Assembly: GCA_964057225.1 (NCBI GenBank)
Contig: OZ059894.1
Location: 13,144,001-13,208,000, forward strand
Length of the DNA stretch: 64,000 bases
Direction of reading: 5' to 3'
From: Auanema rhodensis
Lineage: Eukaryota > Animalia > Nematoda
Part shown: positions 1 through 64,000 of the stretch, one piece after another
Numbering within the stretch: position 1 is the first letter of the stretch
Layout: each line of letters starts with the position of its first letter
Translations under genes and position numbers: made by a program
The notes under the pieces: generated by a model
Database searches by the model: none
Told to the model about the DNA's origin: nothing
What the model saw: the letters and a program-made list of their open reading frames with translations, nothing else

Positions 1-3000
1 TTAATCACGTATTTTGAAACAATCTCAAATTTTTACAATAGTTTTGAAACAATTCATTCGTTCATTAAGATTTTAAACAATGAAAAAAAAAAGTTTGAAT
101 ATTTTGAAACTCAAGAAATAAAACATGAAAATATTTCATAATTTTCCAATTCATTTTACTCCATTTTCTTCATTTAATCACGTATTTTGAAACAATCTCA
201 TATTTTTACAATAGTTTTGAAAAAATTCATTCGTTCTGTAAGATTTTAAACAGTGAAAAAAATAAGTTTAAATATTTTGATACTCAAGAAATAAAACACG
301 AAAATATTTTATAATTTTCCAATTCATTTTACTCCATTTTCTTCATTTAATCACGTATTTTGAAACAATCTCAAATTTTTACAATAGTTTTGAAACAATT
401 CATTCGTTCATTAAGATTTTAAACAGTGAAAAAAAAAGTTTGAATATTTTGATACTAAAAAAATAAAACATGAAAATATTTTAAAATTTTCCAATTCATT
501 TTACTCTATTTTCTTCATTTAATCACGTATTTTGAAACAATCTCAAATTTTTACAATAGTTTTGAAACAATTCATTCGTTCATTGAGATTTTAAACAGTG
601 AAAAAAAAAGTTTGAATATTTTGATACTCAAGAAATAAAACATGAAAATTTTTTATAATTTTTCAATTCATTTTACTCTATTTTCTTCATTTAATCATGT
701 TTCTTGGAACAATTTTAAATTTTTACAATAATTTCGAAACAAATCATTCATTTAATAATGTTTTTAACAGTAAAAAAGATATAATTTTAAATATTTTGAT
801 ACTCAAAAAATAAAACATGAAAATATTTTAAAATTTTCCAATTCATTTTACTCTATTTTCTTCATTTAATCATGTTTCTTGGAATAATTTTAAATTTTAC
901 AATAATTTCAAAACAAATCATCCAGTTAATAATGTTTTTAACAGTAAAGTAGATATAATTTTAATTATTTTGATACTCAAAAAATAAAACATGAAAATAT
1001 TTTATAATTTTCCAATTCATTTTACTCTATTTTCTTCATTTAATCATGTTTCTTGGAACAATTTTAAATTTTTACAATAATTTCGAAACAAATCATCCAG
1101 TTAATAATGTTTTTAACAGTAAAGAAGTTATAATTTCAAATATTTTGATACTCAAAAAATAAAACATGAAAATATTTTATAATTTTCCAATTCATTTTAC
1201 TCTATTTTCTTCATTTAATCACGTATTTTGAAACAATCTCAAATTTTTACAATAGTTTTGAAACAATTCATTCGTTCATTAAGATTTTAAACAGTGAAAA
1301 AAAAAAGTTTGAATATTTTGAAACTCAAGAAATAAAACATGAAAATATTTTATAATTTTCCAATTCATTTTACTCCATTTTCTTCATTTAATCACGTATT
1401 TTGAAACAATCTCATATTTTTACAATAGTTTTGAAACAATTCATTCGTTCATTGAGATTTGAAACATTAAAAACGATCTTAATTTGAATTTTCTGATACT
1501 AAAAAAAGAAAACATGGAAATATTTTATAATTTTCCAATTCATTTTTTTCCATTTTCTTCATTTAATCACGTATTTTGAAACAATCTCAAATTTTTACAA
1601 TAGTTTGGAAACAATTCATTCGTTCATTAAGATTTTAAACAATGAAAAAAAAAAGTTTGAATATTTTGAAACTCAAGAAATAAAACATGAAAATATTTCA
1701 TAATTTTCCAATTCATTTTACTCCATTTTCTTCATTTAATCACGTATTTTGAAACAATCTCATATTTTTACAATAATTTTGAAACAATTCATTCGTTCTG
1801 TAAGATTTTAATTAGTGAAAAAAATAAGTTTAAATATTTTGATACTCAAGAAATAAAACACGAAAATATTTTATAATTTTCCAATTCATTTTACTCCATT
1901 TTCTTCATTTAATCACGTATTTTGAAACAATCTCAAATTTTTACAATAGTTTTGAAACAATTCATTCGTTCATTAAGATTTTAAACAGTGAAAAAAAAAA
2001 GTTTGAATATTTTGATACTAAAAAAATAAAACATGAAAATATTTTAAAATTTTCCAATTCATTTTACTCTATTTTCTTCATTTAATCACGTATTTTGAAA
2101 CAATCTCAAATTTTTACAATAGTTTGGAAACAATTCATTCGTTCATTGAGATTTTGAACAGTGAAAAAAATGTTTGAATATTTTGATACTCAAGAAATAA
2201 AACATGAAAATATTTTATAATTTTCCAATTCATTTTACTCCATTTTCTTCATTTAATCACGTATTTTGAAACAATCTCATATTTTTACAATAGTTTTGAA
2301 ACAATTCATTCGTTCATTAAGATTTTAAACAGTGAAAAAAAAAAGTTTGAATATTTTGAAACTCAAGAAATAAAACATGAAAATATTTTAAAATTTTCCA
2401 ATTCATTTTACTCCATTTTCTTCATTTAATCACGTATTTTGAAACAATCTCATATTTTTACAATAGTTTTGAAACAATTCATTCGTTCATTGAGATTTGA
2501 AACATTAAAAACGATCTTAATTTGAATTTTCTGATACTAAAAAAATAAAACATGGAAATATTTTATAATTTTCCAATTCATTTTACTCCATTTTCTTCAT
2601 TTAATCACGTATTTTGAAACAATCTCAAATTTTTACAATAGTTTTGAAACAATTCATTCGTTCATTAAGATTTTAAACAGTGAAAAAAAAAAGTTTGAAT
2701 ATTTTGAAACTCAAGAAATAAAACATGAAAATATTTTATAATTTTCCAATTCATTTTACTCCATTTTCTTCATTTAATCACGTATTTTGAAACAATCTCA
2801 TATTTTTACAATAATTTCGAAACAAATCATCCAGTTAATAATGTTTTTAACAGTAAAGTAGATATAATTTTAATTATTTTGATACTCAAAAAATAAAACA
2901 TAAAAATATTTTATAATTTTCCAATTCATTTTACTCCATTTTCTTCATTTAATCACGTATTTTGAAACAATCTCATATTTTTACAATAGTTTTGAAACAA

Positions 3001-6000
3001 TTCATTCGTTCATTGAGATTTGAAACATTAAAAACGATCTTAATTTGAATTTTCTGATACTAAAAAAATAAAACATGGAAATATTTTATAATTTTCCAAT
3101 TCATTTTACTCCATTTTCTTCATTTAATCACGTATTTTGAAACAATCTCAAATTTTTACAATAGTTTGGAAACAATTCATTCGTTCATTAAGATTTTAAA
3201 CAATGAAAAAAAAAAGTTTGAATATTTTGAAACTCAAGAAATAAAACATGAAAATATTTCATAATTTTCCAATTCATTTTACTCCATTTTCTTCATTTAA
3301 TCACGTATTTTGAAACAATCTTATATTTTTACAATAGTTTTGAAACAATTCATTCGTTCTGTAAGATTTTAAACAGTGAAAAAAATAAGTTTAAATATTT
3401 TGATACTCAAGAAATAAAACACGAAAATATTTTATAATTTTCCAATTCATTTTACTCCATTTTCTTCATTTAATCACGTATTTTGAAACAATCTCAATTT
3501 TTTACAATAGTTTTGAAACAATTCATTCGTTCATTAAGATTTTAAACAGTGAAAAAAAAAAGTTTGAATATTTTGATACTAAAAAAATAAAACATGAAAA
3601 TATTTTAAAATTTTCCAATTCATTTTACTCTATTTTCTTCATTTAATCACGTATTTTGAAACAATCTCAAATTTTTACAATAGTTTTGAAACAATTCGTT
3701 CGTTCATTGAGATTTTAAACAGTGAAAAAAAAAGTTTGAATATTTTGATACTCAAGAAATAAAACATGAAAATTTTTTATAATTTTCCAATTCATTTTAC
3801 TCTATTTTCTTCATTTAATCATGTTTCTTGGAACAATTTTAAATTTTTACAATAATTTCGAAACAAATCATTCATTTAATAATGTTTTTAACAGTAAAGA
3901 AGATATAATTTTAAATATTTTGATACTCAAAAAATAAAACATGAAAATATTTTAAAATTTTCCAATTCATTTTACTCTATTTTCTTCATTTAATCATGTT
4001 TCTTGGAATAATTTTAAATTTTACAATAATTTCAAAACAAATCATCCAGTTAATAATGTTTTTAACAGTAAAGTAGATATAATTTTAATTATTTTGATAC
4101 TCAAAAAATAAAACATGAAAATATTTTATAATTTTCCAATTCATTTTACTCTATTTTCTTCATTTAATCACGTATTTTGAAACAATCTCATATTTTTACA
4201 ATAGTTTTGAAACAATTCATTCGTTCATTGAGATTTGAAACATTAAAAACGATCTTAATTTGAATTTTCTGATACTAAAAAAATAAAACATGGAAATATT
4301 TCATAATTTTCCAATTCATTTTACTCCATTTTCTTCATTTAATCACGTATTTTGAAACAATCTCATATTTTTACAATAATTTTGAAACAATTCATTCGTT
4401 CTGTAAGATTTTAATTAGTGAAAAAAATAAGTTTAAATATTTTGAAACTCAAGAAATAAAACATGAAAATATTTTATAATTTTCCAATTCATTTTACTCT
4501 ATTTTCTTCATTTAATCATGTTTCTTGGAACAATTTTAAATTTTTACAATAATTTCGAAACAAATCATCCAGTTAATAATGTTTTTAACAGTAAAGAAGT
4601 TATAATTTCAAATATTTTGATACTCAAAAAATAAAACATGAAAATATTTTATAATTTTCCAACTCATTTTACTCTATTTTCTTCATTTAATCACGTATTT
4701 TGAAACAATCTCATATTTTTACAATAATTTTGAAACAATTCATTCGTTCTGTAAGATTTTAATTAGTGAAAAAAAAAAGTTTGAATATTTTGAAACTCAA
4801 GAAATAAAACATGAAAATATTTTATAATTTTCCAATTCATTTTACTCCATTTTCTTCATTTAATCACGTATTTTGAGACAATCTCATATTTTTACAATAA
4901 TTTTGAAACAATTCATTCGTTCTGTAAGATTTTAATTAGTGAAAAAAATAAGTTTAAATATTTTGATACTCAAGAAATAAAACACGAAAATATTTTATAA
5001 TTTTCCAATTCATTTTACTCCATTTTCTTCATTTAATCACGTATTTTGAAACAATCTCATATTTTTACAATAGTTTTGAAACAATTCATTCGTTCTGTAA
5101 GATTTTAAACAGTGAAAAAAATAAGTTTAAATATTTTGATACTCAAGAAATAAAACACGAAAATATTTTATAATTTTCCAATTCATTTTACTCCATTTTC
5201 TTCATTTAATCACGTATTTTGAAACAATCTCAATTTTTTACAATAGTTTTGAAACAATTCATTCGTTCATTAAGATTTTAAACAGTGAAAAAAAAAAGTT
5301 TGAATATTTTGATACTAAAAAAATAAAACATGAAAATATTTTAAAATTTTCCAATTCATTTTACTCTATTTTCTTCATTTAATCACGTATTTTGAAACAA
5401 TCTCAAATTTTTACAATAGTTTTGAAACAATTCATTCGTTCATTGAGATTTTAAACAGTGAAAAAAAAAGTTTGAATATTTTGATACTCAAGAAATAAAA
5501 CATGAAAATTTTTTATAATTTTCCAATTCATTTTACTCTATTTTCTTCATTTAATCATGTTTCTTGGAACAATTTTAAATTTTTACAATAATTTCGAAAC
5601 AAATCATTCATTTAATAATGTTTTTAACAGTAAAGAAGATATAATTTTAAATATTTTGATACTCAAAAAATAAAACATGAAAATATTTTAAAATTTTCCA
5701 ATTCATTTTACTCTATTTTCTTCATTTAATCATGTTTCTTGGAATAATTTTAAATTTTACAATAATTTCAAAACAAATCATCCAGTTAATAATGTTTTTA
5801 ACAGTAAAGTAGATATAATTTTAATTATTTTGATACTCAAAAAATAAAACATGAAAATATTTTATAATTTTCCAATTCATTTTACTCTATTTTCTTCATT
5901 TAATCATGTTTCTTGGAACAATTTTAAATTTTTACAATAATTTCGAAACAAATCATCCAGTTAATAATGTTTTTAACAGTAAAGAAGTTATAATTTCAAA

Positions 6001-9000
6001 TATTTTGATACTCAAAAAATAAAACATGAAAATATTTTATAATTTTCCAATTCATTTTACTCTATTTTCTTCATTTAATCACGTATTTTGAAGCAATCTC
6101 AAATTTTTACAATAGTTTTGAAACAATTCATTCGTTCATTAAGATTTTAAACAGTGAAGAAAAAAAGTTTGAATATTTTGAAACTCAAGAAATAAAACAT
6201 GAAAATATTTTATAATTTTCCAATTCATTTTACTCCATTTTCTTCATTTAATCACGTATTTTGAAACAATCTCATATTTTTACAATAGTTTTGAAACAAT
6301 TCATTCGTTCATTGAGATTTGAAACATTAAAAACGATCTTAATTTGAATTTTCTGATACTAAAAAAATAAAACATGGAAATATTTCATAATTTTCCAATT
6401 CATTTTACTCCATTTTCTTCATTTAATCACGTATTTTGAAACAATCTCATATTTTTACAATAATTTTGAAACAATTCATTCGTTCTGTAAGATTTTAATT
6501 AGTGAAAAAAATAAGTTTAAATATTTTGAAACTCAAGAAATAAAACATGAAAATATTTCATAATTTTCCAATTCATTTTACTCCATTTTCTTCATTTAAT
6601 CATGTTTCTTGGAATAATTTTAAATTTTACAATAATTTCAAAACAAATCATCCAGTTAATAATGTTTTTAACAGTAAAGTAGATATAATTTTAATTATTT
6701 TGATACTCAAAAAATAAAACATGAAAATATTTTATAATTTTCCAATTCATTTTACTCTATTTTCTTCATTTAATCATGTTTCTTGGAACAATTTTAAATT
6801 TTTACAATAATTTCGAAACAAATCATCCAGTTAATAATGTTTTTAACAGTAAAGAAGTTATAATTTCAAATATTTTGATACTCAAAAAATAAAACATGAA
6901 AATATTTTATAATTTTCCAATTCATTTTACTCTATTTTCTTCATTTAATCACGTATTTTGAAACAATCTCAAATTTTTACAATAGTTTTGAAACAATTCA
7001 TTCGTTCATTAAGATTTTAAACAGTGAAAAAAAAAAGTTTGAATATTTTGATACTCAAGAAATAAAACACGAAAATATTTTATAATTTTCCAATTCATTT
7101 TACTCCATTTTCTTCATTTAATCACGTATTTTGAAACAATCTCAAATTTTTACAATAGTTTTGAAACAATTCATTCGTTCATTAAGATTTTAAACAGTGA
7201 AAAAAAAAAGTTTGAATATTTTGATACTAAAAAAATAAAACATGAAAATATTTTAAAATTTTCCAATTCATTTTACTCTATTTTCTTCATTTAATCACGT
7301 ATTTTGAAACAATCTCAAATTTTTACAATAGTTTTGAAACAATTCATTCGTTCATTGAGATTTTAAACAGTGAAAAAAATGTTTGAATATTTTGATACTC
7401 AAAGAAATAAAACATGAAAATATTTTATAATTTTCCAATTCATTTTACTCCATTTTCTTCATTTAATCACGTATTTTGAAACAATCTCATATTTTTACAA
7501 TAGTTTGGAAACAATTCATTCGTTCATTGAGATTTGAAACATTAAAAACGATCTTAATTTGAATTTTCTGATACTAAAAAAATAAAACATGGAAATATTT
7601 TATAATTTTCCAATTCATTTTACTCCATTTTCTTCATTTAATCACGTATTTTGAAACAATCTCAAATTTTTACAATAGTTTGGAAACAATTCATTCGTTC
7701 ATTAAGATTTTAAACAATGAAAAAAAAAAGTTTGAATATTTTGAAACTCAAGAAATAAAACATGAAAATATTTCATAATTTTCCAATTCATTTTACTCCA
7801 TTTTCTTCATTTAATCACGTATTTTGAAACAATCTCATATTTTTACAATATTTTTGAAACAATTCATTCGTTCTGTAAGATTTTAAACAGTGAAAAAAAT
7901 AAGTTTAAATATTTTGATACTCAAGAAATAAAACACGAAAATATTTTATAATTTTCCAATTCATTTTACTCCATTTTCTTCATTTAATCACGTATTTTGA
8001 AACAATCTCAATTTTTTACAATAATTTTGAAACAATTCATTCGTTCTGTAAGATTTTAATTAGTGAAAAAAATAAGTTTAAATATTTTGATACTCAAGAA
8101 ATAAAACACGAAAATATTTTATAATTTTCCAATTCATTTTACTCCATTTTCTTCATTTAATCACGTATTTTGAAACAATCTCAAATTTTTACAATAGTTT
8201 TGAAACAATTCATTCGTTCATTAAGATTTTAAACAGTGAAAAAAAAAAGTTTGAATATTTTGATACTCAAGAAATAAAACATGAAAATATTTTATAATTT
8301 TCCAATTCATTTTACTCCATTTTCTTCATTTAATCACGTATTTTGAAACAATCTCATATTTTTACAATAGTTTTGAAACAATTCATTCGTTCATTAAGAT
8401 TTTAAACAGTGAAAAAAAAAAGTTTGAATATTTTGAAACTCAAGAAATAAAACATGAAAATATTTTATAATTTTCCAATTCATTTTACTCTATTTTCTTC
8501 ATTTAATCATGTTTCTTGGAACAATTTTAAATTTTTACAATAATTTCGAAACAAATCATCCAGTTAATAATGTTTTTAACAGTAAAGAAGTTATAATTTC
8601 AAATATTTTGATACTCAAAAAATAAAACATGAAAATATTTTATAATTTTCCAATTCATTTTACTCTATTTTCTTCATTTAATCACGTATTTTGAAACAAT
8701 CTCATATTTTTACAATAATTTTGAAACAATTCATTCGTTCTGTAAGATTTTAATTAGTGAAAAAAAAAAGTTTGAATATTTTGAAACTCAAGAAATAAAA
8801 CATGAAAATATTTTATAATTTTCCAATTCATTTTACTCCATTTTCTTCATTTAATCACGTATTTTGAGACAATCTCATATTTTTACAATAATTTTGAAAC
8901 AATTCATTCGTTCTGTAAGATTTTAATTAGTGAAAAAAATAAGTTTAAATATTTTGATACTCAAGAAATAAAACACGAAAATATTTTATAATTTTCCAAT

Positions 9001-12000
9001 TCATTTTACTCCATTTTCTTCATTTAATCACGTATTTTGAAACAATCTCATATTTTTACAATAGTTTTGAAACAATTCATTCGTTCTGTAAGATTTTAAA
9101 CAGTGAAAAAAATAAGTTTAAATATTTTGATACTCAAGAAATAAAACACGAAAATATTTTATAATTTTCCAATTCATTTTACTCCATTTTCTTCATTTAA
9201 TCACGTATTTTGAAACAATCTCAATTTTTTACAATAGTTTTGAAACAATTCATTCGTTCATTAAGATTTTAAACAGTGAAAAAAAAAAGTTTGAATATTT
9301 TGATACTAAAAAAATAAAACATGAAAATATTTTAAAATTTTCCAATTCATTTTACTCTATTTTCTTCATTTAATCACGTATTTTGAAACAATCTCAAATT
9401 TTTACAATAGTTTTGAAACAATTCATTCGTTCATTGAGATTTTAAACAGTGAAAAAAAAAGTTTGAATATTTTGATACTCAAGAAATAAAACATGAAAAT
9501 TTTTTATAATTTTCCAATTCATTTTACTCTATTTTCTTCATTTAATCATGTTTCTTGGAACAATTTTAAATTTTTACAATAATTTCGAAACAAATCATTC
9601 ATTTAATAATGTTTTTAACAGTAAAGAAGATATAATTTTAAATATTTTGATACTCAAAAAATAAAACATGAAAATATTTTAAAATTTTCCAATTCATTTT
9701 ACTCTATTTTCTTCATTTAATCATGTTTCTTGGAATAATTTTAAATTTTACAATAATTTCAAAACAAATCATCCAGTTAATAATGTTATTAACAGTAAAG
9801 TAGATATAATTTTAATTATTTTGATACTCAAAAAATAAAACATGAAAATATTTTATAATTTTCCAATTCATTTTACTCTATTTTCTTCATTTAATCATGT
9901 TTCTTGGAACAATTTTAAATTTTTACAATAATTTCGAAACAAATCATCCAGTTAATAATGTTTTTAACAGTAAAGAAGTTATAATTTCAAATATTTTGAT
10001 ACTCAAAAAATAAAACATGAAAATATTTTATAATTTTCCAATTCATTTTACTCTATTTTCTTCATTTAATCCCGTATTTTGAAGCAATCTCAAATTTTTA
10101 CAATAGTTTTGAAACAATTCATTCGTTCATTAAGATTTTAAACAGTGAAAAAAAAAAGTTTGAATATTTTGAAACTCAAGAAATAAAACATGAAAATATT
10201 TTATAATTTTCCAATTCATTTTACTCCATTTTCTTCATTTAATCACGTATTTTGAAACAATCTCATATTTTTACAATAGTTTTGAAACAATTCATTCGTT
10301 CATTGAGATTTGAAACATTAAAAACGATCTTAATTTGAATTTTCTGATACTAAAAAAATAAAACATGGAAATATTTCATAATTTTCCAATTCATTTTACT
10401 CCATTTTCTTCATTTAATCACGTATTTTGAAACAATCTCATATTTTTACAATAATTTTGAAACAATTCATTCGTTCTGTAAGATTTTAATTAGTGAAAAA
10501 AATAAGTTTAAATATTTTGAAACTCAAGAAATAAAACATGAAAATATTTCATAATTTTCCAATTCATTTTACTCCATTTTCTTCATTTAATCATGTTTCT
10601 TGGAATAATTTTAAATTTTACAATAATTTCAAAACAAATCATCCAGTTAATAATGTTTTTAACAGTAAAGTAGATATAATTTTAATTATTTTGATACTCA
10701 AAAAATAAAACATGAAAATATTTTATAATTTTCCAATTCATTTTACTCTATTTTCTTCATTTAATCATGTTTCTTGGAACAATTTTAAATTTTTACAATA
10801 ATTTCGAAACAAATCATCCAGTTAATAATGTTTTTAACAGTAAAGAAGTTATAATTTCAAATATTTTGATACTCAAAAAATAAAACATGAAAATATTTTA
10901 TAATTTTCCAATTCATTTTACTCTATTTTCTTCATTTAATCACGTATTTTGAAACAATCTCAAATTTTTACAATAGTTTTGAAACAATTCATTCGTTCAT
11001 TAAGATTTTAAACAGTGAAAAAAAAAAGTTTGAATATTTTGAAACTCAAGAAATAAAACATGAAAATATTTTATAATTTTCCAATTCATTTTACTCCATT
11101 TTCTTCATTTAATCACGTATTTTGAAACAATCTCATATTTTTACAATAATTTTGAAACAATTCATTCGTTCTGTAAGATTTTAATTAGTGAAAAAAATAA
11201 GTTTAAATATTTTGATACTCAAGAAATAAAACACGAAAATATTTTATAATTTTCCAATTCATTTTACTCCATTTTCTTCATTTAATCACGTATTTTGAAA
11301 CAATCTCAAATTTTTACAATAGTTTTGAAACAATTCATTCGTTCATTAAGATTTTAAACAGTGAAAAAAAAAAGTTTGAATATTTTGATACTAAAAAAAT
11401 AAAACATGAAAATATTTTAAAATTTTCCAATTCATTTTACTCTATTTTCTTCATTTAATCACGTATTTTGAAACAATCTCAAATTTTTACAATAGTTTTG
11501 AAACAATTCATTCGTTCATTGAGATTTTAAACAGTGAAAAAAATGTTTGAATATTTTGATACTCAAGAAATAAAACATGAAAATATTTTATAATTTTCCA
11601 ATTCATTTTACTCCATTTTCTTCATTTAATCACGTATTTTGAAACAATCTCATATTTTTACAATAGTTTGGAAACAATTCATTCGTTCATTGAGATTTGA
11701 AACATTAAAAACGATCTTAATTTGAATTTTCTGATACTAAAAAAATAAAACATGGAAATATTTTATAATTTTCCAATTCATTTTACTCCATTTTCTTCAT
11801 TTAATCACGTATTTTGAAACAATCTCAAATTTTTACAATAGTTTGGAAACAATTCATTCGTTCATTAAGATTTTAAACAATGAAAAAAAAAAGTTTGAAT
11901 ATTTTGAAACTCAAGAAATAAAACATGAAAATATTTCATAATTTTCCAATTCATTTTACTCCATTTTCTTACAATAGTTTGGAAACAATTCATTCGTTCA

Positions 12001-15000
12001 TTAAGATTTTAAACAATGAAAAAAAAAAGTTTGAATATTTTGAAACTCAAGAAATAAAACATGAAAATATTTCATAATTTTCCAATTCATTTTACTCCAT
12101 TTTCTTCATTTAATCACGTATTTTGAAACAATCTCATATTTTTACAATATTTTTGAAACAATTCATTCGTTCTGTAAGATTTTAAACAGTGAAAAAAATA
12201 AGTTTAAATATTTTGATACTCAAGAAATAAAACACGAAAATATTTTATAATTTTCCAATTCATTTTACTCCATTTTCTTCATTTAATCACGTATTTTGAA
12301 ACAATCTCATATTTTTACAATAGTTTTGAAACAATTCATTCGTTCATTAAGATTTTAAACAGTAAAGAAGTTATAATTTCAAATATTTTGATACTCAAAA
12401 AATAAAACATGAAAATATTTTATAATTTTCCAATTCATTTTACTCTATTTTCTTCATTTAATCACGTATTTTGAAGCAATCTCAAATTTTTACAATAGTT
12501 TTGAAACAATTCATTCGTTCATTAAGATTTTAAACAGTGAAAAAAAAAAGTTTGAATATTTTGAAACTCAAGAAATAAAACATGAAAATATTTTATAATT
12601 TTCCAATTCATTTTACTCCATTTTCTTCATTTAATCACGTATTTTGAAACAATCTCATATTTTTACAATAGTTTTGAAACAATTCATTCGTTCATTGAGA
12701 TTTGAAACATTAAAAACGATCTTAATTTGAATTTTCTGATACTAAAAAAATAAAACATGGAAATATTTCATAATTTTCCAATTCATTTTACTCCATTTTC
12801 TTCATTTAATCACGTATTTTGAAACAATCTCATATTTTTACAATAATTTTGAAACAATTCATTCGTTCTGTAAGATTTTAATTAGTGAAAAAAATAAGTT
12901 TAAATATTTTGAAACTCAAGAAATAAAACATGAAAATATTTCATAATTTTCCAATTCATTTTACTCCATTTTCTTCATTTAATCATGTTTCTTGGAATAA
13001 TTTTAAATTTTACAATAATTTCAAAACAAATCATCCAGTTAATAATGTTTTTAACAGTAAAGTAGATATAATTTTAATTATTTTGATACTCAAAAAATAA
13101 AACATGAAAATATTTTATAATTTTCCAATTCATTTTACTCTATTTTCTTCATTTAATCATGTTTCTTGGAACAATTTTAAATTTTTACAATAATTTCGAA
13201 ACAAATCATCCAGTTAATAATGTTTTTAACAGTAAAGAAGTTATAATTTCAAATATTTTGATACTCAAAAAATAAAACATGAAAATATTTTATAATTTTC
13301 CAATTCATTTTACTCTATTTTCTTCATTTAATCACGTATTTTGAAACAATCTCAAATTTTTACAATAGTTTTGAAACAATTCATTCGTTCATTAAGATTT
13401 TAAACAGTGAAAAAAAAAAGTTTGAATATTTTGAAACTCAAGAAATAAAACATGAAAATATTTTATAATTTTCCAATTCATTTTACTCCATTTTCTTCAT
13501 TTAATCACGTATTTTGAAACAATCTCATATTTTTACAATAATTTTGAAACAATTCATTCGTTCTGTAAGATTTTAATTAGTGAAAAAAATAAGTTTAAAT
13601 ATTTTGATACTCAAGAAATAAAACACGAAAATATTTTATAATTTTCCAATTCATTTTACTCCATTTTCTTCATTTAATCACGTATTTTGAAACAATCTCA
13701 AATTTTTACAATAGTTTTGAAACAATTCATTCGTTCATTAAGATTTTAAACAGTGAAAAAAAAAAGTTTGAATATTTTGATACTAAAAAAATAAAACATG
13801 AAAATATTTTAAAATTTTCCAATTCATTTTACTCTATTTTCTTCATTTAATCACGTATTTTGAAACAATCTCAAATTTTTACAATAGTTTTGAAACAATT
13901 CATTCGTTCATTGAGATTTTAAACAGTGAAAAAAATGTTTGAATATTTTGATACTCAAGAAATAAAACATGAAAATATTTTATAATTTTCCAATTCATTT
14001 TACTCCATTTTCTTCATTTAATCACGTATTTTGAAACAATCTCATATTTTTACAATAGTTTGGAAACAATTCATTCGTTCATTGAGATTTGAAACATTAA
14101 AAACGATCTTAATTTGAATTTTCTGATACTAAAAAAATAAAACATGGAAATATTTTATAATTTTCCAATTCATTTTACTCCATTTTCTTCATTTAATCAC
14201 GTATTTTGAAACAATCTCAAATTTTTACAATAGTTTGGAAACAATTCATTCGTTCATTAAGATTTTAAACAATGAAAAAAAAAAGTTTGAATATTTTGAA
14301 ACTCAAGAAATAAAACATGAAAATATTTCATAATTTTCCAATTCATTTTACTCCATTTTCTTCATTTAATCACGTATTTTGAAACAATCTCATATTTTTA
14401 CAATATTTTTGAAACAATTCATTCGTTCTGTAAGATTTTAAACAGTGAAAAAAATAAGTTTAAATATTTTGATACTCAAGAAATAAAACACGAAAATATT
14501 TTATAATTTTCCAATTCATTTTACTCCATTTTCTTCATTTAATCACGTATTTTGAAACAATCTCATATTTTTACAATAGTTTTGAAACAATTCATTCGTT
14601 CATTAAGATTTTAAACAGTGAAAAAAAAAAGTTTGAATCTTTTGATACTCAAGAAATAAAACATGAAAATATTTTATAATATTCCAATTCATTTTACTCT
14701 ATTTTCTTCATTTAATCACGTATTTTGAAACAATCTCAAATTTTTACAATAGTTTTGAAACAATTCATTCGTTCATTAAGATTTTAAACAGTGAAAAAAA
14801 AAAGTTTGAATATTTTGATACTCAAGAAATAAAACACGAAAATATTTTATAATTTTCCAATTCATTTTACTCCATTTTCTTCATTTAATCACGTATTTTG
14901 AAACAATCTCAAATTTTTACAATAGTTTTGAAACAATTCATTCGTTCATTAAGATTTTAAACAGTGAAAAAAAAAAGTTTGAATATTTTGAAACTCAAGA

Positions 15001-18000
15001 AATAAAACATGAAAATATTTTAAAATTTTCCAATTCATTTTACTCCATTTTCTTCATTTAATCACGTATTTTGAAACAATCTCATATTTTTACAATAGTT
15101 TTGAAACAATTCATTCGTTCATTGAGATTTGAAACATTAAAAACGATCTTAATTTGAATTTTCTGATACTAAAAAAATAAAACATGGAAATATTTTATAA
15201 TTTTCCAATTCATTTTACTCCATTTTCTTCATTTAATCACGTATTTTGAAACAATCTCAAATTTTTACAATAGTTTTGAAACAATTCATTCGTTCATTAA
15301 GATTTTAAACAGTGAAAAAAAAAAGTTTGAATATTTTGATACTCAAGAAATAAAACATGAAAATATTTTATAATTTTCCAATTCATTTTACTCCATTTTC
15401 TTCATTTAATCACGTATTTTGAAACAATCTCATATTTTTACAATAGTTTTGAAACAATTCATTCGTTCATTAAGATTTTAAACAATGAAAAAAAAAAGTT
15501 TGAATATTTTGAAACTCAAGAAATAAAACATGAAAATATTTTAAAATTTTCCAATTCATTTTACTCCATTTTCTTCATTTAATCACGTATTTTGAAACAA
15601 TCTCATATTTTTACAATAGTTTTGAAACAATTCATTCGTTCATTGAGATTTGAAACATTAAAAACGATCTTAATTTGAATTTTCTGATACTAAAAAAATA
15701 AAACATGGAAATATTTTATAATTTTCCAATTCATTTTACTCCATTTTCTTCATTTAATCACGTATTTTGAAACAATCTCAAATTTTTACAATAGTTTTGA
15801 AACAATTCATTCGTTCATTAAGATTTTAAACAGTGAAAAAAAAAAGTTTGAATATTTTGAAACTCAAGAAATAAAACATGAAAATATTTTATAATTTTCC
15901 AATTCATTTTACTCCATTTTCTTCATTTAATCACGTATTTTGAAACAATCTCATATTTTTACAATAATTTCGAAACAAATCATCCAGTTAATAATGTTTT
16001 TAACAGTAAAGTAGATATAATTTTAATTATTTTGATACTCAAAAAATAAAACATAAAAATATTTTATAATTTTCCAATTCATTTTACTCCATTTTCTTCA
16101 TTTAATCACGTATTTTGAAACAATCTCATATTTTTACAATAGTTTTGAAACAATTCATTCGTTCATTGAGATTTGAAACATTAAAAACGATCTTAATTTG
16201 AATTTTCTGATACTAAAAAAATAAAACATGGAAATATTTTATAATTTTCCAATTCATTTTACTCCATTTTCTTCATTTAATCACGTATTTTGAAACAATC
16301 TCAAATTTTTACAATAGTTTTGAAACAATTCATTCGTTCATTAAGATTTTAAACAGTGAAAAAAAAAAGTTTGAATATTTTGATACTCAAGAAATAAAAC
16401 ATGAAAATATTTTATAATTTTCCAATTCATTTTACTCCATTTTCTTCATTTAATCACGTATTTTGAAACAATCTCATATTTTTACAATAGTTTTGAAACA
16501 ATTCATTCGTTCATTAAGATTTTAAACAGTGAAAAAAAAAAGTTTGAATATTTTGAAACTCAAGAAATAAAACATGAAAATATTTTAAAATTTTCCAATT
16601 CATTTTACTCCATTTTCTTCATTTAATCACGTATTTTGAAACAATCTCATATTTTTACAATAGTTTTGAAACAATTCATTCGTTCATTGAGATTTGAAAC
16701 ATTAAAAACGATCTTAATTTGAATTTTCTGATACTAAAAAAATAAAACATGGAAATATTTTATAATTTTCCAATTCATTTTACTCCATTTTCTTCATTTA
16801 ATCACGTATTTTGAAACAATCTCAAATTTTTACAATAGTTTTGAAACAATTCATTCGTTCATTAAGATTTTAAACAGTGAAAAAAAAAAGTTTGAATATT
16901 TTGAAACTCAAGAAATAAAACATGAAAATATTTTATAATTTTCCAATTCATTTTACTCCATTTTCTTCATTTAATCACGTATTTTGAAACAATCTCATAT
17001 TTTTACAATAATTTCGAAACAAATCATCCAGTTAATAATGTTTTTAACAGTAAAGTAGATATAATTTTAATTATTTTGATAATCAAAAAATAAAACATAA
17101 AAATATTTTATAATTTTCCAATTCATTTTACTCCATTTTCTTCATTTAATCACGTATTTTGAAACAATCTCATATTTTTACAATAGTTTTGAAACAATTC
17201 ATTCGTTCATTGAGATTTGAAACATTAAAAACGATCTTAATTTGAATTTTCTGATACTAAAAAAATAAAACATGGAAATATTTTATAATTTTCCAATTCA
17301 TTTTACTCCATTTTCTTCATTTAATCACGTATTTTGAAACAATCTCAAATTTTTACAATATTTTGGAAACAATTCATTCGTTCAAAGATTTTAAACAATG
17401 AAAAAAAAAAGTTTGAATATTTTGAAACTCAAGAAATAAAACATGAAAATATTTCATAATTTTCCAATTCATTTTACTCCATTTTCTTCATTTAATCACG
17501 TATTTTGAAACAATCTCATATTTTTACAATAGTTTTGAAACAATTCATTCGTTCTGTAAGGTTTTAAACAGTGAAAAAAATAAGTTTAAATATTTTGATA
17601 CTCAAGAAATAAAACACGAAAATATTTTATAATTTTCCAATTCATTTTACTCCATTTTCTTCATTTAATCACGTATTTTGAAACAATCTCAAATTTTTAC
17701 AATAGTTTTGAAACAATTCATCCGTTCATTAAGATTTTAAACAGTGAAAAAAAAAAGTTTGAATATTTTGATACTAAAAAAATAAAACATGAAAATATTT
17801 TAAAATTTTCCAATTCATTTTACTCTATTTTCTTCATTTAATCACGTATTTTGAAACAATCTCAAATTTTTACAATAGTTTTGAAACAATTCATTCGTTT
17901 ATTGAGATTTTAAACAGTGAAAAAAAAAGTTTGAATATTTTGATACTCAAGAAATAAAACATGAAAATTTTTTATAATTTTCCAATTCATTTTACTCTAT

Positions 18001-21000
18001 TTTCTTCATTTAATCATGTTTCTTGGAACAATTTTAAATTTTTACAATAATTTCGAAACAAATCATTCATTTAATAATGTTTTTAACAGTAAAGAAGATA
18101 TAATTTTAAATATTTTGATACTCAAAAAATAAAACATGAAAATATTTTAAAATTTTCCAATTCATTTTACTCTATTTTCTTCATTTAATCATGTTTCTTG
18201 GAATAATTTTAAATTTTACAATAATTTCAAAACAAATCATCCAGTTAATAATGTTTTTAACAGTAAAGTAGATATAATTTTAATTATTTTGATACTCAAA
18301 AAATAAAACATGAAAATATTTTATAATTTTCCAATTCATTTTACTCTATTTTCTTCATTTAATCATGTTTCTTGGAACAATTTTAAATTTTTACAATAAT
18401 TTCGAAACAAATCATCCAGTTAATAATGTTTTTAACAGTAAAGAAGTTATAATTTCAAATATTTTGATACTCAAAAAATAAAACACGAAAATATTTTATA
18501 ATTTTCCAATTCATTTTACTCTATTTTCTTCATTTAATCACGTATTTTGAAACAATCTCAAATTTTTACAATAGTTTTGCAACAATTCATTCGTTCATTA
18601 AGATTTTAAACAGTGAAAAAAAAAAGTTTGAATATTTTGAAACTCAAGAAATAAAACATGAAAATATTTTATAATTTTCCAATTCATTTTACTCCATTTT
18701 CTTCATTTAATCACGTATTTTGAAACAATCTCAAATTTTTACAATAGTTTTGCAACAATTCATTCGTTCATTAAGATTTTAAACAGTGAAAAAAAAAAGT
18801 TTGAATATTTTGAAACTCAAGAAATAAAACATGAAAATATTTTATAATTTTCCAATTCATTTTACTCCATTTTCTTCATTTAATCACGTATTTTGAAACA
18901 ATCTCATATTTTTACAATAGTTTTGAAACAATTCATTCGTTCATTGAGATTTGAAACATTAAAAACGATCTTAATTTGAATTTTCTGATACTAAAAAAAT
19001 AAAACATGGAAATATTTTATAATTTTCCAATTCATTTTACTCCATTTTCTTCATTTAATCACGTATTTTGAAACAATCTCAAATTTTTACAATAGTTTGG
19101 AAACAATTCATTCGTTCATTAAGATTTTAAACAATGAAAAAAAAAAGTTTGAATATTTTGAAACTCAAGAAATAAAACATGAAAATATTTCATAATTTTC
19201 CAATTCATTTTACTCCATTTTCTTCATTTAATCACGTATTTTGAAACAATCTCATATTTTTACAATAGTTTTGAAACAATTCATTCGTTCTGTAAGATTT
19301 TAAACAGTGAAAAAAATAAGTTTAAATATTTTGATACTCAAGAAATAAAACATGAAAATATTTTATAATTTTCCAATTCATTTTACTCCATTTTCTTCAT
19401 TTAATCACGTATTTTGAAACAATCTCATATTTTTACAATAGTTTTGAAACAATTCATTCGTTCATTAAGATTTTAAACAGTGAAAAAAAAAGTTTGAATG
19501 TTTTGATACTCAAGAAATAAAACATGAAAATATTTTATAATATTCCAATTCATTTTACTCTATTTTCTTCATTTAATCACGTATTTTGAAACAATCTCAT
19601 ATTTTTACAATAGTTTTGGAACAATAAATTCGTTCATTAAGATTTGAAACATTAAAAGCGATCTTAATTTGAATTTTCTGATACTAAGAAAATAAAACAT
19701 GGAAATATTTTATAATTTTCCAATTTATTTTACTCCATTTTCTTCATTTAATCACGTATTTTGAAACAATCTCAAATTTTTACAATAGTTTTGAAACAAT
19801 TCATTCGTTCATTAAGATTTTAAACAGTGAAAAAAAAAAGTTTAAATATTTTGATACTCAAGAAATAAAACATGAAAATATTTTATAATTTTCCAATTCA
19901 TTTTACTCCATTTTCTTCATTTAATCACGTATTTTGAAACAATCACATATTTTTACAATAGTTTTGAAACAATTCTTTCGTTCATTGAGCTTTGAAACAT
20001 TAAAAACGATCTTAATTTGAATTTTCTGATACTAAAAAAATAAAACATGGAAATATTTTATAATTTTCCAATTCATTTTACTCCATTTTCTTCATTTAAT
20101 CACGTATTTTGAAACAATCTCAAATTTTTACAATAGTTTTGAAACAATTCATTCGTTCATTAAGATTTTAAACAGTGAAAAAAAAAAGTTTGAATATTTT
20201 GAAACTCAAGAAATAAAACATGAAAATATTTTATAATTTTCCAATTCATTTTACTCCATTTTCTTCATTTAATCACGTATTTTGAAACAATCTCATATTT
20301 TTACAATAGTTTTGAAACAATTCATTCGTTCATTAAGATTTTAAACAGTGAAAAAAAAAAGTTTGAATATTTTGATACTCAAGAAAGAAAACATGAAAAT
20401 ATTTTATAATATTCCAATTCATTTTACTCTATTTTCTTCATTTAATCATGTTTCTTGGAACAATTTTAAATTTTACAATAATTTCGAAACAAATCATCCA
20501 GTTAACAATGTTTTTAACAGTAAAGTAGATATAATTTTGATTATTTTGATACTCAAAAAATAAAACATGGAAATATTTTATAATTTTCCAATTCATTTTA
20601 CTCCATTTTCTTCATTTAATCACGTATTTTGAAACAATCTCAAATTTTTACAATAGTTTTGAAACAATTCATTCGTTCATTAAGATTTTAAACAGTGAAA
20701 AAAAAAAGTTTAAATATTTTGATACTCAAGAAATAAAACATGAAAATATTTTATAATTTTCCAATTCATTTTACTCCATTTTCTTCATTTAATCACGTAT
20801 TTTGAAACAATCTCATATTTTTACAACAGTTTTGAAACAATTCATTCGTTCATTAAGATTTTAAACAGTGAAAAAAAAAAGTTTGAATATTTTGATACTC
20901 AAGAAATAAAACATGAAAATATTTTATAATATTCCAATTCATTTTACTCTATTTTCTTCATTTAATCATGTTTCTTCGAACAATTTTAAATTTTACAATA

Positions 21001-24000
21001 ATTTCGAAACAAATCATCCAGTTAATAATGTTTTTAACAGTAAAATAGATATAATTTTAATTATTTTGATACTCAAAAAATAAAACATGAAAATATTTTA
21101 TAATTTTCCAATTCATTTTACTCTATTTTCTTCATTTAATCATGTTTCTTGGAACAATTTTAAATTTTACAATAATTTCGAAACAAATCATCCAGTTAAT
21201 AATGTTTTTAACAGTAAAGTAGATATAATTTTAATTATTTTGATACTCAAAAAATAAAACATGAAAATATTTTATAATTTTCCAATTCATTTTACTCCAT
21301 TTTCTTCATTTAATCACGTATTTTGAAACAATCTCATATTTTTACAATAGTTTTGAAACAATTCATTCGTTCATTAAGATTTTAAATAGTGAAAAAAAAA
21401 ATTTTGAATATTTTGATACTCAAGAAATAAAACATGAAAATATTTTATAATATTCCAATTCATTTTACTTTATTTTCTTCATTTAATCATGTTTCTCGGA
21501 ACAATTTTAAATTTTACAATAATTTCGAAACAAATCATCCAGTTAATAATGTTTTTAACAGTAAAGTAGATATAATTTTAATTATTTTGATACTCAAAAA
21601 AGAAAACATGAAAATATTTTATAATTTTCCAATTCATTTTACTCCATTTTCTTCATTTAATCACGTATTTTGAAACAATCTCATATTTTTACAATAGTTT
21701 TGAAACAATTCATTCGTTCATTAAGATTTTAAACAGTGAAAAAAAAAAGTTTGAGTATTTTGATACTCAAGAAATAAAACATGAAAATATTTTATAATAT
21801 TCCAATTCATTTTACTCTATTTTCTTCATTTAATCATGTTTCTTGGAACAATTTTAAATTTTACAATAATTTCGAAACAAATCATCCAGTTAATAATGTT
21901 TTTAACTGTAAAGTAGATATAATTTTAATTTATTTTGATACTCAAAAAATAAAACATAAAAATATTTTATAATTTTCCAATTCATTTTACTCCATTTTCT
22001 TCATTTAATCACGTATTTTGAAACAATCTCATATTTTTACAATAGTTTTGAAACAATTCATTCGTTCATTGAGATTTGAAACATTAAAAACGATCTTAAT
22101 TTGAATTTTCTGATACTAAAAAAATAAAACATGGAAATATTTTATAATTTTCCAATTCATTTTACTCCATTTTCTTCATTTAATCACGTATTTTGAAACA
22201 ATCTCAAATTTTTACAATAGTTTTGAAACAATTCATTCGTTCATTAAGATTTTAAACAATGAAAAAAAAAAGTTTGAATATTTTGAAACTCAAGAAATAA
22301 AACATGAAAATATTTTATAATTTTCCAATTCATTTTACTCCATTTTCTTCATTTAATCACGTATTTTGAAACAATCTCAAATTTTTACAATAGTTTTGAA
22401 ACAATTCATTCGTTCATTAAGATTTTAAACAGTGAAAAAAAAAAGTTTGAATATTTTGAAACTCAAGAAATAAAACATGAAAATATTTTATAATTTTCCA
22501 ATTCATTTTACTCCATTTTCTTCATTTAATCACGTATTTTGAAACAATCTCATATTTTTACAATAATTTCGAAACAAATCATCCAGTTAATAATGTTTTT
22601 AACAGTAAAGTAGATATAATTTTAATTATTTTGATACTCAAAAAATAAAACATAAAAATATTTTATAATTTTCCAATTCATTTTACTCCATTTTCTTCAT
22701 TTAATCACGTATTTTGAAACAATCTCATATTTTTACAATAGTTTTGAAACAATTCATTCGTTCATTGAGATTTGAAACATTAAAAACGATCTTAATTTGA
22801 ATTTTCTGATACTAAAAAAATAAAACATGGAAATATTTTATAATTTTCCAATTCATTTTACTCCATTTTCTTCATTTAATCACGTATTTTGAAACAATCT
22901 CAAATTTTTACAATAGTTTGGAAACAATTCATTCGTTCATTAAGATTTTAAACAATGAAAAAAAAAAGTTTGAATATTTTGAAACTCAAGAAATAAAACA
23001 TGGAAATATTTTATAATTTTCCAATTCATTTTACTCTATTTTCTTCATTTAATCACGTATTTTGAAACAATCTCAAATTTTTACAATAGTTTTGAAACAA
23101 CTCATTCGTTCATTGAGATTTTAAACAGTGAAAAAAAAAGTTTGAATATTTTGATACTCAAGAAATAAAACATGAAAATTTTTTATAATTTTCCAATTCA
23201 TTTTACTCTATTTTCTTCATTTAATCATGTTTCTTGGAACAATTTTAAATTTTTACAATAATTTCGAAACAAATCATTCATTTAATAATGTTTTTAACAG
23301 TAAAGAAGATATAATTTTAAATATTTTGATACTCAAAAAATAAAACATGAAAATATTTTAAAATTTTCCAATTCATTTTACTCTATTTTCTTCATTTAAT
23401 CATGTTTCTTGGAATAATTTTAAAGTTTACAATAATTTCAAAACAAATCATCCAGTTAATAATGTTTTTAACAGTAAAGTAGATATAATTTTAATTATTT
23501 TGATACTCAAAAAATAAAACATGAAAATATTTTATAATTTTCCAATTCATTTTACTCTATTTTCTTCATTTAATCATGTTTCTTGGAACAATTTTAAATT
23601 TTTACAATAATTTCGAAACAAATCATCCAGTTAATAATGTTTTTAACAGTAAAGAAGTTATAATTTCAAATATTTTGATACTCAAAAAATAAAACATGAA
23701 AATATTTTATAATTTTCCAATTCATTTTACTCTATTTTCTTCATTTAATCACGTATTTTGAAACAATCTCAAATTTTTACAATAGTTTTGAAACAATTCA
23801 TTCGTTCATTAAGATTTTAAACAGTGAAAAAAAAAAGTTTGAATATTTTGAAACTCAAGAAATAAAACATGAAAATATTTTATAATTTTCCAATTCATTT
23901 TACTCCATTTTCTTCATTTAATCACGTATTTTGAAACAATCTCATATTTTTACAATAGTTTTGAAACAATTCATTCGTTCATTGAGATTTGAAACATTAA

Positions 24001-27000
24001 AAACGATCTTAATTTGAATTTTCTAATACTAAAAAAATAAAACATGGAAATATTTTATAATTTTCCAATTCATTTTACTCCATTTTCTTCATTTAATCAC
24101 GTATTTTGAAACAATCTCATATTTTTACAATAGTTTTGAAACAATTCATTCGTTCATTAAGATTTTAAACAGTGAAAAAAAAAGTTTAAATATTTTGATA
24201 CTCAAGAAATAAAACATGAAAATATTTTATAATTTTCCAATTCATTTTACTCCATTTTCTTCATTTAATCATGTTTCTTGGAACAATTTTAAATTTTTAC
24301 AATAATTTCGAAACAAATCATTCATTTAATAATGTTTTTAACAGTAAAGAAGATATAATTTTAAATATTTTGATACTCAAAAAATAAAACATGAAAATAT
24401 TTTAAAATTTTCCAATTCATTTTACTCTATTTTCTTCATTTAATCACGTATTTTGAAACAATCTCAAATTTTTACAATAGTTTGGAAACAATTCATTCGT
24501 TCATTAAGATTTTAAACAATGAAAAAAAAAAGTTTGAATATTTTGAAACTCAAGAAATAAAACATGGAAATATTTTATAATTTTCCAATTCATTTTACTC
24601 TATTTTCTTCATTTAATCACGTATTTTGAAACAATCTCAAATTTTTACAATAGTTTGGAAACAATTCATTCGTTCATTAAGATTTTAAACAATGAAAAAA
24701 AAAAGTTTGAATATTTTGAAACTCAAGAAATAAAACATGGAAATATTTTATAATTTTCCAATTCATTTTACTCTATTTTCTTCATTTAATCACGTATTTT
24801 GAAACAATCTCAAATTTTTACAATAGTTTTGAAACAACTCATTCGTTCATTGAGATTTTAAACAGTGAAAAAAAAAGTTTGAATATTTTGATACTCAAGA
24901 AATAAAACATGAAAATTTTTTATAATTTTCCAATTCATTTTACTCTATTTTCTTCATTTAATCATGTTTCTTGGAACAATTTTAAATTTTTACAATAATT
25001 TCGAAACAAATCATTCATTTAATAATGTTTTTAACAGTAAAGAAGATATAATTTTAAATATTTTGATACTCAAAAAATAAAACATGAAAATATTTTAAAA
25101 TTTTCCAATTCATTTTACTCTATTTTCTTCATTTAATCATGTTTCTTGGAATAATTTTAAAGTTTACAATAATTTCAAAACAAATCATCCAGTTAATAAT
25201 GTTTTTAACAGTAAAGTAGATATAATTTTAATTATTTTGATACTCAAAAAATAAAACATGAAAATATTTTATAATTTTCCAATTCATTTTACTCTATTTT
25301 CTTCATTTAATCATGTTTCTTGGAACAATTTTAAATTTTTACAATAATTTCGAAACAAATCATCCAGTTAATAATGTTTTTAACAGTAAAGAAGTTATAA
25401 TTTCAAATATTTTGATACTCAAAAAATAAAACATGAAAATATTTTATAATTTTCCAATTCATTTTACTCTATTTTCTTCATTTAATCACGTATTTTGAAG
25501 CAATCTCAAATTTTTACAATAGTTTTGAAACAATTCATTCGTTCATTAAGATTTTAAACAGTGAAAAAAAAAAGTTTGAATATTTCGAAACTCAAGAAAT
25601 AAAACATGAAAATATTTTATAATTTTCCAATTCATTTTACTCCATTTTCTTCATTTAATCACGTATTTTGAAACAATCTCATATTTTTACAATAGTTTTG
25701 AAACAATTCATTCGTTCATTGAGATTTGAAACATTAAAAACGATCTTAATTTGAATTTTCTGATACTAAAAAAATAAAACATGGAAATATTTTATAATTT
25801 TCCAATTCATTTTACTCCATTTTCTTCATTTAATCACGTATTTTGAAACAATCTCAAATTTTTACAATAGTTTGGAAACAATTCATTCGTTCATTAAGAT
25901 TTTAAACAATGAAAAAAAAAAGTTTGAATATTTTGAAACTCAAGAAATAAAACATGAAAATATTTCATAATTTTCCAATTCATTTTACTCCATTTTCTTC
26001 ATTTAATCACGTATTTTGAAACAATCTCATATTTTTACAATAGTTTTGAAACAATTCATTCGTTCTGTAAGGTTTTAAACAGTGAAAAAAATAAGTTTAA
26101 ATATTTTGATACTCAAGAAATAAAACACGAAAATATTTTATAATTTTCCAATTCATTTTACTCCATTTTCTTCATTTAATCACGTATTTTGAAACAATCT
26201 CAAATTTTTACAATAGTTTTGAAACAATTCATCCGTTCATTAAGATTTTAAACAGTGAAAAAAAAAAGTTTGAATATTTTGATACTAAAAAAATAAAACA
26301 TGAAAATATTTTAAAATTTTCCAATTCATTTTACTCTATTTTCTTCATTTAATCACGTATTTTGAAACAATCTCAAATTTTTACAATAGTTTTGAAACAA
26401 TTCATTCGTTTATTGAGATTTTAAACAGTGAAAAAAAAAGTTTGAATATTTTGATACTCAAGAAATAAAACATGAAAATTTTTTATAATTTTCCAATTCA
26501 TTTTACTCTATTTTCTTCATTTAATCATGTTTCTTGGAACAATTTTAAATTTTTACAATAATTTCGAAACAAATCATTCATTTAATAATGTTTTTAACAG
26601 TAAAGAAGATATAATTTTAAATATTTTGATACTCAAAAAATAAAACATGAAAATATTTTAAAATTTTCCAATTCATTTTACTCTATTTTCTTCATTTAAT
26701 CATGTTTCTTGGAATAATTTTAAATTTTACAATAATTTCAAAACAAATCATCCAGTTAATAATGTTTTTAACAGTAAAGTAGATATAATTTTAATTATTT
26801 TGATACTCAAAAAATAAAACATGAAAATATTTTATAATTTTCCAATTCATTTTACTCTATTTTCTTCATTTAATCATGTTTCTTGGAACAATTTTAAATT
26901 TTTACAATAATTTCGAAATAAATCATCCAGTTAATAATGTTTTTAACAGTAAAGAAGTTATAATTTCAAATATTTTGATACTCAAAAAATAAAACATGAA

Positions 27001-30000
27001 AATATTTTATAATTTTCCAATTCATTTTACTCTATTTTCTTCATTTAATCACGTATTTTGAAACAATCTCAAATTTTTACAATAGTTTTGAAACAATTCA
27101 TTCGTTCATTAAGATTTTAAACAGTGAAAAAAAAAAGTTTGAATATTTTGAAACTCAAGAAATAAAACATGAAAATATTTTATAATTTTCCAATTCATTT
27201 TACTCCATTTTCTTCATTTAATCACGTATTTTGAAACAATCTCATATTTTTACAATAGTTTTGAAACAATTCATTCGTTCATTGAGATTTGAAACATTAA
27301 AAACGATCTTAATTTGAATTTTCTAATACTAAAAAAATAAAACATGGAAATATTTTATAATTTTCCAATTCATTTTACTCCATTTTCTTCATTTAATCAC
27401 GTATTTTGAAACAATCTCATATTTTTACAATAGTTTTGAAACAATTCATTCGTTCATTAAGATTTTAAACAGTGAAAAAAAAAGTTTAAATATTTTGATA
27501 CTCAAGAAATAAAACATGAAAATATTTTATAATTTTCCAATTCATTTTACTCCATTTTCTTCATTTAATCACGTATTTTGAAACAATCTCATATTTTTAC
27601 AATAGTTTTGAAACAATTCATTCGTTCATTAAGATTTTAAACAGTGAAAAAAAAAGTTTGAATGTTTTGATACTCAAGAAATAAAACATGAAAATATTTT
27701 ATAATATTCCAATTCATTTTACTCTATTTTCTTCATTTAATCACGTATTTTGAAACAATCTCATATTTTTACAATAGTTTTGGAACAATAAATTCGTTCA
27801 TTAAGATTTGAAACATTAAAAGCGATCTTAATTTGAATTTTCTGATACTAAGAAAATAAAACATGGAAATATTTTATAATTTTCCAATTTATTTTACTCC
27901 ATTTTCTTCATTTAATCACGTATTTTGAAACAATCTCAAATTTTTACAATAGTTTTGAAACAATTCATTCGTTTATTGAGATTTTAAACAGTGAAAAAAA
28001 AAGTTTGAATATTTTGATACTCAAGAAATAAAACATGAAAATTTTTTATAATTTTCCAATTCATTTTACTCTATTTTCTTCATTTAATCATGTTTCTTGG
28101 AACAATTTTAAATTTTTACAATAATTTCGAAACAAATCATTCATTTAATAATGTTTTTAACAGTAAAGAAGATATAATTTTAAATATTTTGATACTCAAA
28201 AAATAAAACATGAAAATATTTTAAAATTTTCCAATTCATTTTACTCTATTTTCTTCATTTAATCATGTTTCTTGGAATAATTTTAAATTTTACAATAATT
28301 TCAAAACAAATCATCCAGTTAATAATGTTTTTAACAGTAAAGTAGATATAATTTTAATTATTTTGATACTCAAAAAATAAAACATGAAAATATTTTATAA
28401 TTTTCCAATTCATTTTACTCTATTTTCTTCATTTAATCATGTTTCTTGGAACAATTTTAAATTTTTACAATAATTTCGAAATAAATCATCCAGTTAATAA
28501 TGTTTTTAACAGTAAAGAAGTTATAATTTCAAATATTTTGATACTCAAAAAATAAAACATGAAAATATTTTATAATTTTCCAATTCATTTTACTCTATTT
28601 TCTTCATTTAATCACGTATTTTGAAACAATCTCAAATTTTTACAATAGTTTTGAAACAATTCATTCGTTCATTAAGATTTTAAACAGTGAAAAAAAAAAG
28701 TTTGAATATTTTGAAACTCAAGAAATAAAACATGAAAATATTTTATAATTTTCCAATTCATTTTACTCCATTTTCTTCATTTAATCACGTATTTTGAAAC
28801 AATCTCATATTTTTACAATAGTTTTGAAACAATTCATTCGTTCATTGAGATTTGAAACATTAAAAACGATCTTAATTTGAATTTTCTAATACTAAAAAAA
28901 TAAAACATGGAAATATTTTATAATTTTCCAATTCATTTTACTCCATTTTCTTCATTTAATCACGTATTTTGAAACAATCTCATATTTTTACAATAGTTTT
29001 GAAACAATTCATTCGTTCATTAAGATTTTAAACAGTGAAAAAAAAAGTTTAAATATTTTGATACTCAAGAAATAAAACATGAAAATATTTTATAATTTTC
29101 CAATTCATTTTACTCCATTTTCTTCATTTAATCACGTATTTTGAAACAATCTCATATTTTTACAATAGTTTTGAAACAATTCATTCGTTCATTAAGATTT
29201 TAAACAGTGAAAAAAAAAGTTTGAATGTTTTGATACTCAAGAAATAAAACATGAAAATATTTTATAATATTCCAATTCATTTTACTCTATTTTCTTCATT
29301 TAATCACGTATTTTGAAACAATCTCATATTTTTACAATAGTTTTGGAACAATAAATTCGTTCATTAAGATTTGAAACATTAAAAGCGATCTTAATTTGAA
29401 TTTTCTGATACTAAGAAAATAAAACATGGAAATATTTTATAATTTTCCAATTTATTTTACTCCATTTTCTTCATTTAATCACGTATTTTGAAACAATCTC
29501 AAATTTTTACAATAGTTTTGAAACAATTCATTCGTTCATTAAGATTTTAAACAGTGAAAAAAAAAAGTTTAAATATTTTGATACTCAAGAAATAAAACAT
29601 GAAAATATTTTATAATTTTCCAATTCATTTTACTCCATTTTCTTCATTTAATCACGTATTTTGAAACAATCACATATTTTTACAATAGTTTTGAAACAAT
29701 TAATTCGTTCATTGAGATTTGAAACATTAAAAACGATCTTAATTTGAATTTTCTGATACTAAAAAAATAAAACATGGAAATATTTTATAATTTTCCAATT
29801 CATTTTACTCCATTTTCTTCATTTAATCACGTATTTTGAAACAATCTCAAATTTTTACAATAGTTTTGAAACAATTCATTCGTTCATTAAAATTTTAAAC
29901 AGTGAAAAAAAAAAGTTTGAATATTTTGAAACTCAAGAAATAAAACATGAAAATATTTTATAATTTTCCAATTCATTTTACTCCATTTTCTTCATTTAAT

Positions 30001-33000
30001 CACGTATTTTGAAACAATCTCATATTTTTACAACAGTTTTGAAACAATTCATTCGTTCATTAAGATTTTAAACAGTGAAAAAAAAAAGTTTGAATATTTT
30101 GATACTCAAGAAATAAAACATGAAAATATTTTATAATATTCCAATTCATTTTACTCTATTTTCTTCATTTAATCATGTTTCTTCGAACAATTTTAAATTT
30201 TACAATAATTTCGAAACAAATCATCCAGTTAATAATGTTTTTAACAGTAAAATAGATATAATTTTAATTATTTTGATACTCAAAAAATAAAACATGAAAA
30301 TATTTTATAATTTTCCAATTCATTTTACTCTATTTTCTTCATTTAATCATGTTTCTTGGAACAATTTTAAATTTTACAATAATTTCGAAACAAATCATCC
30401 AGTTAATAATGTTTTTAACAGTAAAGTAGATATAATTTTAATTATTTTGATACTCAAAAAATAAAACATGAAAATATTTTATAATTTTCCAATTCATTTT
30501 ACTCCATTTTCTTCATTTAATCACGTATTTTGAAACAATCTCATATTTTTACAATAGTTTTGAAACAATTCATTCGTTCATTAAGATTTTAAATAGTGAA
30601 AAAAAAAATTTTGAATATTTTGATACTCAAGAAATAAAACATGAAAATATTTTATAATATTCCAATTCATTTTACTCTATTTTCTTCATTTAATCATGTT
30701 TCTTGGAACAATTTTAAATTTTACAATAATTTCGAAACAAATCATCCAGTTAATAATGTTTTTAACAGTAAAGTAGATATAATTTTAATTATTTTGATAC
30801 TCAAAAAAGAAAACATGAAAATATTTTATAATTTTCCAATTCATTTTACTCCATTTTCTTCATTTAATCACGTATTTTGAAACAATCTCATATTTTTACA
30901 ATAGTTTTGAAACAATTCATTCGTTCATTAAGATTTTAAACAGTGAAAAAAAAAAGTTTGAGTATTTTGATACTCAAGAAATAAAACATGAAAATATTTT
31001 ATAATATTCCAATTCATTTTACTCTATTTTCTTCATTTAATCATGTTTCTTGGAACAATTTTAAATTTTACAATAATTTCGAAACAAATCATCCAGTTAA
31101 TAATGTTTTTAACTGTAAAGTAGATATAATTTTAATTTATTTTGATACTCAAAAAATAAAACATAAAAATATTTTATAATTTTCCAATTCATTTTATTCC
31201 ATTTTCTTCATTTAATCACGTATTTTGAAACAATCTCATATTTTTACAATAGTTTTGAAACAATTCATTCGTTCATTGAGATTTGAAACATTAAAAACGA
31301 TCTTAATTTGAATTTTCTGATACTAAAAAAATAAAACATGGAAATATTTTATAATTTTCCAATTCATTTTACTCCATTTTCTTCATTTAATCACGTATTT
31401 TGAAACAATCTCAAATTTTTACAATAGTTTTGAAACAATTCATTCGTTCATTAAGATTTTAAACAATGAAAAAAAAAAGTTTGAATATTTTGAAACTCAA
31501 GAAATAAAACATGAAAATATTTTATAATTTTCCAATTCATTTTACTCCATTTTCTTCATTTAATCACGTATTTTGAAACAATCTCATATTTTTACAATAG
31601 TTTTGAAACAATTCATTCGTTCTGTAAGATTTTAAACAGTGAAAAAAAAAAGTTTAAATATTTTGATACTCAAGAAATAAAACATGAAAATAATTTATAA
31701 TTTTCCAATTCATTTTACTCCATTTTCTTCATTTAATCACGTATTTTGAAACAATCTCGAATTTTTACAATAGTTTTGAAACAATTCATTCGTTCATTAA
31801 GATTTTAAACAGTGAAAAAAAAAAGTTTGAATATTTTGATACTAAAAAAATAAAACATGAAAATATTTTAAAATTTTCCAATTCATTTTACTCTATTTTC
31901 TTCATTTAATCACGTATTTTGAAACAATCTCAAATTTTTACAATAGTTTTGAAACAATTCATTCGTTCATTGAGATTTTAAACAGTGAAAAAAAAAGTTT
32001 GAATATTTTGATACTCAAGAAATAAAACATGAAAATATTTTATAATTTTCCAATTCATTTTACTCCATTTTCTTCATTTAATCACGTATTTTGAAACAAT
32101 CTCAAATTTTTACAATAGTTTTGAAACAATTCATTCGTTCATTGAGATTCTAAACAGTGAAAAAAAAAGTTTGAATATTTTGATACTCAAGAAATAAAAC
32201 ATGAAAATTTTTTATAATTTTCCAATTCATTTTACTCTATTTTCTTCATTTAATCATGTTTCTTGGAACAATTTTAAATTTTTACAATAATTTCGAAAAA
32301 AATCATTCATTTAATAATGTTTTTAACAGTAAAGAAGATATAATTTTAAATATTTTGATACTCAAAAAATAAAACATGAAAATATTTTAAAATTTTCCAA
32401 TTCATTTTACTCTATTTTCTTCATTTAATCATGTTTCTTGGAACAATTTTAAATTTTACAATAATTTCGAAACAAATCATCCAGTTAATAATGTTTTTAA
32501 CTGTAAAGTAGATATAATTTTAATTTATTTTGATACTCAAAAAATAAAACATAAAAATATTTTATAATTTTCCAATTCATTTTACTCCATTTTCTTCATT
32601 TAATCACGTATTTTGAAACAATCTCATATTTTTACAATAGTTTTGAAACAATTCATTCGTTCATTGAGATTTGAAACATTAAAAACGATCTTAATTTGAA
32701 TTTTCTGATACTAAAAAAATAAAACATGGAAATATTTTATAATTTTCCAATTCATTTTACTCCATTTTCTTCATTTAATCACGTATTTTGAAACAATCTC
32801 AAATTTTTACAATAGTTTTGAAACAATTCATTCGTTCATTAAGATTTTAAACAATGAAAAAAAAAAGTTTGAATATTTTGAAACTCAAGAAATAAAACAT
32901 GAAAATATTTTATAATTTTCCAATTCATTTTACTCCATTTTCTTCATTTAATCACGTATTTTGAAACAATCTCATATTTTTACAATAGTTTTGAAACAAT

Positions 33001-36000
33001 TCATTCGTTCTGTAAGATTTTAAACAGTGAAAAAAAAAAGTTTAAATATTTTGATACTCAAGAAATAAAACATGAAAATAATTTATAATTTTCCAATTCA
33101 TTTTACTCCATTTTCTTCATTTAATCACGTATTTTGAAACAATCTCGAATTTTTACAATAGTTTTGAAACAATTCATTCGTTCATTAAGATTTTAAACAG
33201 TGAAAAAAAAAAGTTTGAATATTTTGATACTAAAAAAATAAAACATGAAAATATTTTAAAATTTTCCAATTCATTTTACTCTATTTTCTTCATTTAATCA
33301 CGTATTTTGAAACAATCTCAAATTTTTACAATAGTTTTGAAACAATTCATTCGTTCATTGAGATTTTAAACAGTGAAAAAAAAAGTTTGAATATTTTGAT
33401 ACTCAAGAAATAAAACATGAAAATATTTTATAATTTTCCAATTCATTTTACTCCATTTTCTTCATTTAATCACGTATTTTGAAACAATCTCAAATTTTTA
33501 CAATAGTTTTGAAACAATTCATTCGTTCATTGAGATTCTAAACAGTGAAAAAAAAAGTTTGAATATTTTGATACTCAAGAAATAAAACATGAAAATTTTT
33601 TATAATTTTCCAATTCATTTTACTCTATTTTCTTCATTTAATCATGTTTCTTGGAACAATTTTAAATTTTTACAATAATTTCGAAAAAAATCATTCATTT
33701 AATAATGTTTTTAACAGTAAAGAAGATATAATTTTAAATATTTTGATACTCAAAAAATAAAACATGAAAATATTTTAAAATTTTCCAATTCATTTTACTC
33801 TATTTTCTTCATTTAATCATGTTTCTTGGAACAATTTTAAATTTTACAATAATTTCAAAACAAATCATCCAGTTAATAATGTTTTTAACAGTAAAGTAGA
33901 TATAATTTTAATTATTTTGATACTCAAAAAATAAAACATGAAAATATTTTATAATTTTCCAATTCATTTTACTCTATTTTCTTCATTTAATCACGTATTT
34001 TGAAACAATCTCAAATTTTTACAATAGTTTTGAAACAATTCATTCGTTCATTAAGATTTTAAACAGTGAAAAAAAAAAGTTTGAATATTTTGAAACTCAA
34101 GAAATAAAACATGAAAATATTTTATAATTTTCCAATTCATTTTACTCCATTTTCTTCATTTAATCACGTATTTTGAAACAATCTCATATTTTTACAACAG
34201 TTTTGAAACAATTCATTCGTTCATTAAGATTTTAAACAGTGAAAAAAAAAAGTTTGAATTTTTTGATACTCAAGAAATAAAACATGAAAATATTTTATAA
34301 TATTCCAATTCATTTTACTCTATTTTCTTCATTTAATCATGTTTCTTCGAACAATTTTAAATTTTACAATAATTTCGAAACAAATCATCCAGTTAATAAT
34401 GTTTTTAACAGTAAAATAGATATAATTTTAATTATTTTGATACTCAAAAAATAAAACATGAAAATATTTTATAATTTTCCAATTCATTTTACTCTATTTT
34501 CTTCATTTAATCATGTTTCTTGGAACAATTTTAAATTTTACAATAATTTCGAAACAAATCATCCAGTTAATAATGTTTTTAACAGTAAAGTAGATATAAT
34601 TTTAATTATTTTGATACTCAAAAAATAAAACATGAAAATATTTTATAATTTTCCAATTCATTTTACTCCATTTTCTTCATTTAATCACGTATTTTGAAAC
34701 AATCTCATATTTTTACAATAGTTTTGAAACAATTCATTCGTTCATTAAGATTTTGAATAGTGAAAAAAAAAATTTTGAATATTTTGATACTCAAGAAATA
34801 AAACATGAAAATATTTTATAATATTCCAATTCATTTTACTCTATTTTCTTCATTTAATCATGTTTCTTGGAACAATTTTAAATTTTACAATAATTTCGAA
34901 ACAAATCATCCAGTTAATAATGTTTTTAACAGTAAAGTAGATATAATTTTAATTATTTTGATACTCAAAAAAGAAAACATGAAAATATTTTATAATTTTC
35001 CAATTCATTTTACTCCATTTTCTTCATTTAATCACGTATTTTGAAACAATCTCATATTTTTACAATAGTTTTGAAACAATTCATTCGTTCATTAAGATTT
35101 TAAACAGTGAAAAAAAAAAGTTTGAGTATTTTGATACTCAAGAAATAAAACATGAAAATATTTTATAATATTCCAATTCATTTTACTCTATTTTCTTCAT
35201 TTAATCATGTTTCTTGGAACAATTTTAAATTTTACAATAATTTCGAAACAAATCATCCAGTTAATAATGTTTTTAACTGTAAAGTAGATATAATTTTAAT
35301 TTATTTTGATACTCAAAAAATAAAACATAAAAATATTTTATAATTTTCCAATTCATTTTACTCCATTTTCTTCATTTAATCACGTATTTTGAAACAATCT
35401 CATATTTTTACAATAGTTTTGAAACAATTCATTCGTTCATTGAGATTTGAAACATTAAAAACGATCTTAATTTGAATTTTCTGATACTAAAAAAATAAAA
35501 CATGGAAATATTTTATAATTTTCCAATTCATTTTACTCCATTTTCTTCATTTAATCACGTATTTTGAAACAATCTCAAATTTTTACAATAGTTTTGAAAC
35601 AATTCATTCGTTCATTAAGATTTTAAACAATGAAAAAAAAAAGTTTGAATATTTTGAAACTCAAGAAATAAAACATGAAAATATTTTATAATTTTCCAAT
35701 TCATTTTACTCCATTTTCTTCATTTAATCACGTATTTTGAAACAATCTCATATTTTTACAATAGTTTTGAAACAATTCATTCGTTCTGTAAGATTTTAAA
35801 CAGTGAAAAAAAAAAGTTTAAATATTTTGATACTCAAGAAATAAAACATGAAAATAATTTATAATTTTCCAATTCATTTTACTCCATTTTCTTCATTTAA
35901 TCACGTATTTTGAAACAATCTCGAATTTTTACAATAGTTTTGAAACAATTCATTCGTTCATTAAGATTTTAAACAGTGAAAAAAAAAAGTTTGAATATTT

Positions 36001-39000
36001 TGATACTAAAAAAATAAAACATGAAAATATTTTAAAATTTTCCAATTCATTTTACTCTATTTTCTTCATTTAATCACGTATTTTGAAACAATCTCAAATT
36101 TTTACAATAGTTTTGAAACAATTCATTCGTTCATTGAGATTTTAAACAGTGAAAAAAAAAGTTTGAATATTTTGATACTCAAGAAATAAAACATGAAAAT
36201 ATTTTATAATTTTCCAATTCATTTTACTCCATTTTCTTCATTTAATCACGTATTTTGAAACAATCTCAAATTTTTACAATAGTTTTGAAACAATTCATTC
36301 GTTCATTGAGATTCTAAACAGTGAAAAAAAAAGTTTGAATATTTTGATACTCAAGAAATAAAACATGAAAATTTTTTATAATTTTCCAATTCATTTTACT
36401 CTATTTTCTTCATTTAATCATGTTTCTTGGAACAATTTTAAATTTTTACAATAATTTCGAAAAAAATCATTCATTTAATAATGTTTTTAACAGTAAAGAA
36501 GATATAATTTTAAATATTTTGATACTCAAAAAATAAAACATGAAAATATTTTAAAATTTTCCAATTCATTTTACTCTATTTTCTTCATTTAATCATGTTT
36601 CTTGGAACAATTTTAAATTTTACAATAATTTCAAAACAAATCATCCAGTTAATAATGTTTTTAACAGTAAAGTAGATATAATTTTAATTATTTTGATACT
36701 CAAAAAATAAAACATGAAAATATTTTATAATTTTCCAATTCATTTTACTCCATTTTCTTCATTTAATCACGTATTTTGAAACAATCTCATATTTTTACAA
36801 TAGTTTTGAAACAATTCATTCGTTCATTAAGATTTTAAATAGTGAAAAAAAAAATTTTGAATATTTTGATACTCAAGAAATAAAACATGAAAATATTTTA
36901 TAATATTCCAATTCATTTTACTCTATTTTCTTCATTTAATCATGTTTCTTGGAACAATTTTAAATTTTACAATAATTTCGAAACAAATCATCCAGTTAAT
37001 AATGTTTTTAACAGTAAAGTAGATATAATTTTAATTATTTTGATACTCAAAAAAGAAAACATGAAAATATTTTATAATTTTCCAATTCATTTTACTCCAT
37101 TTTCTTCATTTAATCACGTATTTTGAAACAATCTCATATTTTTACAATAGTTTTGAAACAATTCATTCGTTCATTAAGATTTTAAACAGTGAAAAAAAAA
37201 AGTTTGAGTATTTTGATACTCAAGAAATAAAACATGAAAATATTTTATAATATTCCAATTCATTTTACTCTATTTTCTTCATTTAATCATGTTTCTTGGA
37301 ACAATTTTAAATTTTACAATAATTTCGAAACAAATCATCCAGTTAATAATGTTTTTAACTGTAAAGTAGATATAATTTTAATTTATTTTGATACTCAAAA
37401 AATAAAACATAAAAATATTTTATAATTTTCCAATTCATTTTACTCCATTTTCTTCATTTAATCACGTATTTTGAAACAATCTCATATTTTTACAATAGTT
37501 TTGAAACAATTCATTCGTTCATTGAGATTTGAAACATTAAAAACGATCTTAATTTGAATTTTCTGATACTAAAAAAATAAAACATGGAAATATTTTATAA
37601 TTTTCCAATTCATTTTACTCCATTTTCTTCATTTAATCACGTATTTTGAAACAATCTCAAATTTTTACAATAGTTTTGAAACAATTCATTCGTTCATTAA
37701 GATTTTAAACAATGAAAAAAAAAAGTTTGAATATTTTGAAACTCAAGAAATAAAACATGAAAATATTTTATAATTTTCCAATTCATTTTACTCCATTTTC
37801 TTCATTTAATCACGTATTTTGAAACAATCTCATATTTTTACAATAGTTTTGAAACAATTCATTCGTTCTGTAAGATTTTAAACAGTGAAAAAAAAAAGTT
37901 TAAATATTTTGATACTCAAGAAATAAAACATGAAAATAATTTATAATTTTCCAATTCATTTTACTCCATTTTCTTCATTTAATCACGTATTTTGAAACAA
38001 TCTCGAATTTTTACAATAGTTTTGAAACAATTCATTCGTTCATTAAGATTTTAAACAGTGAAAAAAAAAAGTTTGAATATTTTGATACTAAAAAAATAAA
38101 ACATGAAAATATTTTAAAATTTTCCAATTCATTTTACTCTATTTTCTTCATTTAATCACGTATTTTGAAACAATCTCAAATTTTTACAATAGTTTTGAAA
38201 CAATTCATTCGTTCATTGAGATTTTAAACAGTGAAAAAAAAAGTTTGAATATTTTGATACTCAAGAAATAAAACATGAAAATATTTTATAATTTTCCAAT
38301 TCATTTTACTCCATTTTCTTCATTTAATCACGTATTTTGAAACAATCTCAAATTTTTACAATAGTTTTGAAACAATTCATTCGTTCATTGAGATTCTAAA
38401 CAGTGAAAAAAAAAGTTTGAATATTTTGATACTCAAGAAATAAAACATGAAAATTTTTTATAATTTTCCAATTCATTTTACTCTATTTTCTTCATTTAAT
38501 CATGTTTCTTGGAACAATTTTAAATTTTTACAATAATTTCGAAAAAAATCATTCATTTAATAATGTTTTTAACAGTAAAGAAGATATAATTTTAAATATT
38601 TTGATACTCAAAAAATAAAACATGAAAATATTTTAAAATTTTCCAATTCATTTTACTCTATTTTCTTCATTTAATCATGTTTCTTGGAACAATTTTAAAT
38701 TTTACAATAATTTCAAAACAAATCATCCAGTTAATAATGTTTTTAACAGTAAAGTAGATATAATTTTAATTATTTTGATACTCAAAAAATAAAACATGAA
38801 AATATTTTATAATTTTCCAATTCATTTTACTCTATTTTCTTCATTTAATCACGTATTTTGAAACAATCTCAAATTTTTACAATAGTTTTGAAACAATTCA
38901 TTCGTTCATTAAGATTTTAAACAGTGAAAAAAAAAAGTTTGAATATTTTGAAACTCAAGAAATAAAACATGAAAATATTTTATAATTTTCCAATTCATTT

Positions 39001-42000
39001 TACTCCATTTTCTTCATTTAATCACGTATTTTGAAACAATCTCATATTTTTACAACAGTTTTGAAACAATTCATTCGTTCATTAAGATTTTAAACAGTGA
39101 AAAAAAAAAGTTTGAATATTTTGATACTCAAGAAATAAAACATGAAAATATTTTATAATATTCCAATTCATTTTACTCTATTTTCTTCATTTAATCATGT
39201 TTCTTCGAACAATTTTAAATTTTACAATAATTTCGAAACAAATCATCCAGTTAATAATGTTTTTAACAGTAAAATAGATATAATTTTAATTATTTTGATA
39301 CTCAAAAAATAAAACATGAAAATATTTTATAATTTTCCAATTCATTTTACTCTATTTTCTTCATTTAATCATGTTTCTTGGAACAATTTTAAATTTTACA
39401 ATAATTTCGAAACAAATCATCCAGTTAATAATGTTTTTAACAGTAAAGTAGATATAATTTTAATTATTTTGATACTCAAAAAATAAAACATGAAAATATT
39501 TTATAATTTTCCAATTCATTTTACTCCATTTTCTTCATTTAATCACGTATTTTGAAACAATCTCATATTTTTACAATAGTTTTGAAACAATTCATTCGTT
39601 CATTAAGATTTTGAATAGTGAAAAAAAAAATTTTGAATATTTTGATACTCAAGAAATAAAACATGAAAATATTTTATAATATTCCAATTCATTTTACTCT
39701 ATTTTCTTCATTTAATCATGTTTCTTGGAACAATTTTAAATTTTACAATAATTTCGAAACAAATCATCCAGTTAATAATGTTTTTAACAGTAAAGTAGAT
39801 ATAATTTTAATTATTTTGATACTCAAAAAAGAAAACATGAAAATATTTTATAATTTTCCAATTCATTTTACTCCATTTTCTTCATTTAATCACGTATTTT
39901 GAAACAATCTCATATTTTTACAATAGTTTTGAAACAATTCATTCGTTCATTAAGATTTTAAACAGTGAAAAAAAAAAGTTTGAGTATTTTGATACTCAAG
40001 AAATAAAACATGAAAATATTTTATAATATTCCAATTCATTTTACTCTATTTTCTTCATTTAATCATGTTTCTTGGAACAATTTTAAATTTTACAATAATT
40101 TCGAAACAAATCATCCAGTTAATAATGTTTTTAACTGTAAAGTAGATATAATTTTAATTTATTTTGATACTCAAAAAATAAAACATAAAAATATTTTATA
40201 ATTTTCCAATTCATTTTACTCCATTTTCTTCATTTAATCACGTATTTTGAAACAATCTCATATTTTTACAATAGTTTTGAAACAATTCATTCGTTCATTG
40301 AGATTTGAAACATTAAAAACGATCTTAATTTGAATTTTCTGATACTAAAAAAATAAAACATGGAAATATTTTATAATTTTCCAATTCATTTTACTCCATT
40401 TTCTTCATTTAATCACGTATTTTGAAACAATCTCGAATTTTTACAATAGTTTTGAAACAATTCATTCGTTCATTAAGATTTTAAACAGTGAAAAAAAAAA
40501 GTTTGAATATTTTGATACTAAAAAAATAAAACATGAAAATATTTTAAAATTTTCCAATTCATTTTACTCTATTTTCTTCATTTAATCACGTATTTTGAAA
40601 CAATCTCAAATTTTTACAATAGTTTTGAAACAATTCATTCGTTCATTGAGATTTTAAACAGTGAAAAAAAAAGTTTGAATATTTTGATACTCAAGAAATA
40701 AAACATGAAAATATTTTATAATTTTCCAATTCATTTTACTCCATTTTCTTCATTTAATCACGTATTTTGAAACAATCTCAAATTTTTACAATAGTTTTGA
40801 AACAATTCATTCGTTCATTGAGATTCTAAACAGTGAAAAAAAAAGTTTGAATATTTTGATACTCAAGAAATAAAACATGAAAATTTTTTATAATTTTCCA
40901 ATTCATTTTACTCTATTTTCTTCATTTAATCATGTTTCTTGGAACAATTTTAAATTTTTACAATAATTTCGAAAAAAATCATTCATTTAATAATGTTTTT
41001 AACAGTAAAGAAGATATAATTTTAAATATTTTGATACTCAAAAAATAAAACATGAAAATATTTTAAAATTTTCCAATTCATTTTACTCTATTTTCTTCAT
41101 TTAATCATGTTTCTTGGAACAATTTTAAATTTTACAATAATTTCAAAACAAATCATCCAGTTAATAATGTTTTTAACAGTAAAGTAGATATAATTTTAAT
41201 TATTTTGATACTCAAAAAATAAAACATGAAAATATTTTATAATTTTCCAATTCATTTTACTCTATTTTCTTCATTTAATCACGTATTTTGAAACAATCTC
41301 AAATTTTTACAATAGTTTTGAAACAATTCATTCGTTCATTAAGATTTTAAACAGTGAAAAAAAAAAGTTTGAATATTTTGAAACTCAAGAAATAAAACAT
41401 GAAAATATTTTATAATTTTCCAATTCATTTTACTCCATTTTCTTCATTTAATCACGTATTTTGAAACAATCTCATATTTTTACAACAGTTTTGAAACAAT
41501 TCATTCGTTCATTAAGATTTTAAACAGTGAAAAAAAAAAGTTTGAATATTTTGATACTCAAGAAATAAAACATGAAAATATTTTATAATATTCCAATTCA
41601 TTTTACTCTATTTTCTTCATTTAATCATGTTTCTTCGAACAATTTTAAATTTTACAATAATTTCGAAACAAATCATCCAGTTAATAATGTTTTTAACAGT
41701 AAAGTAGATATAATTTTAATTATTTTGATACTCAAAAAATAAAACATGAAAATATTTTATAATTTTCCAATTCATTTTACTCCATTTTCTTCATTTAATC
41801 ACGTATTTTGAAACAATCTCATATTTTTACAATAGTTTTGAAACAATTCATTCGTTCATTAAGATTTTGAATAGTGAAAAAAAAAATTTTGAATATTTTG
41901 ATACTCAAGAAATAAAACATGAAAATATTTTATAATATTCCAATTCATTTTACTCTATTTTCTTCATTTAATCATGTTTCTTGGAACAATTTTAAATTTT

Positions 42001-45000
42001 ACAATAATTTCGAAACAAATCATCCAGTTAATAATGTTTTTAACAGTAAAGTAGATATAATTTTAATTATTTTGATACTCAAAAAAGAAAACATGAAAAT
42101 ATTTTATAATTTTCCAATTCATTTTACTCCATTTTCTTCATTTAATCACGTATTTTGAAACAATCTCATATTTTTACAATAGTTTTGAAACAATTCATTC
42201 GTTCATTAAGATTTTAAACAGTGAAAAAAAAAAGTTTGAGTATTTTGATACTCAAGAAATAAAACATGAAAATATTTTATAATATTCCAATTCATTTTAC
42301 TCTATTTTCTTCATTTAATCATGTTTCTTGGAACAATTTTAAATTTTACAATAATTTCGAAACAAATCATCCAGTTAATAATGTTTTTAACTGTAAAGTA
42401 GATATAATTTTAATTTATTTTGATACTCAAAAAATAAAACATAAAAATATTTTATAATTTTCCAATTCATTTTACTCCATTTTCTTCATTTAATCACGTA
42501 TTTTGAAACAATCTCATATTTTTACAATAGTTTTGAAACAATTCATTCGTTCTGTAAGATTTTAAACAGTGAAAAAAAAAAGTTTAAATATTTTGATACT
42601 CAAGAAATAAAACATGAAAATAATTTATAATTTTCCAATTCATTTTACTCCATTTTCTTCATTTAATCACGTATTTTGAAACAATCTCGAATTTTTACAA
42701 TAGTTTTGAAACAATTCATTCGTTCATTAAGATTTTAAACAGTGAAAAAAAAAAGTTTGAATATTTTGATACTAAAAAAATAAAACATGAAAATATTTTA
42801 AAATTTTCCAATTCATTTTACTCTATTTTCTTCATTTAATCACGTATTTTGAAACAATCTCAAATTTTTACAATAGTTTTGAAACAATTCATTCGTTCAT
42901 TGAGATTTTAAACAGTGAAAAAAAAAGTTTGAATATTTTGATACTCAAGAAATAAAACATGAAAATATTTTATAATTTTCCAATTCATTTTACTCCATTT
43001 TCTTCATTTAATCACGTATTTTGAAACAATCTCAAATTTTTACAATAGTTTTGAAACAATTCATTCGTTCATTGAGATTCTAAACAGTGAAAAAAAAAGT
43101 TTGAATATTTTGATACTCAAGAAATAAAACATGAAAATTTTTTATAATTTTCCAATTCATTTTACTCTATTTTCTTCATTTAATCATGTTTCTTGGAACA
43201 ATTTTAAATTTTTACAATAATTTCGAAAAAAATCATTCATTTAATAATGTTTTTAACAGTAAAGAAGATATAATTTTAAATATTTTGATACTCAAAAAAT
43301 AAAACATGAAAATATTTTAAAATTTTCCAATTCATTTTACTCTATTTTCTTCATTTAATCATGTTTCTTGGAACAATTTTAAATTTTACAATAATTTCAA
43401 AACAAATCATCCAGTTAATAATGTTTTTAACAGTAAAGTAGATATAATTTTAATTATTTTGATACTCAAAAAATAAAACATGAAAATATTTTATAATTTT
43501 CCAATTCATTTTACTCTATTTTCTTCATTTAATCACGTATTTTGAAACAATCTCAAATTTTTACAATAGTTTTGAAACAATTCATTCGTTCATTAAGATT
43601 TTAAACAGTGAAAAAAAAAAGTTTGAATATTTTGAAACTCAAGAAATAAAACATGAAAATATTTTATAATTTTCCAATTCATTTTACTCCATTTTCTTCA
43701 TTTAATCACGTATTTTGAAACAATCTCATATTTTTACAACAGTTTTGAAACAATTCATTCGTTCATTAAGATTTTAAACAGTGAAAAAAAAAAGTTTGAA
43801 TATTTTGATACTCAAGAAATAAAACATGAAAATATTTTATAATATTCCAATTCATTTTACTCTATTTTCTTCATTTAATCATGTTTCTTCGAACAATTTT
43901 AAATTTTACAATAATTTCGAAACAAATCATCCAGTTAATAATGTTTTTAACAGTAAAGTAGATATAATTTTAATTATTTTGATACTCAAAAAATAAAACA
44001 TGAAAATATTTTATAATTTTCCAATTCATTTTACTCTATTTTCTTCATTTAATCATGTTTCTTGGAACAATTTTAAATTTTACAATAATTTCGAAACAAA
44101 TCATCCAGTTAATAATGTTTTTAACAGTAAAGTAGATATAATTTTAATTATTTTGATACTCAAAAAATAAAACATGAAAATATTTTATAATTTTCCAATT
44201 CATTTTACTCCATTTTCTTCATTTAATCACGTATTTTGAAACAATCTCATATTTTTACAATAGTTTTGAAACAATTCATTCGTTCATTAAGATTTTGAAT
44301 AGTGAAAAAAAAAATTTTGAATATTTTGATACTCAAGAAATAAAACATGAAAATATTTTATAATATTCCAATTCATTTTACTCTATTTTCTTCATTTAAT
44401 CATGTTTCTTGGAACAATTTTAAATTTTACAATAATTTCGAAACAAATCATCCAGTTAATAATGTTTTTAACAGTAAAGTAGATATAATTTTAATTATTT
44501 TGATACTCAAAAAAGAAAACATGAAAATATTTTATAATTTTCCAATTCATTTTACTCCATTTTCTTCATTTAATCACGTATTTTGAAACAATCTCATATT
44601 TTTACAATAGTTTTGAAACAATTCATTCGTTCATTAAGATTTTAAACAGTGAAAAAAAAAAGTTTGAGTATTTTGATACTCAAGAAATAAAACATGAAAA
44701 TATTTTATAATATTCCAATTCATTTTACTCTATTTTCTTCATTTAATCATGTTTCTTGGAACAATTTTAAATTTTACAATAATTTCGAAACAAATCATCC
44801 AGTTAATAATGTTTTTAACTGTAAAGTAGATATAATTTTAATTTATTTTGATACTCAAAAAATAAAACATAAAAATATTTTATAATTTTCCAATTCATTT
44901 TACTCCATTTTCTTCATTTAATCACGTATTTTGAAACAATCTCATATTTTTACAATAGTTTTGAAACAATTCATTCGTTCATTGAGATTTGAAACATTAA

Positions 45001-48000
45001 AAACGATCTTAATTTGAATTTTCTGATACTAAAAAAATAAAACATGGAAATATTTTATAATTTTCCAATTCATTTTACTCCATTTTCTTCATTTAATCAC
45101 GTATTTTGAAACAATCTCAAATTTTTACAATAGTTTTGAAACAATTCATTCGTTCATTAAGATTTTAAACAATGAAAAAAAAAAGTTTGAATATTTTGAA
45201 ACTCAAGAAATAAAACATGAAAATATTTTATAATTTTCCAATTCATTTTACTCCATTTTCTTCATTTAATCACGTATTTTGAAACAATCTCATATTTTTA
45301 CAATAGTTTTGAAACAATTCATTCGTTCTGTAAGATTTTAAACAGTGAAAAAAAAAAGTTTAAATATTTTGATACTCAAGAAATAAAACATGAAAATAAT
45401 TTATAATTTTCCAATTCATTTTACTCCATTTTCTTCATTTAATCACGTATTTTGAAACAATCTCGAATTTTTACAATAGTTTTGAAACAATTCATTCGTT
45501 CATTAAGATTTTAAACAGTGAAAAAAAAAAGTTTGAATATTTTGATACTAAAAAAATAAAACATGAAAATATTTTAAAATTTTCCAATTCATTTTACTCT
45601 ATTTTCTTCATTTAATCACGTATTTTGAAACAATCTCAAATTTTTACAATAGTTTTGAAACAATTCATTCGTTCATTGAGATTTTAAACAGTGAAAAAAA
45701 AAGTTTGAATATTTTGATACTCAAGAAATAAAACATGAAAATATTTTATAATTTTCCAATTCATTTTACTCCATTTTCTTCATTTAATCACGTATTTTGA
45801 AACAATCTCAAATTTTTACAATAGTTTTGAAACAATTCATTCGTTCATTGAGATTCTAAACAGTGAAAAAAAAAGTTTGAATATTTTGATACTCAAGAAA
45901 TAAAACATGAAAATTTTTTATAATTTTCCAATTCATTTTACTCTATTTTCTTCATTTAATCATGTTTCTTGGAACAATTTTAAATTTTTACAATAATTTC
46001 GAAAAAAATCATTCATTTAATAATGTTTTTAACAGTAAAGAAGATATAATTTTAAATATTTTGATACTCAAAAAATAAAACATGAAAATATTTTAAAATT
46101 TTCCAATTCATTTTACTCTATTTTCTTCATTTAATCATGTTTCTTGGAACAATTTTAAATTTTACAATAATTTCAAAACAAATCATCCAGTTAATAATGT
46201 TTTTAACAGTAAAGTAGATATAATTTTAATTATTTTGATACTCAAAAAATAAAACATGAAAATATTTTATAATTTTCCAATTCATTTTACTCTATTTTCT
46301 TCATTTAATCACGTATTTTGAAACAATCTCATATTTTTACAATAGTTTTGAAACAATTCATTCGTTCATTAAGATTTTAAATAGTGAAAAAAAAAATTTT
46401 GAATATTTTGATACTCAAGAAATAAAACATGAAAATATTTTATAATATTCCAATTCATTTTACTCTATTTTCTTCATTTAATCATGTTTCTTGGAACAAT
46501 TTTAAATTTTACAATAATTTCGAAACAAATCATCCAGTTAATAATGTTTTTAACAGTAAAGTAGATATAATTTTAATTATTTTGATACTCAAAAAAGAAA
46601 ACATGAAAATATTTTATAATTTTCCAATTCATTTTACTCCATTTTCTTCATTTAATCACGTATTTTGAAACAATCTCATATTTTTACAATAGTTTTAAAA
46701 CAATTCATTCGTTCATTAAGATTTTAAACAGTGAAAAAAAAAAGTTTGAGTATTTTGATACTCAAGAAATAAAACATGAAAATATTTTATAATATTCCAA
46801 TTCATTTTACTCTATTTTCTTCATTTAATCATGTTTCTTGGAACAATTTTAAATTTTACAATAATTTCGAAACAAATCATCCAGTTAATAATGTTTTTAA
46901 CTGTAAAGTAGATATAATTTTAATTTATTTTGATACTCAAAAAATAAAACATAAAAATATTTTATAATTTTCCAATTCATTTTACTCCATTTTCTTCATT
47001 TAATCACGTATTTTGAAACAATCTCATATTTTTACAATAGTTTTGAAACAATTCATTCGTTCATTGAGATTTGAAACATTAAAAACGATCTTAATTTGAA
47101 TTTTCTGATACTAAAAAAATAAAACATGGAAATATTTTATAATTTTCCAATTCATTTTACTCCATTTTCTTCATTTAATCACGTATTTTGAAACAATCTC
47201 AAATTTTTACAATAGTTTTGAAACAATTCATTCGTTCATTAAGATTTTAAACAATGAAAAAAAAAAGTTTGAATATTTTGAAACTCAAGAAATAAAACAT
47301 GAAAATATTTTATAATTTTCCAATTCATTTTACTCCATTTTCTTCATTTAATCACGTATTTTGAAACAATCTCATATTTTTACAATAGTTTTGAAACAAT
47401 TCATTCGTTCTGTAAGATTTTAAACAGTGAAAAAAAAAAGTTTAAATATTTTGATACTCAAGAAATAAAACATGAAAATAATTTATAATTTTCCAATTCA
47501 TTTTACTCCATTTTCTTCATTTAATCACGTATTTTGAAACAATCTCGAATTTTTACAATAGTTTTGAAACAATTCATTCGTTCATTAAGATTTTAAACAG
47601 TGAAAAAAAAAAGTTTGAATATTTTGATACTAAAAAAATAAAACATGAAAATATTTTAAAATTTTCCAATTCATTTTACTATATTTTCTTCATTTAATCA
47701 CGTATTTTGAAACAATCTCAAATTTTTACAATAGTTTTGAAACAATTCATTCGTTCATTGAGATTTTAAACAGTGAAAAAAAAAGTTTGAATATTTTGAT
47801 ACTCAAGAAATAAAACATGAAAATTTTTTATAATTTTCCAATTCATTTTACTCTATTTTCTTCATTTAATCATGTTTCTTGGAACAATTTTAAATTTTTA
47901 CAATAATTTCGAAAAAAATCATTCATTTAATAATGTTTTTAACAGTAAAGAAGATATAATTTTAAATATTTTGATACTCAAAAAATAAAACATGAAAATA

Positions 48001-51000
48001 TTTTAAAATTTTCCAATTCATTTTACTCTATTTTCTTCATTTAATCATGTTTCTTGGAACAATTTTAAATTTTACAATAATTTCAAAACAAATCATCCAG
48101 TTAATAATGTTTTTAACAGTAAAGTAGATATAATTTTAATTATTTTGATACTCAAAAAATAAAACATGAAAATATTTTATAATTTTCCAATTCATTTTAC
48201 TCTATTTTCTTCATTTAATCATGTTTCTTGGAACAATTTTAAATTTTTACAATAATTTCGAAACAAATCATCCAGTTAATAATGTTTTTAACAGTAAAGA
48301 AGTTATAATTTCAAATATTTTGATACTCAAAAAATAAAACATGAAAATATTTTATAATTTTCCAATTCATTTTACTCTATTTTCTTCATTTAATCACGTA
48401 TTTTGAAACAATCTCATATTTTTACAATAGTTTTGAAACAATTCATTCGTTCTGTAAGATTTTAAACAGTGAAAAAAAAAAGTTTAAATGTTTTGATACT
48501 CAAGAAATAAAACATGAAAATATTTTATAATTTTCCAATTCATTTTACTCCATTTTCTTCATTTAATCACGTATTTTGAAACAATCTCGAATTTTTACAA
48601 TAGTTTTGAAACAATTCATTCGTTCATTAAGATTTTAAACAGTGAAAAAAAAAAGTTTGAATATTTTGATACTAAAAAAATAAAACATGAAAATATTTTA
48701 TAATTTTCCAATTCATTTTACTCCATTTTCTTCATTTAATCACGTATTTTGAAACAATCTCATATTTTTACAATAGTTTTGAAACAATTCATTCGTTCAT
48801 TAAGATTTTAAACAGTGAAAAAAAAAGTTTGAATGTTTTGATACTCAAGAAATAAAACATGAAAATATTTTATAATATTCCAATTCATTTTACTCTATTT
48901 TCTTCATTTAATCACGTATTTTGAAACAATCTCATATTTTTACAATAGTTTTGGAACAATTAATTCGTTCATTAAGATTTGAAACATTAAAAGCGATCTT
49001 AATTTGAATTTTCTGATACTAAGAAAATAAAACATGGAAATATTTTATAATTTTCCAATTCATTTTACTCCATTTTCTTCATTTAATCACGTATTTTGAA
49101 ACAATCTCAAATTTTTACAATAGTTTTGAAACAATTCATTCGTTTATTAAGATTTTAAACAGTGAAAAAAAAAAGTTTGAATATTTTGAAACTCTAGAAA
49201 TAAAACATGAAAATATTTTATTATTTTCCAATTCATTTTACTCCATTTTCTTCATTTAATCACGTATTTTGAAACAATCTCATATTTTTCCAATAGTTTT
49301 GAAACAATTCATTCGTTCATTAAGGTTTTAAACAGTGAAAAAAAAAGTTTGAATGTTTTGATACTCAAGAAATAAAACATGAAAATATTTTATAATATTC
49401 CAATTCATTTTACTCTATTTTCTTCATTTAATCACGTATTTTGAAACAATCTCATATTTTTACAATAGTTTTGGAACAATTAATTCGTTCATTAAGATTT
49501 GAAACATTAAAAGCGATCTTAATTTGAATTTTCTGATACTAAGAAAATAAAACATGGAAATATTTTATAATTTTCCAATTCATTTTACTCCATTTTCTTC
49601 ATTTAATCACGTATTTTGAAACAATCTCAAATTTTTACAATAGTTTTGAAACAATTCATTCGTTCATTAAGATTTTAAACAGTGAAAAAAAAAAGTTTAA
49701 TTATTTTGATACTCAAGAAATAAAACATGAAAATATTTTATAATTTTCCAATTCATTTTACTCCATTTTCTTCATTTAATCACGTATTTTGAAACAATCA
49801 CATATTTTTACAATAGTTTTGAAACAATTCATTCGTTCATTGAGATTTGAAACATTAAAAACGATCTTAATTTGAATTTTCTGATACTAAAAAAATAAAA
49901 CATGAAAATATTTTAAAATTTTCCAATTCATTTTACTCTATTTTCTTCATTTAATCACGTATTTTGAAACAATCTCAAATTTTTACAATAGTTTTGAAAC
50001 AATTCATTCGTTCATTGAGATTTTGAACAGTGAAAAAAAAAGTTTGAATATTTTGATACTCAAGAAATAAAACATGAAAATATTTTATAATTTTCCAATT
50101 CATTTTACTCCATTTTCTTCATTTAATCACGTATTTTGAAACAATCTCAAATTTTTACAATAGTTTTGAAACAATTCATTCGTTCATTAAGATTTTAAAC
50201 AGTGAAAAAAGAAAGTTTGAATATTTTGATACTAAAAAAATAAAACATGAAAATATTTTAAAATTTTCCAATTCATTTTACTCTATTTTCTTCATTTAAT
50301 CACGTATTTTGAAACAATCTCAAATTTTTACAATAGTTTTGAAACAATTCATTCGTTCATTGAGATTTTAAACAGTGAAAAAAAAAGTTTGAATATTTTG
50401 ATACTCAAGAAATAAAACATGAAAATTTTTTATAATTTTCCAATTCATTTTACTCTATTTTCTTCATTTAATCATGTTTCTTGGAACAATCTCAAATTTT
50501 TACAATAGTTTTGAAACAATTCATTCGTTCATTAAGATTTTAAACAGTGAAAAAAAAAAGTTTGAATATTTTGATACTAAAAAAATAAAACATGAAAATT
50601 TTTTATAATTTTCCAATTCATTTTACTCTATTTTCTTCATTTAATCATGTTTCTTGGAACAATCTCAAATTTTTACAATAGTTTTGAAACAATTTATTCG
50701 TTCATTAAGATTTTAAACAGTGAAAAAAGAAAGTTTGATTATTTTGATACTAAAAAAATAAAACATGAAAATATTTTAAAATTTTCCAATTCATTTTACT
50801 CTATTTTCTTCATTTAATCACGTATTTTGAAACAATCTCAAATTTTTACAATAGTTTTGAAACAATTCATTCGTTCATTGAGATTTTAAACAGTGAAAAA
50901 AAAAGTTTGAATATTTTGATACTCAAGAAATAAAACATGAAAATTTTTTATAATTTTCCAATTCATTTTACTCTATTTTCTTCATTTAATCATGTTTCTT

Positions 51001-51573
51001 GGAACAATTTTAAATTTTTACAATAATTTCGAAACAAATCATTCATTTAATAATGTTTTTAACAGTAAAGAAGATATAATTTTAAATATTTTGATACTCA
51101 AAAAATAAAACATGAAAATATTTAAAAATTTTCCAATTCATTTTACTCTATTTTCTTCATTTAATCATGTTTCTTGGAACAATCTCAAATTTTTACAATA
51201 GTTTTGAAACAATTCATTCGTTCATTAAGATTTTAAACAGTGAAAAAAAAAGTTTGAATATTTTGAAACTCAAGAAATAAAACATGAAAATATTTTATAA
51301 TTTTCCAATTCATTTTACTCCATTTTCTTCATTTAATCACGTATTTTGAAACAATCTCATATTTTTACAATAATTTCAAAACAAATCATCCAGTTAATAA
51401 TGTTTTTAACAGTAAAGTAGATATAATTTTAATTATTTTGATACTCAAAAAATAAAACATGAAAATATTTTATAATTTTCCAATTCATTTTACTCTATTT
51501 TCTTCATTTAATCATGTTTCTTGGAACAATTTTAAATTTTACAATAATTTCAAAACAAATCATCCAGTTAATA
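1..51573. repeat. AT-rich tandem satellite array, ~173-bp monomer (left arm); putative centromeric/pericentromeric satellite
   Basis: TTAATCACGT at 1 recurs at 174 and then every ~171-175 bp, always in the same orientation. Class A monomers read CACGTATTTTGAAACAATCTCA...TTCATTCGTTC...GTGA(9-10)GTTTG. Class B monomers read CATGTTTCTTGGAACAATTTT...AAATCATCCAGTTAATAATG...GTAAAGTAG. Sub-class C carries GATTTGAAACATTAAAAACGATC. All share the ~70-bp block AAATAAAACATGAAAATATTTTATAATTTTCCAATTCATTTTACTC(C/T)ATTTTCTTCATTTAATCA. The centromeric role is inferred only from monomer size and HOR organisation. Confidence 0.98.
29800..48200. repeat. Higher-order repeat domain: 16-monomer (2776 bp) unit with 8-, 12-, 13- and 14-monomer derivatives
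   Basis: The diagnostic variant TTTAACTGTAAAG recurs at 31113, 32501 and 35277 (spacings 1388 and 2776). The marker 79-aa spurious ORF recurs at 34805, 36887, 39663, 41919, 44347 and 46429 (spacings 2082, 2776, 2256, 2428, 2082 = 12, 16, 13, 14, 12 monomers). Private variants (CTCGAAT, GATTCTAAAC, CGAAAAAAATC, CTTCGAAC, TTGAGTATT) keep a fixed order. Domain limits are approximate. Confidence 0.88.
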
Positions 51574-51606
51574 CTTATTTTTTACTATGTTAAGACGTTA
51601 AAAATA
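51569..51606 (-). repeat. 3' terminal extension (rE) beyond the 3' ITR, including the TAATA core
   Basis: 33 bp (51574-51606) present at this end only and not matched at the other terminus; its reverse complement lies in the ICR (51959-51991). Equivalent to the rE segment of DIRS-1. Confidence 0.9.
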
Positions 51607-51759
51607 TATTATATTTATTCGACTATAGCTATATTGTTTAACATGACCTCACGTGATAAAAGAAAAATTTTCCAAAATTTAAATAACAAGACCGTGTGAA
51701 AGAGGGCTAAAGGCGGGAAACCGGGGTATAAAGGGCAAGAAAGTGGTAAGTAAAGTCAG
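51607..51759 (-). repeat. 3' inverted terminal repeat (153 bp)
   Basis: Reverse complement of 55840-55992 with a single mismatch (T51616 vs C55983). Confidence 0.96.
51614..51619 (-). terminator. Candidate polyadenylation signal AATAAA of the element transcript
   Basis: Plus-strand TTTATT reads AATAAA on the coding strand, 40 nt before the element end. The other ITR has AATCAA at this position. Confidence 0.55.
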
Positions 51760-51761
51760 AT
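51727..51761 (+). promoter_or_regulatory. Mirror copy of the TATA/Inr promoter in the 3' ITR (candidate antisense promoter)
   Basis: TATAAA at 51727-51732 and TCAGAT at 51756-51761 (A at +31), pointing into the element on the non-coding strand. Confidence 0.4.
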
Positions 51762-51939
51762 CTATAAAAAAAGAAAAAACAAAAGAGGGGGGAAACAAGA
51801 TGCCGGGAAGTAAGGTGGCGCATGTTTCATCTTCTTGGAGCCTGATTTTTGGGAGGGCGGCGGAATCTGAAATCAACGAGTGCAGAGGGAGAGAAGAGGA
51901 ATCCGAAGGTGGTGAAGAAAGGGGTGGCAGGCGGGAGAC

Positions 51940-52016
51940 TAGTCGAATAAATATAATATATTTTTAACGTCTTAACATAGTAAAAAATAAGTATTATATT
52001 GATTCGACTATAGCTA
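51940..52016. repeat. Internal complementary region (ICR), 77 bp
   Basis: 51940-51996 is the exact reverse complement of 51569-51625, and 51992-52016 is the exact reverse complement of 55968-55992. The two parts overlap in TATTA (51992-51996). On the coding strand the ICR starts 2 bp after the recombinase stop codon. Confidence 0.96.
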
Positions 52017-52018
52017 GT

Positions 52019-53233
52019 CTAAGAAAGGACGGATTCCTGGAAAGAAGGCCTCTTACAGTAATGACTGAAAAAGGTGCTTTCCGAGGCCCAATTCGCCGCT
52101 TCTAAGATGGTCTTAACCGGAAGCCCATTTTTAAAGACCTTCGAAGTAGCCGCAGCCCGAACAGAGTGTGCTTTAAACTTGGTGGAGATTCCTGCTTCTT
52201 CCAAGCAGGATCTGATCCAGCCGGCTACCGTGGTAGCGGTGACAGGTTCCCCCCGGTTCACGCTAATAAGTAAGCTGCGTGACTGACGAATCCGTGTGGT
52301 AGCGGATATGTACGCGTTTATGCAGGCAACGGGACAGATGAGGGAGCGATCTGGATGGTTCTCGAAAGAGGCTTCCCGAGGAGGGCCTTTCCTTCTATTC
52401 TTATTTCTAAACTCAATGAAGAAGGTAATTTCCTGCGGGTCGAGCCGCATGCTATCCAGAGATAGGGAGGCTAATTCGGATGCGCGCTGAGGCGAACACA
52501 AAGCTAGCAGGGTGGCTAATTTGCGAGTTAATGTGTGTAAGGGAAGGTCGGTATTTGGGCCCAGCCCAGCGAGGTGATCTAAGACTGTAGAGGGATTCCA
52601 AACATCCATGTACCTGGCCCTTGGGGGTTTGGTACGGTAAATCCCTCGTAGCAGCTGTTTGAGCATGGGGTCTTCCCTAATGGAAGGGGTCACCGAGTAG
52701 TGTTCCGCCAGGAGACAGAGGGCAGATTTGGCCGTGGAAGCTGAAGAGAAGCTGCGGTGTTCAGCACGAATAGAGAGGAAGTTAGCGACATTGGTAGCGG
52801 TAGGCACAAAGTCAATCTGCGTTTGGATACAGTACTTCTCCCACATTCTGTATACCGAATTGTATTGCCTTCGAGTACCCGGAGCGAGAGCGTTAACCAG
52901 GAGATGTTTAGTCTGCTCCGAAATGCCATCTATGTGGGAGGTTAGATCTTCCACGCCGCCAGGGCGAAATTCTTTGTCCCTAGGAGGGGATGAGAGTTTC
53001 CTTCTTTGTCCTGAAGGAGGTGAGGGTGGTGAAGAACTAAGGGAGTCTCCTGGGCTAGTTGGGTTAGGAGGGGGAATCAAATTTGACTCTTCCAAACCGG
53101 GGCTACCAGAATGGCTCGTCTGCCGGAGCTTGCTAGTCTGTTGATCGTCCTCTTGAGGAGGTGGAAAGGCGGGAAGGCGAAGAGAAGCCCTTGAGGCAGC
53201 AATTTCCAGTTGTGCGAGAAGGCGTCTACGCAA
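52019..53233 (-). CDS. Tyrosine recombinase (DIRS-type; N-terminal core-binding domain plus catalytic domain); true start uncertain
   Basis: Core-binding region LAPGTRRQY..W..Y...VANFL. Catalytic motifs SPQRASEL (R), RNKN (K), AHSVRAAATS (HxxR), AANW (W), STFFSHY (Y). The annotated start is TTG and the first ATG is codon 130 (52846). The first ~100 codons are low-complexity and overlap the MT domain in the -1 frame. Confidence 0.93.
   Translation of the reverse strand: MRRRLLAQLEIAASRASLRLPAFPPPQEDDQQTSKLRQTSHSGSPGLEESNLIPPPNPTSPGDSLSSSPPSPPSGQRRKLSSPPRDKEFRPGGVEDLTSHIDGISEQTKHLLVNALAPGTRRQYNSVYRMWEKYCIQTQIDFVPTATNVANFLSIRAEHRSFSSASTAKSALCLLAEHYSVTPSIREDPMLKQLLRGIYRTKPPRARYMDVWNPSTVLDHLAGLGPNTDLPLHTLTRKLATLLALCSPQRASELASLSLDSMRLDPQEITFFIEFRNKNRRKGPPREASFENHPDRSLICPVACINAYISATTRIRQSRSLLISVNRGEPVTATTVAGWIRSCLEEAGISTKFKAHSVRAAATSKVFKNGLPVKTILEAANWASESTFFSHYCKRPSFQESVLS
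52942..53076 (-). pseudogene. In-frame C-terminal remainder of the methyltransferase-like domain beyond the TGA
   Basis: Manual translation after the TGA gives FPLLTQLAQETPLVLHHPHLLQDKEGNSHPLLGTKNFALAAWKI then TAA (52942-52944). This fits the typical DIRS MT tail Q.WFP.L...P..L...HPL....L.AW, recalled from family knowledge rather than aligned. Confidence 0.75.
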
Positions 53234-55806
53234 AAGGCTTCTTCGTCTAAAAGAAAGGAGCAGTAGAGAGCGGTTTTTGCGTTCCAGCGGGATGCAAAGA
53301 GGTCGAAGGACGGCACACCGTAGCTCCGGAAGATGCTAGCAGCCACTTCCGGATGGAGGGCCCAGTCCTCGTGGAGGCACTTGCCTCTAGATAGTTGGTC
53401 TGCTGAGAGGTTCAGTTTCCCAGCTATGTGCGTAGCCCTAATCCGAATATCGCGTTGTCTGCAAAAGTCCCACAGATCGCGTGCTAACTCCGAACCTCTC
53501 TCGGAGGCCGCGCCGCCGCGTCTGTTGATGTAGGTGATGGCTGAGGTATTATCGATTAGTAGGAGAACGTCTACTTTGCGCCACTTCGAGCCGAAGTGTA
53601 CCAGAGCTATGAAAGCCGCCGTAAGTTCTAGCCAGTTAATGTGTTGCGAGGACCTTTCAAGGGGAGACCATTTTCCTGAAATGGTGTTCCCCTCCCAAGT
53701 AGCTCCATATCCTTCGCCAGAGGCGTCGGAGGTAATAGAGAAGGTCGGTGAAAAAGGGACTAGTGAGCTAGCCGAGCGGAGGGTCAGAGACTCCTTGGAT
53801 AAGATACCATTCAAGGTTTTCCGAAGGTCTGCCCTAATCGAGACGGAGGTGGAGCGCGATTTAGGGTCGTTTATGTTAGGAATGCCCATCCGTCTTAGGT
53901 CAAATTGGATTTGGCGAACCCAGAACGAAAGGTGTGGATGTACCACCGTGGCAAAGTTTAGTCTCCCAATAAAGGAAGATAACGTTCCTAACAGGGAAAC
54001 CTGAGACCGGAGTAGAGACAGCAAGGTAGCGTCTATCACATCCTGTTTTCCTGGGGGAAGGCGCCATTGTAGTTTACTCGAGTCTATCTCTAGACCTAAA
54101 AACTCAAGAGATTGGGTTGGTATAAGGATAGATTTCTCAAAGTTAATTGAGAAACCTGCCTCTTCAAATAGTCTGATTGCACGGTGAGCGTGGTGTGCTA
54201 CTCTAGCTGCGGACGAGTCTAAGAATAGCCAGTCGTCTAGGTAATTAATTAGCCGTATGCCCAGCTCTCTGAGGGACGCCGCGAGAACTCTCATGAGTTT
54301 GTGGAACACATAAGGGGCTGTGCCGAGGCCAAAGGGGAGGACGCAGAAAACAAACTGACATCCATCGATCTCAAACCCCAGGAAGGATTGATGTTCGCTA
54401 GCGATAGGGATAGAGTGGTAAGCCGCCTGGAAATCTACCTTACATAGCCAATCGTTATGTTGTAGGACCGAAGGTAGGTCCCGAATCGACTCCAGTTTAA
54501 AATGGGGTATCCTTATAAAGGAGTTGAGATTCTTCAGGTTAAGAATGAAGCGGCTAGATCCGTCTGCCTTCGGTACGAAAAAGGTGGAGGATATATAGAC
54601 CCTTTCTCCTGGGTGAGCTAGTCTAATGGCCCCCGTGTTTAAGAGTTCCGCAATAAGGGGGTTAGAGGGAAGAGGAGATGTCTGCGTGGTGTGACGGGAT
54701 AACTGGCGTCCTGGTTCCACCCCGGAGAAGGGAAGGCGATAGCCTTGTACTACGCTAAGGATATCAAGATCCTTAGAGATGGTCGACCAAAATTCCAGAT
54801 GGGATAAAAGGGCTCCTGCCCGAAAAGGAACGGACCTGTTGCTAGTGTTGGTCCTATAGGTGGGTCGAGCTGGTTGTCCCGGACGTTGATTTGATAGTGG
54901 CCTTGTGCGTTGGTGGTCCCTGGAGTTGGAGTTGGTTCTGGACGTTCTTGAGAGTTCGGAGAACGCTGAGAGTTCCGCTCTCAGTTTCTTTCCAAAAAGT
55001 TCTGGAGCTAACTCCTGAGAAAATACATTATTAGGTATTGGACGCTTGTGGCAATTTACCTCCTGCGAACTATCGAGCGGAATGGTGGATCCGTAGAGCG
55101 GAGCTTTCTTGTAACTCGGCATGGCCTTGATTGGCTGGGACTGTTTCATTTTGAGGAGAGCGACCTCCCGGAGGTGAGTGTAGTTCGTTTTGATGTTGGC
55201 GCTCAGAAAACGTTCCGTAATGTTGAGGTAGGCCTGCTGCTTGGAGGAGAGTGGAGATTTGTTGTCGATCTTAGCGAGCTTCCTGATAATGCGCAGGCCC
55301 GCGAGAGCGTTGAGTGTATTCTCATACGAGGCTCTTATGTCACTTTCACTGATCTTGACTGACGGTTTTACGGAGACATCCACATGGGTAGTATATCTTT
55401 CATCCAAAACTGGTAACCGTGCGAAGGGAGAGTCCAAAATTGGGAGTTCGGATAGGATGTCCGACCTATCAGCATGCGACATGGAACAGCCTGAAGCGAG
55501 CCGTTCAAAATCGGCGAGTTCGGAGCCTGCTAATCGGACTAAGGGCCTGGTGCGAGGTCCCTGTGACTCGGGTGGCATTGGTACAAAGTCATCTTCGTCC
55601 GAGGAGTCCCCTTGAACTGGGTCGAGTTCATGATGGAAGTGCTCCAGGGGGTCGTCGTGGGTAGAGTTGGAAGAAGCAGGGCGAACATCGCGTTGCGAAG
55701 AATCCATGGAGGCGTCGGAAGACATTGAGGCAGATGAGCGGCCCCTTTTCGGAGCAGGCTCACTGTCAGGGGCTTGTCCCTTCTTGATGGTTCGAGAGGG
55801 AGCCAT
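53077..55806 (-). CDS. Fused Gag-like / reverse transcriptase / RNase H / N6-adenine methyltransferase-like polyprotein
   Basis: ATG at 55806 (the ORF track starts at an upstream TTG, 55836). Gag-like N-terminus with PELFG and an R/S/N-rich tail. RT: W..I..D....VVQGYRLPF, VDFQAAYHSIPI, LPFGL..AP, YLDD (54232-54243), FLG. RNase H: TSDAS, HINWLEL, IDNTSA, HIAGKLN..AD.LSR. MT-like: DLFAS..N, DAF...W, AFPPF (FPPF at 53164-53175). It ends at a TGA that appears premature (see findings). Confidence 0.94.
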   Translation of the reverse strand: MAPSRTIKKGQAPDSEPAPKRGRSSASMSSDASMDSSQRDVRPASSNSTHDDPLEHFHHELDPVQGDSSDEDDFVPMPPESQGPRTRPLVRLAGSELADFERLASGCSMSHADRSDILSELPILDSPFARLPVLDERYTTHVDVSVKPSVKISESDIRASYENTLNALAGLRIIRKLAKIDNKSPLSSKQQAYLNITERFLSANIKTNYTHLREVALLKMKQSQPIKAMPSYKKAPLYGSTIPLDSSQEVNCHKRPIPNNVFSQELAPELFGKKLRAELSAFSELSRTSRTNSNSRDHQRTRPLSNQRPGQPARPTYRTNTSNRSVPFRAGALLSHLEFWSTISKDLDILSVVQGYRLPFSGVEPGRQLSRHTTQTSPLPSNPLIAELLNTGAIRLAHPGERVYISSTFFVPKADGSSRFILNLKNLNSFIRIPHFKLESIRDLPSVLQHNDWLCKVDFQAAYHSIPIASEHQSFLGFEIDGCQFVFCVLPFGLGTAPYVFHKLMRVLAASLRELGIRLINYLDDWLFLDSSAARVAHHAHRAIRLFEEAGFSINFEKSILIPTQSLEFLGLEIDSSKLQWRLPPGKQDVIDATLLSLLRSQVSLLGTLSSFIGRLNFATVVHPHLSFWVRQIQFDLRRMGIPNINDPKSRSTSVSIRADLRKTLNGILSKESLTLRSASSLVPFSPTFSITSDASGEGYGATWEGNTISGKWSPLERSSQHINWLELTAAFIALVHFGSKWRKVDVLLLIDNTSAITYINRRGGAASERGSELARDLWDFCRQRDIRIRATHIAGKLNLSADQLSRGKCLHEDWALHPEVAASIFRSYGVPSFDLFASRWNAKTALYCSFLLDEEAFCVDAFSHNWKLLPQGLLFAFPPFHLLKRTINRLASSGRRAILVAPVWKSQI

Positions 55807-55837
55807 AGCGTCCAAACTTGTGAGGCTCAAAAACAAA

Positions 55838-55872
55838 AACTGACTTTACTTACCACTTTCTTGCCCTTTATA
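55838..55872 (-). promoter_or_regulatory. Candidate RNA polymerase II core promoter: TATAAA at -31 and Inr TCAGTT
   Basis: The coding strand reads TATAAAGGGCAAGAAAGTGGTAAGTAAAGTCAGTT. TATA starts at 55872 and the Inr A(+1) is at 55841, 35 nt upstream of the gag ATG. TCAGTT matches the TCAKTY initiator consensus and the spacing is canonical. Confidence 0.62.
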
Positions 55873-55992
55873 CCCCGGTTTCCCGCCTTTAGCCCTCTTT
55901 CACACGGTCTTGTTATTTAAATTTTGGAAAATTTTTCTTTTATCACGTGAGGTCATGTTAAACAATATAGCTATAGTCGAATCAATATAATA
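55840..55992 (-). repeat. 5' inverted terminal repeat (153 bp)
   Basis: Reverse complement of 51607-51759 (152/153 identical). Contains the palindromes TCACGTGA (55943-55950) and TATAGCTATA (55966-55975). Confidence 0.96.
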
Positions 55993-58900
55993 ATGTTTTT
56001 AACAGTAAAGTAGATATAATTTTAATTATTTTGATACTCAAAAAATAAAACATGAAAATATTTTATAATTTTCCAATTCATTTTACTCTATTTTCTTCAT
56101 TTAATCATGTTTCTTGGAACAATTTTAAATTTTTACAATAATTTCGAAACAAATCATCCAGTTAATAATGTTTTTAACAGTAAAGAAGTTATAATTTCAA
56201 ATATTTTGATACTCAAAAAATAAAACATGAAAATATTTTATAATTTTCCAATTCATTTTACTCTATTTTCTTCATTTAATCACGTATTTTGAAACAATCT
56301 CAAATTTTTACAATAGTTTTGAAACAATTCATTCGTTCATTAAGATTTTAAACAGTGAAAAAAAAAAGTTTGAATATTTTGATACTCAAAAAATAAAACA
56401 TGAAAATATTTTAAAATTTTCCAATTCATTTTACTCTATTTTCTTCATTTAATCATGTTTCTTGGAACAATTTTAAATTTTACAATAATTTCAAAACAAA
56501 TCATCCAGTTAATAATGTTTTTAACATTAAAGTAGATATAATTTTAATTATTTTGATACTCAAAAAATAAAACATGAAAATATTTTATAATTTTCCAATT
56601 CATTTTACTCTATTTTCTTCATTTAATCACGTATTTTGAAACAATCTCAAATTTTTACAATAGTTTTGAAACAATTCATTCGTTCATTAAGATTTTAAAC
56701 AGTGAAAAAAAAAAGTTTGAATATTTTGATACTCAAAAAATAAAACATGAAAATATTTTAAAATTTTCCAATTCATTTTACTCTATTTTCTTCATTTAAT
56801 CATGTTTCTTGGAACAATTTTAAATTTTACAATAATTTCAAAACAAATCATCCAGTTAATAATGTTTTTAACATTAAAGTAGATATAATTTTAATTATTT
56901 TGATACTCAAAAAATAAAACATGAAAATATTTTATAATTTTCCAATTCATTTTACTCTATTTTCTTCATTTAATCATGTTTCTTGGAACAATTTTAAATT
57001 TTTACAATAATTTCGAAACAAATCATCCAGTTAATAATGTTTTTAACAGTAAAGAAGTTATAATTTCAAATATTTTGATACTCAAAAAATAAAACATGAA
57101 AATATTTTATAATTTTCCAATTCATTTTACTCTATTTTCTTCATTTAATCACGTATTTTGAAACATTCTCAAATTTTTACAATAGTTTTGAAACAATTCA
57201 TTCGTTCATTAAGATTTTAAACAGTGAAAAAAAAAAGTTTGAATATTTTGAAACTCAAGAAATAAAACATGAAAATATTTTATAATTTTCCAATTCATTT
57301 TACTCCATTTTCTTCATTTAATCACGTATTTTGAAACAATCTCATATTTTTACAATAGTTTTGAAACAATTCATTCGTTCATTGAGATTTGAAACATTAA
57401 AAACGATCTTAATTTGAATTTTCTGATACTAAAAAAATAAAACATGGAAATATTTTATAATTTTCCAATTCATTTTACTCCATTTTCTTCATTTAATCAC
57501 GTATTTTGAAACAATCTCAAATTTTTACAATAGTTTTGAAACAATTCATTCGTTCATTAAGATTTTAAACAGTGAAAAAAAAAAGTTTGAATATTTTGAA
57601 ACTCAAGAAATAAAACATAAAAATATTTTATAACTTTCCAATTCATTTTACTCCATTTTCTTCAATTAATCACGTATTTTGAAACAATCTCATATTTTTA
57701 CAATAGTTTTGAAACAATTCATTCGTTCATTAAGATTTTAAACAGTGAAAAAAAAAGTTTGAATGTTTTGATACTCAAGAAATAAAACATGAAAATATTT
57801 TATAATATTCCAATTCATTTTACTCTATTTTCTTCATTTAATCACGTATTTTGAAACAATCTCATATTTTTACAATAGTTTTGGAACAATTAATTCGTTC
57901 ATTAAGATTTGAAACATTAAAAGCGATCTTAATTTGAATTTTCTGATACTAAGAAAATAAAACATGGAAATATTTTATAATTTTCCAATTCATTTTACTC
58001 CATTTTCTTCATTTAATCACGTATTTTGAAACAATCTCAAATTTTTACAATAGTTTTGAAACAATTCATTCGTTCATTAAGATTTTAAACAGTGAAAAAA
58101 AAAAGTTTAATTATTTTGATACTCAAGAAATAAAACATGAAAATATTTTATAATTTTCCAATTCATTTTACTCCATTTTCTTCATTTAATCACGTATTTT
58201 GAAACAATCACATATTTTTACAATAGTTTTGAAACAATTCATTCGTTCATTGAGATTTGAAACATTAAAAACGATCTTAATTTGAATTTTCTGATACTAA
58301 AAAAATAAAACATGGAAATATTTTATAATTTTCCAATTCATTTTACTCCATTTTCTTCATTTAATCACGTATTTTGAAACAATCTCAAATTTTTACAATA
58401 GTTTTGAAACAATTCATTCGTTCATTAAGATTTTAAACAGTGAAAAAAAAAAGTTTGAATATTTTGAAACTCAAGAAATAAAACATGAAAATATTTTATA
58501 ATTTTCCAATTCATTTTACTCCATTTTCTTCATTTAATCACGTATTTTGAAACAATCTCATATTTTTACAATAGTTTTGAAACAATTCATTCGTTCATTA
58601 AGATTTTAAACAGTGAAAAAAAAAGTTTGAATGTTTTGATACTCAAGAAATAAAACATGAAAATATTTTATAATATTCCAATTCATTTTACTCTATTTTC
58701 TTCATTTAATCACGTATTTTGAAACAATCTCATATTTTTACAATAGTTTTGGAACAATTAATTCGTTCATTAAGATTTGAAACATTAAAATCGATCTTAA
58801 TTTGAATTTTCTGATACTAAGAAAATAAAACATGAAAATATTTTATAATTTTCCAATTCATTTTCCTCCATTTTCTTCATTTAATCACGTATTTTGAAAC

Positions 58901-61900
58901 AATCTCAAATTTTTACAATAGTTTTGAAACAATTCATTCGTTCATTAAGATTTTAAACAGTGAAAAAAAAAAGTTTGAATATTTTGAAACTCAAGAAATA
59001 AAACATGAAAATATTTTATAATTTTCCATTTCATTTTACTCCATTTTCTTCATTTAATCACGTATTTTGAAACAATCTCATATTTTTACAATAGTTTTGA
59101 AACAATTCATTCGTTCATTAAGATTTTAAACAGTGAAAAAAAAAGTTTGAATATTTTGATACTCAAGAAATAAAACATGAAAATATTTTATAATATTCCA
59201 ATTCATTTTACTCTATTTTCTTCATTTAATCATGTTTCTTGGAACAATTTTAAATTTTACAATAATTTCGAAACAAATCATCCAGTTAATAATGTTTTTA
59301 ACAGTAAAGTAGATATAATTTTGATTATTTTGATACTCAAAAAATAAAACATGGAAATATTTTATAATTTTCCAATTCATTTTACTCCATTTTCTTCATT
59401 TAATCACGTATTTTGAAACAATCTCAAATTTTTACAATAGTTTTGAAACAATTCATTCGTTCATTAAGATTTTAAACAGTGAAAAAAAAAGTTTGAATAT
59501 TTTGATACTCAAGAAATAAAACATGAAAATATTTTATAATATTCCAATTCATTTTACTCTATTTTCTTCATTTAATCATGTTTCTTGGAACAATTTTAAA
59601 TTTTACAATAATTTCGAAACAAATCATCCAGTTAATAATGTTTTTAACAGTAAAGTAGATATAATTTTGATTATTTTGATACTCAAAAAATAAAACATGG
59701 AAATATTTTATAATTTTCCAATTCATTTTACTCCATTTTCTTCATTTAATCACGTATTTTGAAACAATCTCAAATTTTTACAATAGTTTTGAAACAATTC
59801 ATTCGTTCATTAAGATTTTAAACAGTGAAAAAAAAAAGTTTAAATATTTTGATACTCAAGAAATAAAACATGAAAATATTTTATAATTTTCCAATTCATT
59901 TTACTCCATTTTCTTCATTTAATCACGTATTTTGAAACAATCACATATTTTTACAATAGTTTTGAAACAATTCATTCGTTCATTGAGATTTGAAACATTA
60001 AAAACGATCTTAATTTGAATTTTCTGATACTAAAAAAATGAAACATGGAAATATTTTATAATTTTCCAATTCATTTTACTCCATTTTCTTCATTTAATCA
60101 CGTATTTTGAAACAATCTCAAATTTTTACAATAGTTTTGAAACAATTCATTCGTTCATTAAGATTTTAAACAGTGAAAAAAAAAAGTTTGAATATTTTGA
60201 TACTCAAGAAATAAAACATGAAAATATTTTATAATATTCCAATTCATTTTACTCTATTTTCTTCATTTAATCATGTTTCTTGGAACAATTTTAAATTTTA
60301 CAATAATTTCGAAACAAATCATCCAGTTAATAATGTTTTTAACAGTAAAGTAGATATAATTTTAATTATTTTGATACTCAAAAAATAAAACATGAAAATA
60401 TTTTATAATTTTCCAATTCATTTTACTCTATTTTCTTCATTTAATCATGTTTCTTGGAACAATTTTAAATTTTACAATAATTTCGAAACAAATCATCCAG
60501 TTAATAATGTTTTTAACAGTAAAGTAGATATAATTTTAATTATTTTGATACTCAAAAAATAAAACATGAAAATATTTTATAATTTTCCAATTCATTTTAC
60601 TCCATTTTCTTCATTTAATCACGTATTTTGAAACAATCTCATATTTTTACAATAGTTTTGAAACAATTCATTCGTTCATTAAGATTTTAAACAGTGAAAA
60701 AAAAAAGTTTGAATATTTTGATACTCAAGAAATAAAACATGAAAATATTTTATAATATTCCAATTCATTTTACTCTATTTTCTTCATTTAATCATGTTTC
60801 TTGGAACAATTTTAAATTTCACAATAATTTCGAAACAAATCATCCAAATAATAATGTTTTTAACAGTAAAGTAGATATGATTTTAATTATTTTGATACTC
60901 AAAAAAGAAAACATGAAAATATTTTATAATTTTCCAATTCATTTTACTCCATTTTCTTCATTTAATCACGTATTTTGAAACAATCTCATATTTTTACAAT
61001 AGTTTTGAAACAATTCATTCGTTCATTAAGATTTTAAACAGTGAAAAAAAAAAGTTTGAATATTTTGATACTCAAGAAATAAAACATGAAAATATTTTAT
61101 AATATTCCAATTCATTTTACTCTATTTTCTTCATTTAATCATGTTTCTTGGAACAATTTTAAATTTTACAATAATTTCGAAACAAATCATCCAGTTAATA
61201 ATGTTTTTAACTGTAAAGTAGATATAATTTTAATTTATTTGATACTCAAAAAATAAAACATAAAAATATTTCATAATTTTCCAATTCATTTTACTCCATT
61301 TTCTTCATTTAATCACGTATTTTGAAACAATCTCATATTTTTACAATAGTTTTGAAACAATTCATTCGTTCATTGAGATTTGAAACATTAAAAACGATCT
61401 TAATTTGAATTTTCTGATACTAAAAAAATAAAACATGGAAATATTTTATAATTTTCCAATTCATTTTACTCCATTTTCTTCATTTAATCACATATTTTGA
61501 AACAATCTCAAATTTTTACAATAGTTTTGAAACAATTCATTCGTTCATTAAGATTTTAAACAATGAAAAAAAAAAGTTTGAATATTTTGAAACTCAAGAA
61601 ATAAAACATGAAAATATTTTATAATTTTCCAATTCATTTTACTCCATTTTCTTCATTTAATCACGTATTTTGAAACAATCTCATATTTTTACAATAGTTT
61701 TGAAACAATTCATTCGTTCTGTAAGATTTTAAACAGTGAAAAAAAAAAGTTTAAATATTTTGATACTCAAGAAATAAAACATGAAAATATTTTATAATTT
61801 TCCAATTCATTTTACTCCATTTTCTTCATTTAATCACGTATTTTGAAACAATCTCAAATTTTTACAATAGTTTTGAAACAATTCATTCGTTCATTGAGAT

Positions 61901-64000
61901 TTTAAACAGTGAAAAAAAAAGTTTGAATATTTTGATACTCAAGAAATAAAACATGAAAATATTTTATAATTTTCCAATTCATTTTACTCTATTTTCTTCA
62001 TTTAATCATGTTTCTTGGAACAATTTTAAATTTTACAATAATTTCGAAACAAATCATCCAGTTAATAATGTTTTTAACAGTAAAGTAGATATAATTTTAA
62101 TTATTTTGATACTCAAAAAATAAAACATGAAAATATTTTATAATTTTCCAATTCATTTTACTCCATTTTCTTCATTTAATCACGTATTTTGAAACAATCT
62201 CAAATTTTTACAATAGTTTTGAAACAATTCATTCGTTCATTAAGATTTTAAACAATGAAAAAAAAAAGTTTGAATATTTTGAAACTCAAGAAATAAAACA
62301 TGAAAATATTTTATAATTTTCCAATTCATTTTACTCCATTTTCTTCATTTAATCACGTATTTTGAAACAATCTCAAATTTTTACAATAGTTTTGAAACAA
62401 TTCATTCGTTCATTAAGATTTTAAACAGTGAAAAAAAAAAGTTTGAATATTTTGATACTAAAAAAATAAAACATGAAAATATTTTAAAATTTTCCAATTC
62501 ATTTTACTCTATTTTTTTCATTCAATCACGTATTTTGAAACAATCTCAAATTTTTACAATAGTTTTGAAACAATTCATTCGTTCATTGAGATTTTAAACA
62601 GTGAAAAAAAAAGTTTGAATATTTTGATACTCAAGAAATAAAACATGAAAATATTTCATAATTTTCCAATTCATTTTACTCAACAACAATTCATTCGTTC
62701 ATTAAGATTTGAAACATTAAAAACGATCTTAAATTGAATTTTCTGATACTAAGAAAATAAAACATGGAAATATTTTATAAAAACGATCTTAAATTGAATT
62801 TTCTGATACTAAGAAAATAAAACATGGAAATATTTTATAATTTTCCAATTCATTTTCATTCAATCACGTATTTTAAAACAATCTCAAATTTTTACAATAG
62901 TTTTGAAACAATTCATTCGTTCATTAAGATTTTAAACAGTGAAAAAAAAAAGTTTGAATATTTTGATACTCAAGAAATAAAACATGGAAATATTTTATAA
63001 TTTTCCAATTCATTTTACTCCATTTTCTTCATTTAATCACGTATTTTGAAACAATCTCAAATTTTTACAATAGTTTTGAAACAATTCATTCGTTTTGTAA
63101 GATTTTAAACAGTGAAAAAAAAAAGTTTGAATATTTTGAAACTCAAGAAATAAAACATGAAAATATTTTATAATATTCCAATTCATTTTACTCTATTTTC
63201 TTCATTTAATCATGTTTCTTGGAACAATTTTAAATTTTACAATAATTTCGAAACAAATCATCCAGTTAATAATGTTTTTAACAGTAAAGTAGATATAATT
63301 TTAATTATTTTGATACTCAAAAAATAAAACATAAAAATATTTTATAATTTTCCAATTCATTTTACTCCATTTTCTTCATTTAATCACGTATTTTGAAACA
63401 ATCTCATATTTTTACAATAGTTTTGAAACAATTCATTCGTTCATTGAGATTTGAAACATTAAAAACGATCTTAATTTGAATTTTTTGATACTAAAAAAAT
63501 AAAACATGGAAATATTTTATAATTTTCCAATTCATTTTACTCCATTTTCTTCATTTAATCACGTATTTTGAAACAATCTCAAATTTTTACAATAGTTTTG
63601 AAACAATTCATTCGTTCATTAAGATTTTAAACAAGGAAAAAAAAAGTTTGAATATTTTGAAACTCAAGAAATAAAACATGAAAATATTTTATAATTTTCC
63701 AATTCATTTTACTCCATTTTCTTCATTTAATCACGTATTTTGAAACAATCTCATATTTTTACAATAGTTTTGAAACAATTCATTCGTTCTGTATGATTTT
63801 AAACAGTGAAAAAAAAAAGTTTAAATATTTTGATACTCAAGAAATAAAACATGAAAATATTTTATAATTTTCCAATTCATTTTACTCCATTTTCTTTATT
63901 TAATCACGTATTTTGAAACAATCTCAAATTTTTACAATAGTTTTGAAACAATTCATTCGTTCATTGAGATTTTAAACAGTGAAAAAAAAAGTTTGAATAT
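55988..64000. repeat. AT-rich ~173-bp tandem satellite array (right arm)
   Basis: Resumes in exact register (TAATA-ATGTTTTTAACAGTAAAGTAG) with the same orientation and monomer classes. It carries more private substitutions and a rearranged monomer at ~62680-62860. Confidence 0.98.

Follow-up and report, generated by a model that had tools for sequence, protein, structure and literature searches.

A probably recent copy of a DIRS1-like retrotransposon, precisely inserted at a TATTA core in a 173-bp satellite array

The window studied here (the whole 64-kb stretch of DNA) is filled by an AT-rich satellite but for a single block of about 50% GC, at 51569-55992. This block is a DIRS1-type tyrosine recombinase retrotransposon and it is structurally complete, as the initial annotation had recognised: the inverted terminal repeats (ITRs), the internal complementary region (ICR), the right extension, and the RVT_1 and Phage_integrase domains are all present. 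We think it likely that we are dealing with one recent and nearly intact copy of an uncatalogued DIRS1-like family that integrated at TATTA. Its position in the satellite is probably explained by the abundance there of this short AT-rich core and by the tolerance of the array to insertions, and we do not think that its recombinase recognises a sequence peculiar to the satellite. The copy provides a clean and fully annotated reference for a divergent DIRS1-like family, shows with unusual clarity how junction and core correspond in the DIRS integration model, and adds one further case of a DIRS element within tandem repeats.

The satellite is made of 173-bp monomers of two types, A and B, in irregular order. 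It occupies positions 1-51568 (the downstream flank of the element when the minus strand is read) and continues at 55993-64000 (the upstream flank), and the 173-bp monomers span at least 59 kb of the window. TRF gives a period of 173 (also 347/348) with 86-90% matches, and the GC content is 19-20%. According to monomer typing, consecutive B units (BB, BBB) are frequent in the array. A comparison of satellite k-mers with the literature searched, data from two papers on Meloidogyne satellites included, gave no match. The label "centromere-like", given to this satellite from its sequence, is unproven. In Dictyostelium and in nototheniid fishes, DIRS1 elements are already known to build up in the heterochromatin of centromeres (PMC7192593, PMC5941688), and with these precedents a DIRS1 element in centromeric-type repeats is not novel in itself.

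The insertion itself is clean, and the site proposed earlier, CAGT/TAATA/ATG on the plus strand of a class B monomer, proved to be exact. When the two flanks are joined without any TATTA, many uninterrupted B-type sites can be aligned to them at 96-97.5%, each time with a single gap of 5 nt, which means that the uninterrupted paralogous sites hold a single TATTA at the insertion point. The interrupted unit measures 4593 bp, that is 174 bp plus a net insertion of 4419 bp, so that the monomer phase is kept. The element is flanked by TATTA on both sides, with no target-site duplication and no other loss, and the same TATTA is also the junction sequence of the ICR. In a set of 28 annotated DIRS1-like elements, a core containing ATT with a junction containing AAT is the most frequent combination (PMC3266345), and the precise insertion at TATTA matches the prediction of the published DIRS model. 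The sequences at 55993-56133 and 51400-51540 are 100% identical and form a 141-nt direct repeat on either side of the element; we asked whether this repeat might be a large duplication of the target and discarded the idea, since BB/BBB runs are common in the array and the unit length is normal once the insert is subtracted.

The element lies on the minus strand and measures 4424 bp (51569-55992, 49% GC) when the TATTA at both ends is counted. Its 5' core copy (55988-55992) is common to the target and to the element terminus, and the 3' copy lies at 51569-51573. The terminal repeats are inverted only, direct ones being absent: a left ITR of 153 nt (55840-55992) and a right ITR of 153 nt (51607-51759), with one mismatch between them, at 55983/51616. 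The ICR (77 nt, 51940-52016) is complementary to the termini. Its left half (52016-51992) pairs with the 5' terminus at 25 of 25 positions and its right half (51996-51940) with the 3' terminus at 57 of 57, so that all 82 ICR-terminus pairs are perfect, and the two halves overlap on TAATA (51996-51992), which is the circular junction. The right extension (33 nt, 51574-51606) is complementary to the ICR only and is a documented feature of DIRS1-like elements (PMC3266345). The cis elements had been described as perfect apart from one ITR mismatch; the count and the perfect pairing stand, with the correction that this mismatch is not decay but is built into the element, since each of its variants pairs without fault with the ICR half that belongs to it. 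One consequence of the mismatch is that AATAAA is found in the right ITR (51619-51614) and not in the left one; this motif is a putative polyadenylation signal. TATAAA can be read in the left ITR at 55872-55867, about 60 nt 5' of the ATG, and by analogy with the DIRS-1 model it would be a putative promoter (PMC7192593). An Rfam search of the element matched no RNA family, and a bacterial promoter/terminator scan was set aside as uninformative for a eukaryotic element.

A 25-mer taken from the ITR has exactly two matches in the window where chance would give none, and this search found no further copy of the family within the 64 kb. The closest relative, which we call L001 (Logan contig SRR31646600_422430), is a single Logan contig at 57% identity, and all other relatives are at most 40% identical. 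In a word-indexed protein search the best hit reached 39% for pol and 56% for the recombinase; a protein search with the C-terminal 150 aa of the recombinase, aimed at fragments, gave no match, nor did a scan of viral contigs with pol. Two metagenome contigs that match a 19-mer common to both ITRs have no similarity to the element and are chance hits. Judging from these comparisons, the family appears to be uncatalogued and was not found elsewhere in the collections searched, in agreement with the earlier suggestion of an undescribed family. The best hits include nine named proteins, of which seven are from nematodes. A tree built from the 67 best library hits, among which the named references DIRS-1, TcDirs1 and Pat1 do not figure, shows the window element and L001 as an isolated pair on a long branch; this pair is not joined to the nematode clade, and the support for any placement is 53, for which reason we did not retain an assignment to nematodes, which is unproven. 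Nor do we regard the host as human. A more distant relative, L005 (pol 40% identical), lies on contig KN550196.1 of Oesophagostomum dentatum, at about 4929-9964. Its flanks were examined (two other relatives, L007 and L009, are truncated where their contigs stop) and are without tandem repeats.

The first large frame encodes a gag-like part, reverse transcriptase, RNase H and a putative methyltransferase-like region, and runs on the minus strand from an ATG at 55806 to an in-frame TGA at 53079-53077 (53077-55806). RVT_1 is matched with E = 4.9e-18 (Pfam); a YLDD motif and the RNase H motifs DAS/E/D can be read in the translation, colinear with L001, whose pol is 57% identical over 817 aa. The gag-like part (residues 1-330 of the ORF) contains no CCHC pattern and has no Pfam match. 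The methyltransferase-like region was assigned through relatives: over its C-terminal 200 aa, pol shares 43% identity with that part of P0002 in which Pfam gives a Dam match. The Dam E values are 6e-6 for P0002 (which misses the Pfam cut-off), 2.3e-8 for P0001 (which passes it) and 0.006 for L001, while the window pol itself has no direct Pfam match to Dam and gives there only a weak match to PCIF1_WW (E = 0.025). A candidate in-frame intron of 45 nt (55015-55059, minus strand, GTAAAT...TTTTCTCAG, 36% GC) coincides exactly with a gap of 15 aa in the alignment with L001, and it may be spliced. The TGA falls 44 codons short of the conserved end of pol. Past it, in the unchanged frame, a C-terminal segment of 44 codons plus TAA (52942-53076, minus strand; FPLL..HPHLL..HPLL..NFALAAWKI*) can be aligned colinearly to L001, in which no stop interrupts the frame. 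Because of this stop the copy may be non-autonomous, the stop having been either acquired since the insertion or copied along with the element.

The recombinase frame (minus strand, 52019-53335) is open from 53335 and ends with TAG at 52021-52019; its homologous part extends from about 52951 to the TAG and the frame overlaps the end of pol. Phage_integrase is matched with E = 1.2e-13 (Pfam), the recombinase is 56% identical to P0019, and the catalytic residues R156, K184, H262, R265, W288 and Y298 are all present and invariant in the alignment. The first ATG, at 52846, is already within the conserved domain. This need not be a defect, since the frame of L001 is likewise open 5' of the conserved part, although with an ATG at the recombinase start, and since an open frame upstream of this part is a described trait of DIRS1-like elements (PMC3266345). 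The element had been described as structurally complete with intact catalytic motifs, and for the copy as a whole this must be qualified: it is little decayed, with a single stop and no frameshift in some 950 codons of pol and some 310 of the recombinase, and its recombinase residues are complete, but the TGA interrupts pol and there is no ATG near the start of the recombinase.

The following scenario is inferred from the published DIRS model. The transcript would start in the left ITR and end in the right ITR; it would then be reverse-transcribed, the lost termini being restored on the ICR template, and a circle would form with the junction AAG-TATTA-TATTG. The tyrosine recombinase of the element would swap strands between this junction and the identical TATTA of a B-type monomer, leaving an element bordered by TATTA with nothing else duplicated or lost. 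The ICR is needed for the retrotransposition of DIRS-1, whose cDNA proved in experiments to be for the most part linear and single-stranded (PMC7192593); the circular intermediate must therefore still be regarded as a model. With a core of 5 bp here and 8 bp in the O. dentatum relative, against the 3 bp usually quoted, the recombinase may require more than ATT.

One may ask whether the family targets the satellite. Its recombinase would then recognise a B-monomer motif as attB-like, and most copies would be found at that position. The precision of the insertion, at a TATTA common to the circle junction, speaks for this idea, as do the rarity of TATTA among the ATT sites of the satellite (141 of 8278), the fact that a 5-bp identity is somewhat above the 3-bp rule, and reports that certain DIRS elements home to particular sequences, for example to their own copies (PMC5941688, PMC7192593). 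However, when the ATT sites of the satellite are taken as anchors, chance alone should give an overlap of at least 5 bases at 12.5% of them, and we found no extended homology between junction and target outside the core at the insertion site: no more than 9 of the 24 flanking positions agree there, a figure that is usual for the other sites. Of the 141 TATTA sites in the array, about 98 are of the occupied type, so that any recombinase requiring TATTA would land there about 70% of the time; yet the window contains a single copy in 64 kb in spite of these roughly 98 equivalent sites. Finally, the terminal motif is common to the O. dentatum relative, which resides in non-satellite DNA of another genome, and this indicates that the core is a trait of the lineage and not an adaptation to the satellite. 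We therefore consider satellite targeting unlikely. A real preference for the B-monomer site could still exist, since only one insertion has been examined, and if a census of copies showed it to be true, we would have a case from nature of a eukaryotic tyrosine recombinase that selects a short, defined site in a satellite, which would bear on the colonisation of centromeric repeats by DIRS elements and on site selection by recombinases generally. It is also rather improbable, in our view, that the window element and L001 represent a DIRS1-like clade with a core longer than 3 bp (TATTA or more) that has specialised, in this host, on one position of the B monomer; were this true, we would have a tyrosine-recombinase retroelement using a satellite as a safe-harbour attB.

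Another possibility is that the element is an inactive copy kept under the weak selection of a satellite, and perhaps moved or duplicated by the dynamics of the array. The stop in pol and the lack of an ATG where the L001 recombinase has one would fit such a passenger, and the perfect identity of the flanking monomers over 141 nt indicates recent local homogenisation. Against this, the coding decay is limited to that one stop, the missing ATG has the innocent explanation given above, the pairing of the ICR with the termini is perfect at 82 of 82 positions, and the element is present once, hence was not amplified along with the array; we find a dead copy improbable as well. The abrupt shift in GC content, from 19% to 50%, might also suggest a GC-rich contig misjoined into the array during assembly. 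This is very hard to believe, because both junctions lie at the same TATTA of one monomer, with the phase preserved, and are exactly those predicted by the ICR of the element itself, which a misjoin would not produce. Our preferred explanation thus remains a recent copy that integrated at one of many TATTA cores.

[quoted passage not shown] The order of ORFs differs, since the window element has its gag-like part and pol in one frame followed by the recombinase, whereas the recombinase ORF of DIRS-1 lies between gag and pol (PMC3266345). Set against DIRS-1 by description only, the two also differ in location: DIRS-1 inserts mostly into its own copies, whereas the window element lies in a satellite. 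The animal DIRS1-like elements (Piednoel et al. 2011, PMC3266345) share the ATT termini complementary to an AAT circular junction, ICR halves of similar size (tens of nt), the right extension and a long ORF overlap; the identity between target and junction is 3 bp in these elements and 5 bp (TATTA) in ours, a difference that may be due to chance with one insertion.

L001 has the same fused gag-like/pol frame, the C-terminal segment of pol, a recombinase that is 56% identical, a similar ICR and a ATATAATA junction; it differs in lacking the 45-nt candidate intron and the pol stop, and in having the recombinase-start ATG. L005 is likewise of DIRS1 type, with an ITR of 257 nt at 98%, ICR halves of 38 and 70 nt at 100% and about 50% GC, and its termini begin with TATTATATT..., similar to the window element, but the overlap between its junction and its target is 8 bp (TATATTAT). 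The Pat1-like elements of nematodes have the same set of domains (reverse transcriptase, RNase H, recombinase and a methyltransferase-like domain, the last putative in the window element), with split direct repeats (A1-B1...A2-B2) and a Gag zinc finger (PMC4157794), in contrast to the inverted repeats and the absence of CCHC here. Ngaro and VIPER also carry split direct repeats and are without the methyltransferase-like domain, whereas the window element has inverted repeats and a putative methyltransferase-like region homologous to Dam-matching relatives. CRM chromoviruses and ATHILA are retroelements that reside within satellite arrays and possess a DDE integrase, direct LTRs and target-site duplications. 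The window element lies inside a satellite as they do, but with a tyrosine recombinase and without target-site duplication.

The window is a single 64-kb tandem array of monomers of about 173 bp, and its sole interruption is the DIRS1-type element (window 51569-55992, minus strand), a 4.4-kb insert of about 50% GC in a satellite that keeps to 19-20% GC all along the array. Alpha satellite is far less AT-rich than this, one of two reasons not to regard the DNA as human. TRF returned a period of 173 (or, alternatively, 347/348) with 86-90% matches. When the array was cut at a conserved anchor and the units were classed by their variable half, two monomer types (A and B) appeared in irregular order, with runs of AAAA, BB and BBB; since BB and BBB are common, the array does not consist of strict AB dimers. 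Three units have an odd length (309, 513 and 4593 bp), the longest being the one that contains the element. Perfect local duplications are also present, at 11833-12106 (period 136) and 62718-62840 (period 60).

The claim of a clean insertion into a B-type monomer is borne out. The flanks of the element, joined without any TATTA and used as a query against the window, aligned over their full length to numerous sites, with 96-97.5% identity and one 5-nt gap in every alignment; it follows that uninterrupted B-type sites read AACAT-TATTA-ACTGG, with one TATTA. The element adds 4419 bp and has one TATTA on either side (minus strand, 55992-55988 and 51573-51569), so that the interrupted unit of 4593 bp is accounted for by these 4419 bp and a unit of normal length (174 bp), nothing else having been duplicated or lost. 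From the internal complementary region (ICR) one predicts a circle junction that reads ...AATAAG-TATTA-TATTGATT... and has exactly TATTA in common with the target, which is the expected signature of a conservative recombination of the circular copy with its target. In published elements the core is as a rule 3 bp long, most commonly ATT with junction AAT (PMC3266345), and TATTA includes this ATT.

The initial annotation proved accurate to the base. On the minus strand, the left inverted terminal repeat (ITR; 55992-55840) and the right ITR (51759-51607) are 153 nt each and differ by a single mismatch (55983 / 51616); the right one is followed by a 33-nt extension (51606-51574). The ICR (52016-51940, minus) has a left half (52016-51992) complementary to the 5' terminus at 25 of 25 positions, and a right half (51996-51940) complementary at 57 of 57 to the 3' terminus together with its extension, the two halves overlapping by TAATA (51996-51992). 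This layout agrees with the order described for DIRS1-like elements, that is ITR, left ICR, right ICR, ITR and right extension (PMC3266345). The one mismatch, previously listed as the only imperfection, is indeed there, but the ICR reproduces it, with G matched by its left half and T by its right half; we are therefore dealing with a built-in asymmetry rather than with decay after insertion. This asymmetry is absent from the closest relative, L001 (Logan contig SRR31646600_422430). Because of the mismatch, an AATAAA (51619-51614) is present in the right ITR but in neither the left ITR nor the left ICR half; a TATAAA lies within the left ITR (55872-55867). By analogy with the transcript model of DIRS-1 (PMC7192593), we infer that the TATAAA would act as promoter and the AATAAA as polyadenylation signal.

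The long frame (pol) starts at an ATG at 55806 (minus) and comprises a gag-like part, a reverse transcriptase (RT; RVT_1, E = 4.9e-18), RNase H motifs and a C-terminal region. In the first 320 or so residues, the gag-like part, neither a zinc finger nor a Pfam match was found. The C-terminal region had no Dam match of its own in the Pfam search; it shares 43% identity with the segment of a related protein (P0002) that carries a match to the Pfam Dam family, and the Dam match of another relative protein (P0001) passes the Pfam cut-off. On this homology we count a putative methyltransferase-like domain as present. A 45-nt in-frame stretch at 55015-55059 (minus; GTAAAT...TTTTCTCAG, 36% GC) is exactly what is missing from L001, as a gap of 15 amino acids; it looks like a short intron, whose splicing or retention would equally keep the frame.

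The claim of full intactness holds for the recombinase catalytic residues, R, K, H, R, W and Y all being kept in a frame that matches Phage_integrase (E = 1.2e-13), but calls for corrections on both reading frames, besides the one on the ITR mismatch. Pol is stopped by an in-frame TGA (53079-53077), after which the same frame runs on for 44 codons to a TAA (52944-52942); the segment beyond the TGA (FPLL...HPHLL...HPLL...NFALAAWKI) is colinear with L001, whose frame is open there. As the TGA thus lies inside a conserved frame, the pol of this copy is truncated, barring readthrough. On the minus strand, the frame of the recombinase has no stop from 53335 to the TAG at 52021-52019, about 130 of these codons lying upstream of the conserved part; ahead of 52846 there is no ATG. 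At the start used by L001, where the ATG and the stop of pol overlap in an ATGA-like manner, the window has CTA (52945-52943). The L001 recombinase frame is likewise open well upstream of its own start, and long overlaps between ORFs are on record for the DIRS1-like group (PMC3266345); for both reasons, an unusual way of expressing the recombinase, rather than damage, may account for the lack of an early ATG.

The DIRS1-type identity proposed initially was right. The element resembles DIRS1-like elements in every structural feature tested, whereas the split direct repeats and Gag zinc finger of Pat1-like elements (PMC4157794) are both absent from it, and it does not have the defining features of Ngaro. 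A complete element of the same type is found in Oesophagostomum dentatum (contig KN550196.1, 4929-9964), with ITRs of 257 nt at 98% and ICR halves of 38 and 70 nt at 100%. A survey of 2014 listed a single partial Pristionchus copy as the only Dirs1-like element in Chromadoria (PMC4157794), to be compared with this complete one in a rhabditid nematode assembly. The flanks of the Oesophagostomum element show imperfect inverted repeats on either side, as if it were nested in another repeat.

It had also been suggested that the family targets the satellite, which remains a hypothesis, and one that we think unlikely. The Oesophagostomum termini start with TATTATATT, much like those of our element (TATTATATTG), yet they are flanked by DNA without tandem repeats, and junction and target share 8 nt there (TATATTAT). 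Similar termini in non-tandem surroundings indicate that the AT-rich terminal core is a trait shared across a wider lineage rather than one fitting the satellite of the window; the core in this lineage may be longer than 3 bp. The satellite without the element contains 141 TATTA sites in both orientations, of which about 98 are at the occupied B-monomer position and 37 at one other, so that a recombinase needing just TATTA would land on the observed position in about 70% of cases. If ATT suffices, an overlap of at least 5 nt with the junction occurs by chance at 12.5% of 8278 ATT sites, which makes the 5-bp identity between junction and target suggestive at best. Outside the core, target and junction match at 9 of 24 positions, as at most other sites. 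With one insertion in the window against about 98 equivalent sites, these data neither support nor exclude a preference for the B-monomer site.

DIRS elements are already known from centromeric or pericentromeric repeats in Dictyostelium (PMC7192593) and, by FISH, in nototheniid fishes, for which homing to pre-existing copies was discussed (PMC5941688). Our element represents a new family within a kind already known, and its setting, a possibly centromeric satellite, is of a known type too. Neither a further copy nor a protein of the same family turned up in the window, the viral-contig and metagenome scans or the protein searches. L001 is 57% identical in pol (over 817 amino acids) and 56% in the recombinase, with a similar ICR and the same junction, ATATAATA. 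A HMMER scan of 1.84 billion representatives gave 2785 proteins at E <=1e-30, none above 40% identity. The best matches include nine named proteins, and seven of these belong to nematodes (Oesophagostomum, Steinernema, Heligmosomoides and four from Panagrolaimus); the other two, from a fish and a wasp, stand lower in the list. No tyrosine-recombinase retrotransposon is known from mammals, the other reason not to regard the DNA as human. In a FastTree phylogeny of the best 67 matches, the element and L001 group together on a long branch, apart from all others, and no partner of the pair has support. A metagenome scaffold from ENA (L002, 80-4202) has 39% pol identity and perfect 41-nt ITRs starting with ATTATATTT, with TGTC on both sides; no ICR turned up when the complement of the left terminus was sought. 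Finally, as a possible pointer to the host group, L001 (SRR31646600) and L006, a contig of a nematode-associated clade (SRR31646649), come from neighbouring run accessions, and probably from one project.
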